Below, piece after piece: positions 1 to 64,000 of a DNA stretch of 64,000 bases. The notes under the pieces were generated by a model, which was given only the letters and a program-made list of their open reading frames with translations, searched no databases and was not told the origin of the DNA. Numbering within the stretch: the first letter of the stretch is position 1; every line of letters begins with the position of its first letter. The DNA is taken from IMG/VR virus record IMGVR_UViG_3300027749_000093, positions 8,428 through 72,427 of that record; one strand, written 5' to 3'. Source of the stretch: a virus. The position numbers were made by a program, and so were the translations under genes.

Positions 1-28
1 TAAATTATACAAACCAATCTTTACACTA

Positions 29-229
29 TTATTTAATGCCATCTTTTACTATTTCTTTTAATTGATTAAATATATTTTCTGCATTCTCTCCCCAATACAT
101 ATCGCATTTACCATCCTTAATGGGTGCATCTACAAAGTAAGATTGGTATTCATCAGCCTTAGCCGTAAAGCGGTAACACTTTTCTTTAACAGGGCAATTT
201 AATCCCTTACATTTAGTTATGTCTGTCAT
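29..229 (-). CDS. small Cys-rich hypothetical protein
   Basis: MTDITKCKGLNCPVKEKCYRF...C; probable ATG at 229. Confidence 0.6.
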   Translation of the reverse strand: MTDITKCKGLNCPVKEKCYRFTAKADEYQSYFVDAPIKDGKCDMYWGENAENIFNQLKEIVKDGIK

Positions 230-543
230 TTTTTTAAGTTTATTTCGGATTATTTCCAAGTTGATTAGGTTTATATATCAGATTTATGTCTGAATTAGTA
301 TCTTATCTTGTTTAAATACCTAAAGTTTATTTGATTTAAACAAAAAACACTTTTTAAAATTAGTGTCAAATGTTTAGTTTTTTATTAGTATCAAAACTTG
401 ATATTTATTAATGTTTTGATACTAATATTTTTTTCGTTTAATTAATTGCAATTAACTACGTTTTAAGTAGTAGATAGTAAATAAGTTTAATTCATAAATT
501 TGTTATTTTTAACAATTAAAAGAAACAGGGGTAAATTTGTCCC

Positions 544-786
544 CTAGTTGATTAGTTTATCTATATTAACATCATGTTCCTCTAATAACTCTCCAATCCT
601 TTTATAAACCATATCTAATGCATCATATCTATTAATGCTATCAGATTCCATTGCCCATTCCAATGTTTTCTTACTATTATGCACTAACTCCCATAACACT
701 AAAGCCATATCAGTTGCCTTTATGCATCTTGTATGTGCCATTGAATCCTCTGCATCATCCAAATTAAAATGTAATTCTGCTTTCAT
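544..786 (-). CDS. hypothetical phage protein
   Basis: ORF in tightly packed leftward operon; probable start MKAELHFNL. Confidence 0.6.
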   Translation of the reverse strand: MKAELHFNLDDAEDSMAHTRCIKATDMALVLWELVHNSKKTLEWAMESDSINRYDALDMVYKRIGELLEEHDVNIDKLIN

Positions 787-788
787 AA

Positions 789-1007
789 TTATTCTGTCCA
801 TTTATGGAGTGGACAACCATTTTCTATTTTAGCAAATACTTTTATTTTGGTTGTGCAACCACATTGTTTACAATAATCCCTAATAGTTCCATTTACCCAT
901 TGGTCGCAACTAAAACATATCTCTAACCTTTTTTCAGCTATTTCTTTTTGTTCTTCAGTTGGATTTATATAAGCTGCATATGATTCTATAATGTTTTTTA
1001 TATTCAT
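789..1007 (-). CDS. small Zn-binding protein (DUF6171-like)
   Basis: RLEICxxC...CxxCGC...CPLHKW pattern. Confidence 0.6.
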   Translation of the reverse strand: MNIKNIIESYAAYINPTEEQKEIAEKRLEICFSCDQWVNGTIRDYCKQCGCTTKIKVFAKIENGCPLHKWTE

Positions 1008-1354
1008 AGTATTTCTTTTATAGGTATAAGCACTCCTAATGAAGTATTATTATCACCACCTTTTGTAAATTTTCCTTTGTAAAACAATTTAACTAATTCT
1101 TTTAGTCTTTTAGTTGAAACAATTATTGCAGTATCATTATTGCTTAAACGATAAATCCAATAATCTGATATAGTTGTTGAAATTCCTGATGGGTTTTCTT
1201 TGTGATAAACTTCTATGTATATATTTCCTGTTTTATTAGCAATTCTATCACTTTTTACTTCAACTTTATATCCACCATCAAATAATTCTTTAACCCACTT
1301 TTCAGATATTTCACCAAACTCTAAATCGTAATAAAATGAACTGCTGTACTTCAT
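1004..1354 (-). CDS. PD-(D/E)XK nuclease-like protein
   Basis: KVEVKSD...TGNIYIEV...SGISTTISDYWIY. Confidence 0.6.
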   Translation of the reverse strand: MKYSSSFYYDLEFGEISEKWVKELFDGGYKVEVKSDRIANKTGNIYIEVYHKENPSGISTTISDYWIYRLSNNDTAIIVSTKRLKELVKLFYKGKFTKGGDNNTSLGVLIPIKEIL

Positions 1355-1650
1355 TATATAGACTTTATTGCTTTAGAATCTCTTATCTCTATTTTGTCTT
1401 TATTAAGATGCAGTAAAAGAATTAATAGTTGTTCTGCTTCTGAATAGTCTAAAACAAATTTAGTTTCACCTATCTTAAATTTAATATCGTTTTCACGTTC
1501 TTTAGCTTCAGCACATAGTTCACCTCGAAGCCCTTCTATCCAATCTCTATTACATGAATAATATAGAAAATGCTTGTCTTCTAATTCAAACAAATTATAG
1601 TCATGCTGTAATTCATCATCAAAACCATGTTGTGTCATTACTTGTATCAT
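1354..1650 (-). CDS. hypothetical protein
   Basis: 98-aa ORF translationally coupled to the next gene. Confidence 0.55.
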   Translation of the reverse strand: MIQVMTQHGFDDELQHDYNLFELEDKHFLYYSCNRDWIEGLRGELCAEAKERENDIKFKIGETKFVLDYSEAEQLLILLLHLNKDKIEIRDSKAIKSI

Positions 1651-1655
1651 AGTGG

Positions 1656-2144
1656 TTATTTTATTTTTGATTCAATAAAGTCAATTATTTCAGTATAGTT
1701 TAAGTTTTTCAATGAAATTTCTTTTTCTACAGTACGAACACTATGTATAATAGTAGTATGGTCTTGATTGTTTAAAAAATTACCAATAGTTGCTAAACTC
1801 ATTCCAATATGTTTCCTGCATAAATAACTAAAGCATTGTCTGTAAATAACAAATGGTTCTTTTCTAGTTTTATTATTAAATCCTTCAAAATAATCTTTAA
1901 ATAAACTATGTATTTGTTCAAATTTAGAAGCATCAAAAACTTTACTTTTAGCCCTTTCGGGATATAATAAATTAAACTGAGTTGTTAATATATCAACCGA
2001 TATCATCATTTTATTTAATAATTGGTTAAACTCACTCATTTTTAATTCTAAAATTCCTCTTGAAGTAAGCGCATAACAATCTTTTATATGTTTTTCGCAA
2101 TTTTTTAGGTTTAAGTAGCTTTGTCGATTGGTTGTTTTCATCAT
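1656..2144 (-). CDS. protein with DnaA C-terminal-like HTH DNA-binding domain
   Basis: MSLATIGNFLNNQDHTTIIHSVRTVE resembles DnaA domain IV (SLxxIGxxFxxRDHTTVxH). Confidence 0.7.
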   Translation of the reverse strand: MMKTTNRQSYLNLKNCEKHIKDCYALTSRGILELKMSEFNQLLNKMMISVDILTTQFNLLYPERAKSKVFDASKFEQIHSLFKDYFEGFNNKTRKEPFVIYRQCFSYLCRKHIGMSLATIGNFLNNQDHTTIIHSVRTVEKEISLKNLNYTEIIDFIESKIK

Positions 2145-2689
2145 TTTAGTTTCGTTTTTACAAGATTTAATTTATGTCTATATTCAAAAAGCATTTGTTT
2201 GATTTCATCCCTAGTAGGCTTATATACTTGCCTTGATTGTTCAGCTAACCAATCTGTGATGCCATTGTTTTCTTTTTCTAATCGTATTGTGTATTCTTCA
2301 ATATTACCGTCTTTATACTCATTGCAGGTTTTACATTGAGGTCTGCAATTCTGTTGTAAAAACCTAGTACCTAAATTTGCCCTAGGTATAAAATGTCCGC
2401 ATTGCAAGGTTGTATAATGTTCCTTTTTACCACAAGTAAAGCATTCAGAATTACCATCATTATCGCTGTATTTAATCCTTATGTACCTACTAAATACTGC
2501 ATCTAAATCATTTATTAAATTCTGTAGTGATTCATCTGATTCATTACCCTGTTCAAGTTCATATTTTTCAACCCTTTTACTTGTACTAGATACTGTAGCA
2601 CATTGCTTGCACATCTTTTTTGAAAAATGGTAGTCAATCTTACCACAATTTAAGCATCTTTTTTTCTTATTTATTATAGTAGAATTCAT
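2141..2689 (-). CDS. ninG: NinG/Rap-like recombination endonuclease
   Basis: LDAVFSRYIR...CFTCG...QCGHFIPR...TRF...NCRPQCKTCN. Confidence 0.75.
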   Translation of the reverse strand: MNSTIINKKKRCLNCGKIDYHFSKKMCKQCATVSSTSKRVEKYELEQGNESDESLQNLINDLDAVFSRYIRIKYSDNDGNSECFTCGKKEHYTTLQCGHFIPRANLGTRFLQQNCRPQCKTCNEYKDGNIEEYTIRLEKENNGITDWLAEQSRQVYKPTRDEIKQMLFEYRHKLNLVKTKLK

Positions 2690-2961
2690 TATAAAATACT
2701 TAATTCATCAATAATAGCATCCCTTTGTGCGCCACTTAAAAATGGTAAAATATCAATACTTTGACCAAATACAATAACTTCAACACTTGTTAAATTAACT
2801 TCAATTAATTCATTCTCATCTATCTCATGTATGCCATGAAATTCAATCTTTTGTGGTGGATAAATAGCATAAGTTCCATCATATCCAATTACAAAATCAA
2901 TAGACGGGGTAATACTAATAATTTCAGTTTCATGTTTAATTTCTTTCCTAAATGCACTCAT
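2689..2961 (-). CDS. hypothetical protein
   Basis: 90-aa ORF coupled to the ninG-like gene. Confidence 0.55.
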   Translation of the reverse strand: MSAFRKEIKHETEIISITPSIDFVIGYDGTYAIYPPQKIEFHGIHEIDENELIEVNLTSVEVIVFGQSIDILPFLSGAQRDAIIDELSIL

Positions 2962-3098
2962 TTTATTTTATTTTTATTGGTTTGTTTAATTGGTAATCCC
3001 ACATCCAATGAGTAATAATTCCATTACTATTAACCTCCATATATCCAAGTAACTTTAGCAATAAATATATGTTATCTCTGTTCTCATTCATTGTTACA

Positions 3099-3131
3099 CA
3101 AAGATAAGATAAAACATTCTTAATCCACAAC
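3099..3131 (-). promoter_or_regulatory. Bacteroidota sigma-A-type promoter (leftward)
   Basis: minus-strand TATCTTTG (-7 element) at 3106-3099; degenerate -33 element GTTG. Confidence 0.55.
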
Positions 3132-3152
3132 TTTTTTTAATAAATAAATAAA

Positions 3153-3184
3153 TTTGTTTATTAATTTATTTGTATTTATGTTTG
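3153..3184 (+). promoter_or_regulatory. Bacteroidota sigma-A-type promoter (rightward)
   Basis: TTTG (3153-3156) N20 TATGTTTG (3177-3184). Confidence 0.7.
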
Positions 3185-3204
3185 CGACACACAAAAATTA
3201 AAAA

Positions 3205-3393
3205 ATGAAAAAAGAAAAAAACCTTCCTGAAGAAATTAAAACTGCATTAGATGGTAGAACACAAAGATGGTTATCATTAAATGCCAAGATTCCTGAATCT
3301 GAATTATCTAGAAAAATGAAAGGTAAGAATAATTTTATAGATTCTGAATTACAAAGAATAAATGAATTATTGAAAACAAATTTTACTAATTAG
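3205..3393 (+). CDS. XRE/Cro-like HTH regulator
   Basis: RTQRWLSLNAKIPESELSRKMKG HTH; first gene after divergent promoters. Confidence 0.65.
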   Translation: MKKEKNLPEEIKTALDGRTQRWLSLNAKIPESELSRKMKGKNNFIDSELQRINELLKTNFTN

Positions 3394-3407
3394 TTAATTA
3401 ATATCAA

Positions 3408-3794
3408 ATGAGTATAACATCAAAAGATAAAGTTGCATTAAAAATCAAACTTTATAATAAAACAAATGGATGTTGTGCATATTGTGGATGCGAATTACAT
3501 AACGGAAATTTTCAAATAGACCATATTATTCCAAAAAGACGTGGCAGTAATAGTCAATACCATAGTAATTATAACAAAGAAAAAGGTAGTGATAATGAAA
3601 ATAATTTAATTGCTTGTTGCGGTTCTTGTAATTCTTCTAAATCAGATTTAGACTTAGAAGATTTTAGAGAAAGAGTTTTAGATAGAATTAAAAGACTTAA
3701 TGATTATTCAACGGAATATAATATTGCTAAGAGATTTGGATTAATTAAAGAATTAGATATTCCTATTATATTTTATTTTGAAAAATTAACTTAA
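3408..3794 (+). CDS. HNH endonuclease
   Basis: CAYCG...QIDHIIPK...NLIACCGSCNSSK. Confidence 0.85.
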   Translation: MSITSKDKVALKIKLYNKTNGCCAYCGCELHNGNFQIDHIIPKRRGSNSQYHSNYNKEKGSDNENNLIACCGSCNSSKSDLDLEDFRERVLDRIKRLNDYSTEYNIAKRFGLIKELDIPIIFYFEKLT

Positions 3795-3798
3795 AATA

Positions 3799-4350
3799 AT
3801 GGCTAAAGATAGTTTTTGGTTTCGGCATGATTATAATGCTAGAAACGATGAAAAAATATTAGAATTAATGTCAGAATATGGTGCTGAATCATACGGTATT
3901 TATTGGATGATTATAGAAACTATGGCTGAAAATGAGAATGGATGTATTAAAGCATCATTACTAGGGGGGCTTTCGCATGGCTTTAGGGTGGCTAAAACTA
4001 GATTAATTGAAATAATTCAATGTTGTATTAGGGTTGAATTATTACACGAAAAAGATGGTAACTACTTTAGTAACAGGCTTTTAAAGCATAAAGAAGAACG
4101 TAAGTTTTTCTCTGATAAAGGTAAAGAAGGTGCTGCTATTAAAAAAGAAAAAAATAGGGGGGCTTCAGGGGGCTTTAACAGAGGAAAGGATATAACAGGA
4201 TATAACAATATAAAAAAGGGAATTAATTTTGAAAATGATAGGGTTTATTTTGAAGATGGAAGTTTTCAAGAACTAGGAAAAGACCAAAAGGCATTATTTG
4301 AAGATGGTAGAATCAAACCAAGCGATATTACTAAAGGACTTATAAATTAA
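3799..4350 (+). CDS. phage replication initiator-like protein (Lin1244/DUF4373-like N-terminus)
   Basis: WFRHDYNARNDEKI...YGIYWMIIE; directly upstream of primase-helicase; internal G-rich repeats. Confidence 0.65.
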   Translation: MAKDSFWFRHDYNARNDEKILELMSEYGAESYGIYWMIIETMAENENGCIKASLLGGLSHGFRVAKTRLIEIIQCCIRVELLHEKDGNYFSNRLLKHKEERKFFSDKGKEGAAIKKEKNRGASGGFNRGKDITGYNNIKKGINFENDRVYFEDGSFQELGKDQKALFEDGRIKPSDITKGLIN

Positions 4351-4359
4351 AATTAAAAT

Positions 4360-6240
4360 ATGTACTACGACCAATTAAGTGATTTAGGAATTAAATTAAG
4401 GAGAAGAAGTGGACAAGAGAAAACTACTTGCCCACAATGTTCTGAAAGTAGAAGAAATAAAAAAGATACTTCATTGTCGGTAAATATTACAGAAGGAACT
4501 TATAATTGCCATCACTGTAGTTGGAAGGGTAGTGTCAAGCAATTTCAGCAAAAAGAAATGAAGAAGAAGTTTGAGAAGCCTGACCAATCAATGCTAAAAA
4601 GCATAAGTCTAAACGAAAAAGTTGTAGCATATTCAAAAGCAAGAGGAATATCTGAAGAGACTTTAAAACGATTTATGATTCATGCAAAAGAAGAATGGAT
4701 GCCACAGACTCAGAAGAAAGAAAGATGTATTGTATTTCCATATATTCGTAGTGGTGAATTAATTAATGCAAAGTTTAGGGATGGCGCAAAAAATTTCAGA
4801 TTATGTAAAGATGCTGAAATGACTTTTTTTGGTATGCAAACATTAGATGGAAAACATTGTGCAATAATTACGGAAGGAGAATGGGATGCCTTAGCAGCTT
4901 ATGAAGCAGGATTTGGTAAGAATTATGAAACAGTAGCAGACAAAGATGGAGTTGTGGTTGAACATGATTTGGGTAGATGGGCAGTATTATCAGTTCCAAA
5001 TGGCGCAAGTATGGGAAGTCAGAAGTTAGAATACCTTGATAATTGTTCTGATTGGTTAAGTTCTATTGATGAATTTGTAATAGCAACAGATGGTGATGAA
5101 GCAGGTATTTCTTTAAGGGATGAATTGGTAAGAAGATTAGGAGTTGAGAAGTGCAGGATACTACATTATCCTTCAGATGCCGTTATTTCGAACATAGATG
5201 GCTCAAAACGGGCTTGTAAGGATTTAAATGAGGTTTTACTTGTCTTTGGAAAAGATGCCCTTATTTCGCTTGTAAATGAGTCTGATGCGCTACCTGTAGA
5301 TGGGATTACATATTTAGGCGATATATTTCCTACTATGTTAGAGAATTTTAGAAATGGTGTTAAATTATCTCCAACAACAAGATTTGGTGATTTTGATGAA
5401 TATTTTAGATGGAAGAAAGGTGACATTAACGTAGTTATTGGATATGGAAATCATGGTAAAACTACATTTTGGTTACAAATGATGCTTACCAAAAGTATTT
5501 ATGATGGTTGGAAATGGGCTATTTTTAGTCCTGAAAATTATCCTGCAAATGATTTTTATGATGATTTGGTTGAAATGTATGCAGGAAAATGGTTAGATAA
5601 AATGGATGAAAAAGAATATGTAGAAGCCTGTGGATTTGTTAATGACCATATTTTTTATGTGTATCCTGAAAACGAACATGATATTGAATCTATACATGAA
5701 AAATTTAGATATTTAATATTAAAAAAGGGTTGCGATGGAGTAATGATTGACCCATTTAATCAATTGGATAAAACACAAAAACCTTACGAAAGGGATGACC
5801 AATATATTGGAAATGTGCTGAAGGATATAAAAAGATTTGCGTTACTTAATGCTGTTTCGTACAATATTGTTATGCACCCTAAAAATCCAAATTATAATAA
5901 TGATAAATCATTACCTGTCGTAGATATGTACGATATTGCAGGTGGTGCTATGACAGGCAATAAATCTGACCAAATAATTTCATATTACCGACCTAATTTT
6001 CATTTAGATAAAAACGACCCTAATGTTCAGGTTTATATTCAAAAATTAAAAAGAAGAAGAACAGGTGGTAAATTAGGGCAGTTTGATATCAAGTTAAATT
6101 GGAGTACAAAAAGGTATTCAGATATGTTTGACCATACTTATTGCGACCCTGAAAGAGCAAAAAGAATATTATTTCAAGAAAATAATGGCATATTGCAAAA
6201 TCCACAACAGCAAGAATTAACCGATGAAACACCATTCTAA
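4360..6240 (+). CDS. primase-helicase, T7 gp4/Twinkle type
   Basis: Zn finger CPQC...CHHC; TOPRIM EGEWD and DGDEAG; KDLNE; Walker A GYGNHGKT; IDPFN. Confidence 0.9.
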   Translation: MYYDQLSDLGIKLRRRSGQEKTTCPQCSESRRNKKDTSLSVNITEGTYNCHHCSWKGSVKQFQQKEMKKKFEKPDQSMLKSISLNEKVVAYSKARGISEETLKRFMIHAKEEWMPQTQKKERCIVFPYIRSGELINAKFRDGAKNFRLCKDAEMTFFGMQTLDGKHCAIITEGEWDALAAYEAGFGKNYETVADKDGVVVEHDLGRWAVLSVPNGASMGSQKLEYLDNCSDWLSSIDEFVIATDGDEAGISLRDELVRRLGVEKCRILHYPSDAVISNIDGSKRACKDLNEVLLVFGKDALISLVNESDALPVDGITYLGDIFPTMLENFRNGVKLSPTTRFGDFDEYFRWKKGDINVVIGYGNHGKTTFWLQMMLTKSIYDGWKWAIFSPENYPANDFYDDLVEMYAGKWLDKMDEKEYVEACGFVNDHIFYVYPENEHDIESIHEKFRYLILKKGCDGVMIDPFNQLDKTQKPYERDDQYIGNVLKDIKRFALLNAVSYNIVMHPKNPNYNNDKSLPVVDMYDIAGGAMTGNKSDQIISYYRPNFHLDKNDPNVQVYIQKLKRRRTGGKLGQFDIKLNWSTKRYSDMFDHTYCDPERAKRILFQENNGILQNPQQQELTDETPF

Positions 6241-6416
6241 TGACATCACTAGAAAAGTTTATGCTACACATGAAGCAATTTGATTATCATTTGAGTAAAG
6301 ACTTAATTGAACTTTACCAAAAATTGGTAAAAGAAGAATTAGAGATGCAAAAAGAATTGATACAATTAAAAATAGAAAACGAAAGACTTAGTACTTTAAA
6401 TTTAAATAACAAATAA
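6240..6416 (+). CDS. 58-aa coiled-coil hypothetical protein (below ORF track cutoff)
   Basis: MTSLEKFMLHMKQFDY...; ATG overlaps the helicase stop codon. Confidence 0.5.
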   Translation: MTSLEKFMLHMKQFDYHLSKDLIELYQKLVKEELEMQKELIQLKIENERLSTLNLNNK

Positions 6417-6428
6417 AAACAAAACAAA

Positions 6429-6809
6429 ATGAGTTTCTTAAAACTACAATTAATCGGAAATCTAGGAAATGATGCTATCGTTAACGATGTTAATGGCAAA
6501 AAAGTAATTAATGCTAACGTAGCTGTTTCAGAAAAATGGAAAGATGCCCAAAACAATCCAAAAGAAAAAACAACATGGGTATCTATTAGTTATTGGACTG
6601 ATAAAACAGGTTTGATTCCTTACCTTACAAAGGGTTGTTTAGTGTATATTGAAGGAAAGCCTGAAAGTAAAATATACACTAACAAAGAAGGAGTTGCAAT
6701 ACCACAGTTACACCTTACAGTAGCTTCTTTGCAGCTTTTATCAAGCAATAAAACTCAGCAAGTAGAAAAAAATATTTCTGATGATGATAATCTTGGATTG
6801 CCTTTTTAG
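6429..6809 (+). CDS. ssb: single-stranded DNA-binding protein
   Basis: LIGNLGND...KGCLVYIEGK; acidic tail ending DDDNLGLPF. Confidence 0.9.
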   Translation: MSFLKLQLIGNLGNDAIVNDVNGKKVINANVAVSEKWKDAQNNPKEKTTWVSISYWTDKTGLIPYLTKGCLVYIEGKPESKIYTNKEGVAIPQLHLTVASLQLLSSNKTQQVEKNISDDDNLGLPF

Positions 6810-6829
6810 GATAAACAAAAAATGTTTTT

Positions 6830-7771
6830 ATGGAATTAAATAAAATATATCAAGAACCTTGCTTAGATACACTTAAACGTATGCCTAATAATTATTTAGA
6901 TTGCGTTATTACATCACCACCTTATTGGCAATTAAGAGATTATGGCTACGATGGACAATGGGGATTAGAACCAACATTTCAAGAATATCTTGAACACCTT
7001 TGGGAAATGATGGATGAAATTTGGCGAGTGTTGAAAAACGATGGTACGGTTTGGATTAACTTGGGAGATACTTATGGTGGTGGTATTAGTGGACAAGGGG
7101 GGAATACAAGTAAACATACAGAAGAAAAAGCAAGTATAAAAGGAACAAAATTTGAAAGTGGAATTAAAAAACCTTTAAATAAGTGTCTTTTGCTTATACC
7201 ACACCGTTTTGCTATTGGTTGTATAGATAGAGGTTGGATAATAAGAAACGATATAATTTGGGCAAAACGTAATGGGATGCCCGAAAGTACAAAAGATAGA
7301 TTTAGCAAGAAACACGAGTATTTCTTTTTAATAGTTAAATCTGAAAAGTATTTTTTTGATTTAGATGCTATAAGAGATAAACATAATGCTGCTTCTTTAG
7401 AAAGATATAAATATGAATTTAGTGGCAATAAATTAGATGCAGATAGAGATAAAATTGGTACTCCTAGTGGTATTTTTGAAAATAAAAAAGGCAAAAATCC
7501 TGGTTCTGTATCTGATTTTTGGGATATACCAACAAAACCATCTTCAAATGAACATTATGCTGCATACAATGATAAATTATTAGAGAAACCAATATTAGCA
7601 GGTTGTCCTATTGGTGGCATAGTTTACGACCCATTTATGGGAACAGGTAGTACTGCAGAAATTTCTTTACGAACTAATAGAAATTATATTGGAAGCGAAA
7701 TGAGTATTGAATATTGTAAAATAGCAGAACAAAGACTAAATCCATACAAACAACAAATTTCATTATTTTAA
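6830..7771 (+). CDS. orphan DNA methyltransferase (beta class, probably N4-cytosine)
   Basis: TSPPYW motif IV precedes DPFMGTGST motif I. Confidence 0.9.
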   Translation: MELNKIYQEPCLDTLKRMPNNYLDCVITSPPYWQLRDYGYDGQWGLEPTFQEYLEHLWEMMDEIWRVLKNDGTVWINLGDTYGGGISGQGGNTSKHTEEKASIKGTKFESGIKKPLNKCLLLIPHRFAIGCIDRGWIIRNDIIWAKRNGMPESTKDRFSKKHEYFFLIVKSEKYFFDLDAIRDKHNAASLERYKYEFSGNKLDADRDKIGTPSGIFENKKGKNPGSVSDFWDIPTKPSSNEHYAAYNDKLLEKPILAGCPIGGIVYDPFMGTGSTAEISLRTNRNYIGSEMSIEYCKIAEQRLNPYKQQISLF

Positions 7772-7772
7772 T

Positions 7773-7994
7773 ATGATACACGAATTTAAAACCCCATTAG
7801 CAGTTCATACACCACATGGTGAAGGAGAAGCTTATTTATTAGTTGACTATGGGTTAAATACAAATAGTGTTTGGATAGTCCGTATAAAAGGTGGAAGAAT
7901 TAACCATTATTATTCTGATGATATTAGAATTTATGATAACCCTATGAATGGAAAAGGATGGGATACTGAAATACCTGAAAATTGGAAAAAATAA
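7773..7994 (+). CDS. hypothetical protein
   Basis: 73-aa ORF in operon. Confidence 0.6.
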   Translation: MIHEFKTPLAVHTPHGEGEAYLLVDYGLNTNSVWIVRIKGGRINHYYSDDIRIYDNPMNGKGWDTEIPENWKK

Positions 7995-8039
7995 GAATAT
8001 AATAAAAAATCATATCTTTATCACCCAAAAACACACAAT

Positions 8040-8303
8040 ATGAGTTCGTTTAAACCTTTAGGACAAAGAATTTTAGTTGAAGAATTGCCATTAGAAAAGC
8101 AAACTGAAAGCGGATTAATTATCCCTGATACAGTTGCTAAAATATATGCAAAAGGAATTGTAAGGTACAAAAGTGATGAAGTTACTAAGGTAGAAGTAGG
8201 AGATAAAATTTTATTCCCTGCTAACATTGGTAACATTATTACTCAAGATGGAGTAGATATGAAGTTGATGCTTGTAGAGATGGTTGATGGAATTATTTCT
8301 TAG
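8040..8303 (+). CDS. groES: GroES/Cpn10 co-chaperonin
   Basis: FKPLGQRILVE...TESGLIIPD...VEVGDKILF. Confidence 0.85.
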   Translation: MSSFKPLGQRILVEELPLEKQTESGLIIPDTVAKIYAKGIVRYKSDEVTKVEVGDKILFPANIGNIITQDGVDMKLMLVEMVDGIIS

Positions 8304-8344
8304 TTTAAGATAATTTTCTTAATATTGGGTATAAATTTTTAGTT

Positions 8345-8545
8345 ATGGCAATGGAAACTTTACCTCCGCAACAAGGAAAACCTTCAATAAAATTTCATAA
8401 AGGTGGCTTACATGAGTCACTTGGAGTTGCCGCAGACAAAAAAATACCTAAAGAAAAAATTCAAGCAGCATTAGCAGGTTCATATGGCGATAAAGCCCAA
8501 AAACAAGCACAATTTGCAAAAAATGTATTAGTTGGAAGTAAGTAA
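8345..8545 (+). CDS. small basic phage protein
   Basis: KGGLHESLGV...KKIP motif typical of small conserved phage proteins. Confidence 0.6.
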   Translation: MAMETLPPQQGKPSIKFHKGGLHESLGVAADKKIPKEKIQAALAGSYGDKAQKQAQFAKNVLVGSK

Positions 8546-8576
8546 TTTCCCCCCGTAACAAGTTACTTACTAAATT

Positions 8577-8600
8577 GCAGCCCTAACAGGCTGCTTTTTT
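8577..8600 (+). terminator. intrinsic terminator
   Basis: GCAGCC-CTAACA-GGCTGC followed by T6. Confidence 0.75.
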
Positions 8601-8643
8601 ATTTTGTTAATTGTCCGAAATATTTAATAAATTCGTGGTTAAT

Positions 8644-9474
8644 ATGACTAATACCAATATAAAAGCAGTAAATAGTGTTCTTTTAAAACTAAAAGAACCT
8701 GTTAAAACTGTGATTGAAACCGAAAGCGGATTTAAACTAGAACTTGCAGGAAACTTTAACATCGAATGGAATGTAACCGTACAAGGTGTTATAGAGTCAT
8801 TACCAAAAAATAGCCCATACTTGGGTGAAATAAAAAAAGGAGACGAGGTTTGTTTTTCTTATTTTATTGTAAATGACAGAAGTTTTGATACTGATGTAGA
8901 TATGTTTAATCCATCAATTGAAAGCAATTATATGCAGCAGTTTATTGATGGCAGGGGTGCTAGGATTAATATTATAGCAGTACCGGGAATTATAACCAAA
9001 AAATGGGTTTGTTCTTACATCGATGAAAATGGAAACTTTGTTCATGGCTTTGAGGGAACAGAATCAGAAATGGAAAGATGGAAGTCTCAGTATAAATTTG
9101 GTAGTGTACAAAGATTTAAGTTTGAAAATTTAATAGATTATAATTCTGAACACTATTGGAGATGTGACAACCAATTTTTATTTGCTAAGATAGTGGATGG
9201 TAAACTTGTTTCACTTGGAGACAGAGTAATTTTAACTCCCATAGACATAGATGTTCCTAAAGAAACATTGACTGCAATGGGTATTAAAATACCTGATACT
9301 TCAGTTCAGGCAAGGCTTTCAGATAGGGCTATGGTTTATTCAGGTGGCGAAAGAATGGGGATTAAGCAAGGAGATACGGTAGGGTTTGACCCAAGATTTG
9401 TAGAAAAATATGAATTCAATAATAAACAATACTTTTTACTTAGAGAAGATAGAGTTCTAGGTACTTGGAATTAA
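8644..9474 (+). CDS. extended protein with two GroES-like domains
   Basis: N-terminal ...ETESGFKL...GVIESLP...IKKGDEVCF; C-terminal LGDRVILTP...IKQGDTVGF...YFLLREDRVLG. Confidence 0.6.
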   Translation: MTNTNIKAVNSVLLKLKEPVKTVIETESGFKLELAGNFNIEWNVTVQGVIESLPKNSPYLGEIKKGDEVCFSYFIVNDRSFDTDVDMFNPSIESNYMQQFIDGRGARINIIAVPGIITKKWVCSYIDENGNFVHGFEGTESEMERWKSQYKFGSVQRFKFENLIDYNSEHYWRCDNQFLFAKIVDGKLVSLGDRVILTPIDIDVPKETLTAMGIKIPDTSVQARLSDRAMVYSGGERMGIKQGDTVGFDPRFVEKYEFNNKQYFLLREDRVLGTWN

Positions 9475-9485
9475 AAATTAATATT

Positions 9486-9980
9486 ATGGCAGTAAAATTA
9501 TTATTAAATGCAAACATGAAAAAGTGGTTGCAAAAATCAATAGAAAGCGAATTATACGCATCAAATTTGTATAAGCATTTAGCTAATCAACTTCAAAGAT
9601 TAGGACTATTTGGTACTCAAGCATTTTTCTTAAATGAAAGTGCTGATGAATTAAAGCATTATCAAATTATTGTTGAATTTATCAATGATATGGGGGATGT
9701 AGCAAGTATGCCAAAGGTTGATGCTTGTGCAGATAAGGTTACTTGTATTGGTGATGCATTAGATATTGCCTATGAAACCGAATATGATTTGTTAGAACAC
9801 TACAAAGAGTTTTATGACATGGCAGAAGAAGATGATTGTATTGTTGGGCAATTCTTATTGCAATTTATTGAAATTCAAAGAAAATCAGTTGGTGATTATG
9901 GTGATTTGTTATCTAAATATGAAATAGCTAAAGAAAACAAAGAAATACTATTTTTCGACAAACAAATAGGTAAAATCTAA
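9486..9980 (+). CDS. ferritin-like protein
   Basis: ELYASNLY...FFLNESADELKH...YETE...FIEIQ ferroxidase-type pattern. Confidence 0.8.
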   Translation: MAVKLLLNANMKKWLQKSIESELYASNLYKHLANQLQRLGLFGTQAFFLNESADELKHYQIIVEFINDMGDVASMPKVDACADKVTCIGDALDIAYETEYDLLEHYKEFYDMAEEDDCIVGQFLLQFIEIQRKSVGDYGDLLSKYEIAKENKEILFFDKQIGKI

Positions 9981-9983
9981 GAT

Positions 9984-10661
9984 ATGGGATGGAATATAAA
10001 TACTATTTATAATTTTTTAAATTATATGGTTAGGAAGGAAAGAGGTGCTTTTATCTCTCCTGAAGAAGCATCTACTGCCCTAGATAGTGCGCAAATGGAA
10101 TTATATGAAGGGTATTTTAAAATTTATGGTATTAACCAACAGGTACACGATAGCCTTTCTCCATTTAAAGTTAGATTGCAATTTACATCTGCATCTAATG
10201 GTATAGTTACACAACCTAATGATTATCAACATTTATTAGGTGGTGTTTTTACAGTTTCAGGAAGTACAATTTGCCCATTAAGATTTATAAGCGAAGACGA
10301 ATTACCTGATGCGCTTACAAATCAATTAAGACCCGTTAATATAAATAGTCCTGTTGCTTTAGATACACCTAATGGTTTTCAAATATATCCACAAGTAACA
10401 CAAATAGGATTTTATACTTATATGCGCAGACCTGCAGTACCAATTTTAGGGTATGTTCCGCAAGCACCGGGCAGTAGAACATTAGTATATAATCCAACAC
10501 AATATAATGCTATAACAAATCCAACAGGAAGCCAACAAATAGAATTTTTAGATGCTTATATTAATAATATTATGGCTAGGGCATTAAAGTTCTTAGGTGT
10601 AAACATGGATGAACAAAGTATCGTAGCATTTGCAGAATCACAAACTCAACAAACAGTATAA
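9984..10661 (+). CDS. putative tail ring/adaptor protein (crAss-like)
   Basis: size, position upstream of muzzle gene, YMRRPAVP motif. Confidence 0.5.
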   Translation: MGWNINTIYNFLNYMVRKERGAFISPEEASTALDSAQMELYEGYFKIYGINQQVHDSLSPFKVRLQFTSASNGIVTQPNDYQHLLGGVFTVSGSTICPLRFISEDELPDALTNQLRPVNINSPVALDTPNGFQIYPQVTQIGFYTYMRRPAVPILGYVPQAPGSRTLVYNPTQYNAITNPTGSQQIEFLDAYINNIMARALKFLGVNMDEQSIVAFAESQTQQTV

Positions 10662-11296
10662 TGCCAAATATAACTAAGAGATTATTATCCGACCAACTGT
10701 TATTTAAATTAGATGGCAGTTTTCCTGAAGTATCTATGGCTGTTCAAAAGCAAGATGTTTGGAAAGCAATAGAACAATGGATTAATTCAAAGTTTAAGTT
10801 AAAGCACTTTCAAGAAACACTTCCAACGGGTGAAACAATTCCTGAAGGCGCATCATTAGCAACTTACACAAGTATAGCAGTTACCGCAGCAGGTAATAAG
10901 TCTATTTGTACTTTGCCTGTTATGCCAATATCATTACCTAGAAATATGGGTGTTTATGATATTAATGATGGTAATGGTTATAGTTTTATTCCTCTTCAAA
11001 AAGGACAAATAAATCTTTTAGGACAAGAGTTTTTAGCAAATACTTTATTAGGACAAATATGCTATGAAATAGCAGGCAGAAATGTAACATTTTCGCAAGA
11101 CATTACTTTATTGAAAATGGATACAGTAAATATGGACTTAATGGTATTTGATATGTCTAAATATAGTGAAACCGATATATTGCCATTACCATCTGATATG
11201 GAACAACAATTATTAGATGATTTATATAAGATGTTTGCGCCAATTCAACCTGAACCTGCAACTGTTAGCAACTATCCTGTAAATTTACAAAAATAA
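10661..11296 (+). CDS. putative tail ring protein
   Basis: coupled ORF in tail cluster. Confidence 0.45.
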   Translation: MPNITKRLLSDQLLFKLDGSFPEVSMAVQKQDVWKAIEQWINSKFKLKHFQETLPTGETIPEGASLATYTSIAVTAAGNKSICTLPVMPISLPRNMGVYDINDGNGYSFIPLQKGQINLLGQEFLANTLLGQICYEIAGRNVTFSQDITLLKMDTVNMDLMVFDMSKYSETDILPLPSDMEQQLLDDLYKMFAPIQPEPATVSNYPVNLQK

Positions 11297-11300
11297 TAAA

Positions 11301-12080
11301 ATGACAGCTACATCGTTAGATTCAATAGTAAGAACAGCATTGATGAAAAAAGGTTACCCTTTACATCAATACGTTCAGTTTTTAATATATGCAAGAGAAT
11401 GCTTGCAAGAACTTACAATGGATGATTTAAAAATATTTAATACAAAATTACTTCCCATAGATGCGTTTAATGCAATTGAATTGCCTAATGATTATCAAGA
11501 TTATGTAATGGTAGGTGTTATGTCAAATCAAGGTATTAGACCTTTAGTAGAAAGTAGAAGATTAAATGTATTAAATAATTATAATACAGACTTAGAACAA
11601 GTTAAATGGACTTCTGATAACCAAACAGATACTCAAAATCAAAGTTTGCTTTATTATGGGGCATTCCCTTATTCACAATGGTATACGGTAAGATATAATG
11701 CTTATGGTGAAAATTTAGGTCGTTCATATGGTTCTAGAAGTGGATATGCAGATACATTTATAGTAGTAAAAGAAAGAAATCAAATACAACTTAATGAAAA
11801 AATGGGTGGATTTGATTATATTTATTTACAATATATGTCAGATGGTAGTGATAGTGGAAGTGCAACAATGATTGACCCGTATGCACAAATGACTATTCAA
11901 ACATATTGCAATTGGATGCATAAAGAAAATAATAGAACTTATAATGAAGGTGAAAGGGCTAGAGCAAAACAAGAATACATTCAACAAAGACAAATAATGA
12001 GGGCTAGAAAATCAGACCTTACATTACCTACACTTAAACGAATTATTCAACGTACCTCTATTGCTTCTCCTAAAAATTAA
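11301..12080 (+). CDS. putative tail tubular/ring protein
   Basis: IELPNDYQDYVMVG motif; position directly before the muzzle gene. Confidence 0.55.
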   Translation: MTATSLDSIVRTALMKKGYPLHQYVQFLIYARECLQELTMDDLKIFNTKLLPIDAFNAIELPNDYQDYVMVGVMSNQGIRPLVESRRLNVLNNYNTDLEQVKWTSDNQTDTQNQSLLYYGAFPYSQWYTVRYNAYGENLGRSYGSRSGYADTFIVVKERNQIQLNEKMGGFDYIYLQYMSDGSDSGSATMIDPYAQMTIQTYCNWMHKENNRTYNEGERARAKQEYIQQRQIMRARKSDLTLPTLKRIIQRTSIASPKN

Positions 12081-12091
12081 TATAAGAACAA

Positions 12092-15000
12092 ATGGTAACT
12101 CAAAAACAGGTAAGGTTAGCAGGGATGAACTCAGACGATAACTTAGAGTTATTAGCTGAAGGCGATTATTTGAATTTAATGAATGGCAGAATTGGTTTTA
12201 GTGAATATGGTAAGTCATTAAGAATAGAAAACATCCCCGGAACAACTGCCCTTACTAATAATAAATATCCTCCTTATGGAACAAATAAATGTATTGGTAG
12301 TTGCATAGATATTGAAGGGCAAAGACTAATATGGTTTATTTATAATACCTCAAACGACCACGGAATTTATTGTTATGATTTTAGAGACAAGCAAATCTAT
12401 GCGGTATTGTATGATACTCAAATAATAGATACTTACAATTCAGGATTAGGTTTTGATAAAGATTTTAGAATAGATAGAAACTGTAAGGTTGACCAAGGAT
12501 TACTTTATTGGACAGATAATAAAAATGAACCTAAGAAAATTAATATTGACTCAGGTATAAAACTAAATCAACCTTCTTACGTTACAAAAGCAAGGGCTTA
12601 CACTACATTACAAGATTCATATGAGATAACTGTAATTCGCAGACCTCCTACATATGCACCTGTAATAGAAAAAAAATATAAATCAACTTATGCCAATAAC
12701 TTTATAAGCAAGCATTCTTGGCAATTTTCTTGGCAGTATATTTACTTTGATGGGGAAATATCTGTATTAGGAGAATATAGTCGTGCATCAATGCTTAATT
12801 TAGTTTATATAGTTTCAGGAACAGTTACTGCAGAAAATTATAATTATATTCAATGCGATTTGCCATTAGCAGAAAAAATACCACAAACAGCTAGAATTAT
12901 TAGGTTAATTGCTAAAAATCAAGATACAGGTGTTGCTAGTGTTGTAAAAACATTTGACAAACTTATAAGTGAAGCACCTTTTATTGCACATAACGCAGGA
13001 ACAAATAAACTTACATTTGATTATTATGGGGATTTAATTGGTGAAACAATTGATGCAGCAGATACTGTAAAACCATACGATTCAGTTCCATTATTATCAA
13101 AAACGGCAGAAACAGCAGTTAATAGGTTATTTTTAGGTAATAACTTATCGGGTTATGATACACCTACAAAAACTTCTTTGTCTGTATCACAAATACTAGC
13201 AAACTCTAGTACTTATCATAGATTTTTTAAAGCTGAATCATCTTATCAAGTAGGTATTGTATTTTATGACAAAGCAAGGAGAAAATGTGGAGTAACTACA
13301 TTAAATGATGGTTTATTTACAACAGATAAAAAAACATATCCTGCTGCATCAGATTGTACTTTTTGGGATGTAACTATTCAACAAGCAGATATAAATGATG
13401 CAACAGGAAATACAAACGGTAAAGATGGTATAGTATATGTAAATTATACAAGTTGTCAAGGTTCATCAACTTTGTTACAATATACATTTGCTGATACATT
13501 TTATAATCAACTTTGTTTACACCCTGCAGATGTAATGTCAATTCAATTGTCATATTTTAAAAATGACATTCAAATGTTAGCTATTTCTACTGCTACAAAT
13601 AATAGTATTTCATGTGATAATGGAGGTTTGACACAAACATATACAGTTAATTGGCAATTAAGCAATGCAAACCCATCATTAGAAATACCTATTTGGGCAT
13701 ATTATTATTCAATAGTTAGAACAAAAAATTTAAAGACAAGATACTTTATAGATTCTTTAAGTAATGACAATAAATATGCTACTAAAGTAATTACGGCAGG
13801 CGTAGTTACTTATAATTATAGTCCAACATTTGCAACAGGTGCAATTTATTTAGCTATTGATACAACACCATTAATAAATTCAGGTTTAGGTTATGTATAC
13901 AACGAAGGAGATATGTGTGTATTACTTCGTTCAACAGGAGGTAAAAGATATGAAGTACCTGTAGTTGGAACTGATGGAATTTATATTTTGGTTAGTTTAA
14001 CAAATCAATTTAATATTGATAATGCTAGTTTATCAGGTACTTACTTTACTTATGAAATTTATACTCCTTATACAAGAAGTGAAAATGAACCTTATTATGA
14101 AGTAGGTAATATTTATCCTGTAACAAACCCAACTCTTTCAAATAGACAGTATTCTACCCTTACAGGAAGTTTAATAGGAGATATTTTTGCATTTCAAAGA
14201 CTTTATATAGGCACTTATTATTGGGTAGAGGCAATGTCGCCAAGTGACTTATTTTATCAAAATTGGTTTACAGATGGTGGTTTTATAAATTTTGTTACTT
14301 TATTGGGGCAAACTCAAAATAACCATGAAATAAGGTACTCTAATGTATTTACCCCCGGTACAAGTAATAACGGACTTAGCACATTTGAAGCCCTAAATTT
14401 CAAGACTGTTCCACTAGGTACAGGTAATATACAAAAGTTACAATTAGCTTCTAAAACAGAGGAACAGGGGGTAATAATGCTATCTATTGATGCATTCCAA
14501 ACTGTATCATGTTACTTAGGTGAAGTTCAGGTAATTGGTTCTTCAAAAAATGCATTCTTGGCACAAGATTCTGCCGTAATAGGAACAATGAATGTGCTAA
14601 AAGGAATGTATGGTACAACTCATCCTGAAACAGTAATAGAATACTTAGGTAATGTATTTTGGTATGATTTGAATAATGGCGCAATAGTTCAATATAGTGC
14701 AAATGGATTATACCCTGTTAGTTCATTTAAAATGGTTAATTTCTTTAGTAATTATGCTAAAGATTATACAAATACAAGTTCTGCTACTCTTGATTCGCTT
14801 AATGGGTTTCATCATATACCAACAGCAATAAATCCATTTACAAAAAGATTTCAAGTAACAACACCTGCATTAATAGCAACAAATACTGCAGCCGTACTAC
14901 CTAGTTATGATGGAGTAACACCTGATTATGCTAGTTCTATTATTAATAGGTTCAATCCATATACTAAATTATCGCAAACAGTATGTCTTGATATCATAGA

Positions 15001-15517
15001 AAATAGATGGAAAGAAGTATTTGAATACGCAGGAGAATGGTATGATTATTTTGAAAATCAAATGATTGGTTTTAAAAATGGTGCAATATATACTCACGAA
15101 ACAAATACAACCAATTTAAATACATTCTACGGAACTCAGTATCCTATTAGATATTGCCTTACCCCTAACCAACCATTATCATCAATAAAAGATGTAGTTG
15201 GAATAACAGTAGAAGGAAGTGTAATACCTGATTATTCTGTATGCTATAGTGTATACCCTTGGGAACAAATAACAGATTTAATAAATGAAGATTTTAGAAA
15301 CCAAGAAGGGGTAATGTACTCATCATTATTTAGGGATAGACTTTCTCCAAACACAACAGGAACAGCAATTAATAAATTATATTACGGAGACATAGTTAAA
15401 TCAAAAACACCATTAATTATGGTAGAGTTCCAACAATATACTAACTTAGTGTATATTTCATTTATTGATATAGATTTTGCAGAAAGTTATGGTCAAACCA
15501 AAATATTAACAAAATAA
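12092..15517 (+). CDS. tail stabilization/muzzle protein (P22 gp10-like, crAss-like)
   Basis: 1141 aa; GMNSDD...GDYLNLMNGR N-terminus; LLYWTDNKNEPKKIN; NRLFLGN; beta-rich. Confidence 0.7.
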   Translation: MVTQKQVRLAGMNSDDNLELLAEGDYLNLMNGRIGFSEYGKSLRIENIPGTTALTNNKYPPYGTNKCIGSCIDIEGQRLIWFIYNTSNDHGIYCYDFRDKQIYAVLYDTQIIDTYNSGLGFDKDFRIDRNCKVDQGLLYWTDNKNEPKKINIDSGIKLNQPSYVTKARAYTTLQDSYEITVIRRPPTYAPVIEKKYKSTYANNFISKHSWQFSWQYIYFDGEISVLGEYSRASMLNLVYIVSGTVTAENYNYIQCDLPLAEKIPQTARIIRLIAKNQDTGVASVVKTFDKLISEAPFIAHNAGTNKLTFDYYGDLIGETIDAADTVKPYDSVPLLSKTAETAVNRLFLGNNLSGYDTPTKTSLSVSQILANSSTYHRFFKAESSYQVGIVFYDKARRKCGVTTLNDGLFTTDKKTYPAASDCTFWDVTIQQADINDATGNTNGKDGIVYVNYTSCQGSSTLLQYTFADTFYNQLCLHPADVMSIQLSYFKNDIQMLAISTATNNSISCDNGGLTQTYTVNWQLSNANPSLEIPIWAYYYSIVRTKNLKTRYFIDSLSNDNKYATKVITAGVVTYNYSPTFATGAIYLAIDTTPLINSGLGYVYNEGDMCVLLRSTGGKRYEVPVVGTDGIYILVSLTNQFNIDNASLSGTYFTYEIYTPYTRSENEPYYEVGNIYPVTNPTLSNRQYSTLTGSLIGDIFAFQRLYIGTYYWVEAMSPSDLFYQNWFTDGGFINFVTLLGQTQNNHEIRYSNVFTPGTSNNGLSTFEALNFKTVPLGTGNIQKLQLASKTEEQGVIMLSIDAFQTVSCYLGEVQVIGSSKNAFLAQDSAVIGTMNVLKGMYGTTHPETVIEYLGNVFWYDLNNGAIVQYSANGLYPVSSFKMVNFFSNYAKDYTNTSSATLDSLNGFHHIPTAINPFTKRFQVTTPALIATNTAAVLPSYDGVTPDYASSIINRFNPYTKLSQTVCLDIIENRWKEVFEYAGEWYDYFENQMIGFKNGAIYTHETNTTNLNTFYGTQYPIRYCLTPNQPLSSIKDVVGITVEGSVIPDYSVCYSVYPWEQITDLINEDFRNQEGVMYSSLFRDRLSPNTTGTAINKLYYGDIVKSKTPLIMVEFQQYTNLVYISFIDIDFAESYGQTKILTK

Positions 15518-15990
15518 TGGTAAATAGCATTATACATAGGGTAAATGACGATAGAATTGACGAGTTAGAATCGACAATGGTAAATAATTTCCCACCCGTA
15601 GAATGTCCATTAATACATAGGTTTACCAAAGGAATGTATATAAGAGAAATATTTATGCCTAAAGATTCTCTAATAACATCTAAAATACACAATACTAACC
15701 ATCCTTTTGTCGTTTCACAAGGCACAGTAGCAGTAGCAATAGATGGAGATAATTGGCAAGAAATACAAGCACCATATACAGGAATAACACAAGCAGGAAC
15801 TAGAAGAGTATTAATTATACTTGAAGATACAACTTGGATTACATTTCATCCATTGCCTTATATAACAGGTGATGAAAATGAATTTAGTGATGATGAAAAG
15901 TTAAAATTAGTAGAGAAAATAGAAGATGAAATATTAAGCAAATACGAAAATTTGCTTTTATATAAAGAACAAGATTTATTAAAAGATTAA
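15517..15990 (+). CDS. cupin-fold protein
   Basis: HRFTKGMYIREIFMPK...SKIHNTNHPFVVSQG...GTRR. Confidence 0.65.
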   Translation: MVNSIIHRVNDDRIDELESTMVNNFPPVECPLIHRFTKGMYIREIFMPKDSLITSKIHNTNHPFVVSQGTVAVAIDGDNWQEIQAPYTGITQAGTRRVLIILEDTTWITFHPLPYITGDENEFSDDEKLKLVEKIEDEILSKYENLLLYKEQDLLKD

Positions 15991-16001
15991 AATAAAATAT
16001 C

Positions 16002-16634
16002 ATGAGTTTCGTAGCCATTGGAGCAGGATTAGGAGCAGCATCAGCAGGGTATAAATTATACTCAGGAATTAAACAAGTTGGACAAGCCAATAAAATAAAT
16101 CCCGTATATACCCCATATACAGCTTCTAATGCAGTAAAACAACAATTAGGAACTGTACAAAATGCGTATCAAGGTAGAATGGCAGGCGCAGTATCTGCAT
16201 CAGATAGAATACTTCAATCACAAGCTAATACATTAGCAAATGCATCAAGAGGTGCTACAGATGCTTCTCAATTACTTGCATTAGGTGCTTCTACAGAAGG
16301 TACTGCAGACCAAGCATCAGTTGATTTAGCAGCTAGAGAAGGACAAAATAAAGCAGGTATTTTAGATAATCTACAAAATGCTTATAATAAAATGACTGAA
16401 GATGAAAGACAGGTATATCAATCAAAACTTCAGAAATATCAAATGGATACACAAGCTAAACAAGCACTAGGACAAGCAGGTATGAGTAATATATATGGTG
16501 CAGGAAGTGACTTAGCAGGTATGGCATTACAAGGTGCGCAATTAGGAAATGTAGGAAGTTTTAAGTCAGGTTTTGGCGCAGCAAATAAAGTTGCAGGCGC
16601 AGGCAAACAACTTGGACAATTAATAGGCGGTTAA
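16002..16634 (+). CDS. putative ejection (internal virion) protein
   Basis: Gly/Ala/Gln-rich, hydrophobic Gly-rich N-terminus; follows tail genes. Confidence 0.6.
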   Translation: MSFVAIGAGLGAASAGYKLYSGIKQVGQANKINPVYTPYTASNAVKQQLGTVQNAYQGRMAGAVSASDRILQSQANTLANASRGATDASQLLALGASTEGTADQASVDLAAREGQNKAGILDNLQNAYNKMTEDERQVYQSKLQKYQMDTQAKQALGQAGMSNIYGAGSDLAGMALQGAQLGNVGSFKSGFGAANKVAGAGKQLGQLIGG

Positions 16635-16658
16635 TAATAAAATACAAATAGTAATAAA

Positions 16659-18251
16659 ATGGCAGATGATACTCAAGGTTACGCAACAGTGTTGCCAAAT
16701 CAATTTCCAAGTCCGGGGCAAGCACTTCAAGGTTTAATTCAATCTAAAGAAAGACAGCAAGAAAAACAAGCTGCTTTAGATGAAAGACAACAAGAACAAA
16801 AGCAGAAAATAGCTGCTGCCCAACAAGAACGCACTAGACAAAATGAATTATATAATTTAGCTGCCCTAAATAAACAAACAGAAGCAAAACAATACGAAAC
16901 TGCTGATGAACAGGTTAATAATTTAACTAGAAAAACATTAGCAGATATATATAACGAAGGAATAAAAGGAACAAGATTAGACCCAATGGAATTTGAGCAA
17001 ATGCTAAAAGGAAAATTAGGTGATTTAGTTCAATGGAATGGAAATGTTAAAGACCAATTGAGGACTATAGGAACACAAAGAGCAGATTTTTTTAAAGTAC
17101 TTCCAAATACAGACCAAACAGGAGTAGATAGAAGAGTAACAAAAGATTTTTTACAAAATGTCGCAAATTTAGATGAAAACGGAAATATAATATCAATTAA
17201 ACCATTAAATCAAATCAAACCAAATGTAAATTATTTTGGTGCATTTGCAGACCCTAAAGTTTTAGCAGGTGTAACTAATGATACTACACCATTGCCTGAA
17301 TTTTTTGCTAAAATACCTAAAGAAAAAACATCTGAAAGTCATTTTAAAAATTTATCAGGTAATATTGATTCTAGAGGATATAATGCTATGGTTACTCCTC
17401 ATTCTGAAATGTATACAAACGAATCAGGTAAAGTAGCAGTAAGACCTAAATCTGAAGTTGCAATGGTTACTGATAATGGAGAACCTATAAGAGTAGCTTC
17501 AGAAGAACTTAAAAATTCAATGGCAGGAAATCCAAAAGTAGAAGCTGCATTCAATAAACAATGGCAAGATTATGTACAACAACATAATTTAGAAGCTGCT
17601 ACTAATCAAGACCCACACGCACTTGATGTTTTAAAAGAAAATTATAGATATAAATTAGCAGAGCAATATTTACCACATCAAGTTAATCCAATTGAGAAAC
17701 AAGTAACTCCTACAATTGTCAATAAATTAAGTATAGAAAATAGGCATAAAGAAGATGTAATAGATGATAATGCAGGAACTTTAAAATCTCATTTAGAAAA
17801 TGCATTTACAAATAATCCTGTAACATTTAGGTTGCCTATAAAAGGAGGAGGAACAGGAACTCAAACATGGGGTAATTTAGGACATTCAGATATAACAACT
17901 CCATTTACTATAAAAGTAGAGGAAAAAGAACAAGATAAACAAACAATAACTAAAGTAGTTTCTTTTGATGATTACTTTGTATCTCCTGATAATAAAATAT
18001 ATGGTGTTTATTATAAAAGAACACCAACAGGAGAAATATCAGATGATGTTAAACAAAAACAAGAAATACCATTAGAAAGATATGCTGAAAGATTATTTGA
18101 AAAATCTACACCACAAAAGTATAGGGCAGAAGTAGTTAAAAATAATGTAAATGAAGTATTAGGTGTAACTGAAAAACCTAAAACAAAAACAACTACTAAA
18201 GTAGCTACAAAAAAAGACAATAAAAATACAAAAACAGGAGAATTAGACTAA
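16659..18251 (+). CDS. putative ejection (internal virion) protein
   Basis: 530 aa with Gln-rich coiled coil; between small ejection protein and giant protein. Confidence 0.5.
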   Translation: MADDTQGYATVLPNQFPSPGQALQGLIQSKERQQEKQAALDERQQEQKQKIAAAQQERTRQNELYNLAALNKQTEAKQYETADEQVNNLTRKTLADIYNEGIKGTRLDPMEFEQMLKGKLGDLVQWNGNVKDQLRTIGTQRADFFKVLPNTDQTGVDRRVTKDFLQNVANLDENGNIISIKPLNQIKPNVNYFGAFADPKVLAGVTNDTTPLPEFFAKIPKEKTSESHFKNLSGNIDSRGYNAMVTPHSEMYTNESGKVAVRPKSEVAMVTDNGEPIRVASEELKNSMAGNPKVEAAFNKQWQDYVQQHNLEAATNQDPHALDVLKENYRYKLAEQYLPHQVNPIEKQVTPTIVNKLSIENRHKEDVIDDNAGTLKSHLENAFTNNPVTFRLPIKGGGTGTQTWGNLGHSDITTPFTIKVEEKEQDKQTITKVVSFDDYFVSPDNKIYGVYYKRTPTGEISDDVKQKQEIPLERYAERLFEKSTPQKYRAEVVKNNVNEVLGVTEKPKTKTTTKVATKKDNKNTKTGELD

Positions 18252-18253
18252 TA

Positions 18254-21200
18254 ATGGCAGAAGAATCAGTTCAACCCGAAGTTCAAGATGTTAATCAAGA
18301 AGCACCTAAAACAGGTGAAATTGATAAATTATTTAATGTAGTTTCAAGTAAAGGATTATATACTAAGTCTAAAGATGAATTTATTCAAAAGTATAGTACA
18401 CCTGAAAGTGTAGATAAATTATTTCAAGTTGTTTCAGATAAAGGATTATATACAAAATCTAAAGGAGATTTTTATTCTAAATATTATCCAAATTTATCAT
18501 CACAAAAAAATACAGAACAAGTTGGAGGATTAACAGCATATAGTGATTCAAGACAAAAAACAATACCTACAGAAGAAATTAAAAGACCTTCAAAACTAAC
18601 AGACTATACAAGTGCGCCATTAGAAATGGTTTCTAAAGCAAAAGCAACTGAAGTTTCTAGAAAACCATCTACACAACCTGTTAGAAAAATAGCAACAGAA
18701 GAAAAAGCAGCAGCAGAAGGAACAAGTACTAATTTACAATTACCAACAACATTAAAGGGTGGACAATTTGGAATAGTTGCAGAACCACAACAAGAAGGAG
18801 AATTACAACAAAAATTACAAAAAAGGGAAGATGATAAACAAACTGCAATAAAAAATTCTCTTTTAAATCAAGGAATAAAACCTAATACACAACAATATTT
18901 ACAAAAAGAAAGAGATTTAAATAATCAATTATCTAATGATAATTTAGTTGTAGATAAAGATAATAGTGGAGAACCAAAATTATTTAGAAGTGAAGGGTTT
19001 GCGGAAACATTAGGTAAAACAATTTACAATAGTTTTAAAGCACCTATAGATGCATATGATGTAAATAAAATAAGCGACCCGAATCAGTTTGTTCAAAAAA
19101 TGAATGAACAAACAGAAGAAGAATCATCTAAACCATCTAAAATATTGGGTAGTGGGGCTGAATTAATAGGGGGTGTAGTTAAACCTATATCATTATTAGC
19201 ATTAAATGCTGTAGCAGGTGGAATGGGAACTACTGCTATGGTAGCTGAAGCATATTATAGTGCATTAGCAAATGAAAAAAGAAAATTATATATAGCAGGA
19301 AAACAACAAGGATTAAGTGATGTAGATGCTGCAAAAAAAGCAATGGATGTTGCTACATATACGGCATTACCTGATGCTGCTATGGCTTTTGTAATGTCAG
19401 GTGAATTAGGAAATTTACCTAAGACAGTACCTGCAGTAGCAGATAATACATTTAAAAATGCATTAATAAAATCAGGTAAAAGTGTATTAAAAATTGCAGC
19501 ATTAGGTGGTGCATCTGAAATAGGTAAAATAGGTGTTGAATCATTAGGAGGATATAAGGAAACACTTCCAAATGCTATTGGTAGAGTTTGGGGAAGTACA
19601 GCAGAGTGGGGTAAAATGGATTTAGGATTTAGAATTATAGGAGGAATAATTCCTGCAGCAGGTTATTTAAAAGCAGCAGCTAAGAATTGGTTAAAAAATG
19701 TACCCGAAGAACTAATACAATTAAAATCAGAGCAATATGGTGATGCAGGAGAAAAAATAAAACAATCAATAGCAGATTATAAAAATGCTGCATCTAATGT
19801 AGAAGGATATGTACCTGATGAACATTTAGCATCATTTGCAGGTAAAATAGAAAAATCAAATAAACTACAAGACGATATAACACAAAAACAATTAGATAAA
19901 ATAGGCAAACCTGAATTTGTTCAAAATAAAATAGATGAAGAAATATCAGATATTCAAAAGCAAATAGATGGTATAAATAAAGAAGTAAATACAGCAGCTA
20001 AAAAAGGAGTAGAACCAAAAGAAATAGATGATGCAACAGGTATTGAAGCAGGTGTAGAACCTAAAATAAATGTAGAACCTATTAAAACTGAAACTAAACT
20101 TGAAAAACAAGCCCCTGAAGTACAGCAGCCCACAGAAACTCAAAAGCCTACAGTTGAAGCAATTACTGAAGTTAAGCCAACAACAGAAAAAACAGAAACT
20201 AAAACAATAGAAGAAGTAACTCCTGTAGTTGAAGAAGTTAAACCTACAATAGCAAAAGAAGAAGTTAAACCTGTCAAAGAAGTTTACGATAGAAATGATA
20301 CTCCAATTAATATAGATGATATTGGAGAAGGATTTGTATTGCATAGAGGAGGTCAAGAAGTTTTAGATAAAGGATTTCATTCAATAGATAAAATTGGTGC
20401 AGAAGGATATGCAGGCGATGAGGGTAAAACGACATCTTCTACAATTAAAAAAGATGCAAAAATATTAAAATTAGTAAGTGGCGATAGTGAAAACTATTCT
20501 GACAATGCAAAAGATATTGATGAATTTTATAGGATAATCGGAGAAAAGGAAAGAAAAAAAGGTTCTGAATGGGCTACAGGAGAAAATCCATCTGATATCA
20601 CAACAAGGCTTTGGGATAATAAATCTGCCCAAGAAAAATTAAAAAAAGCAGGAGTTGATATTGTAATTGGAAATACAATAGACGGAGTAGATGCCTTTGT
20701 AGTAAATAAAGATGCACTAGAGCCAATATCAAAACCTAAATCAGAAACACCTAAAGAACAAGTAAATGCAGTAGCTAAAAATAAAACTAAAAAAGTAAAG
20801 GATAATGATAATGAGCAAGTAATAGAAACTGTAAAAAGCCTATTACAAGTTATAAAATCGGCAGAAGCTAGATTAAGCGAATACCCAAAAGAAGCATCAA
20901 TGCAAATAAATGAAGCTATTGGGCTATTGAAACCATTTTTAGATTTATTACCTGAATCAGAAAAGAAAAGCCAATTAAAACAACTTACGGGTACATACCC
21001 ACAATTAGAAGGTGCTAAAGAACAATTAAAACCAAAAGAAGAAAAAACAACAGCAGATACAGTACATGATGATTTATTAACTCATTTAGGAATAATAGAA
21101 GAACCTAAAGGTGAAACAAAACCTGCTAAAAAATATACTTCTAAAAATATAGATACAATAACAGAAGAAGGATTAAATGACACACAAAAGAAAGTAGTTA

Positions 21201-24200
21201 AAGATGTTAAAAATGTAGTTAAAGCTGTTTCTAAATTAGTAGAAAAAACTACAGGAAACCCATTAGAAGTAAACATACACGAAACACCATCTAGTTATGA
21301 AAAAGCAGTAATAGATGCAGGTGGAACAAAACAAGATTCTACTACAAAAGGATTTTATTTAGATGCTGATGGAACTATCCATCTAAACATGGAAAGAGTT
21401 ACTACAGATACTATGCTTCATGAAGGGTTTCATCCTGTTTTAGATTATATGGCTAAAAATAGACCTGATATAATTGACAACCTACATAGTCAATTAGAAG
21501 GTTTAAAAGGTGGTAAAGAAGTCATAGATAACGCAAACAAACTTTATGAAGGTTCAGATGCAACAACTATAAAAAAAGAAGCAATTACTGATTTTATAGC
21601 AAAAGTAGCAGATGGAACAATTAAAATAGATAAAACAAATTTTCAAAAAGTAAAAGACTTTTTTGTAAATGCTGTAAATAAGTTAGGATTTGAATTAGGA
21701 AAAGATATAAATACTATTACTGACCTTAAAAAATTAGCAGAATTAGTTTCTGAGAAATTTACCAAAGGAGAAGAAATAGAAATTAAAAATGGTTCAAAAG
21801 CAAATTCAAGTGAAAGAGTACAATTTCAATCAGATTTTAAACATCAAGAAAGTGGAATAGAGTGGAAATATTTTAAAAATTCAAAAGAATTTAAAAAATT
21901 AGTAGATGATGGTTATGTAACTTTTGATAAAAATATAGATGATTTTAAAGGGGCAGTCGTACTTCATGCGCCCGATGCAGGTTTCTCAGGACAAATATTA
22001 AAAGATGGACAATTAATTGCTAATGGTAAGGGTGGAATGTATTACCCTATGGTGTTTCATGAAAATGGTGATTTTTGGGCAGCTACATCAAGAGGTGCAT
22101 CTAAATTAGCAGAAACATTAAATGAAGCTAGAAAAAAATCTCCTGATGGTAAAGTTAGAATGGTTTTAATTTCTGCCCCAATTGATAAATTAATGTCTTC
22201 ATCTTTGAATGGCATTGGGTTGGTAGATATTTTAACATCAAAGGCTTTTAGTGAAAAATCAGGTATTACTCCTGAGCAATTAAGAAAAGCTATAATAAAA
22301 GGCATAAAAACTACTGAAAAACTAAAGAATGAAAACAAAGATGGCATGAAACCATCTCAAAAACCATTACCTAAAATAACAGGTAATGAAACTATGGCTG
22401 ATTTACATATAAAATTAAAAGATTTTTATCCTGCTGAAAATTCTGACTTTCCCGTTAGAAAATCTTTAAATCAAAATATACTAGAAGGAATTGCATCTTA
22501 TTCATCATCTCCAAAAGTAGCTAAACAATTAGCTGAATTTCTTGGGGCAGGAACTTTTAATGAAAAACTTAAAAGCACAGGAGGAAAACTTTCAAGGGCT
22601 AATTTAACTCAAGGTTTTTCTAATATTTTAGCTGAACCTACATTAAGGGGTGAACAGTCAGGTAAAATGTATGCCATAATTGAATTAGGGGCAGATGTTA
22701 AGCCTGTAAAAACTTCTGAACATGAATCATACCCTTATACATTAAGGTCTACAGATGCCAACGAAAAGCCAACTATACACATTTTATCTCAAAGAGATTA
22801 TTGGTATAATCATGTAAATGATGAGAATGGCAATTCGATAGCAAGTAATAAAGAAAAACAAGCATCTATGCTTCCTGCATCAGCAGGTATTAGTTCGGTT
22901 GTAAATTTAAATCCAACTAAAACAGAAGGGGTTTCTCCATTAGCAGAAAAAGCAAAACCACAATTTTCAAGAGAAGAAAATGAAAATGAAGATATAGTTT
23001 CTGCATCTGTAAATGTTGCCCCATTATATTCTACTAGAGTAGATAGTCCTGAGCAAGCTGCTTTATTACAAAATTCTGAATTTTATAAAGAATTTAAAAA
23101 TAAAAATGAAAAATTAGCAGGTTATTTTAATTTAAAAGTTGATAATCAAAAAGATGGAATAGGAGGATTTGCAGGTGTAAGTGAAGTAACTACAGTAGTT
23201 AATGTAACAGGAAAGTTTGAAGATATTGTTAAATATGCAGCAATTAATGGTTCTTTAACTCCTGAAGTTCAGGAATCAACCATTGCAGGTATGTATGTAG
23301 AAAAAGGTAGCAAATACCATAATGCAGATAAGATAGAGGTTGGTATTAATGATATGAAAGCTGCTATGAGGGCTGTAAAAGATGCAGGATTTGATGAAAA
23401 TGGTTATACTCTTTTAAACGATGAAATATCATTTTTTAACATACATGAATTTAAAATAGATGGTTTTGAAGAAAAAATTAATATCTTTGAATCTAAATAC
23501 AAAGAATATGGAGGACAAATTACAAGAGAAGATTACCACGCAGTCAGAAGTGAATACATCGATGCTGAAAGAAGAAAAGCCATTATATCAAAGATTGATG
23601 GAGAAGGGTTACAGCGAGAGCAAGATAGGACAGGGCTTCGTAATGAATTGGAAAATGCCAAAGAAAGAAACGAAAACTTCTTAAATTGGAAGAAAATAAA
23701 TGAATCTGATGCTGCTATAGAATATAGAGATTTAAGGCAAAAACAATTAGAATTAGCTGATAAAGGTGAATCACTTTCTGATAAAGATGATGCTAGAATA
23801 AAAGAATTAGAAGGCAAATTATCTGAGCCATTAGCATCAATAATATCATCTGATAAAAAACAATACGAAAAAGCTAAAAAAGAAATAGACACTATAGCTA
23901 ATGATGTTGCATCATTGGTAGCAGGTGGATTTAAATCTGAATTTGGTATTAAAAGACCTTCAAGGGCTGCTGTAAAAGTAGTTAGATGGTACGATGTTCA
24001 ACCTAATTTATTGGCAGATGGTGCTAGGGCAAATGTAATTGTTAATACAAATGCTGATGCAGATTTTTTATTTAATGAAATAAAAAGAAGATTTAATTCC
24101 ACATTAAATAGAAATGAGGGAGAAACCACTAATTTAGGTTATCCTAAAAGACTTATTGAATTAAGAACTAAAAGTGGTAAAATAGCCGAAATACAGGTAA

Positions 24201-27200
24201 TGACACCTCAAGGCTATTTAGCAAAAGATGGTATTTCGCATTTTCCTGAAGATGCAAAATCAAAAGCAAAAGAATCTTTAAAAGAAGTTAGAAATAAATT
24301 AGGATGGGATATACCTGATGGTGTAGGACATTATTTTTATGAAATACATAGAGACCCTAATGTTCCAAAATCATTAAAAATACAAGCAGAAGAATTAAGT
24401 AATAAATATTATAAAGCATTTTTAGATTCAGAATCAAAACTTACAGATAGTGAATTTAGAAAAGATATTACTAATTTTAAAGATAAAGTAGATGCTGCTA
24501 ATAAATCTAAATGGGATAATGGCAATGAAGGAAAATCTCCAAAAACATTAGATAAATATTTAGAGCAACCAATTTTAGAAAATAAACAACAATTTTCTAA
24601 AGAAGACCAAGATTCTAAAATAAAAGACTTTATAGAAATACAAAGACAAAAAGGTATTTCAGATAAAGACATACAAGCAGGATTAGAAAAAGCATCTGAA
24701 AAGATAGGGATAGATAAGGCTAAGATAGATGAATTAATGTCTACTCCTAAAGTAAAAGAAAAAGGCGATTTACAAAGCCAATACGATAGTATTAAATCAG
24801 AAAAAGCAAAGAAAAAATTCATTACAAAGAATTTTGGAGAAGTATCTGATGAACAACTATCTGATATAGTAAAAAACAACACAGATTTACAAACAATTAA
24901 AGATAAAATAGATGCCATACAAAAGTCAGGCGCAGGAGAAGTACTTCAACGCAAACAGGAAGGAGATGGAAGCCAAGGGGGTAAACGTGGAGGAATGGAA
25001 CAAGGAGAGCAAGGGAATGAAACTACCACCGAGAAAAACGGAGAAGAAAATGGGAATGGGCAAAGGGTTGGTATCTCCCATAAATCGTTAACTGAATTAG
25101 CTGATAAATTAGGATTAGAACAACCTCAAACAGGTGATGTTTTAACACCTGAAGAATATTCTGAAAGAGGTAAGTTACTTATTAAAAATGGTGCAGACCC
25201 AATAAAAGCAGCAGAAGAATTTAAAAAAGATAATAAAGTAAATTCTGATATAATATCTGTTGCTAGGGCGCATTTTAATGAATTAATAAGGGATGCTAAT
25301 GATGCACGAATAAAATTTGGCATTGGTAGTGAAGAATATAAAAAATCAATTAAAGAAGCAAATGATTGGGCTAAAAATGTCGTTAAGCCAATGGGAACTG
25401 CTTTTGGTGAAATAGGTCGTTCATTACAAGGGCAAGTTGATTTAGATACAGGTAATTTTGTTAGTGTATCAATGGCTGTGCAAGAAAAGACAGGAAAAGA
25501 TTTAAGTACAGAACAAACAAAAGAAGTAGAAAGATTAACAAAAAATGTTAGTGATTTAAATAACAAAATACAAGATTTAGAAAAAAAATTAACTGATACT
25601 ATTAGCAAAGGTGAAAAAACTGAACCTAAAGCAAAAGAAGGAATAAAAGAAAAATCAAAAGAAATTGCTAATGTTATTAGAAAAGGTAAATTATCAAGAC
25701 CTGATATATTTTCTTCTGCTAGTCCTGCTTCATTAGTTTGGGATGCAGCAGTAGAAATTACGGCTAAAACAGTAGAAGTAAGTGGTGATATTGCACAAGC
25801 TATTGCAGATGGATTAGAACATATTAAAAATAGTGATTGGTATAAAAATTCTGATTCCGATAAACAAAAAGCAGCACAAAAAGCCTTTAGAGATTTTGTA
25901 CAAAATCAAGATATAAAAATAAAATTTGCAGAAAAGAAAGACAATAAGTTTACAACAGAAGAAGCAAAATCTATATGGGAATATGCTAAAGAAGAATATT
26001 TAGACAAAGGAAGTGACTATAGAGAAATGCTTAATGGAGTTTCAAAAGACTTAGGATTAAATAGAGACCAAGTAAGAACTGCTATTTCTCAGCCAAAAGG
26101 TGCAAAAGAAATAACAGATGAAATGTATCGTAATATAAACAAAAGAAATAATGCTATTAATGAAGCAAAACAATGGGTAGAAGAACAGGGTAATTCTAAA
26201 ATTAAAAATTTTAGAAAATCTATTCCTAGTGCATTTTTTAAATTAAAAACATTTGGACATGGAACTGTAGGAGGAATTACTCACGCAGGTACTAATATAT
26301 TTCAACCATCAAAATGGAAAAGTTATTTACCTTTTTTTGCTAAACAATTCAAGTATGCATTTGGTGATACTGCCAAATATGAAATGGCAATGGAAGATTT
26401 AAAAAATGACCCACAATTTACTTTTTGGCAAAGGGCAGGATTAGCGGTTGACCCTAAAATTAAATATGATGATTATCAAGGAAATTATGTAGATGCAGAA
26501 GGAAAAATAAATGGTATTAAAAAATTGTTTAATAGATTGGGAGTTACAGGTGATAGAGGATTTAATGCTTTAAAAGTATATAGACTTGATTTAGCCAAAG
26601 GATTTTATGATAGATTATCTAATGAAGAAAAGGCTGACCCTAATACAGCAAAAGAAATAGCTAAATTAGTAAATCATTCTACAGGCACAAGTGAATTAGA
26701 TTTAGGAAGAGGTAGAATATCTAAAATTGTTAATACTACATTTTTTGCACCTAAATTAGAAGCATCAAGATGGCAAGGATTAATTGGAGACCCTGTAAAA
26801 GCAGCCAAAACATTTACAAATTGGAAAGAAGCTAGTCCTGCAGAAAAAGCAGGTGCTAAATTAGTTGCTAGAAATGCAGGAGAAAAAATTGCTACTTATG
26901 TAGCTTTATTAGCAGCTAATTCAGCATTGTTATCATTAATGGGTTCTAAACAAAAAATTAATTATACTAATCCATTAAGTTCTGATTGGCTTAAATTTAA
27001 AACAGGTGGCGGTAAAACATTAGATGTAACAGGTGGAACATTAGCATCTATGAAACTATTAGGTACTTTACTTGATAATACAGTTATAGGTTATACAGGT
27101 AATAAAAAACAATTATGGAAAAAACCTGCTGAAAAAGATTATCAAACAATTTTAACTCAAGCAAGATATAAACTATCTCCTTTTGCAAGTACAATAGCAG

Positions 27201-27475
27201 ATATAGTAGAAACTACAGATGCTATGGGTAGACCATTGCCATATTCTCATGTTAAACCTAAAAAAGGAGAAACTCAATATACTATTGGAAGCTATATAGT
27301 ACAACAACAAGCACCTATACCTGTTTCAGCAGGTGTTAGAGAAGCTATTGGAAGTATGAAAGAAAGAGGAATGACAAATCTTCAAATAGAAGATGTATTA
27401 ATGGGTACTTTATATTTTACAGTAGAAGGATTTACAGGTGCTAAATTAGGGAACGAACCAAAAAAGAAAAAATAA
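18254..27475 (+). CDS. giant polyvalent virion-injected protein (ART-like, zincin metallopeptidase and RelA/SpoT-like domains)
   Basis: 3073 aa; LHRGG...AEGYA...LKKAGVD; HEGFH...E; IKRPSRAAVK...DGARA...GY...AEIQV...GHYFYE. Confidence 0.75.
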   Translation: MAEESVQPEVQDVNQEAPKTGEIDKLFNVVSSKGLYTKSKDEFIQKYSTPESVDKLFQVVSDKGLYTKSKGDFYSKYYPNLSSQKNTEQVGGLTAYSDSRQKTIPTEEIKRPSKLTDYTSAPLEMVSKAKATEVSRKPSTQPVRKIATEEKAAAEGTSTNLQLPTTLKGGQFGIVAEPQQEGELQQKLQKREDDKQTAIKNSLLNQGIKPNTQQYLQKERDLNNQLSNDNLVVDKDNSGEPKLFRSEGFAETLGKTIYNSFKAPIDAYDVNKISDPNQFVQKMNEQTEEESSKPSKILGSGAELIGGVVKPISLLALNAVAGGMGTTAMVAEAYYSALANEKRKLYIAGKQQGLSDVDAAKKAMDVATYTALPDAAMAFVMSGELGNLPKTVPAVADNTFKNALIKSGKSVLKIAALGGASEIGKIGVESLGGYKETLPNAIGRVWGSTAEWGKMDLGFRIIGGIIPAAGYLKAAAKNWLKNVPEELIQLKSEQYGDAGEKIKQSIADYKNAASNVEGYVPDEHLASFAGKIEKSNKLQDDITQKQLDKIGKPEFVQNKIDEEISDIQKQIDGINKEVNTAAKKGVEPKEIDDATGIEAGVEPKINVEPIKTETKLEKQAPEVQQPTETQKPTVEAITEVKPTTEKTETKTIEEVTPVVEEVKPTIAKEEVKPVKEVYDRNDTPINIDDIGEGFVLHRGGQEVLDKGFHSIDKIGAEGYAGDEGKTTSSTIKKDAKILKLVSGDSENYSDNAKDIDEFYRIIGEKERKKGSEWATGENPSDITTRLWDNKSAQEKLKKAGVDIVIGNTIDGVDAFVVNKDALEPISKPKSETPKEQVNAVAKNKTKKVKDNDNEQVIETVKSLLQVIKSAEARLSEYPKEASMQINEAIGLLKPFLDLLPESEKKSQLKQLTGTYPQLEGAKEQLKPKEEKTTADTVHDDLLTHLGIIEEPKGETKPAKKYTSKNIDTITEEGLNDTQKKVVKDVKNVVKAVSKLVEKTTGNPLEVNIHETPSSYEKAVIDAGGTKQDSTTKGFYLDADGTIHLNMERVTTDTMLHEGFHPVLDYMAKNRPDIIDNLHSQLEGLKGGKEVIDNANKLYEGSDATTIKKEAITDFIAKVADGTIKIDKTNFQKVKDFFVNAVNKLGFELGKDINTITDLKKLAELVSEKFTKGEEIEIKNGSKANSSERVQFQSDFKHQESGIEWKYFKNSKEFKKLVDDGYVTFDKNIDDFKGAVVLHAPDAGFSGQILKDGQLIANGKGGMYYPMVFHENGDFWAATSRGASKLAETLNEARKKSPDGKVRMVLISAPIDKLMSSSLNGIGLVDILTSKAFSEKSGITPEQLRKAIIKGIKTTEKLKNENKDGMKPSQKPLPKITGNETMADLHIKLKDFYPAENSDFPVRKSLNQNILEGIASYSSSPKVAKQLAEFLGAGTFNEKLKSTGGKLSRANLTQGFSNILAEPTLRGEQSGKMYAIIELGADVKPVKTSEHESYPYTLRSTDANEKPTIHILSQRDYWYNHVNDENGNSIASNKEKQASMLPASAGISSVVNLNPTKTEGVSPLAEKAKPQFSREENENEDIVSASVNVAPLYSTRVDSPEQAALLQNSEFYKEFKNKNEKLAGYFNLKVDNQKDGIGGFAGVSEVTTVVNVTGKFEDIVKYAAINGSLTPEVQESTIAGMYVEKGSKYHNADKIEVGINDMKAAMRAVKDAGFDENGYTLLNDEISFFNIHEFKIDGFEEKINIFESKYKEYGGQITREDYHAVRSEYIDAERRKAIISKIDGEGLQREQDRTGLRNELENAKERNENFLNWKKINESDAAIEYRDLRQKQLELADKGESLSDKDDARIKELEGKLSEPLASIISSDKKQYEKAKKEIDTIANDVASLVAGGFKSEFGIKRPSRAAVKVVRWYDVQPNLLADGARANVIVNTNADADFLFNEIKRRFNSTLNRNEGETTNLGYPKRLIELRTKSGKIAEIQVMTPQGYLAKDGISHFPEDAKSKAKESLKEVRNKLGWDIPDGVGHYFYEIHRDPNVPKSLKIQAEELSNKYYKAFLDSESKLTDSEFRKDITNFKDKVDAANKSKWDNGNEGKSPKTLDKYLEQPILENKQQFSKEDQDSKIKDFIEIQRQKGISDKDIQAGLEKASEKIGIDKAKIDELMSTPKVKEKGDLQSQYDSIKSEKAKKKFITKNFGEVSDEQLSDIVKNNTDLQTIKDKIDAIQKSGAGEVLQRKQEGDGSQGGKRGGMEQGEQGNETTTEKNGEENGNGQRVGISHKSLTELADKLGLEQPQTGDVLTPEEYSERGKLLIKNGADPIKAAEEFKKDNKVNSDIISVARAHFNELIRDANDARIKFGIGSEEYKKSIKEANDWAKNVVKPMGTAFGEIGRSLQGQVDLDTGNFVSVSMAVQEKTGKDLSTEQTKEVERLTKNVSDLNNKIQDLEKKLTDTISKGEKTEPKAKEGIKEKSKEIANVIRKGKLSRPDIFSSASPASLVWDAAVEITAKTVEVSGDIAQAIADGLEHIKNSDWYKNSDSDKQKAAQKAFRDFVQNQDIKIKFAEKKDNKFTTEEAKSIWEYAKEEYLDKGSDYREMLNGVSKDLGLNRDQVRTAISQPKGAKEITDEMYRNINKRNNAINEAKQWVEEQGNSKIKNFRKSIPSAFFKLKTFGHGTVGGITHAGTNIFQPSKWKSYLPFFAKQFKYAFGDTAKYEMAMEDLKNDPQFTFWQRAGLAVDPKIKYDDYQGNYVDAEGKINGIKKLFNRLGVTGDRGFNALKVYRLDLAKGFYDRLSNEEKADPNTAKEIAKLVNHSTGTSELDLGRGRISKIVNTTFFAPKLEASRWQGLIGDPVKAAKTFTNWKEASPAEKAGAKLVARNAGEKIATYVALLAANSALLSLMGSKQKINYTNPLSSDWLKFKTGGGKTLDVTGGTLASMKLLGTLLDNTVIGYTGNKKQLWKKPAEKDYQTILTQARYKLSPFASTIADIVETTDAMGRPLPYSHVKPKKGETQYTIGSYIVQQQAPIPVSAGVREAIGSMKERGMTNLQIEDVLMGTLYFTVEGFTGAKLGNEPKKKK

Positions 27476-27479
27476 ACCA

Positions 27480-28052
27480 ATGTACACCGAAAAAGACTTT
27501 AACAAATGCCTATTTAACCCATGCAAAAAAGATTTATTTGTAGTATATCCTAGATTGATGACTATAAAAAATGTAAAGGAGAAACTTATAAGATATATCA
27601 TAGCGGTATATGATTATAATTCTCCTATTGTAAAGGAATATAGGGATTTAAGAATTAGAAAGCAACAAGCAGCAGAATTTGCAGGATATAACCTATCTTC
27701 GGATGGCAGTTACCTAGAGTCTTTATTTAGCTTAAAGGACAATGATGCATTAGACTGTATAGATAGATTTATTAAGGAGTTTATTAATAGCCGATTATGG
27801 GCTAGAATAATGGCAGATGAAGAATTCTATTGGCAAACATTTAAGAGAATGACAAAGCCAATTGAAGATAGTACAGATGGCAGGGATAAAGCAAATGTAG
27901 ATGCATTTCTAAGTAAGGGTAAACTTGGCGAAGAAATGGAAAAAATCGAATTGAGAATTGATGCAGCATATAGAAAATTGTATGGTGATGAAGATGCGAG
28001 TAAGTTTGTTGTAAAACGTGCTACTCCTGAAGATATGGCTGCTACTAACTAA
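27480..28052 (+). CDS. putative terminase small subunit
   Basis: helical 190-aa ORF directly upstream of TerL (position only). Confidence 0.45.
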   Translation: MYTEKDFNKCLFNPCKKDLFVVYPRLMTIKNVKEKLIRYIIAVYDYNSPIVKEYRDLRIRKQQAAEFAGYNLSSDGSYLESLFSLKDNDALDCIDRFIKEFINSRLWARIMADEEFYWQTFKRMTKPIEDSTDGRDKANVDAFLSKGKLGEEMEKIELRIDAAYRKLYGDEDASKFVVKRATPEDMAATN

Positions 28053-28056
28053 TCTT

Positions 28057-30090
28057 ATGTTTAAAAAAATTGATGGCGCATCAGTAATTGAATTGCATGG
28101 GTTAACCATGAATATTCCGTCATTAGGATATGGTATATCTGAAAGTGGGGATGTAAAATCTGTAGAGGTATTTAAAAGAAGTAATGTAGATTCAGAACAA
28201 TATTGGGAAGTAGATGCATTACCTGACAATTGGGAAGATTTAAGATATCAAGAAAAGCAAAAACAAGAGATAGATGAAGACTATTTTGACCCAATCTTAG
28301 AAGAAATAAGGGCTAAATGGTGGCATAGAAGAATATACGGGGTATGGTTTTACAATAATGGGATGGAAATATACCTTACAGGACTGCATTGGTTTTACCT
28401 TACTTGTTGGCAGCTAGATACAGGATTACCTTTATTTAGGATGATTGACTTAGAGGTATTTTATATGTGGATGTATTGTGTTGAAGACCCTGATTGTTTT
28501 GGATTGCTTTATACCTGTAAAAGGCGGAACGGTAAGACGGCAATTTCATCTTGTATGATTTACGAATGTATTTCTAGGAGTACAAGGGCTTTAGGAGGTA
28601 TGCAATCCAAGACATTAGAAGATGCAGCAGAAATATTTGACTACCATATTGTACCTGCATTCCAACAATTACCTGATTTTTTTATACCTGTATACGATAA
28701 ATCAAGGGGTAGTACACCTAAAAAAGAATTGCTATTTCAACTTACATCTGTTAAGGGTAGAGATTCATCGTCTAACTTTAGGGGAAAACAATTACGTTCT
28801 GTAATAGACTATAAAGAAAGCAATCCTAAAGCATACGATGGTAAAAGACTTAAAAGATATGTAGGTGATGAAAGGGGTAAGGTAGAGTTTGATGTAATAC
28901 AAGGACATATTATGATAAGGAAGTGTCTTGTAGACATCCAAAGAAGAATTATAGGTAAGATGCTTATTACTACTACAGTAGAGGAATTGGGTATTAAATA
29001 TAGATATGATGAGTTGTGGAAGTGGAGTGACCAAAGAAAAAGACAAGAAGACGGAAGAACAAAAAGTGGGCTATATAAATTATTTATTCCTGCAGATAGG
29101 TCAGGAGAGTTTAATGTATATGGTGAACCACACATACTAAAAAATCGGAAGTCCATACTAGAAGAGAGAGAAAGACTAAGAGACAGCCCTAGAGATTTAA
29201 TTGCAGAGATAAGAAAAGAACCACTAACAGAAGAAGAAGCATTTAAAGTATCTAACAACGAATGCCATTTTAATCAGCTACTATTAGAAGATGCATATTC
29301 AAATATTACTGCAATAGAAAAAGAAGTAATGTGTTATGGGAATCTAATATGGAAGGACAACAAAATGATGTCTGATGTAGAATGGAAGGATGGTGACAGG
29401 GATTCTAAATTTAAAGTACCTAAATCATTCTTAACACATTGGCTAGAAACTAGAAAATTTGATGATATAATAGAAAAAAGAGGTAACATATTTATACCTA
29501 AAAATTATATCAGATTCACGAGTGCTATTGACCCATTCGCAAATAACATTACAGTAGATTCTATAAATAGTAAGGCAGCAAGCTATGTATACAATAGACA
29601 TGATAATAGTGTAATGTCTAAGACTTTTGATAAATCGTTCATATGGCAGTACCATGCAAGACCTAACACAACATCCTTGCAGAATGAGGATATGATTAAA
29701 CAATGTTTCTTTTTTGGATGCCAATTATTAATAGAAAATAACAGAGAGGGTGGTATAAGAAATGACTTCAAAAACTTTGGTTGTGAAGCATTTATGATGA
29801 AGCTAGACCAATATCCTGACTATGGAATCCCATCATCAGAATCAAATAAATCACTAGGAGTAAACTTACTAGAACAACACATAGAAAGGGAAGGAAGAGA
29901 CAACAAAATATACTTTTCTGAATTAATATACGATTTGATACGTTTTAATGTAAACGAAACAGAGAAATCTAATTTATCAATGGCAGCTATGTGGACACTT
30001 GTAGCATCTTATTATAAGCAATACAACATAAAAACAGATACAAAAGCTATTCAAGTAGGAGATTTCTTCAAAAAGAAAAAAATAGTATAA
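28057..30090 (+). CDS. terL: terminase large subunit (crAss-like)
   Basis: YLTGLHWFYL; Walker A KRRNGKT; Walker B YVGDE; nuclease SAIDPF; YHARP; IENN. Confidence 0.9.
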   Translation: MFKKIDGASVIELHGLTMNIPSLGYGISESGDVKSVEVFKRSNVDSEQYWEVDALPDNWEDLRYQEKQKQEIDEDYFDPILEEIRAKWWHRRIYGVWFYNNGMEIYLTGLHWFYLTCWQLDTGLPLFRMIDLEVFYMWMYCVEDPDCFGLLYTCKRRNGKTAISSCMIYECISRSTRALGGMQSKTLEDAAEIFDYHIVPAFQQLPDFFIPVYDKSRGSTPKKELLFQLTSVKGRDSSSNFRGKQLRSVIDYKESNPKAYDGKRLKRYVGDERGKVEFDVIQGHIMIRKCLVDIQRRIIGKMLITTTVEELGIKYRYDELWKWSDQRKRQEDGRTKSGLYKLFIPADRSGEFNVYGEPHILKNRKSILEERERLRDSPRDLIAEIRKEPLTEEEAFKVSNNECHFNQLLLEDAYSNITAIEKEVMCYGNLIWKDNKMMSDVEWKDGDRDSKFKVPKSFLTHWLETRKFDDIIEKRGNIFIPKNYIRFTSAIDPFANNITVDSINSKAASYVYNRHDNSVMSKTFDKSFIWQYHARPNTTSLQNEDMIKQCFFFGCQLLIENNREGGIRNDFKNFGCEAFMMKLDQYPDYGIPSSESNKSLGVNLLEQHIEREGRDNKIYFSELIYDLIRFNVNETEKSNLSMAAMWTLVASYYKQYNIKTDTKAIQVGDFFKKKKIV

Positions 30091-30710
30091 TGTGGACAGA
30101 TTTTTTTGACCGTATAGTAGTAATAAATCTACCCAAAAGAGTAGATAGACTAATAGAAGTATCAGAAGAACTTGACAATTACGGAATTGAATTTGACTTA
30201 GTTGATGGAATAGAACATGAAAAAGGCGCAGAAGGGTTAAGACAAACAGTAGAAAACATACTAAAAGATTCTATACAAAAGAAGCACAAAGCAATATTGA
30301 TATTTGAAGATGATTGTTTATTCGTAGAACCAAAGGATGTAGTAGATAGGACAATGGAAGATGCCATAAAAGACTTACCTGAATATTGGCACATATTATA
30401 CCTATCTGCACAAGCTACAGATGGTTTTAAAAGAAGACATTCATCCGCATTACTACAACTAGATAAGGCTTTTGCTACACATAGTTGGGCTATATCATTA
30501 CAAGGTATGAAAGAAATCATTGCAGTAGGGCTAGAAGCCCCTATCGATAACTCAATAGTTGATAAGGTTCAACCAATGCAAAGGTGCTTCATAACGTATC
30601 CAATTTTGACAACACAGAGGGCAGGGGTAAGTGACATAGGTAATACATTTATAGATTGGCATCCGTTTTTAATTGGTAGGTATAATCAAAAATTAGCAGA
30701 ATTAAAATGA
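30090..30710 (+). CDS. glycosyltransferase, GT25-like
   Basis: VINLPKRVDR...ILIFEDD...W.ILYL...THSWAIS...PID. Confidence 0.8.
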   Translation: MWTDFFDRIVVINLPKRVDRLIEVSEELDNYGIEFDLVDGIEHEKGAEGLRQTVENILKDSIQKKHKAILIFEDDCLFVEPKDVVDRTMEDAIKDLPEYWHILYLSAQATDGFKRRHSSALLQLDKAFATHSWAISLQGMKEIIAVGLEAPIDNSIVDKVQPMQRCFITYPILTTQRAGVSDIGNTFIDWHPFLIGRYNQKLAELK

Positions 30711-31405
30711 AAAAAATATCCATCGCAATTCCATCATGGAATAGGTACGAAATGACATTAGAATCCTTTGCATCTGTAATGGATGACGAAAGAATAGAAG
30801 AAATAATTATTTCAGATGATGCAAGTGACATAGACTTGTATTATACACTAAAGGCAGCAGTAAGTTCTATGCCTAAAATAAAGATATTTAGAAACAAAGA
30901 AAACCAAGATTGCTATAAGAACAAATGTATAGCAGCAAGTTTGTGTAAGTCAGAATTTATAATTATATTTGATAGCGATAACCAATTGAATAAAGCATAT
31001 TTAGATGCGATTTATAATGAAGAATGGGATGAGAAAGTAATTTTTGCCCCTTCATTTGCTAAACCAACATTTGATTATCGTGCATTTTCAGGTTTGACAA
31101 TAACAAAAGAGAATATAAACGAATACTTTGATAAACCAATGTTTTCTACGATGCTTAACACAATGAATTTTTTTATAAATAGAAAACAATACTTAGACAT
31201 TTGGGATGGCGAGGTAAACCCTGTGACAGCAGATAGTATTTATTTTAATTATTGTTGGTTAGCAACAGGAAATAAAATAAAGGTAGTAGAAGGAATGGAA
31301 TACAAACACTTAGTACATTCAGGAAGTCATTATGTAAATAATGTTTCTAGAACAGGAAACTTTTACGAAGAAGTAGAAACCAAAATAAGAAATATATGTC
31401 AATAG
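30707..31405 (+). CDS. glycosyltransferase, GT2-like
   Basis: ISIAIPSWNR...EIIISDDAS...IIIFDSDN. Confidence 0.85.
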   Translation: MKKISIAIPSWNRYEMTLESFASVMDDERIEEIIISDDASDIDLYYTLKAAVSSMPKIKIFRNKENQDCYKNKCIAASLCKSEFIIIFDSDNQLNKAYLDAIYNEEWDEKVIFAPSFAKPTFDYRAFSGLTITKENINEYFDKPMFSTMLNTMNFFINRKQYLDIWDGEVNPVTADSIYFNYCWLATGNKIKVVEGMEYKHLVHSGSHYVNNVSRTGNFYEEVETKIRNICQ

Positions 31406-32148
31406 TTCAATCAAGAAGTTACGGGAGACTTGGGAACGTATTGTTTCAAATAGCTGCTGCTGCATCTTACGCATTAAAACATAACCTAGAATTTTCTGTA
31501 CCAAATGAAACTAATGATGAATATTGGAATCCATTATACTTACAACACTTACATAACGACAAATGGGTTAATGGCATAGAAGACATACTTGTAAACGAAA
31601 ACGGATTTAGATTTCAAGACATTCCATTTGACGAATATTGGAGGGGAAAACAAATAGTCTTAAATGGTTATTGGCAGTCATGGAAGTACCTAGAAGAATA
31701 CAGAAAGGAAATATTATACCTATTTGATTTAAGATGGAAACTAAAGCCACAGACTGCATCTATACATATTCGCAGAGGTGACTACTTACATTTAACCGAT
31801 AAGCATCCACCATACACATTAGAATACCTAAACGATGCCATTAATTATTTAATAAACAATACAGGAGTAGAAAACTTTGAAGTTTATTCAGATGATACAG
31901 CATGGTGTTTGGAAAATTTAAACCACATACCAAACATTAAAATAATTGAAACAGGAAACGAATTAGAAGATATGGTTGAAGCATCATGTTGTGCATTTAA
32001 CATTTGTTGTTCTAGTACATTCTCGTTTTGGATTGCTTGGCTTAACAGAAACCCAAATAAAATTTGTATATTCCCTAAACTATGGTTTGTGGAAGGATAT
32101 CATCTAGATACAACCGATTTACTAGACCCATCATGGATAAAACTTTAA
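31396..32148 (+). CDS. GT11 alpha-1,2-fucosyltransferase-like
   Basis: GRLGNVLFQ; GYWQSWKY; SIHIRRGDY; YSDD; SSTFSFW. Confidence 0.9.
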   Translation: MSIVQSRSYGRLGNVLFQIAAAASYALKHNLEFSVPNETNDEYWNPLYLQHLHNDKWVNGIEDILVNENGFRFQDIPFDEYWRGKQIVLNGYWQSWKYLEEYRKEILYLFDLRWKLKPQTASIHIRRGDYLHLTDKHPPYTLEYLNDAINYLINNTGVENFEVYSDDTAWCLENLNHIPNIKIIETGNELEDMVEASCCAFNICCSSTFSFWIAWLNRNPNKICIFPKLWFVEGYHLDTTDLLDPSWIKL

Positions 32149-32150
32149 AT

Positions 32151-32750
32151 ATGTACGCATTAACAATTGAACCCGATAGTGTAATGTTTGACTTTGCATT
32201 ATACTATGATATGGTAGCAGAAAGACTACCTGATAACTGTAAGATTGCAGAAGTAGGAATAGCTAATGGTAAATCAGCCATATACCTAGCAGAAAAAATA
32301 TTGTCTTTAGGTAAAAAAATAGACAGATTTGTATTAATAGATTCTATGCAATATGGTGGTAATGTACAGATACAAACAATAGTAAATCACTTAGTAAAAA
32401 GTGGTGTAGGGGAAAGTTGTGAACTTATTATAAAAGGAAGCCTTGATGCTAGTTGCGAATTCCCTGATGATTATTTTGATTATGTTTTTATAGATGCATC
32501 ACACGAATACGAATTAACAAAAGCAGATATAAGACTTTGGCACAGAAAAGTAAAAGGAGACGGATTTCTTTCAGGACACGATTACAATGCAACAGATGTA
32601 AGAAATGCAGTAGATGAAGTACTACCTACATTTACGGTATATGTTAACCAACAAACTCCAACTAAAATATTAGAATCCATTATAACAGATAATAATTGGG
32701 GTATTTGGGAATACACAATTAATTGGCAAACTAAAAAAGTAATAAAATGA
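32151..32750 (+). CDS. class I SAM methyltransferase (Methyltransf_24-like)
   Basis: AEVGIANGKS...VFIDASHEY...GFLSGHDY. Confidence 0.85.
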   Translation: MYALTIEPDSVMFDFALYYDMVAERLPDNCKIAEVGIANGKSAIYLAEKILSLGKKIDRFVLIDSMQYGGNVQIQTIVNHLVKSGVGESCELIIKGSLDASCEFPDDYFDYVFIDASHEYELTKADIRLWHRKVKGDGFLSGHDYNATDVRNAVDEVLPTFTVYVNQQTPTKILESIITDNNWGIWEYTINWQTKKVIK

Positions 32751-33742
32751 AAACAGCATTAGTTTTAGGTGGACATGGAATGATAGGAATGCAACTTGTC
32801 AAAAGACTTAAAAAAGAAGGATTTTGGGTAAGGTCGGTAGATATAAAACAACCTGAATTTAGTAAGTCAGAAGCAGACCAAAGTTTAATATTAGATTTAA
32901 GAAGTGAATTTAATATGTCTAAAGTTTTATTTTCACCAAATCAATTAAATATTTCAGATAAAGAAAATTCTTTTGATGAAGTGTATATGTTGGCAGCGCA
33001 AATGGGCGGTGCTTTGTATGTATTCAGTAAAGAAAATGATGCAGATATTATACATGATTCAGCTATAATGAATCTTCATGTAGCATCAATAGCAGCTAAA
33101 TTAAGTATCAAAAAATTATTTTTTAGTAGTTCAGCTTGTTGTTATTCAGAAAGATTACAAGAAGATTTAAATAGTGCAGCATTAAAAGAAAGTAGTGCAT
33201 GGGAAGGAAAACCTGATTCTGTTTATGGAATAGAAAAATTAATATCAGAACAAGTATATGATTCTTATCGCAGAAATTATGGATTAGATGTAAGAATAGG
33301 CAGATTTCATAATATATTTTCAACAGAATGTACATACAAAGGAGGAAGAGAAAAATCACCTGCAGCAGTATGTAGAAAAGTTGCCGAAGCAAAAGATGGA
33401 GATTCGATTGAAATATGGGGAGATGGATTGCAACAAAGGTCATTTCTATGGATAGAAGAATGCTTGGATGGAATCAGAAAACTAATGGATAGCGATTATG
33501 TGCATCCTATCAATATTGGTTCTGACGAAATGATTTCAATTAATGATTTAGCAAAAATGGTTATTGAAATTAGTGGCAAAAATCTTACAATAAAAAATGT
33601 AGAATCAAATGCTATTGGTGTTAGGGGTAGAAATAGCGACAATACACTTATAAAAGAAGTATTAGATTGGACTCCAACACAACCACTTAGAAAAGGAATG
33701 GAAAGTCTTTATTCATGGATTAATAAACAAGTATCATGCTAA
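32747..33742 (+). CDS. GDP-mannose 3',5'-epimerase-like NAD-dependent epimerase
   Basis: GGHGMIG; LAAQMGG; SSSACCY; YGIEK; RFHNI; GGREKSPAA; GVRGRNSDN, all GME-family signatures. Confidence 0.85.
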   Translation: MKTALVLGGHGMIGMQLVKRLKKEGFWVRSVDIKQPEFSKSEADQSLILDLRSEFNMSKVLFSPNQLNISDKENSFDEVYMLAAQMGGALYVFSKENDADIIHDSAIMNLHVASIAAKLSIKKLFFSSSACCYSERLQEDLNSAALKESSAWEGKPDSVYGIEKLISEQVYDSYRRNYGLDVRIGRFHNIFSTECTYKGGREKSPAAVCRKVAEAKDGDSIEIWGDGLQQRSFLWIEECLDGIRKLMDSDYVHPINIGSDEMISINDLAKMVIEISGKNLTIKNVESNAIGVRGRNSDNTLIKEVLDWTPTQPLRKGMESLYSWINKQVSC

Positions 33743-34368
33743 TACCATTACAACCAATACTAGAGAAATATAATATTAAACTTAATGGTGTTGCACATAT
33801 TGGCGCACATTGGGCGCAAGAGAATTCTACTTATATCGAATGCGGATGTAAGGAGTTTTTATATGTCGAACCTGTTAAACAAGCGTTTAATATTTTAGTA
33901 GAAAAGTTTAAGGATAACGATAATGTAATACTTAAAAACTTTGCAATAGGAAGTACTCCATCAATAGGGGTAATGTATGTTGATACCACAAATCAAGGGC
34001 AAAGCAATAGTTTATTAGAACCATTAGTACACCTAGAACAACACAAAGAAGTAATATTTAATGGAGAACCTGAAGTAGTAAAAGTTGTGACACTAGATTC
34101 ATTAAACATTTCTAAGAACTTGAACTTATTAATGATAGATACGCAAGGGTATGAATTAGAAGTTTTAAAAGGTTCTACTTCTGTATTGAATCAATTTGAT
34201 TTATTATATCTAGAAGTAAATAGGGAAGAAACATATAAAGGATGCCCTATGGTAGAAGAATTAGATGAGTTTTTAAAAGAATATAAATTTACAAGGGTAG
34301 AAACAAAATGGGCTTCTGACTACCATTCTTGGGGTGATGCAGTTTGGATTAAAAATAATTTGTTATGA
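33736..34368 (+). CDS. FkbM-family methyltransferase
   Basis: HIGAH...VEP...LMIDTQGYELEVLKG...LEVN...WGDAVW. Confidence 0.85.
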   Translation: MLIPLQPILEKYNIKLNGVAHIGAHWAQENSTYIECGCKEFLYVEPVKQAFNILVEKFKDNDNVILKNFAIGSTPSIGVMYVDTTNQGQSNSLLEPLVHLEQHKEVIFNGEPEVVKVVTLDSLNISKNLNLLMIDTQGYELEVLKGSTSVLNQFDLLYLEVNREETYKGCPMVEELDEFLKEYKFTRVETKWASDYHSWGDAVWIKNNLL

Positions 34369-35120
34369 TAGGTATTTATAAAATAACTTCTCCTAATAAT
34401 AAAATATATATAGGGCAAAGTATTGATATAGAAAATAGAGTTAAAAAAAATTATAGTAAAGGATTATGTAAAAATCAAATATTTCTTTATAATTCTATAA
34501 AAAAATATGGTTGGAATAATCATAAATTTGAAATAGTAAAAGAATGCATGATTAATGAATTAAATTATTTAGAAAAATTTTATATTAAATTTTATAATAG
34601 TTTTAATACAAAAAATGGATTAAATTTAAGAAGTGGTGGCAGTTCTACTTCTAAAGTATCAGAAATAACTAAAGAAAAAATGTCTAAATCTTGGGAAAAC
34701 GGGAAAAGGACAAATAAATCTAAAGAATTACATAATGCTGCAAGAAAAATAAATCAATATACAATAGATAATGTTTTTATAAGAACATGGGATTATATCT
34801 CTCAAGTAGAAAATGAATTAGGTTTTTATAGAAGCAATATATGTAAGGCTTGTAAAGGAAAATGTTATTCCGCATATGGTTATAGATGGTCGTATATAGA
34901 TGAAGAAAAAACATATAATACAATGCGTATGGGAATGAAACAAAGAATACCTGTTTATCAATATTCATTAAATGGAGAATTTATTAAAAAATGGGATTTT
35001 GTAAATGATGCTGCGATATATGTAAATGGAAGTGTTGTTGGTATAAATAAATGTTGTCATGGTATTTATAAAAAAGCATATAAATATATATGGTCTTTTA
35101 ATTTTAATCAAAAATCATAA
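34365..35120 (+). mobile_element. free-standing GIY-YIG homing endonuclease with two NUMOD1-like repeats
   Basis: GIYKITSPNNKIYIGQS; two copies of QY..DG/NG.FI..W...I..CC.G....AY.Y.W. Confidence 0.85.
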
Positions 35121-35123
35121 TTT

Positions 35124-35927
35124 ATGATTGACGTACCTGATTGGGCAAAACCTCAAATTTTTACTGTATATCCATACGAAAATTTATTAATTTTTGAAGA
35201 GTGGGTAATAATGCAATCATTGCCTGAAACCAATCGTGAATATCTACCTGTAATGTGGACATCTTATCAAGTAAATAATAATTATGGAAATGATGTAGAA
35301 GCACTAGTAAGACTTCAGAATTTTATAAACGAACTACCAAAGGACAAAAAGTATTGGACAATTGTTCAGTATGATGATGGTATTTTAGTAGATGTTTCAA
35401 GAATAGATTTGTTACAGTTTAGTATGAGTAAAAATATAGGTATTCCAATTCCTTTATTATCTATGCCACATTCTTATGTTCCCATTAAAGAAAAGAATTA
35501 CATCGCATCATTTATAGGCACACATACGCATCCAATAAGAGAAAAAATATTTAACATAACTAGCAAGGGTTATTACATATCTGATGCAGCACATAATACA
35601 AAAGAATTTTGTAAAATAATATCAGAGTCTGATTTTGGTTTGTGTCCTCGTGGATATGGACTTAATAGCTTTAGAATAGGGGAATGTATGCAGTATGGTA
35701 CAATACCGGTTTATATATCAGATGAGTTTGTTATACCACTCGATTTAGATTTCTCAGAATACGGGATATTAATACCTGAATGCGATGCTGATAACATTGA
35801 AAGAATACTGAAAAGTTACACCCCGTTGCAAATAATTGATATGCAAGATAAGTGTAAGCAAGTTTATCAAGAATATTATACATATGCAGGGGCTTTAAAC
35901 AAAATTATGAAATATCTTGAAATCTAA
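35124..35927 (+). CDS. exostosin-like (GT47) glycosyltransferase
   Basis: SFIGTHTHPIR...SDFGLCPRGYGLNSFRIGECMQYGTIPVYISD. Confidence 0.85.
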   Translation: MIDVPDWAKPQIFTVYPYENLLIFEEWVIMQSLPETNREYLPVMWTSYQVNNNYGNDVEALVRLQNFINELPKDKKYWTIVQYDDGILVDVSRIDLLQFSMSKNIGIPIPLLSMPHSYVPIKEKNYIASFIGTHTHPIREKIFNITSKGYYISDAAHNTKEFCKIISESDFGLCPRGYGLNSFRIGECMQYGTIPVYISDEFVIPLDLDFSEYGILIPECDADNIERILKSYTPLQIIDMQDKCKQVYQEYYTYAGALNKIMKYLEI

Positions 35928-36477
35928 TATTATTCATAGCATATATTATCAAGAACGATTACCTAGATTATTAAACGAATTGTCTAGTAATGGTATAACT
36001 GATTATGAATTATGGGAAGGTATAATTGACCAAAAGTCAAGTCAAAAAGGTATCAATCAAAGCCACAAACAAATAGTAGAATACGCACAATTAGCTAAGT
36101 GGGATGAGGTACTAATAATGGAAGATGATATTAGATTCTGTGGTGAAGGTTCATTTGAATATTTCTTACAAAACAAGCCTGAATCATTTGATATTTATTT
36201 AGCAGGCATTTACATGGGGGAAATACTACCTGATAATACGGTAAAAACATTCTCAGGACTTCATTGCTACATAGTACATTCTAAGTTCTATGAAAAGTTT
36301 TTATCTACACCAACCGATGCGCATATTGATAGGGCTTTATCTGAGTTAGGTGAGTTTAAAGTATGCAATCCTTTTGCTGCAATTCAATACAATGGATTCT
36401 CTTCAAACACTAGAAAAGAAGAAAATTATGATTATTTACTAAATAATCGGGAATTATATGGTAATTTTGTACTATAA
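35917..36477 (+). CDS. second GT25-like glycosyltransferase
   Basis: GINQSH...LIMEDD...FDIYLAG...GLHCYIV...HID. Confidence 0.75.
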   Translation: MKSNIIHSIYYQERLPRLLNELSSNGITDYELWEGIIDQKSSQKGINQSHKQIVEYAQLAKWDEVLIMEDDIRFCGEGSFEYFLQNKPESFDIYLAGIYMGEILPDNTVKTFSGLHCYIVHSKFYEKFLSTPTDAHIDRALSELGEFKVCNPFAAIQYNGFSSNTRKEENYDYLLNNRELYGNFVL

Positions 36478-36542
36478 ATATATTTATTTGTTTTTTTAAC
36501 AAAATTTTAAGTACTTTGGGTACGGATTAAAATTCCTTAACA

Positions 36543-38954
36543 TTGGCAGAGAACAATTTATACGGATACCCTGATTCACAAATAGACCCAAGGTTGAAAA
36601 ACTACGATTGGATTCTTCAATTTGTGAAAGCAGCATACTACGATAATAGAGGGTTTATTCCTTCTACACCTCTTAATTCAGGGCAATCAAAAATGCAGGA
36701 GATTAAGGAATATGCGCTTGGGCAACAAAGTATTAATAAGTACAAGAAAGAACTTCTTGCCGATGAGCAACAAGATACTACTTGGCAAGCAATAGATTGG
36801 ACACCTTTAGCATTATTACCTAAGTACAGGGAGATTGCTATTTCTAAGATGTTTCAAGAAAAATACGACATTCAAGCATTCGCAGTAGACCCATTAGCAA
36901 AAAGTGAAGAAGATGATTATTTTAACAAAATGAAGGTTAAGATAATGCTTCGTGAGGAAGCTATGAAAATGGGTGATGCAGGTAAAGAAATAGCAGACAA
37001 TCCTATCCTAAAGCCACAGCAAGGTGAACCACAGGACATGGAACAACTAGCTATGGAACAAAACTATGGCTACAAACACATCATGTCAATGGAAGCAGAA
37101 GAGTTAAATACTCTTATAATGCAACAAAATGATGGCGAAGAACTAAGAAAAAGAACTGTTGAATATTTATACGATTTTGGTATTGGTGGGTATACACAAT
37201 GGATTGATGAGAATGGCATGGTAAAAGTGAGGGAGATTAATCCTGAACAATTAGTAATGTCTTATTGTTCTAAAAATAACTTTTCTGATTTAACACATTG
37301 GGGAGAAATTATTGAAGTTTATGTAGGTGATTTAGCCCCATACTTTACAGAAGAACAACTAAAAACAATAGTACAAAGTGTAGCAGGTAAATATGGTAAC
37401 CCATCTAACTTTGCATATGGTGCTGACTTGTCTAAGTATTGGAACAGATTTAAAGTACTTGTATTAGACTTTAAATTCTTATCATGGAATACAACTTACT
37501 ACAAAAACGAAATTGACGGAAGAGGTAACACAAGATTTAATAAAACTAAGTTTCAAACAATTGGTGCTGATGGAATACTTAGAGATGAATATAAAGAACC
37601 ATTTGAAGAATCAGGTTATAAAGGAAGTGAAGACCCTAAGTTTATGGATATTACTAGAAAAGTAGTATACAAATGCAAGTGGCTTATCCAAACTAATTTC
37701 ATGTACGATTATGGTTTGTCCGAAAATATGGTTCGGAAGCCGTCATCATGGTGGGATACTACCTTAGATGTACAATTGTATTCATGGAACTTTTACAAAA
37801 TGAAGTTCTCAGGTATTACCGAAAGACTAATACCACTAGAAGACAAGGCTTGTTTGACATGGTATAAATTGCAGAATTTAACCAACAAACTTGTACCTTA
37901 TTTAATAAACTTGGATTTGACTGCTTTTGAAGGAGTAAACTTTGGTAAGGGTGGTGGAAATGCCACCCCATCAGAGATTATTGACTTCATCTTTACCAAC
38001 TTTGTTGTACCGCACAGAAGCCATGACTTATTAAGGCAGAACCCTAACTACAAACCTGTAAGTATTGAAGCTAGTGGACAATTAGCCCTATTTACTCAGT
38101 TGTATGAAGACTTAAACAATACTATCGCTATGATGCGACAAGTATCAGGTTTAAATGAAGTAACAGATGCTAGCACACCTAATTCTAAGAATCTTAATTC
38201 TACTAACGCAGCAGCAGTACAAAGTACAAACAATGCGTTATTTCTTATACAGAATGCTGACAAACAATTGATAGTAAAATTAGCTGATGCTAATATAGCA
38301 AAAGGACAGATAGCAGTTAAGTTAGGAAAGGTTTCAGGATACAGAAAAGCATTAGGACAGGAGACAGTAAGTTTCTTACAGATTAATCCTAATATATCTA
38401 ACCATGAATTTGGTATTTTCTTAGAAGATGCACCATCTGAAGAGCAAAGACAAATGTTTTGGCAAAACCTAAATAACAAAGAATATCAAGGACTAATAGA
38501 ACCTGAAGATAAAATACTTATAATGAGTGTTAGAAATCTTAAACAGGCAGATATTGTCTTAGCATATAGAATCAAAAAACGCAAAGAAGCAGCACAAGCA
38601 GCTAAAATGCAAGAGATTCAAGCACAACAACAAGGACAAGCGCAATTGCAAATGCAGGCTGAACAAATGAAGCAACAAACACTTCAAATGCAAAGTCAAT
38701 TAGCAATTCAACTTGAAAACTTGAAAGGAGAATGGCTTTGGAGAATAGAAAGCATGAAGAAAGAAAACGATGCCAACGAAGCACATATCCAAGCCCAAAG
38801 CAAAATAGTATCAAATCAAGTAATGGCAAAAGCTAAAACTGATTCAGCTAACATTGCAGCAGGTAGTCATATTACAGGTACACACATGAAAAACCAAGCC
38901 GATATGGCAATGACTGAAATAAGTAACGAAACCAAAAAACAAACCAAAAAATAA
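36543..38954 (+). CDS. portal protein (crAss-like)
   Basis: 803 aa; YALGQQSINKYK; IDWTPL; AVDP; SGLNEVTDAS; Gln-rich C-terminal coiled coil; between TerL and MCP. Confidence 0.85.
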   Translation: MAENNLYGYPDSQIDPRLKNYDWILQFVKAAYYDNRGFIPSTPLNSGQSKMQEIKEYALGQQSINKYKKELLADEQQDTTWQAIDWTPLALLPKYREIAISKMFQEKYDIQAFAVDPLAKSEEDDYFNKMKVKIMLREEAMKMGDAGKEIADNPILKPQQGEPQDMEQLAMEQNYGYKHIMSMEAEELNTLIMQQNDGEELRKRTVEYLYDFGIGGYTQWIDENGMVKVREINPEQLVMSYCSKNNFSDLTHWGEIIEVYVGDLAPYFTEEQLKTIVQSVAGKYGNPSNFAYGADLSKYWNRFKVLVLDFKFLSWNTTYYKNEIDGRGNTRFNKTKFQTIGADGILRDEYKEPFEESGYKGSEDPKFMDITRKVVYKCKWLIQTNFMYDYGLSENMVRKPSSWWDTTLDVQLYSWNFYKMKFSGITERLIPLEDKACLTWYKLQNLTNKLVPYLINLDLTAFEGVNFGKGGGNATPSEIIDFIFTNFVVPHRSHDLLRQNPNYKPVSIEASGQLALFTQLYEDLNNTIAMMRQVSGLNEVTDASTPNSKNLNSTNAAAVQSTNNALFLIQNADKQLIVKLADANIAKGQIAVKLGKVSGYRKALGQETVSFLQINPNISNHEFGIFLEDAPSEEQRQMFWQNLNNKEYQGLIEPEDKILIMSVRNLKQADIVLAYRIKKRKEAAQAAKMQEIQAQQQGQAQLQMQAEQMKQQTLQMQSQLAIQLENLKGEWLWRIESMKKENDANEAHIQAQSKIVSNQVMAKAKTDSANIAAGSHITGTHMKNQADMAMTEISNETKKQTKK

Positions 38955-38959
38955 CCAAT

Positions 38960-40087
38960 ATGGAAGAAGTAGTTGTAGAACCAATAGTAGCAGCAGAACC
39001 AATAGCAGATGTTAAACCTTCGTTTAGCGCAACTGTATTCGGTAATGAACAACCTGCCGTACAAGATGCCCCTGTGCATCCTACAGAAGTACACCAAGAA
39101 TCAACACAAGAAAACCAAACACAATCAGAACCTATAATAGATGAAGATGGTGTAAGTAGTTTCTCAATGCCTAGCTATGGTGACGAACCTGTAACAGCAG
39201 AAGCAACTGCAGAAACTAATCTTGCTTGGAAAGAAGCACTTAAACAAGCGGATAGAAAAGAAGTATTAAAAGAACTAGGATTAGATGATTTTGATATTGA
39301 ATTTTCAGAGTTTAGAAAGAATGGTAACGACCCATACAAATACTTAGAAGCAAAATCATTTGATTGGGAACAAGTTCCTGATATAGATATCGTTATTGAA
39401 GACTTTATCAAACAATACCCAACATTTGACTCAAACCAATTAGATAGACTAATCTCTAAAAAATATGGCTATATCGATGGTGGAGATGAGGAAGATAATG
39501 CCGATGCATTAATTTTAATGAAAGCGGATGCGCATCTGTCAAGACAACAAAGAATAGCAGAACAGAAAAACTTCAAAATACCACAATCACCGCAAGAGGC
39601 GGCAAGTAGTAAAGTAGAACAGTTATATGCAGAACAACAGGAAATAGCCATGCAAAATTATCAGCAGCAGGTTAACTTCTACAAATCGCATGAGGCTACG
39701 CAAAATCTAGTGCAATCCAAAAGAGTTGGAGTTGAAATAGGTGGCGATAAACCTTTTTACTTTAGTGTAGACAAACCTGAATTGATAACAAAGGCTATTA
39801 CCGATGGGGAATTATGGCAAAGAATAACCGCAGTTAATCCGCAAGAGGCTGATGCTGCTAAGTTAATTCCTGATGTGGCTAAACTTCAAAAATTAGTCAT
39901 TGCCGCTATGAACCCGAATTATGAAAAAGACTTAGTAAACTATGGCAAATCTTTGGGTTTGAAAAACATAGTTGAAGAAGGTCAAAATGCTCGCAAACCA
40001 AATGGTACTGTTCCCACCGTATCAAATGATTCCCCGTCTATGGCTTGGGGAAGGGCAACACAATCAAACTTTGGTGGGAGGAAATAA
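38960..40087 (+). CDS. acidic scaffold-like head protein
   Basis: acidic disordered N-terminus; between portal and MCP. Confidence 0.55.
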   Translation: MEEVVVEPIVAAEPIADVKPSFSATVFGNEQPAVQDAPVHPTEVHQESTQENQTQSEPIIDEDGVSSFSMPSYGDEPVTAEATAETNLAWKEALKQADRKEVLKELGLDDFDIEFSEFRKNGNDPYKYLEAKSFDWEQVPDIDIVIEDFIKQYPTFDSNQLDRLISKKYGYIDGGDEEDNADALILMKADAHLSRQQRIAEQKNFKIPQSPQEAASSKVEQLYAEQQEIAMQNYQQQVNFYKSHEATQNLVQSKRVGVEIGGDKPFYFSVDKPELITKAITDGELWQRITAVNPQEADAAKLIPDVAKLQKLVIAAMNPNYEKDLVNYGKSLGLKNIVEEGQNARKPNGTVPTVSNDSPSMAWGRATQSNFGGRK

Positions 40088-40112
40088 ATTTTAATGCCCT
40101 AAAACAAATATA

Positions 40113-41465
40113 ATGGCAACTTCACAAGGTATATTAAATAAACAGTATGTCTCCTCTTTGGATTCTTTCCTTGATACAAGAGAGATTAATAAATTGGTAA
40201 CAGATGTTCAGAATGAAGATAATCTTACTGACATCTTGGACTTAGCTAGTCGTAAAAAGCCAATCGCTACAGGACAACCTTTCTACAACACTTATGTAAA
40301 TGATAAGTTATTCTTTTTACTTGATACCACAGGTGGTACTGTAAACGGAAGCGGAACTGTATCTGTAAACTTTACTTGTACTGCAGCTACTTCAGGCTTA
40401 GTTCGTAAAGATGATATCGTTCTTGCACCTACGAATGTAATTTCTTGTATCGTTACTAACGTAATTTCTGCATCAGGTATTGATACAGTTTATGTTAAGA
40501 GTGTATCAGGTGCTAACATCACCCTTACTGCAGGACAAAAACTTTCTGTTTACTCAGTAGCAGTTGGTGAAAACTCAGTAAGTCAGTCTAACCTACGTTT
40601 CGGTTTGACTCGTTATTTCAACAAATATCAAATCTTTAGAGAGATTTCAATCGTAACTGATGTTCAGACTGCAGCTACAATCGAAACTACTTTCAACGGT
40701 CAACCTTACTTCGCAGTTAAAGACCATTTGGAGAAGCAAATCAAATTGAAGGGTGACATCAACGCAGCATTCATTGCAGGCGATATGTCTAGCACTTCAT
40801 TTGCTGACACAACTCCATTCTTGACTGATGCTAACACTAGCAACGGTAATGGTGGTGGTGCAGTTCAAACTACTCGTGGTATCCACAAATACATTGAACT
40901 ATATGGTAATACTATTGTTGATGGTACTCCGGGTGCTTTTGGTAAATCAGACTTAGATAATGCAGTTTCTACTCTTATCGCTTCTCGTGCGCCTAAAGAA
41001 CAATTAGTATTCGGTTCTAGTGTTAGCCGTTCTGCAATTGATACTTACTACAAAAATTTAGGTTCTGCAGGTGTTACATCTGTTCGTCTAGTAGTAGATG
41101 GCAAAGAACTTGACTTGAATGTAGACAAAGTTTCTTACGCAGGTTTCCAATTCAATTACATGACAATGCCTATTCAAGACCATCCTGTATTGTTTAGTCA
41201 AACTGTAATTAATGCATCAGTTTACTACTTACCTTACAACTTGAAAGTTCCTGTTCAAGGTGGTGGATTTGATGCTGCTGTTGCAGTTCGTTATATTCCT
41301 TCTCAAACCAAATATGGTAACGGAATGATTGACGAGATTCATACAGGTGCGTTAGCTTGGAATGGTATTCCAAACGGAGACTTCATGAATGCAACTACAT
41401 CTTGGACTACCAAACAAGGTTTGGAAGTTTTAGGTGCGCAGTTCATGCTTCGTCAACAAATCTAA
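40113..41465 (+). CDS. major capsid protein (crAss-like)
   Basis: 450 aa; high-expression codon bias; NKYQIFRE and TTRGI motifs; followed by terminator. Confidence 0.8.
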   Translation: MATSQGILNKQYVSSLDSFLDTREINKLVTDVQNEDNLTDILDLASRKKPIATGQPFYNTYVNDKLFFLLDTTGGTVNGSGTVSVNFTCTAATSGLVRKDDIVLAPTNVISCIVTNVISASGIDTVYVKSVSGANITLTAGQKLSVYSVAVGENSVSQSNLRFGLTRYFNKYQIFREISIVTDVQTAATIETTFNGQPYFAVKDHLEKQIKLKGDINAAFIAGDMSSTSFADTTPFLTDANTSNGNGGGAVQTTRGIHKYIELYGNTIVDGTPGAFGKSDLDNAVSTLIASRAPKEQLVFGSSVSRSAIDTYYKNLGSAGVTSVRLVVDGKELDLNVDKVSYAGFQFNYMTMPIQDHPVLFSQTVINASVYYLPYNLKVPVQGGGFDAAVAVRYIPSQTKYGNGMIDEIHTGALAWNGIPNGDFMNATTSWTTKQGLEVLGAQFMLRQQI

Positions 41466-41473
41466 ATACAACT

Positions 41474-41506
41474 TTAGTGGGTAGCCAAGTGCTGCCCACT
41501 AATTTT
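41474..41506 (+). terminator. intrinsic terminator after MCP
   Basis: TTAGTGGGTAGC-CAAGT-GCTGCCCACTAA followed by T5. Confidence 0.8.
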
Positions 41507-41535
41507 TAAAAACGAAAACAAAAAAACCAAATAAA

Positions 41536-42426
41536 ATGAAAGTAGTTAAAGGTAAATTCAATGACTTGTCAGATGAATTGATGAAAAGAATTCCTGTCTT
41601 AAAAAGAGGAGAACAAGTTACTTACATCATGAACAACGGGCTAAAGAACCCTGACCCTGACCCTGACGAACAAAAGAAACGACCAATGCTTTACCCAAAG
41701 CAAAACTTACCCATGAGTGATTACATCAAAGACCTTGATGGAACATGGAAACATATTGTAGTAGCCGATAGTTGGGATGGAGACAAGCCTGCAAGAGAAA
41801 GATTCTTTATGCCGGGGCTAGACTTAGGTGGTTTATTTAATGGCAAATTTACTTTAGTAGGTGGAAATGCAAAGGATGAAGAATTATATGAATTTCTTTG
41901 TGTAACTAACTATAATGAGTCTTCTGTATTAGGAGAAAATAAGGATGAAACAAAACCATCTTTATTTAAACAAATGAACTTAAAAGCAGAAGCTAAAGAA
42001 ACAACTAATAAAATAGCAATTCTTAGAAAAGCACTTGACTTGGCAGTATCTATGGATGAGAAAGATGCACAAGAGTTTGCAGCATCATTGAATTGGAGTG
42101 TATATACTGAATGGGTTGAATTACAGGCTAAAGTAGTAGACTTTGCTAGAACAAACCCTGACGAATTCTTAAAGTATTATCAAGACCCACAAAAAATGAT
42201 TAAGGCGCAAATTAAAACAGCCTTAGATAAGGGTATTATTACATACGATTTGAATAAAGGTGAAGTAAAAATGGGAGATAATTCATTAGTAGTCCTTAAA
42301 AAAGAAGACAGAAATAATTTCTTAAATACTTTTGCGCTTTGGTTTAATACAGCTAAGAATGGTAAATCAATCTTAGAACAAATCAATCAGCAGTTAGCCG
42401 AAAAGAAAGAAGCAGTATTGTTTTAA
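41536..42426 (+). CDS. conserved post-MCP protein (position of crAss-like gene 75)
   Basis: FARTNPDEFL...ALDKGII motif and synteny. Confidence 0.55.
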   Translation: MKVVKGKFNDLSDELMKRIPVLKRGEQVTYIMNNGLKNPDPDPDEQKKRPMLYPKQNLPMSDYIKDLDGTWKHIVVADSWDGDKPARERFFMPGLDLGGLFNGKFTLVGGNAKDEELYEFLCVTNYNESSVLGENKDETKPSLFKQMNLKAEAKETTNKIAILRKALDLAVSMDEKDAQEFAASLNWSVYTEWVELQAKVVDFARTNPDEFLKYYQDPQKMIKAQIKTALDKGIITYDLNKGEVKMGDNSLVVLKKEDRNNFLNTFALWFNTAKNGKSILEQINQQLAEKKEAVLF

Positions 42427-42448
42427 TACACCTTTTTTCTTAAATAAA

Positions 42449-42482
42449 GAATAGCAACCCTAAAAAAGTTGCTATTTTTTTT
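42449..42482 (+). terminator. intrinsic terminator
   Basis: ATAGCAAC-CCTAAAAAA-GTTGCTAT followed by T-tract. Confidence 0.75.
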
Positions 42483-42524
42483 ATATTAATGGTATTTTAA
42501 TCATAAATTTGGAAAACATTTAAA

Positions 42525-43040
42525 ATGGCACTTACAGTAAATTTTTCGGTAGCAAGTAATATTACGACACCTACCGTTATAACTTTGGCTGATACCTCAA
42601 CAGGAACAGATAACACTATTACCCAAAGAAGAGTATATCTTCAAAAGGCAGATGGTAGCTATTTAACCCCTAAAGGTTCAACTACTAATTATATCACTTG
42701 GATTTATGCAGATAGTACGATAGCTATCTCGGTGCTAGACCAAGACTATGCATTAAACATTACAGTACAATGGTTAGCCTCATCTACTATAGCTTATACA
42801 AAAGCAACACTAGCAGAGTTTAATAATTATGCAGTTACTTATAGAATTAAATTATTAAAAGCACAAGCATCAAATCCAAGATTCATTAATAGCCAAAACT
42901 TTTTCCAAGTAGAGTCTAATGTAACAACTTATATAGATGGTGCTAATAGTGCAGTATCTATAGCAGGAGATATAGACTTAGCACAATTGTGTAATGAAAA
43001 AAATAAGGTTATTATTGCCAATCCTAAATTAGTATACTAA
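42525..43040 (+). CDS. putative structural protein
   Basis: Thr-rich beta protein at start of fibre operon; upstream TAAATTTG promoter element. Confidence 0.5.
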   Translation: MALTVNFSVASNITTPTVITLADTSTGTDNTITQRRVYLQKADGSYLTPKGSTTNYITWIYADSTIAISVLDQDYALNITVQWLASSTIAYTKATLAEFNNYAVTYRIKLLKAQASNPRFINSQNFFQVESNVTTYIDGANSAVSIAGDIDLAQLCNEKNKVIIANPKLVY

Positions 43041-43858
43041 TGTCAGTATCAAATAATATTCAAATAGCAAAGGTTACAATACCGCTAGTAATTAGGGATA
43101 TTGACTTACAATTAGAAACTGATAGACAATTGCCTAGAAAAATCTATATGGCATATAAAGCCCTAAATGATTTATATACACAAGACCCAAACAATGCAAG
43201 TGTAACTTTACTTAGTAATTACTTGTACGCAATGTGTGGAGGGTATTACTTTGAAGCACAAAATATAATTACAGTTGGCGGTGGTGGTACTTTAGTAAAT
43301 CCATCAACAGGATTTGCTTCTTCTTTGGTTGCATTTAATATACAATTTACAGTAGGTGTAAGTGGAATGGTAGCAGGAGATAAGGTTTATACTGTAACAT
43401 ATCCTTATATTATGAATGGAAGTATTACGGTTGAAATGCCGCAATCTAACTTACCTATAGATGAACCAAACCAACTTTCTTACGAAATTGTTTACACAAA
43501 TACTTATGCTACAATTACATTCCTAAATGGTTCACCTAATATTGGAGTGCAAAATGGTATGTTATTCTTAATTAAAGGATTTAGATTTATTTCTGCACAA
43601 GCAAGTGGAAGTACATCATCTTCTCAGCCTAAGTTAACATGGTTAAATGTACCTACAGATTGTACTACATTTAATACACCATTGTCAGGATATACTGTAC
43701 AGATAGTATTTAGAGGTGGATTGGCAGGTGGTGAAATAATTTTAGGAGGAACTCCTACAGGTACACAAATATTATTTGATTCTAATACAGGTAATTTAAC
43801 TGTAGCAGCAAGCAATGGATTTGTAGCAGGAGAACAATTGGCGGTGCAATATATTTAA
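43040..43858 (+). CDS. putative structural (fibre-attachment) protein
   Basis: helical N-terminus plus beta-rich C-terminus; coupled ORF. Confidence 0.45.
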   Translation: MSVSNNIQIAKVTIPLVIRDIDLQLETDRQLPRKIYMAYKALNDLYTQDPNNASVTLLSNYLYAMCGGYYFEAQNIITVGGGGTLVNPSTGFASSLVAFNIQFTVGVSGMVAGDKVYTVTYPYIMNGSITVEMPQSNLPIDEPNQLSYEIVYTNTYATITFLNGSPNIGVQNGMLFLIKGFRFISAQASGSTSSSQPKLTWLNVPTDCTTFNTPLSGYTVQIVFRGGLAGGEIILGGTPTGTQILFDSNTGNLTVAASNGFVAGEQLAVQYI

Positions 43859-43876
43859 TTTTAAAATTTTTTTAGT

Positions 43877-46800
43877 ATGCGTAAAATACTTTTTTTTATA
43901 GTTTTTATTTTTATGTACTTTTTTGGGCAATCTCAATACGCACCAACTTCGGCTAAAACTAGATTTGTAAATGGTATTGGATTATCTACAAAAGATACCG
44001 CTAGTTTATCAAATGCAGGTGATACATTAGCAATGATTGTAGGAAAAGATAGTTTGGTTTATTTTAAATATAAAGGTTATTGGAAACCTATTGCATATAA
44101 TAGTTCTTTAAATTTTTATGTTAAATATAGTGACACCGCAACAATGTTAAGCAGTTATTATAATAAAACTGCTACCAATTCATTACTAAGTAACAAATTA
44201 AATATAAGTGATACAGCTAGTATGTTATCGGGGTATAAAACATATTACCCAAGAAATGCAATTAGCGGAGGAACAGGAATATCATATAATCCTAGTACGG
44301 GTGTTATTACTAATACCTCTAGCGGAACGGTTACAAGTGTGGCAACAAACAATGCAAGTGGAATTACAGGAGGAACAATTACAACTAGTGGAACTATTGC
44401 AGCAGATACTTCTATTCTTGCTACTAGATTAAGAGTTCAAAAAGGAATTGATTCAGTAAGTGCAAATGTCAATTTAAGGGTTATATATACTGACACATCT
44501 AGTATGCTATCGCCTTATTATCGAACCGCAACCGCAACTTCAGCACTAGCTTTAAAACTTAATATTAGCGATACAGCAGCAATGTTATCACCTTATGCAA
44601 GAAGTGCAGTTGGCGGTTATGTTCCGTACACAGGTGCAACAAGTAATGTAAATTTAGGTACTAAAAATATTTACGCAAACGCAATATACACGGGATTTAG
44701 TGCTATTACGGCATCGGGTACACAAGTTGTGTTAACGGTCAATTCAGCACCCGAAATTTTAGTAAGCGGAAGCGGTGGGCAAACTATAAAACTACCCGAT
44801 GCAACTACTTTACAAAACGGAACAACTTATAGTTTTAATAACAACCAAAGTAGTGGGGCAATAACAATAAATAATAACTCTAACACATTAGTAGTTTCTA
44901 TCCCATCGGGCGGATATGCCGAGGTTATTTTATTAGATAATTCAATTGCTGCGGGTAGTTGGGATAGACACTTCCAAGCACCCGCAAACGTAAGTTGGAG
45001 TACAAATACTTTTGACTATCCGGGTTCTATAACATCGGCTACTTGGAATGGTTCTACTATTGCAATTAATAGGGGCGGAACAGGCGCAACAACGGCAAGC
45101 GCAGCATTAACTAATTTGGGTGGGTTATCGATTAGCGACACGGCTACAATGCTATCACCATACATAAGAACGGCAAACTATGGGTTAACTAAAACAGGTC
45201 AAGGATTAGGGGTTGATACTGCTTTAATCGCTACAAGATTAAGAGTGCAAAAGGGGATTGATTCGTTGGCTAGTGTTGTAACGGGTGGTTACGTTCCATA
45301 CACAGGAGCAACAGGAGCAGTTAATTTAGGGGCTTATGGGTTAACATCAAGCGATATATTAGTTAGTAAAAATCAAAATGCAGAAACAAAGAGTACAATA
45401 TCTAACACAACTGCAGGTACAGGTTCAGGAAGTAAATTAAGATTAATATCTGAGTCTACAACTGCAGGGGAAGGTTCACTTGCTAAATTTTCAGGAAGTT
45501 ACACACCTTATAAAACTATTGGAGCAGGTGATTTAGTTTTATATAATACTACTGCAGGTAATATTACTATTTTAAATGATAAAATTAATAAAAATATAAA
45601 CTTTGCAGCAGGTGGTGTATCTACTGCTCAAGCAACATTATTTAGCACAGGAAACTTTGCCATAGGTTCTACTACGGATGATGGGAGCAATCAGTTACAG
45701 GTAACGGGGAGTAGTAAGTTTACGGGTAATGTTACAACAGATGGAACATTTGCAAGTAATTCTGCAACACTTTTAACAAATGGAACAACAGGTGGTGTTT
45801 CTATAACATCAACTAATAATAGAGTTAGAATAAATGGAGGAGTAGATGTTAGTGTAACTAATTTATCCGCAATTTCAGGAAGTTTAAATATTAAAAACGC
45901 ACCTGCAGGTGCTGTTAGTAGCACAGGTTCATTAATAGATGTATTAGCAACTATAAATGGTGGGGCATCAGCAGGTATTGCAAATGTATTAAATTTATCT
46001 TCTCCTCAATCAACACAAGCAAGTGGAGATATGAGGATAATTAATATATCTCCAACATTTACAAAAGATGCAGGTACAGGGGTGTCATTTAGAGGTATTT
46101 ATTATAATCCAAATATTTCGGGTTTAACAAGTGGATTTACTCATAATGCTTATGAAAATACATCGGGAAATGTCTTATTAGGTACAACTAGTGGAAGCAC
46201 AGGAATAGGAGCAACAAGTACAATTAACGCATCTGCTATTTTACAAGTAACAAGCACAACACAAGGGATATTACCACCTAGAATGACCACTACACAAAGA
46301 GATGCAATATCATCACCTGCAACGGGTTTACAAGTATATAATACAACAACAAACACTAATGACTTTTACAATGGTACTGCTTGGGCTAGTGGTGCATCAG
46401 GTACTTACGTTACATCCGTTACAGGAACTTCACCAATAGTTTCTAGCGGTGGAACTACTCCTGCTATTTCTATACCTGTGGCTACTACTTCGGTAAGTGG
46501 ATATTTAAGTAGTACGGATTGGACTACTTTTAATAATAAACAAGCGGCATTAACAAACCCCGTTACAGGTACAGGTACTACTAACTACCTACCTAAATTT
46601 ACAGGTGCAAGTACAATAGGGAATAGTGCAATTACTGATGATGGTACTACTGTTACTTTAAATAGTAGAGCATTGAGTGGAACAAGTGCAAGTTTTAGTG
46701 GAGGAATAAATTTTACAGGAACTCTTGGTTCTAGTTCACCATTAACTATAATACAATCATCGTATGCGGGTGGGGGAAATTCAGCTACAAAAATTGTAGT

Positions 46801-49123
46801 TTATAATCCGTTTAATGGACTTGATTCTAGGCTTGGAATGAGTGTAATGAATACATCAGGTAGTTTTGTAGAATTAATAAGACTTGATGGTTCTACATCA
46901 ATAACTAATATTTATGGTGCATTAAGTGGAACAAGTGCTACATTCTCTAGTAGTGTACAATCTACAAATATTGGAGTAGGTTATGCTCCGCAATCAAATA
47001 TTGGAGCATTTATTTATAGAAACGCATCTGATTATGCATTAGCAGTTCAACAAGATGGTTCAGGTGTACCATTTCAAGTAACAAGCGGTGCAGTAATTAG
47101 ATTGTATGTCGCTAATGGAGGAAATGTAGGTATAAATACAACAAGTCCTTCTTACTTACTAGATGTTAATGGTACAGGAAGGTTTAGTGGGATATTAACT
47201 ACAAGTGGCGGTAGAGTAACTATTCAAGGCACTAATCAAAATGCAGTATGGTTTAATCAAAATGGAGGGGGTACAAGTACAGGTTATTTAGTAGGTAGAA
47301 GTTATTCATCAGACGATGCAAATGATTTCTTTATTTATAATGTAGCAACTTCAACAAGAAATTTAGCCATATCCTCAACAGGAGCAGCTACATTTAGTAG
47401 TAGTATTAATAATTTAGGATTAAATGCTGCCCCTACTTCAACAGGTACAGGAGTTTCTTATTTACAATTTAGAAATACAGGGAATGATTTTTATATAGGA
47501 AATGAAAGTAGTACGGCAGGAGGATTCTTTACAGGCTCTAGTGCTTATGCAAGTGTTTTATATAGTAGTACGGCACAAGAATTTATAATAGGAGGAGTAA
47601 GAAGATTACAAATAGCTACTACAGGAGCAGCTACATTCTCTAGTAGTGTAACGGCAGGTAGTATTACTGCAAATGGTACAGGATATTCAATCTTTCAAGG
47701 TAGTGCATATCTGCAAACTCCTGCATCAACAGGATTATCTTTTGGTTGGAATAGAAGTGGTGGCAATGGTGAGGCAACAATAGTTTGGGGAGCAGCCGCA
47801 GCAGGATATAATTTTGAGATTGCAAGTGTATTAAGTGGAACAATTACTCCAAGACTTACTATATTAACAACAGGTGCTGCCACATTTTCAAGTTCAGTTA
47901 CCGCAACATCATTTATAAAAACAAGTGGCACATCTGCTCAAATATTAGCTGCGGATGGTTCGGTTATTACCGCAGGAGCAAACATTACAATAAGTGGAGG
48001 TACAATATCATCAAGTGGAGTTTCAATAACATTATCTGCAATTGGTTCAACTCCTAATGCTAATGCTGCGACATTAACAGGTTCAGCATTAAATTTAGAA
48101 CCTGCATCTGCATCATTTGGTGGTGTGGTTACAACAGGAACACAAACATTTGCAGGTACTAAAACATTTAGTTCAACTACTGCACAAGTAGTAACAATAA
48201 GAGGAACAAGTGGAGGTGGCACAAATAATTCACAATTAAGATTTTATGGTTCTGCTTCAGCTGCTGATTTATGGGCAATAGGAAGTGAAGTTGCAACAGG
48301 TACAAGTGGAACTGCATTTGATTTTTATAGTATAGCAGGTGCAGCAAATAGATTAAGAATAGATGGAAGTGGTAATGTAGGAATCGGAACAATTACAATC
48401 GGTTCTACATTACAAGTCAATGGTAACGCTGCAATCGGTTATTCAGCAAGTACAGCAGGACCTACTAATGGTCTAGCCGTTGCAGGTGGTGTAACAATAG
48501 GAACTACAACAGACGCAGGATACAAACTAGATGTTAATGGTACAGGAAGGTTTAGTGGTGCATTGAGTGGAACTACTGCTACATTCTCTAGTAGTGTTAA
48601 TGCAGCACAATTAAGTTTAACAGGAACTTTACCATCGGGTAATGTTGCGTTTTATTTAAGTTCAACCATAGGAACACCATCTCCAATCGGAATGTATTTA
48701 GCCCCTAATTATACAACTGCAGGAACAAGTACAATGACTGATTTTACAATTCAAGCAAGTAGTGATAATGGGACAAGAACAACATCAATACATAATGCAT
48801 TAGTAATTAATGATATTGTTAAAGGAACAGGACATACAATTACTGATAATTATGGATTAATAATCAATAACATAGCAGCAGGAACAAATAATACTGCACT
48901 TGCAGTAGGCATGGGGTTAAGTCAATTTCTTGATAAAATTGAATTATCAAGTACTTTAAAATTAGGAGCATATTCAGTATCAGGATTACCTACGGCAGGT
49001 ACGGCAGGTAGAATTGCTTATGTTACCGATGCACTTGCGCCTACATATAATGCAACTGTAGTTGGTGGTGGTTCTGTGAAAACTTTAGTATTTGATAACG
49101 GAACTAATTGGACAGTACATTAA
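43877..49123 (+). CDS. long fibre/adhesin protein with N-terminal signal peptide
   Basis: 1748 aa, Gly/Thr/Ser-rich; repeats SDTAxMLSPY, GYVPYTGAT, TGAATFSSSV, GNVGIGT. Confidence 0.75.
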   Translation: MRKILFFIVFIFMYFFGQSQYAPTSAKTRFVNGIGLSTKDTASLSNAGDTLAMIVGKDSLVYFKYKGYWKPIAYNSSLNFYVKYSDTATMLSSYYNKTATNSLLSNKLNISDTASMLSGYKTYYPRNAISGGTGISYNPSTGVITNTSSGTVTSVATNNASGITGGTITTSGTIAADTSILATRLRVQKGIDSVSANVNLRVIYTDTSSMLSPYYRTATATSALALKLNISDTAAMLSPYARSAVGGYVPYTGATSNVNLGTKNIYANAIYTGFSAITASGTQVVLTVNSAPEILVSGSGGQTIKLPDATTLQNGTTYSFNNNQSSGAITINNNSNTLVVSIPSGGYAEVILLDNSIAAGSWDRHFQAPANVSWSTNTFDYPGSITSATWNGSTIAINRGGTGATTASAALTNLGGLSISDTATMLSPYIRTANYGLTKTGQGLGVDTALIATRLRVQKGIDSLASVVTGGYVPYTGATGAVNLGAYGLTSSDILVSKNQNAETKSTISNTTAGTGSGSKLRLISESTTAGEGSLAKFSGSYTPYKTIGAGDLVLYNTTAGNITILNDKINKNINFAAGGVSTAQATLFSTGNFAIGSTTDDGSNQLQVTGSSKFTGNVTTDGTFASNSATLLTNGTTGGVSITSTNNRVRINGGVDVSVTNLSAISGSLNIKNAPAGAVSSTGSLIDVLATINGGASAGIANVLNLSSPQSTQASGDMRIINISPTFTKDAGTGVSFRGIYYNPNISGLTSGFTHNAYENTSGNVLLGTTSGSTGIGATSTINASAILQVTSTTQGILPPRMTTTQRDAISSPATGLQVYNTTTNTNDFYNGTAWASGASGTYVTSVTGTSPIVSSGGTTPAISIPVATTSVSGYLSSTDWTTFNNKQAALTNPVTGTGTTNYLPKFTGASTIGNSAITDDGTTVTLNSRALSGTSASFSGGINFTGTLGSSSPLTIIQSSYAGGGNSATKIVVYNPFNGLDSRLGMSVMNTSGSFVELIRLDGSTSITNIYGALSGTSATFSSSVQSTNIGVGYAPQSNIGAFIYRNASDYALAVQQDGSGVPFQVTSGAVIRLYVANGGNVGINTTSPSYLLDVNGTGRFSGILTTSGGRVTIQGTNQNAVWFNQNGGGTSTGYLVGRSYSSDDANDFFIYNVATSTRNLAISSTGAATFSSSINNLGLNAAPTSTGTGVSYLQFRNTGNDFYIGNESSTAGGFFTGSSAYASVLYSSTAQEFIIGGVRRLQIATTGAATFSSSVTAGSITANGTGYSIFQGSAYLQTPASTGLSFGWNRSGGNGEATIVWGAAAAGYNFEIASVLSGTITPRLTILTTGAATFSSSVTATSFIKTSGTSAQILAADGSVITAGANITISGGTISSSGVSITLSAIGSTPNANAATLTGSALNLEPASASFGGVVTTGTQTFAGTKTFSSTTAQVVTIRGTSGGGTNNSQLRFYGSASAADLWAIGSEVATGTSGTAFDFYSIAGAANRLRIDGSGNVGIGTITIGSTLQVNGNAAIGYSASTAGPTNGLAVAGGVTIGTTTDAGYKLDVNGTGRFSGALSGTTATFSSSVNAAQLSLTGTLPSGNVAFYLSSTIGTPSPIGMYLAPNYTTAGTSTMTDFTIQASSDNGTRTTSIHNALVINDIVKGTGHTITDNYGLIINNIAAGTNNTALAVGMGLSQFLDKIELSSTLKLGAYSVSGLPTAGTAGRIAYVTDALAPTYNATVVGGGSVKTLVFDNGTNWTVH

Positions 49124-49134
49124 TAAATTAATTT

Positions 49135-49446
49135 ATGTTATACTTAATATTAGCAGCAATATTTAACGCAATGATGGATACACTTACGCATCACTTTGAT
49201 ACTAGCGTATTTAAGGGCTTAAACCCTAAGTGGTGGAATCCTAATGTGTCGTGGCAATACAACAATAATTTTCTAGGAATTGTACGTTTAGATGCGTGGC
49301 ATTTGGCTAAGTTTGGGATGATAGGTTCAATTTGTATGGCTATGATTTCTTACCATCAAATTTTGGGAAATTTTAGTATATTTGTATTGCCGATAATTTG
49401 GTCGGTAACATTTGAAACATTTTATAAACTATTAAGAAAACCATGA
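49135..49446 (+). CDS. small membrane protein
   Basis: hydrophobic segments; SW..K/Y...DAWHLAK motif. Confidence 0.6.
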   Translation: MLYLILAAIFNAMMDTLTHHFDTSVFKGLNPKWWNPNVSWQYNNNFLGIVRLDAWHLAKFGMIGSICMAMISYHQILGNFSIFVLPIIWSVTFETFYKLLRKP

Positions 49447-49688
49447 AAAAAACAATCGCAACCATCGCAATCGTAAGTCTTTTAGCATTTACCGCAGACA
49501 AGTTTATTACGATTAAGTTTACTGAACCACAAATTAACTACCATTGGCAAACATTAAACAACATTAAAGCATTGGTAGACAAATCAGAGATGCCGCATAC
49601 GCAAGTTCAGTACATTGTAAAGGGTATCGATTCATTACAACACGACATTCAATTGTCGGCTAAAATTGATTCAACATCTAAAAAATAA
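49443..49688 (+). CDS. small exported protein
   Basis: MKKTIATIAIVSLLAF signal-like N-terminus. Confidence 0.55.
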   Translation: MKKTIATIAIVSLLAFTADKFITIKFTEPQINYHWQTLNNIKALVDKSEMPHTQVQYIVKGIDSLQHDIQLSAKIDSTSKK

Positions 49689-49691
49689 AAT

Positions 49692-50075
49692 ATGAAACAT
49701 TTATTTATTGCACTTTTACTTTTGCCTTTTGCAGCATTTGCACAAATTGGAAATATTACACAAGACACAACCGTAGTTAATGGTGATACTGTTTATTATA
49801 CGCATGGTGCTGCTTTAATTAACCCATGTATTGTAAATGCCAAAGGCGATACTGCTTATAGTCTTACATGGAGTGCATTTGGCTTAAATCAAGCAGGAGG
49901 TAGTTGTAATACTTATGTTGTATTACATGACAAAAAGAATGCACAAGTAGCTGACTTTAATCAACTTATTCCTGCTGATGTAGTAGCAGTATGGGGAGTA
50001 GATTCTGCACCCGTAACTGATTACATTTTGTTTATGAATAAGCGGTTTATCAAGTACACGGCTAAATCAAAATAA
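49692..50075 (+). CDS. exported protein
   Basis: MKHLFIALLLLPFAAFA/Q Sec signal peptide. Confidence 0.6.
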   Translation: MKHLFIALLLLPFAAFAQIGNITQDTTVVNGDTVYYTHGAALINPCIVNAKGDTAYSLTWSAFGLNQAGGSCNTYVVLHDKKNAQVADFNQLIPADVVAVWGVDSAPVTDYILFMNKRFIKYTAKSK

Positions 50076-50095
50076 AACCTTATATTTGGTACATA

Positions 50096-51016
50096 ATGAG
50101 ATTAATAACTTTTATATGTGTTTTGTTTTTTGCGTTATCAATTAATGCACAAACTCAATATCCTCGTGGGTTACCATCTCCATCATCAAATGGGTACATT
50201 AAAGAAGGTTATACTCAAATTGATAGCGGTATTATTACCAATGTCAGAGATACATTCCTTGCAAAGTACCCTACGTTAATTAAATGGTCAGGTAATAATA
50301 AATACTACTATACCAACGGGAATGGTACTGCATGGTATCCGCTTACAACTAATGCTACTATATTTTCTGTAAATTCAGGATGGGGATTAGTAAAAGTAAA
50401 TGATTCTACTTTAAAGGCAGATACATCTATCAATGGTGTAGCTACATGGGCTTTACTGAAAAAGAAAATAGATAGCATAGGTGCATTAAAGGTTAATTAT
50501 ACCGATACCGCATCTATGCTTTCTCATTATATCCGTACAGGTTCAGCCGGAACTGTTACATCTGTAGCTACAGGATTTGGTTTGTTAGGAGGAACAATAA
50601 CTACTACAGGTACACTTAAAGCAGATACATCTAATGGAGGGCTTACTACATGGGCTTTGACTAAAAAGAAAGTTGATAGTCTTGGTGCAGTAAAAGTAAA
50701 CATAGCAGACACCGCTTCCATGCTTACACCATATGTACGCAAATCTTCTACAAATTCTATTTTATATTCGGGTTCAGTAAACGTAGGTAATATTGTTACG
50801 GGTGGGGTTAATATAACCGTTACATTTCCATCTGCGCTAAGTACATCATCTTATTTTATCCTAGGCAGTATTGTAAGCAATGGAACTCCTGAATTAGATG
50901 CTACCGTTTTATGGGTTATTACAAACAGAAGTACAACAAGTTTTACTATACATTTTAGGGAGGATGCAGAAGTAGCACAAAACATAGCATTTGAATATAT
51001 TTTATTTGCAAAATAA
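50096..51016 (+). CDS. short fibre-like exported protein
   Basis: signal MRLITFICVLFFALSINA/Q; DTASML and GTVTSVAT repeats shared with long fibre; C-terminal beta domain. Confidence 0.65.
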   Translation: MRLITFICVLFFALSINAQTQYPRGLPSPSSNGYIKEGYTQIDSGIITNVRDTFLAKYPTLIKWSGNNKYYYTNGNGTAWYPLTTNATIFSVNSGWGLVKVNDSTLKADTSINGVATWALLKKKIDSIGALKVNYTDTASMLSHYIRTGSAGTVTSVATGFGLLGGTITTTGTLKADTSNGGLTTWALTKKKVDSLGAVKVNIADTASMLTPYVRKSSTNSILYSGSVNVGNIVTGGVNITVTFPSALSTSSYFILGSIVSNGTPELDATVLWVITNRSTTSFTIHFREDAEVAQNIAFEYILFAK

Positions 51017-51022
51017 TTAAAG

Positions 51023-51274
51023 ATGGAACAAGGCTTACCGCAAAAAAGAAGATTAGGAATAACACAAGGGGAACTTGCAGGGGTTGCAATACTTGTCGTA
51101 GGCGCAATATTGATGTTTTGGAAAACAACCGATGTGAGATTATCAGCATTAGAAATTCGTCTTAATGGACAGGATAAAATGCAAGAACAAATTAATACAA
51201 AACTAGACAAGCTACAAGAAAGCATTAATACTGTCAACTTAACATTAAAAGATAAGGTTGATAAAAAACAATAA
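51023..51274 (+). CDS. single-TM coiled-coil protein (holin/antiholin-like)
   Basis: one TM helix plus coiled coil, in lysis cluster. Confidence 0.5.
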   Translation: MEQGLPQKRRLGITQGELAGVAILVVGAILMFWKTTDVRLSALEIRLNGQDKMQEQINTKLDKLQESINTVNLTLKDKVDKKQ

Positions 51275-51291
51275 CAATTAAAACTACAATT

Positions 51292-51432
51292 ATGATTCAA
51301 TTCATTACAGACAACAAAGCAGCCCTTTTAGGTGCAGCACTAGCAATCAGCGAAGTACTTGCTTCTATCCCATCGGTTAAAGCAAATAGTTTATTTCAAT
51401 TAATTTTCGGTTGGCTAAGTAAAAAACCATAG
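51292..51432 (+). CDS. putative holin (46 aa, not in ORF track)
   Basis: MIQFITDNKAALLGAALAISEVLASIPSVKANSLFQLIFGWLSKKP. Confidence 0.55.
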   Translation: MIQFITDNKAALLGAALAISEVLASIPSVKANSLFQLIFGWLSKKP

Positions 51433-51433
51433 C

Positions 51434-52009
51434 ATGAAATACCTTATAGTATTTATTCTCATCTTGTCCTGTAACCCACAAAAAAGGATAGCTAGACAAG
51501 ATGAGAAAGCTATTAACTATGTATCTGCAAAAAAACCATTGCTAGATAGACTAACACCAATCGTATTAGCTATACATCCATGCGTTACAGAAGTAGTACG
51601 AACAGATAGCATAACTACATACGTTACAGATACTATAACACAAAGAATAAACGTACCCTACTCTGTATACAAAAACAAGGTACTTGATACAATTATAAAC
51701 AACATATCTATTTTTGCTGATTCAACTACCATAATGCTTAAATACTTAGGTTCAGTAAAGATTCAAACAAATACGGTTTTTAAGACGATTAAAGACGAGT
51801 CAGAGTTAAATCGATACAAAGACACACTAATTGTATTTAAGGTCAAGGAAGGGCAGTATATAGGGCAAATAAAGCAATTGCAGGATGATGTAATGGTTGC
51901 GGATAAGGGAAAAGACACATGGTTAAGAAACTTTTGGGTATTACTTGTATCTATGATATCAATTCAAATGCTTTTGTTGTACTTTAAATTAAAGAAAGGA
52001 AAACTATAA
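51434..52009 (+). CDS. putative unimolecular spanin
   Basis: lipoprotein signal MKYLIVFILILSC plus C-terminal TM helix ending in basic residues. Confidence 0.65.
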   Translation: MKYLIVFILILSCNPQKRIARQDEKAINYVSAKKPLLDRLTPIVLAIHPCVTEVVRTDSITTYVTDTITQRINVPYSVYKNKVLDTIINNISIFADSTTIMLKYLGSVKIQTNTVFKTIKDESELNRYKDTLIVFKVKEGQYIGQIKQLQDDVMVADKGKDTWLRNFWVLLVSMISIQMLLLYFKLKKGKL

Positions 52010-52521
52010 TGACAAAAAATTATTACACAGAATTCCTTGAGATAGAATACAAAAAAACATCTATCGATATGCCTACAGTAGTAGTATATGCTAAGACATT
52101 AGTGGGTAAGTACGATAAGGAGGTTGTAAGGGCTGCGTATTGTTGTTTCAGAAATGAAAGCGGTAATGGTAAGAATGGAGTCAACGGAAATTTTTCAGGA
52201 ATTCAAGCAGACCAAGCTAAGTGGGAAGGATTAGATTTAACCAACGTAATAGGCACATCAGTTAAGAAAGATAATTTTGGAGATGTAAGGAGATTCCTTT
52301 GCTTTAATGAGAAGGGATACCAAGCCTGTTTTGAATTTCTTTGTTATAAGTTCAAACAACGTGGTGTTTATATTGGCGCAGAAAATATTGAAGATTCTAA
52401 TAAATTAGCACTAGCCTATCTTACTAAATGGGTGGGCTTGTCGGCTAAAGATGCAGCAACGAAAACTGAAGACATAACCAACTTTAAGAGTTTATACAAA
52501 AGCAGTATAACCGCAATATAA
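52009..52521 (+). CDS. putative lysozyme-fold endolysin (glucosaminidase-like)
   Basis: RNESGNG...NGNFSGIQ...RRFLCF; last gene of lysis cluster. Confidence 0.55.
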   Translation: MTKNYYTEFLEIEYKKTSIDMPTVVVYAKTLVGKYDKEVVRAAYCCFRNESGNGKNGVNGNFSGIQADQAKWEGLDLTNVIGTSVKKDNFGDVRRFLCFNEKGYQACFEFLCYKFKQRGVYIGAENIEDSNKLALAYLTKWVGLSAKDAATKTEDITNFKSLYKSSITAI

Positions 52522-52574
52522 TTAAAGATTGTTTTCGTTTTTTTCGTGTGTTCATGGTTTATTGGTAGTGAAAA

Positions 52575-52608
52575 TGCCCCCGAAGTGGTTATCGGGGGTA
52601 TCTTTTTT
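52575..52608. terminator. terminator between convergent late and early operons
   Basis: TGCCCCCGA-AGTGGTTA-TCGGGGGTA, T-tract downstream and A-tract upstream. Confidence 0.7.
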
Positions 52609-52722
52609 CATCTAGTCTTTTCTTGAATTACCATTCTTATCTACAAATTCTGAAGACTTGTACATAAAATACAGAAATCCAATATAAAATGCTAATAAGA
52701 TGTAAGTCATAATTTTATTTTT

Positions 52723-54365
52723 TTAATATATTGAATCTGTTTCGGGAAGAATAATAACCCCATCTAAAACTCCTCTCGCTTTTGCGTAGGATATTAAATC
52801 CATACCTTTTTGAAATGTTTTGTCATCGTTTTGTATTGCGTGAATAATTTCCCCTACTATGGTTATTTTTTCGGGTAGTGACAGGTTGTTGTAGTTTTGG
52901 CAAATCATGTTTTCGTGTTTAGTTAAGAGATAAAATTTCTAGCATTAGTTCTTCAAAGTATTCGTTGCATTCTCGCTTTGTTCCTTCGTGTACTTTCTTG
53001 TATCCTGAGTTAATCATCTCCCAATAATCTACAGAGTTTTGGCTATAGACTACGGGGCTACCTCCTTCTATTGGAGTTAATACTGCATAGGTTGTTGCAT
53101 TCATTTTAAGTTGATTTTAAGGTACTCAATTGCAGCCTTGATGGCTTCTAGTTTTAATTCGCTATCAGATACTTTATCGCTTTCAAATTGAACCATTTCT
53201 TGCCCATCTGAATGAATATTATATTGTTTAGTCATGTGGTTAATTATTAGTTCTACTGATATATCTTCTTCGGAAGAATTTATACTTTTTGCTTTAAAAT
53301 GTATAATCTCCCATTCTTTGTTTGTTTCTACCATGTTTAATAATTTTCGGTGTGAATAGTTGTTTCTATTTTTTGTGTGGAATCCTTTAACCATTTACAA
53401 TATAGCATTGCTTTTTCTATGGCTACATCCCTAGTTAATATTTTTGATTCTGTTTTGTATAGAAAAAATTTTATGTTTTTCCCGTTTAGCCTAATAACAA
53501 TCCATGTTCCATCGGAATCAAATAAATCCACAACTTCTAATGTATTGTTTTGCATGGCTTATTTTTTTACTAATATAATTGAAAGTTCGGGAATTTCAAG
53601 GATATCAATCGGATTATTTGTTGTACCATCCCTACTGCGCTTTACCCATTGCGACAATGTGCCTAGTTTAATGCCATCTCGCTTTGCTTTCTGCGCTTGT
53701 GTACACCATACATCTAAATCAATAACTATTTTTTTCTTTGTCATTTGTTTTGTTTTATTGTGATAAAAAATTTTCCCATCGTTGTTTGTCTTTAGCTATT
53801 TTAAGACGATTCTGAAGGGTTTTCACTTTGTTTAGTGCTGCGTATTTGTTTTTGCATTGCCCTGTCTCAATTCGCCTTAAAATAGCCTTAATTTGCATTT
53901 CTATTGGGTGCATAGCTTATACATTTATAATTTTAGTTTCTAAGCTATCTACATTTTCTAGGTGTAGCTGAAGGATAGTATTTTCAATGTTACCCATACA
54001 GGAAATAACTTTCCACATATTGATAGGGTTGTAATCATCTATCCTGTTATTAGTTACACCAACAATGTCACCAATTACTATCCTTCTTTTTCTATTGTCA
54101 GGATACACAAAGATTGGTTTGTCAATCCAAATTGCTGCCAATGGCATTGGTTCTATTATTGCTTTTAAATACTTTTCCATGCATCGTATTGTTTTAATTT
54201 GTCCTTTAATTTTAATAAATCTTTCCTGTCTTTTGTAAATGTTTCAAATACATATTTGTCTTCGTCATCTCTAAACGCATCAATAACTTTTTCAATTCTT
54301 TCAATGCGTGAATCCAACGCAACCAATAATGTAATTTTTTCTTCATACGTTAATTCTAAACTCAT
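52723..54365 (-). CDS. cluster of small early hypothetical ORFs (52723-52908, 52919-53104, 53101-53334, 53337-53555, 53559-53744 HTH-like, 53917-54180, 54165-54365)
   Basis: tightly packed same-strand ORFs with A-rich leaders. Confidence 0.6.
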
Positions 54366-54377
54366 GGTTTTTAATTT

Positions 54378-55019
54378 TTAATTTACGGAATATAATAAAT
54401 AAGAATTGCACTTTTCTTTAGCAAAATAGTCAGCAAATAATTCTCTAGCTTTTTCTATTTTACTTGGTGGAACAATCACATACTTATGTACACAAAATAC
54501 ATTGCTAGATTCTGTTACAATAATCTTGTACGGAATATCACCGAGACAAACAACTGCCTGTTGTAATTGTTCATCACCATCTTTACTTGGACATGGGCTA
54601 TCTGAAAACATACCCGTATCATTAGCCCCACAGATTGCGTATATAGGCTGCTGATAACCTCTCCAACCATCTGTCTTAATATACTGCAAGGTAGTATCAA
54701 AAATAGGCGCAACATTCTCCTCTGCTACTACTACCTCATCAGATACCTTAATCCATTTACCATCCCATTCTACCCCGTTTAAATACCATTGAAAGTTACG
54801 TTGGTAGATAGTTACATTGGGTAGCTTGTTTAAGTGATTTTTAGTTGTGTTGGTTTGATAGCCGCAGTTAGTTATCCACAACCCATCTGCCCTATGTTCA
54901 GCAATTCTATTACCGAATAGCAACAGGATTGTGCCATCTGTCTGAGAGTTACCATACTTTTTTGCTTTGCCATTAATGAAAGCATTTTCTACAATTGGAT
55001 TAAAATTTGAATAGCCCAT
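54378..55019 (-). CDS. early hypothetical protein
   Basis: 213 aa; G.QTNTTKNHLN motif. Confidence 0.65.
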   Translation of the reverse strand: MGYSNFNPIVENAFINGKAKKYGNSQTDGTILLLFGNRIAEHRADGLWITNCGYQTNTTKNHLNKLPNVTIYQRNFQWYLNGVEWDGKWIKVSDEVVVAEENVAPIFDTTLQYIKTDGWRGYQQPIYAICGANDTGMFSDSPCPSKDGDEQLQQAVVCLGDIPYKIIVTESSNVFCVHKYVIVPPSKIEKARELFADYFAKEKCNSYLLYSVN

Positions 55020-55128
55020 GTTTTTTAGTTTTTTAGTTTATTAATAATTTTCTAAAATAGCACATAAAATAAATGCTACTATAACGGCAATAATACCTTC
55101 GATTACTTCTTTTTTCATTTGGTTGATT

Positions 55129-55554
55129 TTAGGCTGCTGTTTCTTTAGCATCAATTCGTAATATCTCAATGAATTTAGCATTGGCAGTTTCTACCAATCT
55201 CTTAATATTAGGGTAAATAGTTTTCTTTTCAGATGGTGTAAAATCAGGATAACTATTGTCTATAAATTTAGAGAATTTAATGTCACCATAACTATTGACA
55301 TACCTAAAAGATTGCAGTATATTTTTTGATGTATATGGTGAATAATCACCCATTGTTCTAATCATTAAGGTAGCAGTAATCATATTGAAATCACCCATTT
55401 TTGCAAGTGATTTTTTAACTAGGGATTTAACAATTTCGTAATCCATTTGCCTGTCATATTCCGTAAAAATTGATTCCTTTACTTCATAGGTAACAGACAA
55501 ATTAGATACCCTTGTGTTTTCTAATAAAATTTCTAATGTAATAACTTTACTCAT
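55129..55554 (-). CDS. early hypothetical protein
   Basis: 141-aa ORF. Confidence 0.6.
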   Translation of the reverse strand: MSKVITLEILLENTRVSNLSVTYEVKESIFTEYDRQMDYEIVKSLVKKSLAKMGDFNMITATLMIRTMGDYSPYTSKNILQSFRYVNSYGDIKFSKFIDNSYPDFTPSEKKTIYPNIKRLVETANAKFIEILRIDAKETAA

Positions 55555-55587
55555 GGTTGGTAGTTTTAAAATTTAAAAAAAAGTTAG

Positions 55588-55632
55588 TAGGTAGCAGGGG
55601 AATCGAACCCCTGCATAAATACCATATACCTA
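55588..55632 (-). ncRNA. anticodon-less tRNA-like element 1
   Basis: TAGGTA-tatggtatttat-GCAGGGG-TTCGATT-CCCCTGC-TACCTA. Confidence 0.65.
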
Positions 55633-56562
55633 AGATGCGAAAGCCAATATTTGACTGAACGCATTATTATCAACCGACAAACCTGTACCTGTATACTTGC
55701 TTTCTAAACGAGCATTAGCCCTTTTAGGAACAGGTAGAACGTGCGATGTGTAATGAGTCACCCCTGAGAACAAACCCCATAGTGTTTCGCCCTTAGCACC
55801 CATTTCTTGAGCAATACTATTAACCAACTCAGTAGCACGATTTTGGCTATATGTAGAGACATCCTTTTGTGATTGTAAGGTAATGTCTACATCTGTAACA
55901 GAACGTACAATCTGTGCTATATTAGCTTTCGTTACAGGGATTTCAGATAACCTAATGAATTGGTCAAAGATTGATTTCTCAGCATCCGCAATACCCGTAA
56001 TTTGACGAACAGATATCTCAACCCTGTCATGTATGCTAGATGTATGCTTTGCTGACTGCTGCAAGGCTTTCTGTGCCATTGCAAAGGTATTACGGCAACA
56101 TACTGTAAAATTAACTGCACCCCATTTTAAACTGCTTGTACCATCGTGTGAATTAATACCCGTAACAAATCCCTTCACAGTTGTACCATTCTTACCCAAA
56201 CCTTTAATCTCATTGCCTGTATTTAATTGCAAGTAAACTTTACCACCACCATTAAACTCACCACCCGAATGAATACCATACCCTGTCTTGTCTGAAATAC
56301 GAATTAATAACTCAGCTAGTTCGCTATTCTGATAGGGTACATAACCTTCTTTACAAGTAGCAAAGGTGTGGTTGTTATCACTACGCACAATACCAAAGAA
56401 TCCTGTGCTATCTCCTGTAGGAAGCAATAAGGGTTGTTTACTTACAGACCATCTAAGGTTGTACTTGTCTAAGAGGGTAGCAACTGCCTCACTATTTTGC
56501 TCGTTAGTAACTTGTAATCCTGTGAACGCATTGTTCAATAAGTTGTCAATTGTGTTGTTCAT
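55630..56562 (-). CDS. DUF932/DUF945 (phage/plasmid TIGR03299-like) protein
   Basis: L.W.V.KQPL...YVPYQN...GGKVYLQL...NSHDGTSS...VCCRNT...TLWGLFSGVTHY. Confidence 0.8.
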   Translation of the reverse strand: MNNTIDNLLNNAFTGLQVTNEQNSEAVATLLDKYNLRWSVSKQPLLLPTGDSTGFFGIVRSDNNHTFATCKEGYVPYQNSELAELLIRISDKTGYGIHSGGEFNGGGKVYLQLNTGNEIKGLGKNGTTVKGFVTGINSHDGTSSLKWGAVNFTVCCRNTFAMAQKALQQSAKHTSSIHDRVEISVRQITGIADAEKSIFDQFIRLSEIPVTKANIAQIVRSVTDVDITLQSQKDVSTYSQNRATELVNSIAQEMGAKGETLWGLFSGVTHYTSHVLPVPKRANARLESKYTGTGLSVDNNAFSQILAFAS

Positions 56563-56584
56563 GTTTGTAGTTTTTATTTTATAA

Positions 56585-58453
56585 TTAAATGTTGTTTTTG
56601 TAATTATTAGACACGATGTAATCGTTACTTAGAACATCATCATGCTCGCTATCAAATCGCTCAATTAAGAGGTCATAGTTAATGCCGTCAGTATCTAATT
56701 TTTGCTTCAAAGCATAAACGATATCATACATAGAAAGTGGGTAGGTTTCATCCGTAGCCATTGACGATGGAGCATTTACATCATCACATCTAAATACATA
56801 ATAAATGCTAATAGTAGATTCATTATTTAATTGATAATTGTTCATTGTTTTTAGTTTTAAGTAATTTTAAAAAAAAATAATTTATTTAACATCAAAGATT
56901 CTGTTGAACTCCTCATCTACATCAGACTCGGAGTTCATGTCAAAAGCCATAGCAATAGTAGCTATAACAGAAGCGGTAACGATAAGCATAAACATAAGCA
57001 TTTGGGTTTTATTTGTTTTTTCTAATAATTTCATTTCTCAACTCTTTGATTGCCCATACTTTACCATCCCTAGCATAATCAATAGCTTCGGTGTTAGTGG
57101 TAGTACAGGCAATGCTTTTGTTGTAATGAGTAGTTTTAATGATAAAACGACCATAAGATGTTGTGTGGATTGATAAATTTTTCATTTTTATTTGAATTTA
57201 ATTTTAAAAATAGCAATAGTTCTTAACTCAAGTTCAGCAGTTTTAGCCAAACAATTTTCTAAGTTGTACATTTCGTGCAACAACCCATTCTTTGCAGTTC
57301 CTTCGGATTTAGCTGCCCATACCTCAACAAAATGTGTAGCATTCATAATTTAATTTTTAATGTATTTACGATATTGATTCCCTTGTTTACTAGTAACAAT
57401 TATATATCTACCACCCTTTGCACCCCTGTATAAGTGATAAGTAACCTTGTTAATGGTTGTATCTTTAATTACAGAATCAGCAGCAAATGTGCTACCTGTT
57501 AAAATAAGCAAAAATGCTAAAATAAAAATCTTCATAATTTAAAATTTATAAGGTTATAATTTGGTTTGATTCAATCCATTGGTAAACTAATTCTTGTGCC
57601 GCTTCCTGACATTCATTAATCTCGCCTAGCCCCATATCGGGATTCGACATTAAAAGGTCAGAAATAGCCTGTATTAGGCTTGCACTAGAATAATGTGTTA
57701 TTTGATTAATATCCATTTTAATTGATTTTTAATTTCTATAAATATTTGCTACTATATTAGCTAAACCACCACCCCTAAGAACATCATATGGACTATTATA
57801 TCCTTTACTATTACGTTCTAAAACTTTTTCTAATAAAATTGAATAGGTTTCTGTATTTAACTTTTTAGCCCAATCAGATATATCATTAATTTGATATAAG
57901 AAAGCCTGTTGAAATGTGAATTCTTGATTCATTGTAGTTAATTTAAATAGTTATTAAATTAAGTTCAGCCTGTCTAAACAAGCTACGCAATTTTACATCC
58001 TTGTAATAATCTTTAGCATCCTGTCCTAACTCACGCAAAATAGATTGTGTACGTTGGTAAGTGCTAAGAGTGTAAGCATTTGTTTTGATAACCTCGCCTG
58101 TTGGCTTGGCGCAGCAGATTTTAGTTGCCATTGTATTTGATTTTAAACCTGTCAAAATAGACATTGAAACTCCCAAGGGAATCGAACCCTTGTGCCATCA
58201 CCCATTGGAGTTTATTGTGTTAAGAAACATATGATAAATGAAGGTCTAAGAAACGTAAGGCTTCTTTTTTAGTTTTACCTGATGCACTTGTATGATAGCC
58301 TGATTTAGAACCATATGCATACCATTCAGAACGAGTGCTACCATTATCGAATTCAGTTATACCCTTGTACAGGGATTCTAAAATTTCGATGTCAGGGTAA
58401 TTGGTTAAATTAATTTGATTTGACATTTTATACATTTTTTTGGACATTAACAT
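56585..58453 (-). CDS. small early ORFs (56585-56845, 57350-57535 with signal peptide, 57729-57932, 57943-58131, 58220-58453, plus shorter ones)
   Basis: same-strand packed ORFs downstream of the early promoter. Confidence 0.55.
58167..58213 (-). ncRNA. anticodon-less tRNA-like element 2
   Basis: AAACTCC-aatgggtgatggca-CAAGGG-TTCGATT-CCCTTG-GGAGTTT. Confidence 0.65.
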
Positions 58454-58530
58454 TGTATTAGTTTTTATTGGTTAATAGTTAGTTCCTCTAGCATACTTCG
58501 AGTATCTGCCTAAAGCCTAGAGGAAAGGTG

Positions 58531-58884
58531 TTAAAATTCTATGTCTGTGAATATATCTTTAGTATTTAAATGTAATGCTGACATTAATGGTTTTAATGAT
58601 TTTCTTAATTGATATACACCATCGTAGTCAGTGACTTCATTGTATTCTATCCAAATTCCACCCTCTGCATAATATAACTCTTCATCCTGTGCATCTTTAA
58701 TATATACTTCAAAACATCCTTTATTATAAGTGCTACCAAGAGAAGGAACAAATAATTTAACACTTAACTCTTCTGTTTTACTAATTTCTCCTTTTATGTT
58801 ATAATAAGTAATAACTCTTTTTGCAACTTTTCTACCATTTTCAATAGTAAGTTCAACTTTGCTTTTTGTTGTTGTGTTTGGCAT
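58531..58884 (-). CDS. first early gene, hypothetical protein
   Basis: 117 aa; ATG 12 nt downstream of the hammerhead. Confidence 0.65.
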   Translation of the reverse strand: MPNTTTKSKVELTIENGRKVAKRVITYYNIKGEISKTEELSVKLFVPSLGSTYNKGCFEVYIKDAQDEELYYAEGGIWIEYNEVTDYDGVYQLRKSLKPLMSALHLNTKDIFTDIEF

Positions 58885-58895
58885 TGTATTATGTT

Positions 58896-58949
58896 ATTAG
58901 TTTCGCCATTCCTTGGCTCATCGGTATAGGCAATGACCTATAGACTAAT
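58896..58949 (-). ncRNA. type III hammerhead ribozyme (C at core position 4)
   Basis: ATTAG-TC^TATAGG-tcattg-CCTATA-CCGATGA-GCCA-aggaa-TGGC-GAAA-CTAAT; all three stems pair perfectly; GUC triplet. Confidence 0.85.
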
Positions 58950-59257
58950 TGGCTATCGTGTTGCAGACTAATTATCATAGTATAGCTATGACATACATCC
59001 TGTTGTTCAACATCGGATTCCGTAGTTGTGAGGTACATCTTTTCGGTCTGACTACTCACCTGATATCTTGATTATAGCAGCTATATCAGTACTGCTTAAA
59101 TGGGAAAGGGTGCTTGTGGCTGAGCAAATAACTATTCGTGAATTTCTGATGGCTAAACCATCGTACATCCTGTTATTAGCGAGTGCATTGAAGAGGATAA
59201 GACTCTTTGTTCGCTACCACAACTTTAAAAAGAACTGCGTCAATCACATTGACAACA

Positions 59258-59288
59258 CAAATATAGTAACCTTACATGACATACCAAA
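59258..59288 (-). promoter_or_regulatory. strong Bacteroidota sigma-A early promoter
   Basis: minus strand TTTG (59288-59285) N19 TATATTTG (59265-59258), a perfect consensus match. Confidence 0.8.
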
Positions 59289-59969
59289 TATTTATTGATG
59301 TTTTTTTAAAAAAAGTATATGCTTTAACATTTCTTTCACATATACAGGTATGTAAATCGCTGAAACCCTTGCTACCATTGACTTTCATCAATTTAACACA
59401 TTTATGCAACAATGTTGCAAAACCTCAAGGTTGCCCTAACTCCGACCTTCCCTAGTAGTAACCTTACATTACATTAGATGGTCTAGAATCGCCTTCTAAA
59501 TCGTTTTACCTCCCACCTACCCATAACTACCCTAATAACACCAAATCCCCGTACAAACAGACAAACCATAAAACCACCCCAAATCACCCCTATAAAAACA
59601 CAAGGCATACAATCACCCTACTTTAAAAAGATATGGCAAGGAAGCCTACTTAGAATCGCATATATATAACCTATCGCCTATCCCATCTGTCTAAGCACCC
59701 CACCCCACCCCAAAACCAAAAGTGAAATCGAAATCTAGGCATAGCCCTATCGCCCAATTCCTAGTTCCCCTTTGGGCTGCCGCCCCCCACGTTTATTGCG
59801 TGACACCCCCAAGACACCTAGCTGTTATTTTTGTTAAATAGGATTGGGATTTTATTTTGGTATGTTTTTTTTATTTTTTACAGGGTGGTTTTGTGATTTG
59901 CGAATTGCGAATTAAAAGGTTTTTTGTGATTTATGGATTTGTTGTATCTTTAGGAATTAAAATTTGTTT

Positions 59970-60167
59970 ATGGCAATGATGATGCATGAAAGTTTACATA
60001 AAAAAATTGAGAAGGCTAAGAGTAAGCATATGATGAAGAGGGCAGATGGTTCAAGTTCTCCTCGTGGATTATGGGATAATATTCGTGCCAATAAAGGAAG
60101 TGGTAAAGAGCCAACTGCTGAAATGTTGAAACAAGAAAAAAAGATTAAGGCACAAGAAAAAATGTAA
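59970..60167 (+). CDS. small basic phage protein
   Basis: GLWDNIRANKGSGKEPT motif. Confidence 0.6.
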   Translation: MAMMMHESLHKKIEKAKSKHMMKRADGSSSPRGLWDNIRANKGSGKEPTAEMLKQEKKIKAQEKM

Positions 60168-60170
60168 TTT

Positions 60171-60455
60171 ATGTCGGAAGCTTGGGAAAGAAAAGAAGGA
60201 AAAAATCCTTCAGGTGGCTTAAACCAAAAAGGTCGTGATTCATATAATCATTCTCATGGAGGTCATTTAAAAGCACCTGTTAAAAGCGGAGTTAATCCTC
60301 GTAGAGTTTCTTTTGCAGCTAGATTTTCAGGTATGGTAGGTGCTATGAAAAAACCTAATGGTGAACCAACAAGGAAAGCATTAGCTTTAAAAGCATGGGG
60401 ATTCGGAAGTATTGTAGCTGCTCGTAACTTTGCAAATGCACATAAAAAATCTTAA
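60171..60455 (+). CDS. small basic phage protein (DUF6321-like)
   Basis: AWERKEGKNPSGGLNQKGR...LKAPV...RRVSFAARFSGM. Confidence 0.7.
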   Translation: MSEAWERKEGKNPSGGLNQKGRDSYNHSHGGHLKAPVKSGVNPRRVSFAARFSGMVGAMKKPNGEPTRKALALKAWGFGSIVAARNFANAHKKS

Positions 60456-60475
60456 AATATTAAAAAAAAATAATT

Positions 60476-60799
60476 ATGGGAATGTTAATGGATAACGAAG
60501 CAGATGAAACTTTACAACAAAAGATTGAGAAAGTTAAGGCGAAAAAAACTATGGTTAAGACTGAAACAGGTAAGACTTCGACTCCTGAAAAAGCGGCTAG
60601 TGATAAACGTGACTTTGAAATGGGTATGCAGAAGCAATGGGAGTCTAGGGGTAAAGAAGATTTAAAAAATAGAATTGACAAGGCTAAAAAACTTCAAATG
60701 ATTGATAGGGCATCTAAGAAAACTAAAATGCTTATGGATGCAAAAGCCAAAGGCACAGCGATGCTTGACGAAGACGAAGAAGATAGCGATATGGCATAG
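60476..60799 (+). CDS. Lys/Met-rich hypothetical protein
   Basis: 107-aa charged ORF. Confidence 0.55.
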   Translation: MGMLMDNEADETLQQKIEKVKAKKTMVKTETGKTSTPEKAASDKRDFEMGMQKQWESRGKEDLKNRIDKAKKLQMIDRASKKTKMLMDAKAKGTAMLDEDEEDSDMA

Positions 60800-60978
60800 T
60801 CATAATGTTTTGTTAAAATAGTATTTAACTTTTTTTATTGTAATTTATTTTAGGTCTATTTGCCTAAATGATTATTATGAAAAAAGTTATTTGCGTTTTT
60901 AGGATAATGTATTTTATCCTTTGCTGCATTGTATTATCACCATTAATAATTTATTCACTAACTAAAAAAAAATAAACC

Positions 60979-61179
60979 ATGGACAGTTTTTTTAATTTAA
61001 CATCAGAAATAGAAAAAGAGTTAGCAATTGTTGCAGACAGAGTAGATACAATGTGTGTCTTTTGGGATGCACTTGTTTCAGAAAATGAAATAGTTTATAT
61101 GGATGATAAGCTAAGACTAGAGTCTAAAAAAATTTACGAATCTATTATTAAATTTCAAAAATTATTAGAATGCATATAG
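60979..61179 (+). CDS. hypothetical protein
   Basis: ORF overlapping the next gene. Confidence 0.55.
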   Translation: MDSFFNLTSEIEKELAIVADRVDTMCVFWDALVSENEIVYMDDKLRLESKKIYESIIKFQKLLECI

Positions 61180-61832
61180 ATGAACAATTAAATTATGGAA
61201 ATGATATATTTAAATCGATATCAGATGCTGTTTCTTTAGAAGATTATAAACTTGCTAACTCAATCATTCAAAATACACAACCACCTAAAGAATGGGTAAA
61301 AGAATATAAGTCTTTAATAAAAGAAGGCGATACCTATAAGACTATTAAGATTGAATTGCTTGAAGCTATTGCCAAAAAAATATATGGTTATTGGGGGATT
61401 GACAAAATAGACAAACCAATAATTATATCTGACAAATCAGGTAAGGTTTGTATCACAGTAAAAGCATCATTAATAATCAGACATTTGGATGGCATCAATC
61501 ATATCTTCTACGAAGGACTTGCTTCAGAAGTAGCATCAAGCATAGCACTTATGCCATTGGTTACAGGAAAGGTTATAGCATCTTGTAAGAAGGCTTGCTT
61601 TAAACAGATAGGAGACTTATTTGGTAGGTCGTTATCTAGGGGATTTGATGAAGGTGAATTGCCTGAAATGCAGATAGAAAACGAATCACCTGATAGAAAG
61701 TTATCAAGACTAATATCATTGATTAGCGATTGCCAAACAGAAGATGAATTAAAGTCTTATAAGATAATTGCTGCAACTAATGAACTAACTAAGAAACAAT
61801 ACGAATTAAAACTAAAACAAATTAAACCATGA
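61170..61832 (+). CDS. putative single-strand annealing protein (Rad52/Sak-like)
   Basis: paired with exonuclease; ...KKACFKQIGDLFGRSL; C-terminal ISDCQTEDELK helix. Confidence 0.55.
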   Translation: MHIDEQLNYGNDIFKSISDAVSLEDYKLANSIIQNTQPPKEWVKEYKSLIKEGDTYKTIKIELLEAIAKKIYGYWGIDKIDKPIIISDKSGKVCITVKASLIIRHLDGINHIFYEGLASEVASSIALMPLVTGKVIASCKKACFKQIGDLFGRSLSRGFDEGELPEMQIENESPDRKLSRLISLISDCQTEDELKSYKIIAATNELTKKQYELKLKQIKP

Positions 61833-62572
61833 CAAATTGGAACGGAATCAAAATCAGATGTTCTGCATTAGGTTCTTTGCTTACTCAGCCACAATCTAAG
61901 GCTGCAAAGGATGCCGGTGAACTTAGTGAAACAACTAAATCATACCTAGTATCTGTCTACATTGAACATAAGTATGGCAGGAAAAAAGATATACAATCTA
62001 AGTATTTAGAGAAAGGAAAGTTAGCTGAAGAAGATTCAATAGACTTGCTAAGTAAATACGAGAAAGAATTTTTACAGAAGAACGAAGATTGGCTACAAAA
62101 CGATTACATTAGCGGCACTCCTGATATTTTTAGAGGTAAAACAATCCATACAGCAACAGAGATTATAGACATTAAAACATCTTGGAATCTAGAGACTTTC
62201 CTATCTAATGTAGCCAAGCCCTTAAATCCGCATTATGTTGCCCAATTAAACGGCTATATGGCTTTATCGGGTGCTAATACTGCTTGGATATGCTACTGCC
62301 TCACATCAGCCCCTAATAGCCTCGTAGAAGACGAAAAAAGAAAGTTATTATATAGGATGAATGTTGTATCAGACGAATCTCCTGAATATAAATTAGCTTC
62401 ATTAGAATTAGATAATGACATGATATTTGAAGACATTCCAATTAATGAAAGAATATTAAAGTTTCGAGTTGATAGGGATGATGAAATGATTGAAAACATA
62501 TACCAAAAAATAAGAAAAGCTAGAGAGTTTTTAGCTGATTTTGAACATAGACATATGGATTTTAACAGGTAA
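61829..62572 (+). CDS. YqaJ/lambda-exonuclease-like PD-(D/E)XK nuclease
   Basis: IRCSALG; KGKLAEE; SGTPDI...IIDIKTSW; QLNGYM. Confidence 0.8.
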   Translation: MTNWNGIKIRCSALGSLLTQPQSKAAKDAGELSETTKSYLVSVYIEHKYGRKKDIQSKYLEKGKLAEEDSIDLLSKYEKEFLQKNEDWLQNDYISGTPDIFRGKTIHTATEIIDIKTSWNLETFLSNVAKPLNPHYVAQLNGYMALSGANTAWICYCLTSAPNSLVEDEKRKLLYRMNVVSDESPEYKLASLELDNDMIFEDIPINERILKFRVDRDDEMIENIYQKIRKAREFLADFEHRHMDFNR

Positions 62573-62597
62573 TTAACAATTTAATTTAAAAATTATT

Positions 62598-62628
62598 AAA
62601 TCTCACCCTAAAAAGTGGGATTTTTTTA
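62598..62628 (+). terminator. intrinsic terminator
   Basis: AAATCTCAC-CCTAAAAA-GTGGGATTT followed by T-tract. Confidence 0.7.
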
Positions 62629-62668
62629 TTATAAGTATTTTAAGTATATTTGAGTAAAATAAGTATAT

Positions 62669-62818
62669 ATGCCACAGGTAAGCGGAACAGTTACACAATT
62701 AATAAAGGATGAAATAAAACTAATCCAAGAAAAAGAAAAAAGAAGTGAATCACAAGTAATTTCAATATTACTAGAAAGAGCAATTAAAGAACGAAATAGA
62801 AAAAAAATAAAATGTTAA
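62669..62818 (+). CDS. ribbon-helix-helix regulator (49 aa, not in ORF track)
   Basis: MPQVSGTVTQLIKDEIKLIQEKEKRSESQVISILLERAIKERN; upstream TATATTTG promoter element. Confidence 0.6.
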   Translation: MPQVSGTVTQLIKDEIKLIQEKEKRSESQVISILLERAIKERNRKKIKC

Positions 62819-63267
62819 AAAAGGTAGTATTTAATATTAATCCACAAACAAATATAAGAACTACTCAAAATGATAGAATATTCTTTAGAATACCAAGACA
62901 ACATTTGCGACCATCAGGATTAAAAAGATTACTTAGAATAGAAAGATATAATAATTATAAACTTTCTCTTTCTGCAATAGCTAAATCTAAAAAGTTTACA
63001 CCACCTGAACAAGGAGGACATTTAATATTTTATATAAATGTTCCTAAATCATGGAGAAAAAAGAAAAAAGAATTAATGCATTTAAGATTACATCAATCAA
63101 GACCTGATTGGGATAATTTAGCTAAAGGTTTTTTTGATGCCCTAATGGTAGAAGATAAAGAAATAGCAGATGTAAGAGTAACTAAAAAATGGGTTAATGC
63201 AGAAAATGGTTGGATAGAGTTTATTTTTAATATACCTGATTTTTCTAGTAAAGACAATCTAATATGA
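62812..63267 (+). CDS. rusA: RusA-like Holliday junction resolvase
   Basis: PKSW...HQSRPDWDNLAKGFFDAL...DKEIAD. Confidence 0.8.
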   Translation: MLKKVVFNINPQTNIRTTQNDRIFFRIPRQHLRPSGLKRLLRIERYNNYKLSLSAIAKSKKFTPPEQGGHLIFYINVPKSWRKKKKELMHLRLHQSRPDWDNLAKGFFDALMVEDKEIADVRVTKKWVNAENGWIEFIFNIPDFSSKDNLI

Positions 63268-63848
63268 GTAATATTTATATACTGCATCCTAAAAATATGC
63301 AATGGCAAAGGAATATGGGAGGTATATATAAGATAACATTTGGTAATAAATATTATATAGGTAAAACAGAATTACTTAATAGAAGATTGTTTGAACATGA
63401 ATTATGTATAAAGAAATCATTTGAATATTATAAACATGGGTTAAAATATAGTGAATATGGAATGTATAAAAATTTAATTAAATATTTAATTGATAATCCA
63501 AAGATAAAAATTGGTTATATAGAATTAATCCAACCATGTTCAAACACTAAACAAATGGATTATTATGAAAGTGAAATATTATTTAATTTAAGGTATAATG
63601 ATGATTGTTTAAATGTAGGTAAATATAATATCCGTATGAATAGAAAGATTGGTGCAGAATTGCCTTCTTGCAAGATTTATGAACAATATAGGTGGTTTTA
63701 TAATCCTAAGTTAAATGTTGAGATATTTGAATTAGATGATATTACATTGTCAGGTACTCCTAAAAAGATTAATTCTAAGGTGAGTATGCTTAATGAGAAA
63801 AGAGGTATACTACAACAGTTTATTGATAAATACGATAGATTGTATTGA
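63264..63848 (+). CDS. GIY-YIG endonuclease
   Basis: GGIYKITFGNKYYIGKT...RRLFEH...E...CLN. Confidence 0.75.
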   Translation: MSNIYILHPKNMQWQRNMGGIYKITFGNKYYIGKTELLNRRLFEHELCIKKSFEYYKHGLKYSEYGMYKNLIKYLIDNPKIKIGYIELIQPCSNTKQMDYYESEILFNLRYNDDCLNVGKYNIRMNRKIGAELPSCKIYEQYRWFYNPKLNVEIFELDDITLSGTPKKINSKVSMLNEKRGILQQFIDKYDRLY

Positions 63849-64000
63849 TAATTGCAACGATGTTGCATTCTGTGAGTATTATATACGCATACAATTATTT
63901 TAAATCGTATTTTTGGCTACGCTTAATAAAATACGATTTAAAATAATTGTATGCGTATATAATACTCACAGAATGCAACATCGTTGCAATTATCAATACA
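63841..64000. repeat. perfect inverted repeat, arms of at least 73 bp with 14-nt spacer
   Basis: 63841-63913 is the exact reverse complement of 63928-64000; spacer TGGCTACGCTTAAT; may continue past window. Confidence 0.95.

Follow-up and report, generated by a model that had tools for sequence, protein, structure and literature searches.

Probable periplasmic maturation of host-recognition fibres in an uncultured, short-tailed Bacteroidota phage

The structural proteins of tailed phages are taken to fold and to assemble in the cytoplasm. In a passage of PMC6199706, a missing signal peptide is used as an argument for the phage origin of a fibre-like protein. The late module of an uncultured, short-tailed phage of Bacteroidota raises the question whether this view is general, as maturation of its host-recognition fibres probably takes place in the periplasm rather than in the cytoplasm. 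The window, i.e., the whole stretch of DNA that was analyzed, comprises 64,000 nucleotides of the virus record IMGVR_UViG_3300027749_000093. The original prediction had concerned the positions 43877 to 51016 and had proposed that fibres are exported to the periplasm for glycosylation, and are then either added to virions at lysis or displayed on the host surface. The export was supported in silico by the analysis, glycosylation and the joining of virions at lysis are steps that we infer, and the surface display found no support.

Fibre-like proteins of the late module

The late module and one additional gene contain the following features (a slash marks a predicted cleavage site):

43877..49123, + strand: 1748-aa tail-fibre protein, predicted Sec preprotein (ORF; fibre slot after portal, scaffold, capsid and three small genes)
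43877..43933, + strand: predicted signal peptide of the 1748-aa fibre, residues 1-19 (MRKILFFIVFIFMYFFGQS), followed by Gln20 (hydrophobicity scan, second highest of 104 ORFs)
43934..45286, + strand: proximal third of the 1748-aa fibre, residues 20-470, sequon-rich (Asp counts, shuffles)
44687..45061, + strand: fibre residues 271-395, a domain common to signal-less phage fibres (sequence similarity)
45287..49123, + strand: distal shaft and tip of the fibre, residues 471-1748, sequon-poor (Asp counts)
49135..49446, + strand: probable membrane protein of 103 aa, hydrophobic in several stretches (sequence)
49443..49688, + strand: 81-aa protein, predicted to be exported, signal MKKTIATIAIVSLLAFTA, no Gln at +1 (ORF and signal score)
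49692..50075, + strand: 127-aa protein, predicted to be exported, cleavage AFA/Q18, conserved companion of fibre genes (homologue alignment)
50096..51016, + strand: 306-aa short fibre, predicted signal 1-18, cleavage INA/Q19 (ORF, homologues, fold model)
50753..51016, + strand: C-terminal knob of the 306-aa protein, residues 220-306, modelled with a lectin-like receptor-binding fold (AlphaFold2 model)
51023..51432, + strand: two small membrane proteins (83 aa, 46 aa) that may be lysis proteins of the holin type (hydrophobic stretches; position before the lipoprotein)
51434..52009, + strand: 191-aa predicted lipoprotein, lipobox ILS/C13, C-terminal membrane helix, sequon-rich (sequence; third highest in the signal scan)
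52009..52601, + strand: 170-aa protein at the endolysin position, then the terminator ending the late operon (position)
57350..57535, - strand: 61-aa protein, predicted to be exported, both Asp in sequons (DSV, DTT) (highest signal score of 104 ORFs)

The last of these genes lies outside of the region 43877..51016. In searches with Pfam, PHROG and NCBIfam profiles no match above threshold was obtained for the 1748-, 306-, 127- and 81-aa proteins; a weak match of the 81-aa protein was to phrog_30835, a family of unknown function. The 1748-aa and the 306-aa proteins are fibre-like, based on the genomic slot, partial homology to the fibre of the related phage L008, the domains of homologues and the fold of the knob. 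The related phages L004-L009 likewise have portal, scaffold, capsid, three small genes and fibre in this order. Of 750 long homologues of the 1748-aa protein, many contain Peptidase_S74 or PTL_trimer domains, and these domains occur in signal-bearing homologues, too. In the sister lineage L007/L008, with a capsid protein 72% identical, the fibre in the same slot has no signal and no enrichment of Asp-Ser/Thr (D-S/T). This 1474-aa protein matches 21 PHROGs, 11 of which are tail-fibre families, and in L008 it is homologous to residues 896-926 and 1076-1512 of the fibre analyzed here, the latter with 30% identity. Residues 271-395 are 42% identical to a 'chaperone of endosialidase' protein in MW202753, and signal-less homologues match them at 65-85% identity.

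The 306-aa protein, for which 41 homologues were found, starts with the signal and a conserved N-domain; two stalk modules containing DTASML repeats come next, followed by the C-terminal knob. Q19, D43-S44 and R51-D52-T53 in its N-domain are invariant in 9 aligned sequences. The AlphaFold2 monomer reached a pLDDT of 83-91 in the knob only and had low confidence elsewhere. The best structural match of the knob was the tip of the R1 pyocin tail fibre (6cxb_A, Z 10.1, rmsd 2.7, 87 residues aligned), followed by H-type lectins and C-domains of phage tailspikes with Z 7.5-8.9. The likeness to the tips of R-type pyocins and tailspikes (6cxb, 6cu2, 7eea, 4ru4; Z 10.1 to 6.4) is one of fold only, with 23% identity at best. 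The knob domain is present also on the signal-less proteins P0010, P0011 and P0014. To our knowledge, the tips of R-type pyocins and phage tailspikes do not have signal peptides.

The 127-aa protein has 28 homologues, and in an alignment of 17 the signal, Gln18, D25-T26, D32-T33 and D53-T54 are invariant; its fold model had low confidence. Four of the homologues agree in the length of their longest contig with homologues of the fibre or of the 306-aa protein, and thus probably lie on the same contigs. The genes downstream of the short fibre may serve lysis. From their hydrophobic stretches and their position the 83-aa and 46-aa proteins may be holin-type lysis proteins, and the architecture and position of the 191-aa lipoprotein would fit a one-piece spanin. 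Profile searches gave no family match for the 103-aa, 83-aa and 46-aa proteins, and none for the 170-aa protein (Pfam, PHROG, NCBIfam). The gene of L006 at the place of the latter has a lysozyme-like start. A terminator-like hairpin for both strands is located at 52574-52601.

Signal peptides and the Q-rule

Signals were called with a home-made score, a heuristic of hydrophobicity and charge, that was applied to all 104 ORFs of the 72-kb record. By this score, exactly six of the 104 ORFs have a classical signal-peptide N-terminus, namely the 1748-, 306-, 127-, 81-, 191- and 61-aa proteins, and a gap separated these six from the other ORFs. Their best 10-residue Kyte-Doolittle mean was 2.74-3.61, the stretch was uncharged, and it was preceded by a net positive charge. 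The signal-like N-termini that had been described for the first four proteins were found again, with a positive n-region, an uncharged hydrophobic stretch and small residues. The same was true for Gln at +1 in three of them, i.e., FFGQS/Q in the fibre, SINA/Q in the 306-aa protein and AAFA/Q in the 127-aa protein. Gln at +1 is absent from the 81-aa and 61-aa proteins.

Signals are conserved in three of the four distinct related lineages. Homologue statistics were based on 93 de-duplicated long homologues, 30 with and 63 without a signal. A small residue followed by Gln at the positions 17-25 ([AGSCT]-Gln, the Q-rule) was found in 30 of the 30 signal-bearing, but in only 10 of the 63 signal-less homologues. 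Conserved signals in relatives and the Q-rule in the long homologues thus upheld the proposed export, and the Sec/signal peptidase I route for the fibres is strongly supported in silico. According to PMC5837995, the Q-rule pattern is specific to Bacteroidota. Among the deposited phage records with portal matches, the named hosts were Flavobacteriia in 87 of 87 cases. Portal matches and Q-rule would fit a host from Bacteroidota, in which the putative sequon substrates may be modified.

Cleavage by signal peptidase, which is predicted for the fibre proteins, also bears on a different reading of the hydrophobic N-termini. They could be uncleaved signal-anchors, so that fibres would remain bound to the inner membrane on its periplasmic side until lysis, or the membrane would be the site of particle maturation. 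In the long fibre the h-region (IL FFIVFIFMYFF) has a very hydrophobic and aromatic composition, the c-region GQS departs more from the canon than an AxA type, and tethering would concentrate the fibres for docking. However, a small residue plus Gln in all 30 homologues is the signature of cleaved signal peptidase I substrates, as described in PMC5837995 and PMC10653852, and the sites INA/Q and AFA/Q of the 306-aa and 127-aa proteins are classical. We consider a permanent anchor improbable.

Sequon enrichment and the DTAxMLxxY repeat

A sequon was defined as D-[ST]-[LIVTASM], and its expected number was derived from 5000 shuffles within each protein. In the five smaller signal-bearing proteins 23 of the 38 Asp are followed by Ser or Thr, versus 123 of 1119 in all other ORFs (Fisher p 1e-12). 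The counts given before for two of them were correct. The 306-aa protein has D-S/T at 9 of 11 Asp and contains 7 sequons, versus 1.49 expected (0/5000 shuffles), while DTT, DTV, DTA and DSA represent 4 of the 8 Asp of the 127-aa protein (4 sequons versus 0.51 expected, P 0.0008 from shuffles). The 191-aa lipoprotein has D-S/T at 6 of 12 Asp and 5 sequons (0.82 expected, P 0.0008). Both Asp of the 61-aa protein (0.11 expected, P 0.002) and two of the five Asp of the 81-aa protein (0.34 expected, P 0.034) are in sequons.

The distribution in the long fibre was very uneven. Its first nine Asp, at residues 40, 49, 58, 86, 112, 177, 192, 206 and 232, are indeed DTA, DTL, DSL, DTA, DTA, DTS, DSV, DTS and DTA. 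Between residues 23 and 470, D-S/T was found at 12 of 16 Asp, and all 12 are full sequons versus 2.55 expected, a number that was reached in 0/5000 shuffles. Beyond residue 470, D-S/T was found at a single Asp out of 37, and no sequon was counted, versus 6.07 expected. The whole 1748-aa fibre is not enriched (D-S/T at 13 of 53 Asp versus 14.8 expected). The signal-less fibres of L008 are likewise depleted of D-S/T (5/56 and 0/9 Asp), and thus the sequon poverty of the distal fibre is no evidence of avoidance. Residues 20-470 are composed of the N-domain, five SDTAxMLSxY repeats and two ADTSILATRLRVQKGIDS modules. Seven of the 12 proximal sites are within these modules (SDTAxMLSxY five times, ADTSILATRLRVQKGIDS twice), and therefore they are not independent events. 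While the listing of the sites was accurate, the idea of separate sequons has to be tempered, since most of them belong to one repeat family.

The enrichment is not restricted to the window. In the 30 signal-bearing long homologues D-S/T accounts for 862 of 1767 Asp (48.8%), versus 25.6% expected from composition, and in the 63 signal-less homologues for 495 of 2750 (18%). The signal-less fibres with S74 or PTL_trimer domains (L008; P0114, an 'intramolecular chaperone auto-processing domain containing protein') share with the fibre analyzed here the 271-395 domain, an 888-928 motif and the 1076-1512 shaft, and in the sister phage also the genomic slot, but they differ by this lower fraction and by the lack of the signal and of the DTAxML repeat. 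When the phage and its relatives were compared, leaving out the near-duplicates L006 and L007, D-S/T was found at 105 of 292 Asp in 16 signal-bearing proteins versus 269 of 2569 in 154 others (Mann-Whitney p 4e-8). Taken together, the enrichment of D-S/T goes along with the signal, both in the window and among relatives and homologues. It is not a general property of exported Bacteroidota proteins, for which D-S/T was 123/1066 (11.5%) versus 312/2700 Asp (11.6%), a baseline from loci of Chitinophagia and Sphingobacteriia, which may not be the group of the phage's host.

The repeat itself was analyzed by anchoring on its ML..Y half alone in phage and metagenome proteins. D-T preceded it in 519 of 520 instances, and the residue after Asp was Thr 516 times versus Ser three times. 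This near-invariant Thr is unlike the slight preference of glycosites for Ser that is stated in a part of the review PMC12871550. In the AlphaFold2 model of the 306-aa protein, a short helix begins with DTASML, within a part of low confidence, and the D-T motif could be kept for structure. DTAxMLxxY is present in 28 of the 30 signal-bearing long homologues versus 4 of the 63 signal-less ones, and at least three of these four begin inside the repeat or the signal, so that they look truncated. Giant signal-bearing proteins with the same repeat are encoded in chromosomes of Chitinophagaceae and Sphingobacteriaceae, beside housekeeping-like genes.

These results bear on the possibility that the N-termini are not used for export at all, that the fibres fold in the cytoplasm, that D-T is a structural repeat only and that the long fibre maybe starts at Met13. 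One gene call of the long fibre (P0042, 1736 aa) indeed begins at Met13 and loses the signal, D-T in the repeat may serve as a helix cap, and the distal fibre lacks sequons. However, the long-fibre signal is kept in P0043, P0045, P0048, P0058 and P0061, the full signal is conserved even in homologues without an internal Met, and none of the 30 signal-bearing homologues deviates from the Q-rule. In addition, the enrichment is seen also in the non-repeat 127-, 191-, 61- and 81-aa proteins, and therefore it is no repeat effect there, and the repeat is nearly absent from signal-less fibres. An unused N-terminus is thus judged to be highly improbable.

Comparison with known systems and proposed pathway

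Among the closest known cases are gp085, gp086 and gp087 of the Cellulophaga phage phi18:3 (Pachyviridae, NC_021794.1), which belongs to the same broad Flavobacteriia podophage group (portal 23% identical). They are adjacent late proteins of 547-785 aa, encoded just upstream of the lysis genes, and, like the fibres here, have a signal followed by Gln (GYS/Q, VSA/Q, LNA/Q). GenBank lists them as structural or tail proteins 'based on experimental MS/MS proteomics analysis', and the N-terminus of gp087 matches a tail-fibre PHROG. They have no detectable sequence similarity to the fibres here, no DTAxML repeat, and are sequon-poor (1, 1 and 2 versus 4.6, 3.8 and 3.8 expected). In another phage type, four proteins with signals come after a baseplate hub and two small genes, and two of these four are long and fibre-like. 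A literature search yielded no paper discussing the signals of gp085-087, and none describing exported, sequon-rich phage fibres.

Mosaic adhesive trimer (MAT) fibres of Bdellovibrio bacteriovorus resemble the fibres here in architecture, with a signal, a conserved domain and a variable, tail-fibre-like trimer that may or may not have an S74 chaperone, and sections of PMC10769870 indicate that such fibres can mature outside of the cytoplasm; they differ in being cell-encoded, in belonging to another phylum and in their role in prey recognition. In MAT fibres the domain after the signal is rich in beta structure, about 130 aa long and homologous among the members. Q-rule proteins of unknown function from Porphyromonas gingivalis prophages are, as here, phage-encoded with signals exposing Gln, but they are not fibres and are read as host-envelope modifiers by the authors in the relevant part of PMC10367356. 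The Bacteroidota substrates of the Sec/signal peptidase I Q-rule and of general O-glycosylation (PMC5837995, PMC10653852, PMC12871550) have the same Gln at +1 and the same D-(S/T)-(L/I/V/T/A/S/M) motif, but are cellular proteins, and ordinary exported proteins of Bacteroidota have the motif at a far lower density than the proteins here. In the review PMC12871550 the word 'phage' has 0 occurrences. We know of no link between MAT fibres and O-glycosylation sequons.

The proteins might also be exported without becoming part of the virion, and might act in the envelope of the infected cell, where they could mask or bind receptor glycans against superinfection or loss of progeny on debris, or could be vesicle adhesins like those of Bdellovibrio. 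Export is the best supported step, and the 21 tail-fibre-like proteins of Bdellovibrio, with a signal and a conserved domain, function outside of the cytoplasm according to a passage of PMC10769870. The chromosomal giant DTAxMLxxY proteins, the authors' reading of the P. gingivalis proteins (PMC10367356, in part) and the presence of other candidates for host contact in the tail module, i.e., a 1141-aa structural protein and a 157-aa protein with a 'short tail fiber' match, would fit as well. On the other hand, the genes are part of a late structural operon, their slot is that of the sister's signal-less tail fibre, and domains are in common with it. The mode of evolution is of the receptor-binding type (conserved N-domain, swapped C-terminal parts, knob on signal-less proteins), 1748 aa would be a costly decoy, and signal-bearing proteins of phi18:3 are reported from virions. 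For reaching the cell surface the fibres have neither a type IX secretion C-terminal domain nor a lipobox, which also speaks against the display on the host surface that had been proposed; the C-termini of the fibre, 306-, 127- and 81-aa proteins had no Pfam or NCBIfam match at E up to 0.01, and a very divergent sorting domain is possible. An action in the envelope alone is unlikely.

We slightly favour the reading that the 1748-aa and 306-aa proteins are receptor-binding tail fibres that are made as Sec preproteins, mature and become glycosylated in the periplasm, and dock to particles at lysis. The 81-, 127- and 61-aa proteins would be small companions that are likewise made as Sec preproteins. 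Host signal peptidase I would cleave the precursors, and Gln would become the new N-terminus of three proteins according to the Bacteroidota Q-rule. The fibres would fold and trimerise in the periplasm, where the general O-glycosylation system of the host would add glycans to D-(S/T)-x sites, which in the long fibre would be concentrated in the virion-proximal repeat region. Glycosylation at these sites may be expected from the motif; as stated in parts of PMC12871550, the occupancy of D-(S/T) motifs in non-cytoplasmic proteins is almost complete, and motifs introduced by engineering become glycosylated.

Particles without fibres would be assembled in the cytoplasm. As for the putative time and place of docking, fibre and particle would meet upon opening of the inner membrane by the holin, either ahead of or during the disruption of the envelope by the lipoprotein spanin and the lysin. 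The addition of fibres to virions at lysis is plausible by analogy, based on the synteny with the signal-less fibre and on gp085-087 of phi18:3. No known case explains in what way a trimeric fibre of such length would locate its particle after lysis.

A wider reading, which we advance tentatively and hold to be somewhat less probable than its contrary, is that a large class of Bacteroidota phages completes its virions outside of the cytoplasm. Their fibres would be Sec-secreted, capped by pyroglutamate, folded in the periplasm with the help of companions and coated with host O-glycans, in part on a DTAxMLxxY glycan-carrier repeat common to giant chromosomal surface proteins, and would dock to fibreless particles only in the short time after the holin is triggered and before the outer membrane ruptures. 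Such a virion would be covered by sugars made by the host and would need no glycosylation enzymes of its own.

If the fibres are exported and glycosylated, the rule of cytoplasmic assembly would not hold for Bacteroidota phages of a broad group. Such fibres may then receive wrong starts or be filed wrongly by automatic gene callers and annotators, and one call of the gene analyzed here does drop the signal. Host range would depend on secretion and glycosylation by the host in addition to the receptor. Virions would bear glycans of the host type, which would matter for their stability, for recognition by other cells and for the engineering of Bacteroidota phages. The strict tie between signal and DTAxMLxxY offers a compact handle on the incompletely known O-glycosylation machinery of Bacteroidota.

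Phage, host group and signal-bearing proteins

The record comprises 72,427 bases (IMG/VR), and the G+C content of the window is about 31%. Searches of the deposited phage records for near-identity and with proteins revealed no near relative. These records held no match to the region as a whole, nor to the capsid protein, the 306-aa protein or P0010 (a protein that shares the C-terminal part of the 306-aa protein), and the fibre gave two short matches only. The portal matched 87 deposited records with 21-26% identity, and the named hosts were 100% Flavobacteriia (Flavobacterium 68, Cellulophaga 15, Tenacibaculum 2, Maribacter 1, plus one uncultured). These hosts point to a distant relative of Flavobacteriia podophages, and on this sequence evidence the host most likely belongs to the Bacteroidota.

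Features of the window (positions in the window)
9984-15517: virion structural proteins (PHROG matches)
15517-15990: short-tail-fibre-like protein (PHROG match)
28018-30090: large terminase (PHROG match)
30090-36477: sugar-modification cluster between terminase and portal, with GT25, GT2, GT11 (fucosyltransferase type), two methyltransferases, an NAD-dependent epimerase/dehydratase and a GT47-like protein
34365-35120: GIY-YIG/NUMOD1 homing-endonuclease-like gene, inserted within the sugar-modification cluster
36543-38954: portal (PHROG match)
43877-49123, plus strand: fibre, 1748 aa
51434-52009: lipoprotein, 191 aa, lipobox ILS/C, signal-bearing
57350-57535, strand opposite to the fibre genes: 61-aa protein, signal-bearing

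Over at least 4000 bases, the start of the record is the perfect reverse complement of its end, and mismatches begin between 4000 and 4500. The duplication lies at about 59600-64000 of the window and doubles nine ORFs, including a RusA-like resolvase; it reflects a genuine long inverted terminal repeat or else a fold-back in the assembly. In the tail module, an ORF of 3073 aa (18254-27475) had no family match; the corresponding position is taken up by giant structural proteins in the Cellulophaga phage phi18:3 and in phage phi38:1. The segment 8040-9980 encodes a ferritin-like protein and two homologues of Cpn10 (GroES), of which one forms the C-terminal portion of a 287-aa protein; the phi18:3 record likewise has two annotated GroES genes.

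The fibre and its 306-, 127- and 81-aa companions were present as described in the original prediction. All 104 ORFs of the record (greedy longest-ORF calls) were ranked with a home-made signal score, not SignalP, which took into account the 10-residue stretch of highest hydrophobicity near the N-terminus, the charges in this stretch and the charge preceding it. Six proteins were set apart by this score, and they included all four for which signal-peptide-like N-termini had been claimed, together with the 191-aa lipoprotein and the 61-aa protein. Gln was indeed found directly after the likely cut in three proteins (GQS/Q20, INA/Q19 and AFA/Q18). PMC5837995 and PMC10653852 link Gln at position +1, the Q-rule, to Bacteroidota signal peptidase I substrates and to stability. 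One stored gene call for the fibre (P0042, 1736 aa; positions 43877-43915 concerned) takes Met13, within the signal peptide, as its start, and this case illustrates that signals of this kind can be hidden by automatic gene callers.

The fibre, the 306-, 127-, 81-, 191- and 170-aa proteins and the repeat described below matched no family in Pfam, PHROGs, NCBIfam or the Protein Data Bank sequences. An AlphaFold2 model of the 127-aa protein had a mean pLDDT of 53.7, and the protein Atlas gave low-score leads only (head fibre, PTL_trimer and Mtd_N at 0.85-0.86). A 171-aa upstream protein was considered as a fibre anchor that would be fused to fibres in P0139, P0152 and P0153, and was rejected (BLASTP E 0.78, hhalign probability 0.2).

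Distribution of Asp-Ser/Thr motifs

Passages of PMC12871550 describe a Bacteroidota system that glycosylates Ser or Thr after Asp (D-S/T) in non-cytoplasmic proteins. At the third position of the motif L, I, V, T, A, S and M predominate, substitution of the sites is near-complete, and foreign proteins and engineered motifs also receive glycans. Glycosylation of the signal-bearing proteins of the window would therefore be expected, given their export.

The D-S/T lists of the original prediction proved exact on recount. For the full sequon, D-[ST]-[LIVTASM], the expectation was obtained by shuffling each mature protein. The shuffles were exceeded by the 306-aa protein (7 sequons versus 1.49 expected), the 127-aa protein (4 versus 0.51), the 191-aa protein (5 versus 0.82) and the 61-aa protein (2 versus 0.11), and the excess was weak for the 81-aa protein (2 versus 0.34). 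When these five smaller proteins were pooled, 23 of 38 Asp residues were followed by Ser or Thr, versus 123 of 1119 in the remaining ORFs, the fibre not counted (Fisher p 1e-12). The fibre taken whole was not enriched, with D-S/T at 13 of 53 Asp versus 14.8 expected, which speaks against the export-glycosylation reading. It falls sharply into two parts, with D-S/T at 12 of 16 Asp in residues 23-470, and at 1 of 37 beyond. The proximal sites are not independent, because seven of the twelve lie in repeats (SDTAxMLSxY five times and ADTSILATRLRVQKGIDS twice). The sequon depletion of the distal fibre was considered as a sign of glycosylation avoidance and was set aside: a sister phage has signal-less fibres with the same degree of depletion (5/56 and 0/9 Asp), and the distal depletion is therefore uninformative.

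Relatives, long homologues and the DTAxMLxxY repeat

The capsid protein led to seven related viral contigs (53-81% identity), in which the gene order from the portal to the fibre slot is kept. Signal-bearing proteins occupy the slot in L004, in L005 and its near-twin L006, and in L009; for L009 one start had been called wrongly, and an internal Met opens the signal. The near-twins L007 and L008 carry in this slot a 1474-aa protein without a signal, which matches many tail-fibre PHROGs and is homologous to window fibre residues 896-926 and 1076-1512; the sequence of L010 stops short of the slot. With the near-twins L006 and L007 excluded, the 16 signal-bearing proteins of the window and its relatives had D-S/T at 105 of 292 Asp, where composition predicts 23%, versus 269 of 2569 in the 154 other proteins of the same loci (Mann-Whitney p 4e-8). 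Genes like those of the sugar-modification cluster occur in the relatives too, the signal-less-fibre lineage included. The idea that the phage's own glycosyltransferases serve the exported fibres was thereby weakened, as the cluster is not tied to such fibres, and its presence beside fibres without signals is a further point against the export-glycosylation reading.

Fibre residues 1-470 matched 750 long proteins (E <= 0.001, among 8000 scored candidates). The best 120 of the 750 were analyzed, and 93 were left when the window's own protein, non-Met starts and duplicates of the first 40 residues had been dropped. A signal was found in 30 of these 93. Gln preceded by a small residue occurred at positions 17-25 in 30 of 30 signal-bearing and in 10 of 63 signal-less homologues. 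D-S/T accounted for 862 of 1767 Asp in the former (48.8%, expected 25.6%) and for 495 of 2750 in the latter (18%). A Peptidase_S74 intramolecular chaperone or PTL_trimer domain was found in members of both classes; both are therefore phage fibres of the usual type that differ in their starts.

The DTAxMLxxY repeat, for which Pfam holds no covering family, was present in 28 of the 30 signal-bearing and in 4 of the 63 signal-less homologues, and at least three of these four start within the repeat or within the signal. A search anchored on the ML..Y half alone showed that D-T precedes 519 of 520 repeat instances. The Thr is nearly invariant and a predicted helix begins at the D-T of the repeat, so that a model in which this motif is kept for structure alone is allowed; this, too, speaks against the export-glycosylation reading.

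A degenerate DNA pattern of the repeat matched 94 stretches in 185,579 species genomes. Single matches (Lachnospiraceae and others) were at chance level, by our own estimate about 35. Array proteins with as many as 46 repeats were found in Chitinophagaceae, Pedobacter, Pelobium, Rurimicrobium, Hanamia and Ginsengibacter, and the array proteins with a complete-looking N-terminus mostly had a signal and A/Q, as judged by eye. The repeat is thus a module of the Bacteroidota that is associated with export and is shared by the phage fibres. The chromosomal proteins of Chitinophagaceae, Pedobacter and Pelobium (loci L014, L022, L034, L039, L078 and others) comprise 800-3700 aa, bear signals, end in a conserved ...DRIQFDYFY and have small signal-bearing proteins as neighbours on either side; the repeat gene of Pedobacter and Pelobium lies amid putative housekeeping genes, judged by their N-terminal sequences. 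As a baseline, the bacterial repeat loci were used without repeat proteins, membrane proteins, proteins below 100 aa and borderline scores. D-S/T was at 123 of 1066 Asp in 57 signal-bearing proteins and at 312 of 2700 in 156 others, both 11.5%, in loci from outside the host's class. Because exported and non-exported baseline proteins do not differ, the enrichment of the phage proteins is not a general trait of exported proteins.

Virion, lysis and envelope

The 306-aa protein has 41 homologues with a conserved N-domain after the signal and varied C-terminal parts. Q19, D43-S44 and R51-D52-T53 are invariant in the N-domain (nine sequences). The N-domain seems to be confined to uncultured phages, as a scan of 185,579 species genomes yielded 51 pattern matches and no relative. 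The last 90 residues are also found on P0010, P0011 and P0014, which are signal-less, and this domain swapping is the modular pattern of receptor-binding proteins. AlphaFold2 was confident only at residues 220-306. The best structural match of this knob was the R1 pyocin tail fibre tip (6cxb_A, Z 10.1, rmsd 2.7, 87 residues; in the absence of a true match, the best Z is typically 7-8), followed by H-type lectins and tailspike C-domains.

Another phage type, L105, has, in this order, a baseplate hub (phrog_4930, E 2e-31), two small genes, four signal-bearing proteins and lysis genes. Of the four proteins, two are long and resemble fibres, and one has its start inside the ORF as called. In phi18:3, gp085, gp086 and gp087 (8014-13706 of its locus, L106) are encoded just upstream of the lysis genes and are labelled structural or tail "based on experimental MS/MS proteomics analysis". 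This proteomics reportedly goes back to Holmfeldt and colleagues in 2013. All three begin with a signal and then Gln, like the window fibres, but are not homologous to them. In contrast to the window proteins they are poor in sequons (1, 1 and 2, versus 4.6, 3.8 and 3.8 in shuffles), which also argues against the export-glycosylation reading. The tail fibres of phi38:1, unlike the window fibre, have no signal.

Besides the fibre genes, the late unit of the window contains the small exported proteins, a pair of small membrane proteins, the lipoprotein with its C-terminal helix and a 170-aa protein, and it ends at a terminator (52574-52601). The 191-aa lipoprotein has a C-terminal membrane helix and one-piece spanin architecture, with D-S/T at 6 of 12 Asp; the phi38:1 lipoprotein gp084 has it at 4 of 4. 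Periplasmic lysis proteins of these phages may also be glycosylated. The 170-aa protein (52009-52521) lies where relatives have a lysozyme-like gene, had no Pfam, PHROG or NCBIfam match, and could represent an undescribed kind of lysin.

The original prediction had proposed that exported fibres join virions at lysis or are displayed on the host surface. We favour the first: the fibres would be held in the periplasm until lysis, and would join the particles once the inner membrane opens. That the exported proteins act in the envelope and never become virion parts has precedents in the exported fibre adhesins of Bdellovibrio and in Q-rule proteins that P. gingivalis prophages encode, as given in passages of PMC10769870 and PMC10367356, respectively; we regard it as rather unlikely.

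Signal-bearing or host-glycosylated tail fibres of tailed phages, including those of Bacteroidota, were not found in the literature searched, which left out bioRxiv supplements and subscription journals. A passage of PMC6199706 cites the absence of signal peptides as support for a phage origin of fibre-like proteins. The window adds a natural contrast within one phage lineage, a signal that is tied to a specific repeat, and a baseline comparison.

What the first reader, a model, noticed from the sequence alone, without database searches (positions are those of the whole stretch)
58896..58949. Hammerhead ribozyme directly before the first early gene
Seen: the minus strand folds into a complete type III hammerhead. 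Stem III is AUUAG-U/A-CUAAU, the cleavage triplet is GUC (cut between 58943 and 58942), stem I is UAUAGG/CCUAUA with loop UCAUUG, the core is CCGAUGA...GAAA, and stem II is GCCA/UGGC. It ends 12 nt before the ATG at 58884 and lies about 310 nt downstream of a consensus host promoter. Known: the canonical core is CUGANGA, so this copy has C at position 4. Inference: self-cleavage would release the leader as a discrete RNA and give the early mRNA a 5'-OH end. An identical AAUUAGUCU (58973-58965) just upstream could compete for the stem III strand and switch activity.
Basis: partly seen in the sequence, partly recalled or inferred. Interest (0 to 1): 0.85.

Follow-up and report, generated by a model that had tools for sequence, protein, structure and literature searches.

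The report
Hammerhead ribozyme before phage early genes
A self-cutting RNA (a hammerhead ribozyme with one unusual core letter) sits just before the first of a run of small genes in a freshwater phage, and related phages keep the same structure at the same spot, so it is real but belongs to a known kind.

Summary
It is a complete type III hammerhead with core CCGAUGA (C instead of U at position 4).

- **Rfam:** RF00008 aligns end to end at 35.1 bits, E 1e-6, below the gathering score of 48.5. Three wider scans missed it.
- **Chance:** a relaxed descriptor hits once in the window and in 0 of 200 simulated windows.
- **Sister allele:** metagenome contig L001 is 100% identical from 59420 down to the cleavage site. 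It then carries a different stem I, a compensated stem II pair and the canonical CUGAUGA core.
- **Third allele:** one more variant appears in a sequencing run.
- **Wider family:** nine further phage loci, including cultured Flavobacterium Elemovirus phages, carry the same ribozyme 10-30 nt before an ATG.
- **Covariation:** 92% of cells pair and 10 of 17 pairs change on both sides.

The downstream genes are swapped between alleles, with breakpoints at the ribozyme.

Verdict: a real, conserved phage hammerhead. The window's U4C copy is probably slower. Cleavage itself and its function are untested. It is a new member of a known kind, of moderate interest.

The parts
59258..59288 (-). Promoter-like element TTTG-N19-TATATTTG (Bacteroidota -33/-7 type); the inferred transcription start lies a few nt downstream, near 59251
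   Evidence: Pattern match. The pattern is not enriched in the window as a whole (6 matches against 2.87 expected; 8 of 100 shuffles reach 6). The same element is present in L001, and similar ones lie upstream of the ribozyme in 5 of 11 loci. The consensus is recalled, not taken from a call.
58943..59251 (-). Inferred leader, which would be the 5' cleavage product (about 309 nt)
   Evidence: 100% identical to L001. It does not fold better than shuffles (z 0.18). A 183-nt contig from an RNA-library run matches 59046-59228 exactly (X16 record 3), but DNA carry-over is not excluded.
58965..58973 (-). Upstream copy of AAUUAGUCU (stem III 5' strand plus cleavage triplet)
   Evidence: Read directly. 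A role as a competitor is untested.
58896..58949 (-). Type III hammerhead ribozyme, U4C allele
58943..58949 (-). Stem III 5' strand AUUAGU plus C17; predicted cut between 58943 and 58942
   Evidence: Alignment to RF00008. The X9 contig and L001 diverge from the window exactly from 58941 downward.
58925..58942 (-). Stem I hairpin (UAUAGG(U) / (G)CCUAUA)
   Evidence: 5 of 7 stem I pairs change on both sides across the 11 loci.
58918..58924 (-). Core strand CCGAUGA (C3 C4 G5 A6 U7 G8 A9)
   Evidence: 10 of 11 aligned loci have U at position 4; only the window has C.
58905..58917 (-). Stem II hairpin GCCA-AGGAA-UGGC
   Evidence: The pair C58916-G58906 is U-A in the other 10 loci and in X6 record 5.
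58896..58904 (-). G12 A13 A14 followed by stem III 3' strand ACUAAU
58885..58895 (-). A/U-rich spacer before the start codon
   Evidence: The spacer is 10-15 nt in 10 of 11 loci and 30 nt in L003 (my count).
58531..58884 (-). First gene after the ribozyme (117 aa, no family)
   Evidence: ORF. No PHROG hit, no Pfam hit above the cut-off, nothing from the Atlas. It is replaced by unrelated genes in L001 and in X6 record 7.
58220..58453 (-). Second gene of the swapped block (77 aa, no family)
58139..58218 (-). Island of 100% identity with L001 that contains a tRNA-like element (58212-58168) and closes the swapped block

Best explanation
This is a genuine, evolutionarily maintained type III hammerhead ribozyme in the 5' untranslated leader of a leftward operon of small genes. 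The genome is a freshwater podophage distantly related to Flavobacterium and Cellulophaga phages.

Shown:
- the three-helix junction and the core;
- conservation of both through compensatory changes in sister alleles and in nine other phage loci;
- the constant position 10-30 nt before an ATG;
- breakpoints of gene swapping at the ribozyme.

Inferred:
- The transcript starts at a host-type promoter about 309 nt upstream.
- The RNA cuts itself between C58943 and U58942.
- This yields a roughly 309-nt leader ending in a 2',3'-cyclic phosphate, and an mRNA that begins with a 5'-OH, the stem I and stem II hairpins and an 11-nt A/U-rich spacer.

My preferred function is as follows. The cut gives whatever gene lies downstream the same defined, hairpin-capped 5'-OH end, which is poor substrate for 5'-end-dependent decay. 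It also uncouples the start-codon region from the long leader. Once the short AU-rich stem III falls apart, the bases just upstream of the AUG are freed.

The window's copy carries C instead of U at core position 4 and is probably a slower but still working allele.
For: - **Rfam.** RF00008 matches full length at 35.1 bits, E 1e-6.
- **Chance.** The descriptor hits once in the window and in 0 of 200 simulations.
- **Sister allele L001.** It is identical to the window from 59420 to 58942. It then has stem I UUAGGA/UCCUAA, core CUGAUGA and stem II GUCA/UGAC, and scores 43.6 bits, E 6.4e-8.
- **Third allele, X6 record 5.** Stem I UUAGAA/UUCUAA, core CUGACGA, and C58916-G58906 changed to U-A. It is joined to the window-type downstream gene.
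- **Covariation across 11 loci.** 92.0% of 187 cells pair (shuffled mean 72.6%, 0 of 500 shuffles reach it). 10 of 17 pairs change on both sides. Sliding the partners gives at most 45.9% paired.
- **Island of conservation.** The ribozyme is conserved inside unalignable DNA. L005 against L008 is 98% identical in the ribozyme bin and about 40% in the flanks.
- **Cultured relatives.** All 68 matching GenBank records of Flavobacterium elemo phages are at least 99% identical over the region. It is unannotated there and lies 14 nt before the first of a run of small CDS.
- **The C4 allele persists.** It recurs in contigs of runs from two other studies, dated 2019 and 2024.
- **The stems are intact.** The window allele keeps all pairs despite many differences from L001, which argues against decay.
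- **Precedents (Perreault 2011, passages seen).** A viroid with the U4C variant remains infectious. A hammerhead 13 nt before the first early ORF of haloviruses HF1/HF2 has a transcript 5' end mapped within 3 nt of the cut.
Against: - No cleavage data exist.
- The one RNA-library contig laid covers only 59046-59228 and cannot show ends.
- U4C 'considerably decreases activity in vitro' (Perreault 2011).
- Only 1 of 11 aligned loci has C4.
- A pattern scan for other C4 copies with this stem II found none in viral contigs.
- Both the window and L001 score below Rfam's gathering score of 48.5.
- Nine of the eleven aligned loci were fetched with a pattern that fixed the core and stem II. Their invariance there is by selection, so only stems I and III are free tests.
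- The promoter pattern is not enriched in the window, and the consensus is recalled.
- The stability and insulation function is inference by analogy.
Confidence: 0.72

Rival explanations
1. Disabled relic. The locus descends from a working hammerhead, but the U4C change has switched this allele off. The structure persists only because the change is recent, or because the folded RNA serves another role such as a 5' stabilising hairpin set.
For: U4C considerably lowers activity in vitro (Perreault 2011). 10 of 11 aligned loci have U4. No other C4 copy was found.
Against: The window allele differs from L001 at many stem positions, yet every pair is compensated. That implies long selection on the fold in this lineage. 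The C4 allele is seen in runs of three different years. A viroid with U4C remains infectious.
Confidence: 0.17
2. The conserved sequence acts mainly at the DNA level, as a short homology handle for swapping early-gene cassettes, and RNA cleavage is incidental.
For: Breakpoints lie at 58942 (X9, L001), at 58890 (X6 record 7) and between the ribozyme and the gene (X6 record 5). A second conserved island closes the swapped block.
Against: A DNA handle needs identity, not base-pair covariation. Stems I and III covary across loci that share no flanking homology, and the catalytic core is invariant apart from positions 4 and 7.
Confidence: 0.06
3. Chance look-alike in AT-rich intergenic DNA.
For: The score is below Rfam's gathering score. 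The fold energy of the isolated motif is not significant (z -1.58).
Against: 0 of 200 simulated windows contain such a motif. E is 1e-6. Orthologous canonical alleles and family covariation exist.
Confidence: 0.02
4. The region is the 3' end of a small protein-coding gene (ORF 59059-58889, 56 aa, GTG start) and the RNA fold is secondary.
For: An open frame spans the motif.
Against: In L001 the same frame ends after 46 aa with a different C-terminus from the cleavage site onward. The changes between alleles preserve base pairs, not the peptide.
Confidence: 0.03

Closest known systems
Hammerhead ribozyme type III (Rfam RF00008)
   Same: Three helices open at stem III, a GUC or GUA triplet, the A15.1-U16.1 pair, and core CUGANGA...GAAA. 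The model aligns full length.
   Different: The window has C at position 4. Both alleles score below the gathering cut-off (35.1 and 43.6 against 48.5), so default Rfam annotation does not report them.
HHphage of haloviruses HF1/HF2 (Perreault et al. 2011, PMC3088659, Discussion passage seen)
   Same: A variant-core hammerhead 13 nt upstream of the start codon of the first ORF of an early polycistronic transcript. The transcript's 5' end was mapped within 3 nt of the cut.
   Different: That is an archaeal virus, with insertions near C3 rather than U4C and a salt-dependent rationale. No sequence relationship was tested here.
Natural U4C hammerhead of a viroid (Ambros and Flores 1998, known to me only through Perreault 2011; the paper itself is not held)
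   Same: The same core substitution. Activity is reduced in vitro but sufficient in vivo.
   Different: That is a viroid replication ribozyme, not a DNA phage mRNA leader.
Prophage hammerheads flanking single genes or short gene blocks, e.g. around ardA in Agrobacterium tumefaciens (Perreault 2011; de la Pena 2017 review, PMC6155905)
   Same: Association with phage DNA and with small, non-conserved ORFs. The function is still called an open question in the 2017 review.
   Different: There is a single copy per genome here. It lies at the head of an operon, in lytic-looking phages. The subfamily pattern found 0 matches in 185,579 species' genomes.
RiboJ-type synthetic insulators (a type III hammerhead placed before a ribosome-binding region; recalled, not from a call)
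   Same: The layout is the same: promoter, variable leader, hammerhead, short spacer, start codon.
   Different: RiboJ is engineered. The analogy suggests a function but is not evidence for it.

Membership tests
Hammerhead ribozyme, type III | Three-way junction of stems I, II and III, with I and II closed by loops and III open | tested here: met
   Minimum-energy fold, RF00008 alignment over positions 1-54 of 54, my descriptor.
Hammerhead ribozyme, type III | Core positions C3, G5, A6, G8, A9, G12, A13, A14 | tested here: met
   All are present in the window and invariant in 11 of 11 aligned loci. Nine of those loci were selected with a pattern that fixed them.
Hammerhead ribozyme, type III | U at core position 4 | tested here: not met
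   The window has C58923. The sister alleles L001 and X6 record 5, and the other nine loci, have U. The field accepts U4C as a rare natural variant with reduced activity (Perreault 2011). Membership here therefore rests on allelic homology to canonical copies, not on the consensus.
Hammerhead ribozyme, type III | A15.1-U16.1 pair and a non-G residue at position 17 before the cut | tested here: met
   A58901-U58944 and C58943. The triplet is GUC in 3 and GUA in 8 of the 11 loci.
Hammerhead ribozyme, type III | Helices supported by covariation | tested here: met
   10 of 17 pairs change on both sides (4 of 6 in stem III, 5 of 7 in stem I, 1 of 4 in stem II). 0 of 500 shuffles reach the observed percentage paired or covariation score.
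Hammerhead ribozyme, type III | Score at or above Rfam's gathering cut-off (48.5 bits) | tested here: not met
   35.1 bits for the window and 43.6 bits for L001.
Hammerhead ribozyme, type III | Loop I to loop II tertiary contact that gives fast cleavage | not tested
   Loop II ends in GAA in all 11 loci. Loop I varies. No three-dimensional modelling was done.
Hammerhead ribozyme, type III | Site-specific self-cleavage giving 2',3'-cyclic phosphate and 5'-OH ends | not testable with these tools
   Only contigs could be laid, and they cannot show RNA ends.

The most novel reading that the evidence does not exclude
The hammerhead and the tRNA-like element 670 nt downstream may be RNA 'punctuation marks' that frame an exchangeable early-gene cassette. 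Their conserved sequences would serve twice. At the DNA level they would be recombination handles for swapping in new genes, possibly counter-defence genes. At the RNA level they would be processing sites: self-cleavage at the 5' side, and RNase P or RNase Z-type cutting at the 3' side. Any newly acquired cassette would then be released automatically as a discrete, stable, translatable mRNA. The U4C allele would be a naturally tuned slow version.
Probability: 0.2. Interest if true: 0.7.

Novelty: new member of a known kind. Interest (0 to 1): 0.45.

Why it matters
What hammerheads do in phages is still described as an open question (de la Pena 2017 review, passage seen). This locus offers several things for addressing it:
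- a natural allelic series at one site: a canonical core, an N7 variant and a U4C variant, with compensated stems;
- gene-swap breakpoints that fall at the cleavage site and at the ribozyme's 3' edge;
- close structural relatives in cultured Flavobacterium phages (Elemovirus, host Flavobacterium sp. BAL314), where cleavage and its effect on early gene expression could be measured directly.

It also shows that default Rfam thresholds and filters miss this phage subfamily.

Tried and rejected
**Looking for relatives**
- Close relatives through the 117-aa protein and the terminase in viral contigs: none.
- Megablast of 58000-60000 against phages: no match.
- Exact 25-mer of the core and stem II, and the 23-mer of the leader, in viral contigs: none.
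- A pattern keeping stem III gave L002 and L003. L002's first match lacks a stem I hairpin by eye, so I left it out of the alignment. Model R1 nevertheless found two weaker matches elsewhere in its record, which I did not inspect.
- The subfamily pattern in genome contigs: 0 matches.
- A C4-specific pattern in viral contigs: 0 matches.

**Other analyses**
- Further hammerheads in the window with model R1, filters off: only noise beyond the known site (next best 12.3 bits, E 0.65).
- Leader as a structured RNA: not supported (z 0.18).
- Switch by the upstream repeat: folds depend on the context chosen, so no conclusion.
- Identity of the cassette genes: nothing from PHROGs, Pfam or the Atlas.
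- The 3073-aa ORF as a virion RNA polymerase: no PHROG hit, not pursued.
- RNA run X16: records 1 and 2 are short, poor matches (7 differences in 37-40 nt) and I treat them as noise. Parts of the stretch without cover in any run say nothing.

**Papers**
- Perreault 2011: I saw passages and section 8, not the figures or supplements. Supplements are closed, so I cannot say whether this subfamily or a phage U4C copy is already listed there.
- de la Pena 2017: passages only.
- Ambros and Flores 1998: not held.
- No held paper was found that joins 'hammerhead' with Flavobacterium or Cellulophaga phages or Elemovirus. In one search I saw 15 of 33 listed papers, none with 'hammerhead'. In one search there were 4 papers, none about phage ribozymes judging by title and abstract.
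- One search was uninformative.

**Tool availability**

Full report
**1. The observation**

On the minus strand the sequence from 58949 to 58896 reads as a complete type III hammerhead:
- stem III 5' strand AUUAGU;
- C17 at 58943;
- a stem I hairpin UAUAGG(U)-CAUU-(G)CCUAUA;
- the core strand CCGAUGA;
- a stem II hairpin GCCA-AGGAA-UGGC;
- GAA;
- stem III 3' strand ACUAAU.

Eleven nt follow before the ATG at 58884.

The isolated 55 nt adopts this fold as its minimum-energy structure, but the energy alone is unremarkable (z -1.58).

**2. Is it more than chance?**

Rfam's Hammerhead_3 model aligns over all 54 positions at 35.1 bits, E 1e-6, when 58885-58960 is scanned. By my scaling that is about 8e-4 for the whole window.

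The hit is below the gathering score of 48.5. It was lost by the filters in three wider scans. This is a practical warning that standard annotation will not show it.

A descriptor of my own required stem III of at least 4 bp, stem I of at least 4 bp, stem II of at least 3 bp, core C-N-G-A-N-G-A, GAAA, U16.1 and a non-G at position 17. It hits once in the window, at this site. It hits 0 of 200 first-order Markov simulations.

**3. What genome this is**

The window is bases 8428-72427 of a 72,427-bp virus record. It encodes a primase-helicase, a terminase and a portal.

The terminase is 27% identical to those of Flavobacterium, Cellulophaga, Tenacibaculum and Maribacter phages (87 records).

The DNA recurs in freshwater and lake metagenome runs.

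The ribozyme lies in a roughly 1.3-kb stretch with only short ORFs. This stretch separates a leftward run of small genes (58884 down to about 54378) from a rightward run that starts at 60171.

A TTTG-N19-TATATTTG element sits at 59288-59258 on the minus strand. It fits the Bacteroidota -33/-7 consensus as I recall it. The pattern is not enriched in the window overall (6 matches against 2.87 expected), so its reading as the promoter rests on position.

**4. Sister alleles at the same locus**

I laid contigs of four runs on 58400-59400 (4 of 4 runs laid).
- **X9 record 13** matches 58942-59400 without a difference and then runs on unlike the window. Read on the minus strand, its loose end gives a new stem I and a canonical CUGAUGA core directly after GUC-U.
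- **L001**, a 1,262-bp metagenome contig found with a 23-nt leader pattern, shows this allele in full. It is 100% identical to the window from 59420 to 58942. It then has stem I UUAGGA/UCCUAA with an 8-nt loop, core CUGAUGA, stem II GUCA/UGAC, the same stem III, and the same bases before the ATG. After that comes an unrelated 68-aa gene. RF00008 scores it 43.6 bits, E 6.4e-8.
- **X6 record 5** is a third allele: stem I UUAGAA/UUCUAA, core CUGACGA, and C58916-G58906 replaced by U-A. It is joined to the window-type gene. I rebuilt it from the listed differences in a script.
- **X6 record 7** is identical to the window over 58890-58971 and then continues into yet another sequence.
- **The C4 allele** is covered without a difference at 58923 by X6 record 7 and by X8 records 11 and 12. 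These come from studies other than the likely source samples.

So three ribozyme alleles exist at one locus. All keep the helices, two have the canonical U4, and there are at least three different downstream genes.

**5. A wider family**

A pattern fixing the core and the L001-type stem II found nine loci in IMG/VR.

All nine are type III, with stem I of 5-8 bp, stem III of 3-6 bp and a GUC or GUA triplet. The first ATG is 10-15 nt downstream in 10 of the 11 loci (the nine, the window and L001) and 30 nt downstream in L003 (distances counted by me).

One locus, L005, is Flavobacterium phage vB_FspP_elemoE. All 68 matching GenBank records of elemo phages are at least 99% identical over the 501 nt tested. 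The ribozyme is unannotated there and lies 14 nt before the first CDS of a run of small genes. It follows about 1 kb that holds only short predicted CDS on the other strand.

On the 11-sequence alignment, with the structure I supplied:
- 92.0% of 187 cells pair, against a shuffled mean of 72.6% (0 of 500 shuffles reach the observed value);
- 10 of 17 pairs change on both sides;
- sliding the partners by 1-3 columns gives 24-46% paired.

Caveat: the pattern fixed the core and stem II in nine rows, so only stems I and III are free tests there. The stem II covariation comes from the window alone.

The ribozyme is an island of conservation. L005 against L008 is 98% identical in the ribozyme bin and about 40% in the flanks. 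L005 against L004 is 84% against about 40%.

Model R1, built from this alignment, gave these counts:

| Record | Copies found |
|---|---|
| Window, filters off | 1 |
| Whole own record | 1 |
| Each of the eight other ordinary phage records | 1 |
| The 306-kb record | 3 |
| L002's record | 2 |

The window's own hit is by construction, because the window is in the model.

The subfamily pattern has no match in one genome each of 185,579 prokaryote species.

**6. How it most likely works**

Shown:
- the structure and core;
- their conservation;
- the position before a start codon;
- a host-type promoter pattern upstream in 5 of 11 loci under the strict pattern.

Inferred:
- Co-transcriptional self-cleavage occurs after C58943.
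- This gives a leader of about 309 nt and an mRNA with a 5'-OH, two hairpins and a short A/U-rich spacer.

I favour a role as a natural insulator and stabiliser. Whatever gene is recombined in downstream receives the same 5' end and the same start-codon context. The long leader cannot pair with it. Once the 6-bp AU-rich stem III dissociates, the bases from -12 to -17 become single-stranded.

The parallel with haloviruses HF1/HF2 makes this arrangement credible in vivo. There, a variant hammerhead lies 13 nt before the first early ORF, and the 5' end was mapped within 3 nt of the cut (Perreault 2011, passage).

The C at position 4 should weaken the uridine turn of the core. Section 8 of Perreault 2011 says the A6-N7 phosphate interacts with U4. 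The same paper states that U4C considerably decreases activity in vitro yet still permits viroid infectivity.

The window allele has kept every helix intact despite heavy divergence from L001, and it persists across years. I therefore rate it a working but slower copy (about 0.7) rather than a dead one (about 0.17).

**7. The competitor idea, the leader and the overlapping ORF**

- **Competitor.** The upstream 9-mer exists and is equally present in L001. In a 141-nt context the minimum-energy fold pairs the two AAUU-containing copies and leaves stem III unformed. In a 121-nt context the hammerhead is the minimum-energy fold, with about 27% of the ensemble. For L001 the hammerhead fold is 2.1 kcal/mol above the minimum. 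These models ignore tertiary contacts, so nothing can be concluded.
- **Leader.** It is 100% conserved against L001, while the next 380 nt upstream are 94% identical. It shows no excess structure. A 183-nt contig of an RNA library matches 59046-59228 exactly. This is compatible with transcription of the leader but is not proof.
- **ORF.** The 56-aa ORF that overlaps the motif loses its C-terminus in L001.

**8. Comparison and novelty**

Hammerheads in phages and prophages, often next to small non-conserved ORFs, have been known since 2011. Their role is still called open. A natural U4C variant is known from a viroid.

This is therefore a new member of a known kind. What it adds:
- an allelic series;
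- breakpoints of gene exchange at the cleavage site and at the ribozyme's 3' edge;
- a second conserved RNA island closing the exchanged block (see Noticed in passing);
- cultured relatives for experiments.

I found no held paper linking hammerheads to these phage groups. I could not see the supplements of the large surveys.

**9. Verdict**

| Question | Verdict |
|---|---|
| Observation | Confirmed |
| Identity as a hammerhead | Strongly supported |
| Activity of this C4 copy and its function | Inferred |
| Switch hypothesis | Unsupported |
| Interest | 0.45 |

Noticed in passing
window 58139-58218 (-), element 58168-58212: A tRNA-like element: a 6-7 bp acceptor-like stem, a short D-like hairpin and a canonical T arm GGGUUCGAUUCCC, with no anticodon arm. 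It lies directly after the stop of the second gene. It matches Rfam mascRNA-menRNA end to end at 23.9 bits (cut-off 42.5; E 0.003 in a 96-nt scan). ARAGORN calls no tRNA. About 80 nt are 100% identical to L001 between unrelated flanks, so it closes the swapped gene block that the hammerhead opens. It may be an RNase P or RNase Z processing signal.
   Followed up: partly
window 55590-55620 (-): A second T-arm-like hairpin (7-bp stem, loop UUCGAUU) between two genes of the same leftward operon. The fold has z -2.61. Only the T arm matches tmRNA or tRNA-type models.
   Followed up: partly
window 58484-58526 (-): A stable hairpin between the first and second genes after the ribozyme (-15.8 kcal/mol, z -2.27, 5 of 200 shuffles fold as well).
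   Followed up: no
window 58882-58891, 58451-58461 and about 58131-58140 (-); L001 886-897: The early genes share the start context (U)AAUACA-AUG. The bases after stem III of the ribozyme form part of it.
   Followed up: no
window 59421-59800 (-): A stretch rich in G and T with many GGGG/GGTGG runs lies upstream of the promoter-like element. It is 94% identical to L001, while the leader is 100% identical. Its function is unknown.
   Followed up: no
G001:C1:115486-116114 and 104258-104315 (306-kb virus record behind L003): Three matches to the ribozyme model in one jumbo-sized phage record. Two are about 570 nt apart, as if flanking one gene.
   Followed up: no
window 18254-27475 (+): A 3,073-aa ORF within the long plus-strand gene block that also holds the terminase and portal has no PHROG family. 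The 1,748-aa ORF at 43877-49123 has none either.
   Followed up: no
window 58885-58960: Rfam's filters drop this hammerhead unless a very short stretch is scanned. Similar phage copies elsewhere are probably under-reported.
   Followed up: partly

What the first reader, a model, noticed from the sequence alone, without database searches (positions are those of the whole stretch)
58943..59255. Structured ~300-nt leader RNA between the early promoter and the ribozyme cut
Seen: no sense-strand ORF of 60 aa or more, but many hairpins on the minus strand (GUCAAU/AUUGAC at the 5' end, UAGCGA/UCGCUA enclosing AAGAG/CUCUU, GAUGG/CCAUC, CUGAUAU/AUAUCAG, GUCAUAG/CUAUGAU) and a possible long-range AGUUGUGG/UCACAACU pairing. 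AACAGGAUGUA occurs twice (59174-59164, 59004-58994), each followed by a hairpin, with a variant AAAAGAUGUA at 59043-59034. Inference: the first RNA made on infection is a defined ncRNA with repeated protein-binding sites, a possible sponge or anti-defence RNA. The repeat resembles CsrA sites, but CsrA is not typical of Bacteroidota, so the ligand is unknown.
Basis: partly seen in the sequence, partly recalled or inferred. Interest (0 to 1): 0.72.

Follow-up and report, generated by a model that had tools for sequence, protein, structure and literature searches.

The report
Phage early leader mimicking rRNA-operon leader
The 313-base stretch is a non-coding leader of a freshwater phage's early operon whose start copies the host's ribosomal-RNA antitermination signal and whose end is cut by a self-cleaving ribozyme, while the role of its repeated short motif stays open.

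Summary
The "many hairpins" are at chance level: MFE z = +0.64, and local stem counts match shuffles. The 11-mer repeat is above chance (23 of 2000 shuffles).

The region is a non-coding leader. Its AUGs sit in poor start contexts, and one small ORF is frameshifted in a 97%-identical relative.

They are closest to Chitinophagales/Sediminibacterium leaders. The same module heads the early operon in six or more related phage lineages.

The 3' end is ribozyme-defined. Strain-level relatives with the same leader carry a canonical type III hammerhead or a twister-P1 at that junction. The window's own hammerhead has a C at core position 4 and gets no Rfam hit.

The repeat generalises, post hoc, to GGA(A)0-2UG(U/C)A in ORF-less leaders of relatives. 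Its ligand is unknown. CsrA was found in 1 of 151 genomes of the likely host order.

A trans-acting sponge role remains possible but is untested.

The parts
59258..59288 (-). Bacteroidota-type promoter, TTTG (59288-59285) - 19 nt - TATATTTG (59265-59258)
   Evidence: Regex match. It aligns with rrn promoters of Chitinophagales genomes. It is unchanged in L055 and has one spacer change in L036. Function is inferred.
58943..59255 (-). The leader as given in the finding (predicted start +/- 4 nt; 3' end at the hammerhead cut)
   Evidence: No ORF of 60 aa or more. Identical in L055 and in contigs of runs X6, X9 and X11. About 10 changes in L036.
59239..59253 (-). 5'-terminal hairpin GUCAAU-GUG-AUUGAC, in the boxB position of rrn leaders
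   Evidence: A hairpin of different sequence sits in the same place in L001/L004 (GGGG/CCCC), L005 (GGGG/CCCC), L074 (GCGG/CCGC) and L060 (GGCAG/CUGCC), and in host rrn leaders.
59223..59235 (-). boxA-like element GUUCUUUUUAAAG
   Evidence: The core G[CU]UCUUU follows the early promoter in WIN/L036/L055, L001, L004, L005 and L074, and in L009, L060 and L066. L061 has GUUCAUUGACA. Host rrn leaders: 33 of 67 have the core and 56 of 67 match GTTCTTTGAAA with 2 or fewer mismatches. It is unpaired in the two-sequence consensus fold.
59217..59224 (-). GU-rich AGUUGUGG, in the boxC position; may pair with UCACAACU at 59031-59024
   Evidence: WIN reads AAAGTTgtGGtAGCgAACA against the Chitinophagales rrn AAAGTTTGGAAGCAACA. 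The long-range pairing is predicted by RNAalifold on 2 sequences with no covariation.
59164..59177 (-). Motif copy 1, AAUAACAGGAUGUA, followed by hairpin GAUGG/CCAUC (59162-59148)
   Evidence: Unchanged in L036 and L055. Its AUG scores -10.1 on the phage's start-context matrix.
59060..59089 (-). Hairpin CUGAUAU...AUAUCAG
   Evidence: In L036 the arms read CUGAUU(U)...(U)AAUCAG, so pair 6 changes A-U to U-A and pair 7 is lost. This is the only compensatory-looking change in the leader.
59034..59043 (-). Variant motif AAAAGAUGUA
   Evidence: The base 6 nt before its AUG is G in WIN and A in L036.
58994..59007 (-). Motif copy 2, AACAACAGGAUGUA, followed by hairpin GUCAUAG/CUAUGAU (58992-58974)
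   Evidence: Unchanged in L036 and L055.
58896..58949 (-). Type III hammerhead-like ribozyme; predicted cut between 58943 and 58942; core CCGAUGA (C where the consensus has U4)
   Evidence: Stems III/I/II have 5/7/4 bp. The MFE fold is the three-way junction, z = -1.81. There is no Rfam hit. L055 has the same stem III with a canonical core and scores 43.6 bits on RF00008. L074 has the same CCGAUGA variant.
58531..58884 (-). First gene after the ribozyme (117 aa, no family assigned)
   Evidence: Its start context scores +9.3. It is absent in one variant in run X6, where a joint skips 58476-58890.

Best explanation
The stretch is the untranslated leader of the phage's leftward operon of small genes. 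I take this to be an early operon. Host RNA polymerase starts at a Bacteroidota-type promoter.

The first ~40 nt of the RNA copy the start of the host's rRNA-operon transcript: a hairpin, a single-stranded boxA-like GUUCUUU(UU)AAAG, then a GU-rich element. By analogy with rrn and lambda nut leaders, boxA would recruit NusB-S10 and the other Nus factors. The polymerase would then resist Rho-dependent termination while it crosses about 300 untranslated nucleotides and the small genes beyond. This step is inferred.

At the 3' end a self-cleaving ribozyme separates the leader from the mRNA. The ribozyme body stays on the 5' end of the mRNA. The leader ends in ...GCCAAUUAGUC with a 2',3'-cyclic phosphate.

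The ~260-nt body is lineage-specific and non-coding. It carries two or three GGAUGUA-type sites. I read these as binding sites for an unidentified factor; whether they act in cis or in trans is open.
For: Promoter and rrn-like layout:
- WIN, L074, L004 and L005 align with four Chitinophagales/Sediminibacterium-type rrn leaders through the -33, -7, hairpin and boxA elements.
- Among Bacteroidota rrn leaders, 33 of 67 hold G[CT]TCTTT. 56 of 67 match GTTCTTTGAAA with 2 or fewer mismatches: 9 exact, 29 with one mismatch, 18 with two.
- The motif follows the early promoter in WIN/L036/L055, L001, L004, L005 and L074, in L061 as a variant, and in L066, L009 and L060.
- The relaxed pattern occurs 47 times on both strands of the 72-kb genome, about once per 3 kb.
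- Two other promoter-consensus matches sit 20-22 nt before an ATG. Neither has a boxA-like motif. L002, whose first ORF starts about 35 nt after the promoter, has none either.
- Literature, passages only: the gamma-proteobacterial boxA consensus is GYTCTTTAANA (PMC5725501). The rrn order is boxB-boxA-boxC just after the promoter, and boxA is necessary and sufficient for complex formation (PMC10250234).

Non-coding:
- The three motif AUGs score -10.1, -9.1 and -9.8. The 46 starts of ORFs of 100 aa or more score +5.5 +/- 4.3, and the real first gene scores +9.3.
- A 1-nt deletion in L036 frameshifts the 38-aa ORF.
- Leader ORFs have no tblastn relative in 27 related loci.

Ribozyme-defined end:
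- L055 has a Hammerhead_3 match of 43.6 bits (E 2e-7). L036 has a twister-P1 match of 43.4 bits (E 1.8e-7). Both sit at the same junction.
- Homology of a run X9 contig to the window ends exactly at 58942.
- L061 has twister-P1 at 54.8 bits at the end of its leader.
- L005 and L074 have type III hammerheads by direct parsing.
Against: - WIN's boxA-like element departs from the host-phylum form at positions 8-9. It reads GTTCTTTTTAAAG where the host form is GTTCTTTGAAA.
- The host is unknown. Nus binding and antitermination are untested.
- Rfam does not recognise the window's hammerhead at E <= 10. Its core has C at the conserved U4, so cleavage in this very phage is not shown.
- The hammerheads of L005, L074 and L001 were also not reported by Rfam at E <= 0.01.
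- If antitermination needs boxA tethered to the polymerase, cutting the RNA 300 nt downstream might work against it.
- The block that is invariant between strains also covers about 215 nt upstream of the start. Conservation is therefore not specific to the RNA.
- Only two distinct leader sequences exist, so there is no covariation test (0 of 75 pairs).
- This reading does not explain what the body and its motifs do.
Confidence: 0.55

Rival explanations
1. One reading: after release by the ribozyme, the ~310-nt RNA is a stable trans-acting RNA. Its repeated GGAUGUA-type sites titrate a host or phage RNA-binding factor or a small RNA (a sponge, decoy or anti-defence RNA). The boxA module merely ensures it is made.
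For: - Exact 11-12-nt direct repeats occur in 3 of 4 ORF-less leaders first examined: WIN 23/2000, L005 8/2000 and L061 8/2000 shuffles. They occur in 0 of 3 ORF-bearing leaders.
- GGA(A)0-2UG occurs 14 times in 7 ORF-less leaders against 2.86 expected. The extended form occurs 9 times against 0.43. Neither count is reached in 0 of 2000 shuffles.
- The motif is absent from the ORF-bearing leaders L001 and L004.
- In relatives the same slot holds a 75-81-aa gene. The slot therefore behaves like a cargo position.
- Two ribozyme classes are swapped at the same end.
- A 183-nt RNA-library contig covers only 59046-59228 of the 1301 nt laid.
Against: - The motif pattern was defined after seeing the data. 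L005, L009, L060 and L061 are partly homologous there, so there are about three independent lineages.
- The motifs are not predicted to be more exposed than the rest.
- No partner was found. CsrA is absent from the phage record, from 5 of 5 freshwater Bacteroidota genomes and from 150 of 151 genomes of the likely host order. There is no complementarity or identity to rRNA-operon DNA.
- Type III hammerhead and twister-P1 leave the ribozyme on the mRNA and give the leader an unstructured 3' tail.
- The RNA contig is at depth 3.1 and could derive from DNA.
Confidence: 0.25
2. The repeats act on DNA, not RNA. They would be binding sites (operators, roadblocks or origin-type repeats) for a DNA-binding protein in a regulatory hub that also includes the invariant ~215 nt upstream of the promoter.
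For: - The strain-invariant block runs from about 59470 to 58943, across the promoter.
- A 19-nt repeat sits inside the promoter spacer and again 192 bp upstream. A palindrome lies at 59402-59422.
- The region adjoins G-rich repeats and the inner end of a 4,495-nt inverted repeat.
Against: - The motif is not palindromic.
- It lies 65-235 nt inside the transcribed region, at a similar distance after boxA in several lineages.
- It is absent from leaders that carry an ORF.
- No DNA-binding protein family was found among the ten small genes.
Confidence: 0.1
3. Beyond the boxA module the body is filler with no function of its own: a decayed gene or a spacer. The repeat would be a leftover of duplication.
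For: - There is no excess folding energy.
- Leaders of different lineages share no blastn similarity.
- L036 has 3% change in the leader but 0.5% in the upstream block.
Against: - Short exact repeats and the shared GGA..UG core recur in non-homologous leaders.
- The repeat does not extend beyond 14 nt, so it is not a decayed duplication.
- The leader shows 0 differences in three runs from different studies, while the flanks differ.
Confidence: 0.1
4. The leader encodes small peptides. The candidates are 38 aa from 59168; 49 aa from the ATG scored at 59038 (the AUG inside the motif at 59043-59034); and 7 aa from 58998. The motif would be their shared start region.
For: - Each motif copy holds AUG-UAY.
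- CUAAUAACA precedes both copy 1 and the real first gene's start region (D7).
Against: - The start-context scores fall below all 46 reference starts and below 86-90% of all ATGs in the genome.
- There is a frameshift in L036.
- The 49-aa frame runs through the ribozyme and would lose its stop codon on cleavage in all three variants (inference).
- No homologues were found.
Confidence: 0.04

Closest known systems
rRNA-operon leader antitermination signals (boxB-boxA-boxC; the rrn antitermination complex with NusB, S10, NusA, NusG and SuhB)
   Same: - The order is the same: promoter, hairpin, single-stranded G(C/U)UCUUU element, GU-rich element, just after the start site (order as described in PMC10250234).
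- Both precede a long untranslated transcript.
- In both, the leader is later cut away from the product.
   Different: - This one sits in a phage, in front of protein-coding genes.
- The leader is removed by a self-cleaving ribozyme rather than by RNase III at a leader-trailer helix.
- WIN's boxA has UU where the host form has G.
- Binding of Nus factors is untested.
Lambda nut sites (boxA + boxB, N-dependent antitermination)
   Same: A phage early transcript carries a boxA near its 5' end to make host polymerase termination-resistant (PMC10250234 and PMC2800207 abstracts and passages).
   Different: - The element order is rrn-like (hairpin before boxA), not nut-like.
- No N-like protein was identified.
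- The host phylum is Bacteroidota.
- A ribozyme follows.
CsrB/RsmZ-type sponge RNAs for CsrA
   Same: Repeated GGA-containing sites. From my recollection of the SELEX consensus (no call), ACAGGAUGU resembles the CsrA site.
   Different: - There are only 3 GGA in 313 nt, and GGA as such is not enriched (30 against 24.5 expected; 87 of 1000 shuffles reach it).
- The sites lie 5' of hairpins, not in their loops.
- No CsrA was found in the phage record. It is in 1 of 151 genomes of the likely host order, though in 27 of 201 genomes sampled across the phylum.
Bacterial and phage hammerhead and twister ribozymes that share gene neighbourhoods
   Same: Two unrelated ribozyme classes occupy the same genetic context. 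The review passages say this association is known, is unexplained, and is possibly tied to processing of polycistronic mRNAs near phage genes (PMC6765202).
   Different: Here the two classes replace each other at one junction behind a 97-100% identical leader (L055 identical, L036 about 97%). The junction lies between an untranslated boxA leader and the first gene. That gives a concrete, testable role.

Membership tests
rrn/nut-type boxA antitermination site | boxA sequence match | tested here: met
   The core GUUCUUU matches 7 of 7. By my count it matches 9 of 11 positions of GYTCTTTAANA (consensus from PMC5725501). Against the Bacteroidota rrn form GTTCTTTGAAA WIN has TT for G at position 8. 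L074 (GCTCTTTGAAAA) fits that form better.
rrn/nut-type boxA antitermination site | Position just downstream of a promoter, in unpaired RNA, with a hairpin before it and a GU-rich element after it | tested here: met
   boxA starts 22 nt after the -7 element. It is unpaired in the consensus fold. The hairpin is at 59253-59239 and AGUUGUGG at 59224-59217.
rrn/nut-type boxA antitermination site | Binds NusB-S10 and confers read-through of Rho-dependent terminators | not testable with these tools
   This needs binding and reporter assays in a Bacteroidota host.
Hammerhead ribozyme, type III (RF00008) | Three stems around the conserved core CUGANGA...GAAA, with a cleavage triplet NUH | tested here: inconclusive
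   Stems III/I/II have 5/7/4 bp, GUC lies before the cut and GAAA is present. The core reads CCGAUGA, with C at U4. The same variant occurs in L074.
Hammerhead ribozyme, type III (RF00008) | Score at or above Rfam's gathering threshold | tested here: not met
   There is no hit at gathering or at E <= 10 in the window. L055's canonical version scores 43.6 bits against the threshold of 48.5.
CsrB/RsmZ-type CsrA sponge | Many GGA sites, mostly in hairpin loops, and a CsrA protein in the system | tested here: not met
   The leader has 3 GGA, and GGA is not enriched. CsrA (PF02599) was found in 0 of 1 phage records, 0 of 5 freshwater Bacteroidota genomes and 1 of 151 genomes of the likely host order.
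Any curated RNA family (Rfam 15) | Covariance-model match within 58943-59255 | tested here: not met
   Searches gave no match in the leader.
Small protein-coding genes | Start context like the phage's genes, a frame kept in relatives, and homologues | tested here: not met

The most novel reading that the evidence does not exclude
Phages of Bacteroidota make, as the first product of this presumed early operon, a 'pseudo-pre-rRNA'. It would be a ~310-nt non-coding RNA that borrows the host's rRNA antitermination signal to get itself transcribed. It is released by interchangeable self-cleaving ribozymes (hammerhead or twister). It then uses its GGA(A)UG(U/C)A sites to capture an as yet unknown RNA-binding factor, in a group of hosts where CsrA was found in only 1 of 151 genomes. 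That would be a new class of phage early effector RNA and a first clear job for phage ribozymes.
Probability: 0.22. Interest if true: 0.85.

Novelty: new variant of a known kind. Interest (0 to 1): 0.62.

Why it matters
Three points would matter if confirmed.

1. It would show that phages of Bacteroidota hijack the host's rRNA antitermination machinery through a boxA mimic. I found no paper describing this in three full-text searches.

2. What bacterial and phage hammerhead and twister ribozymes are for is called largely elusive in the review passages I read (PMC6765202). Here two classes replace each other at one junction, between an untranslated boxA leader and the first gene. That makes 'cut the leader off the mRNA' a directly testable function.

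3. A short GGA..UG motif recurs in otherwise unrelated leaders and has no known ligand in these hosts.

Tried and rejected
Searches for relatives or known families:
- Rfam at gathering and E-value thresholds on the window and on 14 loci found nothing in the leader.
- blastn of the region against INPHARED phages gave no match.
- Looking for relatives through the 117-aa first gene gave none.
- Two exact-pattern scans of viral contigs for the leader found 0.
- The metagenome scan with the two-motif pattern returned 48 loci. Only L055 and L036 are homologous by blastn; I treat the other 46 as chance matches and dropped them.
- An exonuclease-based search gave only 36-38% relatives and was not used.

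Ideas about the motif and the leader ORFs:
- Leader ORFs and the antisense 76-aa ORF have no tblastn relatives. The antisense ORF is broken in L036.
- CsrA.
- The motifs from WIN, L005 and L061 are neither identical nor complementary to 80 Bacteroidota rRNA-operon loci beyond chance.
- GGATG is not avoided in the genome, with 61 and 38 observed against 75.5 and 46.2 expected. A restriction-site decoy idea was dropped.
- The GGA..UG motif is not a feature of host rrn leaders (1.1 and 0.2 per kb).
- Motif accessibility showed no signal.

Method limits:
- I did not build a covariance model for the hammerhead. The MAFFT alignment A3 misplaces one strand of stem I in 2 of 3 rows.
- Parts of the laid stretch without cover in X9, X11 and X16 carry no weight.
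- Supplementary tables of PMC5725501 and PMC10250234 (boxA and boxC lists) could not be seen and may bear on the consensus used.
Full report
**Setting.** The window is the larger part of a 72,427-base IMG/VR virus record. CheckV estimates it at 66% complete, and its ends are classed as inverted terminal repeats. The record holds a portal gene. Nearly all genes run rightward. A block of about a dozen small genes runs leftward from 58884 to 54378. Near-identical DNA is found in freshwater and lake metagenomes. The finding is the 313 nt between the head of the leftward block and its promoter.

**Check of the observation.** No sense ORF reaches 60 aa.

The structure claim does not hold up statistically:
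- The MFE of -62.8 kcal/mol is slightly worse than the mean of dinucleotide shuffles (-65.7 +/- 4.5; z = +0.64; 71 of 100 shuffles fold as well).
- Local stems of 5, 6 or 7 or more pairs number 38, 17 and 7. Shuffles give 36.6, 13.6 and 5.1.

The repeat does hold up:
- AACAGGATGTA occurs exactly twice in 64 kb, both times here.
- It extends to 14 nt matching 13 of 14.
- A repeat this long arises in 23 of 2000 shuffles.

**Coding or not.** I built a start-context matrix from the 46 ORFs of 100 aa or more on the + strand. It is A-rich and avoids G at -1 and -4. The real first gene at 58884 scores +9.3. The three motif AUGs score -10.1, -9.1 and -9.8, which is below every reference start and below 86-90% of all ATGs in the genome.

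Other points against coding:
- In L036, a metagenome contig about 97% identical in the leader, a 1-nt deletion frameshifts the 38-aa ORF.
- The 49-aa frame runs through the ribozyme and would lose its stop on cleavage (inference).
- No leader ORF has a relative in 27 related loci.

I conclude the leader is non-coding.

**Relatives.**

Strain-level relatives:
- Contigs of three DNA runs from different studies show 0 differences across the leader. Record 7 of X6 covers 58942-59472 and differs only at 59353, 59382 and 59390. Record 13 of X9 covers 58942-59580 and differs only from 59474 on. Record 1 of X11 covers 59002-59349.
- The downstream gene region differs at 25 positions plus 5 gaps in X6.
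- A metagenome scan gave two true homologues among 48 loci. L055 has an identical leader. L036 has about 10 changes, nine of them between 59114 and 59046.
- One change pair keeps the CUGAUAU/AUAUCAG hairpin (A-U becomes U-A). This is the only compensatory-looking event.
- With two distinct sequences, RNAalifold finds 0 covarying pairs of 75.
- The invariant block also covers about 215 nt upstream of the promoter.

More distant phages:
- They share 57-75% identity in the DUF932 protein encoded 2.3 kb downstream. I fetched 27 loci, of which L002 and L003 are one contig read both ways.
- They have no blastn similarity to the leader.

**The 3' end.** Directly after the leader the window has a type III hammerhead layout:
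- Stem III is AUUAG/CUAAU, with GUC before the cut.
- Stem I has 7 bp and stem II has 4 bp, followed by GAAA.
- This fold is its MFE structure.
- The core reads CCGAUGA rather than CUGAUGA, and Rfam reports nothing even at E <= 10.

Two facts make me accept it as a ribozyme site all the same.
- L055 has the identical leader and stem III but different, still complementary, stems I and II and a canonical core. Rfam scores it 43.6 bits (E 2e-7; below the gathering score of 48.5). The X9 contig leaves homology exactly at 58942 and continues with that same variant.
- L036 carries a twister-P1 match at the same junction (43.4 bits, E 1.8e-7; gathering score 67.2). Its U-A cleavage step lies 5 nt past the end of homology. 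The cleavage site is taken from passages of PMC6154101.

In relatives:
- L061 ends its ORF-less leader with twister-P1 (54.8 bits).
- L005 and L074 end theirs with type III hammerheads, found by parsing only. L074 has the same CCGAUGA core.
- L001, L002 and L004 have a 75-81-aa ORF in the slot. A type I hammerhead follows and overlaps its stop codon.
- Rfam did not report the L005, L074 or L001 hammerheads at E <= 0.01. No ribozyme was found in six further loci.

**The 5' end: an rRNA-operon leader mimic.** After the promoter, WIN reads hairpin, GCA, GUUCUUU, UUAAAGUUGUGGUAGCGAACA.
- The same 'hairpin then G(C/U)UCUUU' follows the early promoter in L001, L004, L005 and L074, once per locus. 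It is also seen in L066, L009 and L060. L061 has GUUCAUUGACA.
- This resembles boxA, the NusB-S10 binding site of rrn and lambda nut leaders. The gamma-proteobacterial consensus is GYTCTTTAANA (passage of PMC5725501).
- To test this against the right hosts, I fetched 80 Bacteroidota-type 16S loci with a primer-like pattern. Of these, 67 have at least 330 nt upstream.
- 33 of the 67 hold G[CT]TCTTT. 56 of the 67 match GTTCTTTGAAA with 2 or fewer mismatches, mostly 75-250 nt before the 16S. A few far-upstream or non-Bacteroidota rows among them may be chance.
- Chitinophagales and Sediminibacterium leaders read TAcTTTTG, a hairpin, about 18 nt, then GTTCTTTGAAAGTTTGGAAGCAACA. WIN reads TATATTTG, a hairpin, 3 nt, then GTTCTTTttAAAGTTgtGGtAGCgAACA. 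The eight sequences align through all elements.
- In E. coli the order boxB-boxA-boxC lies just after the promoter, and boxA is necessary and sufficient to form the antitermination complex (passages of PMC10250234).
- Promoter matches in this genome that sit 20-22 nt before a start codon have no such element. L002, with a 35-nt leader, has none either.

My reading is that the element protects a long untranslated transcript from Rho. That is inference; nothing here tests binding or antitermination.

**The body and its motif.**
- Exact direct repeats of 11-12 nt are found in WIN, L005 (CTACCGGAGCGG, 8 of 2000 shuffles) and L061 (TGGAAATGCACT, 8 of 2000). They are not found in L074 or in the ORF-bearing leaders L001, L002 and L004.
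- Comparing them afterwards, I saw a shared core GGA(A)0-2UG, often followed by (U/C)A. In seven ORF-less leaders, taken from boxA to the ribozyme or first gene, it occurs 14 times against 2.86 expected. The extended form occurs 9 times against 0.43. In both cases 0 of 2000 shuffles reach the count.
- L066 has none, and neither do L001 and L004.
- The first copy lies 32-37 nt after boxA in L009, L060, L061 and L074, and 65 nt after it in WIN.
- The pattern is post hoc, and L005, L009, L060 and L061 are partly homologous there. I count about three independent lineages.

I found no ligand:
- CsrA is absent from the phage record and from five freshwater Bacteroidota genomes.
- It is present in 1 of 151 genomes of the order of a Sediminibacterium genome. 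It is, however, present in 27 of 201 genomes sampled across the phylum.
- The motifs do not match rRNA-operon DNA in either sense.
- They are not a feature of host rrn leaders.
- They are not restriction-avoidance relics.
- They are not predicted to be specially exposed.

**Verdict.** The finding is a real, bounded, non-coding leader.
- Its 5' quarter is best explained as a cis-acting antitermination signal copied from the host's rRNA operons.
- Its 3' end is set by a self-cleaving ribozyme whose class is interchangeable between strains.
- Its body carries a recurrent short motif of unknown function.
- The 'highly structured RNA' claim is not supported.
- The 'sponge' idea is neither supported nor excluded. 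The only RNA evidence is a 183-nt contig (59046-59228, depth 3.1) from one lake metatranscriptome, which may derive from DNA.

**Literature.** I read passages only, through the find mode, of PMC6765202, PMC5725501, PMC3177189, PMC10250234 and PMC6154101. Other titles were seen only as search listings. I found no paper on boxA-type leaders or ribozyme-bounded leaders in phages of Bacteroidota in the searches. The resemblance of ACAGGAUGU to the CsrA SELEX site and the effect of U4 changes on hammerhead activity are recalled, not looked up.

Noticed in passing
window 59506-64000 and the contig's first 4,495 bases (outside the window): The contig starts with a perfect reverse-complement copy of window 59506-64000. 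The inner boundary lies in the G-rich repeats. The left copy is followed by another promoter-consensus match with a 22-nt leader. Whether this is a real inverted terminal repeat or a fold-back assembly is undecided.
   Followed up: partly
window 59264-59282, 59456-59474 and 59402-59422: A 19-nt direct repeat ATGT(C/A)ATGTAAGGTTACTA lies inside the promoter spacer and again 192 bp upstream, and a near-palindrome lies between them. All are invariant in L055 and L036 apart from one spacer base. They look like operator sites for a regulator of the early promoter.
   Followed up: no
window 59480-59780: Repeats that are G-rich on the minus strand differ strongly between strains. They have several-fold higher contig depth in run X6 than the flanks, as if shared by many phages in the sample. 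A similar G-rich stretch sits upstream of the early promoter in L002.
   Followed up: no
window 58476-58890: One contig in run X6 joins 58476 to 58890, so a variant lacks the 117-aa first gene. L055 and L036 carry other genes behind the ribozyme. The first gene behaves as an exchangeable cassette.
   Followed up: partly
window 58965-58973 and 58942-58950: AAUUAGUCU, the cleavage-site strand of the hammerhead, is duplicated 23 nt upstream (D8). The upstream copy is kept in L036, which has a twister instead. It may be a trace of ribozyme exchange or an alternative pairing partner.
   Followed up: no
L004 2860-2920 and L001 690-750: The 5' UTR holds GGUUAA...GUCUUAACC. This has the stem I and cleavage-site context of the downstream type I hammerhead but lacks its core. 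It looks like a decayed ribozyme copy.
   Followed up: no
genomes G009-G202 (phylum sample): CsrA (PF02599) is found over the cut-off in 27 of 201 genomes sampled across the GTDB phylum of a Sediminibacterium genome, but in 1 of 151 genomes of its order. The statement that the phylum lacks CsrA is therefore true only for part of it.
   Followed up: partly
L002 and L003: The same 15,484-base viral contig was returned in both orientations with the match at the same position. This contig too seems to be an inverted duplication.
   Followed up: no
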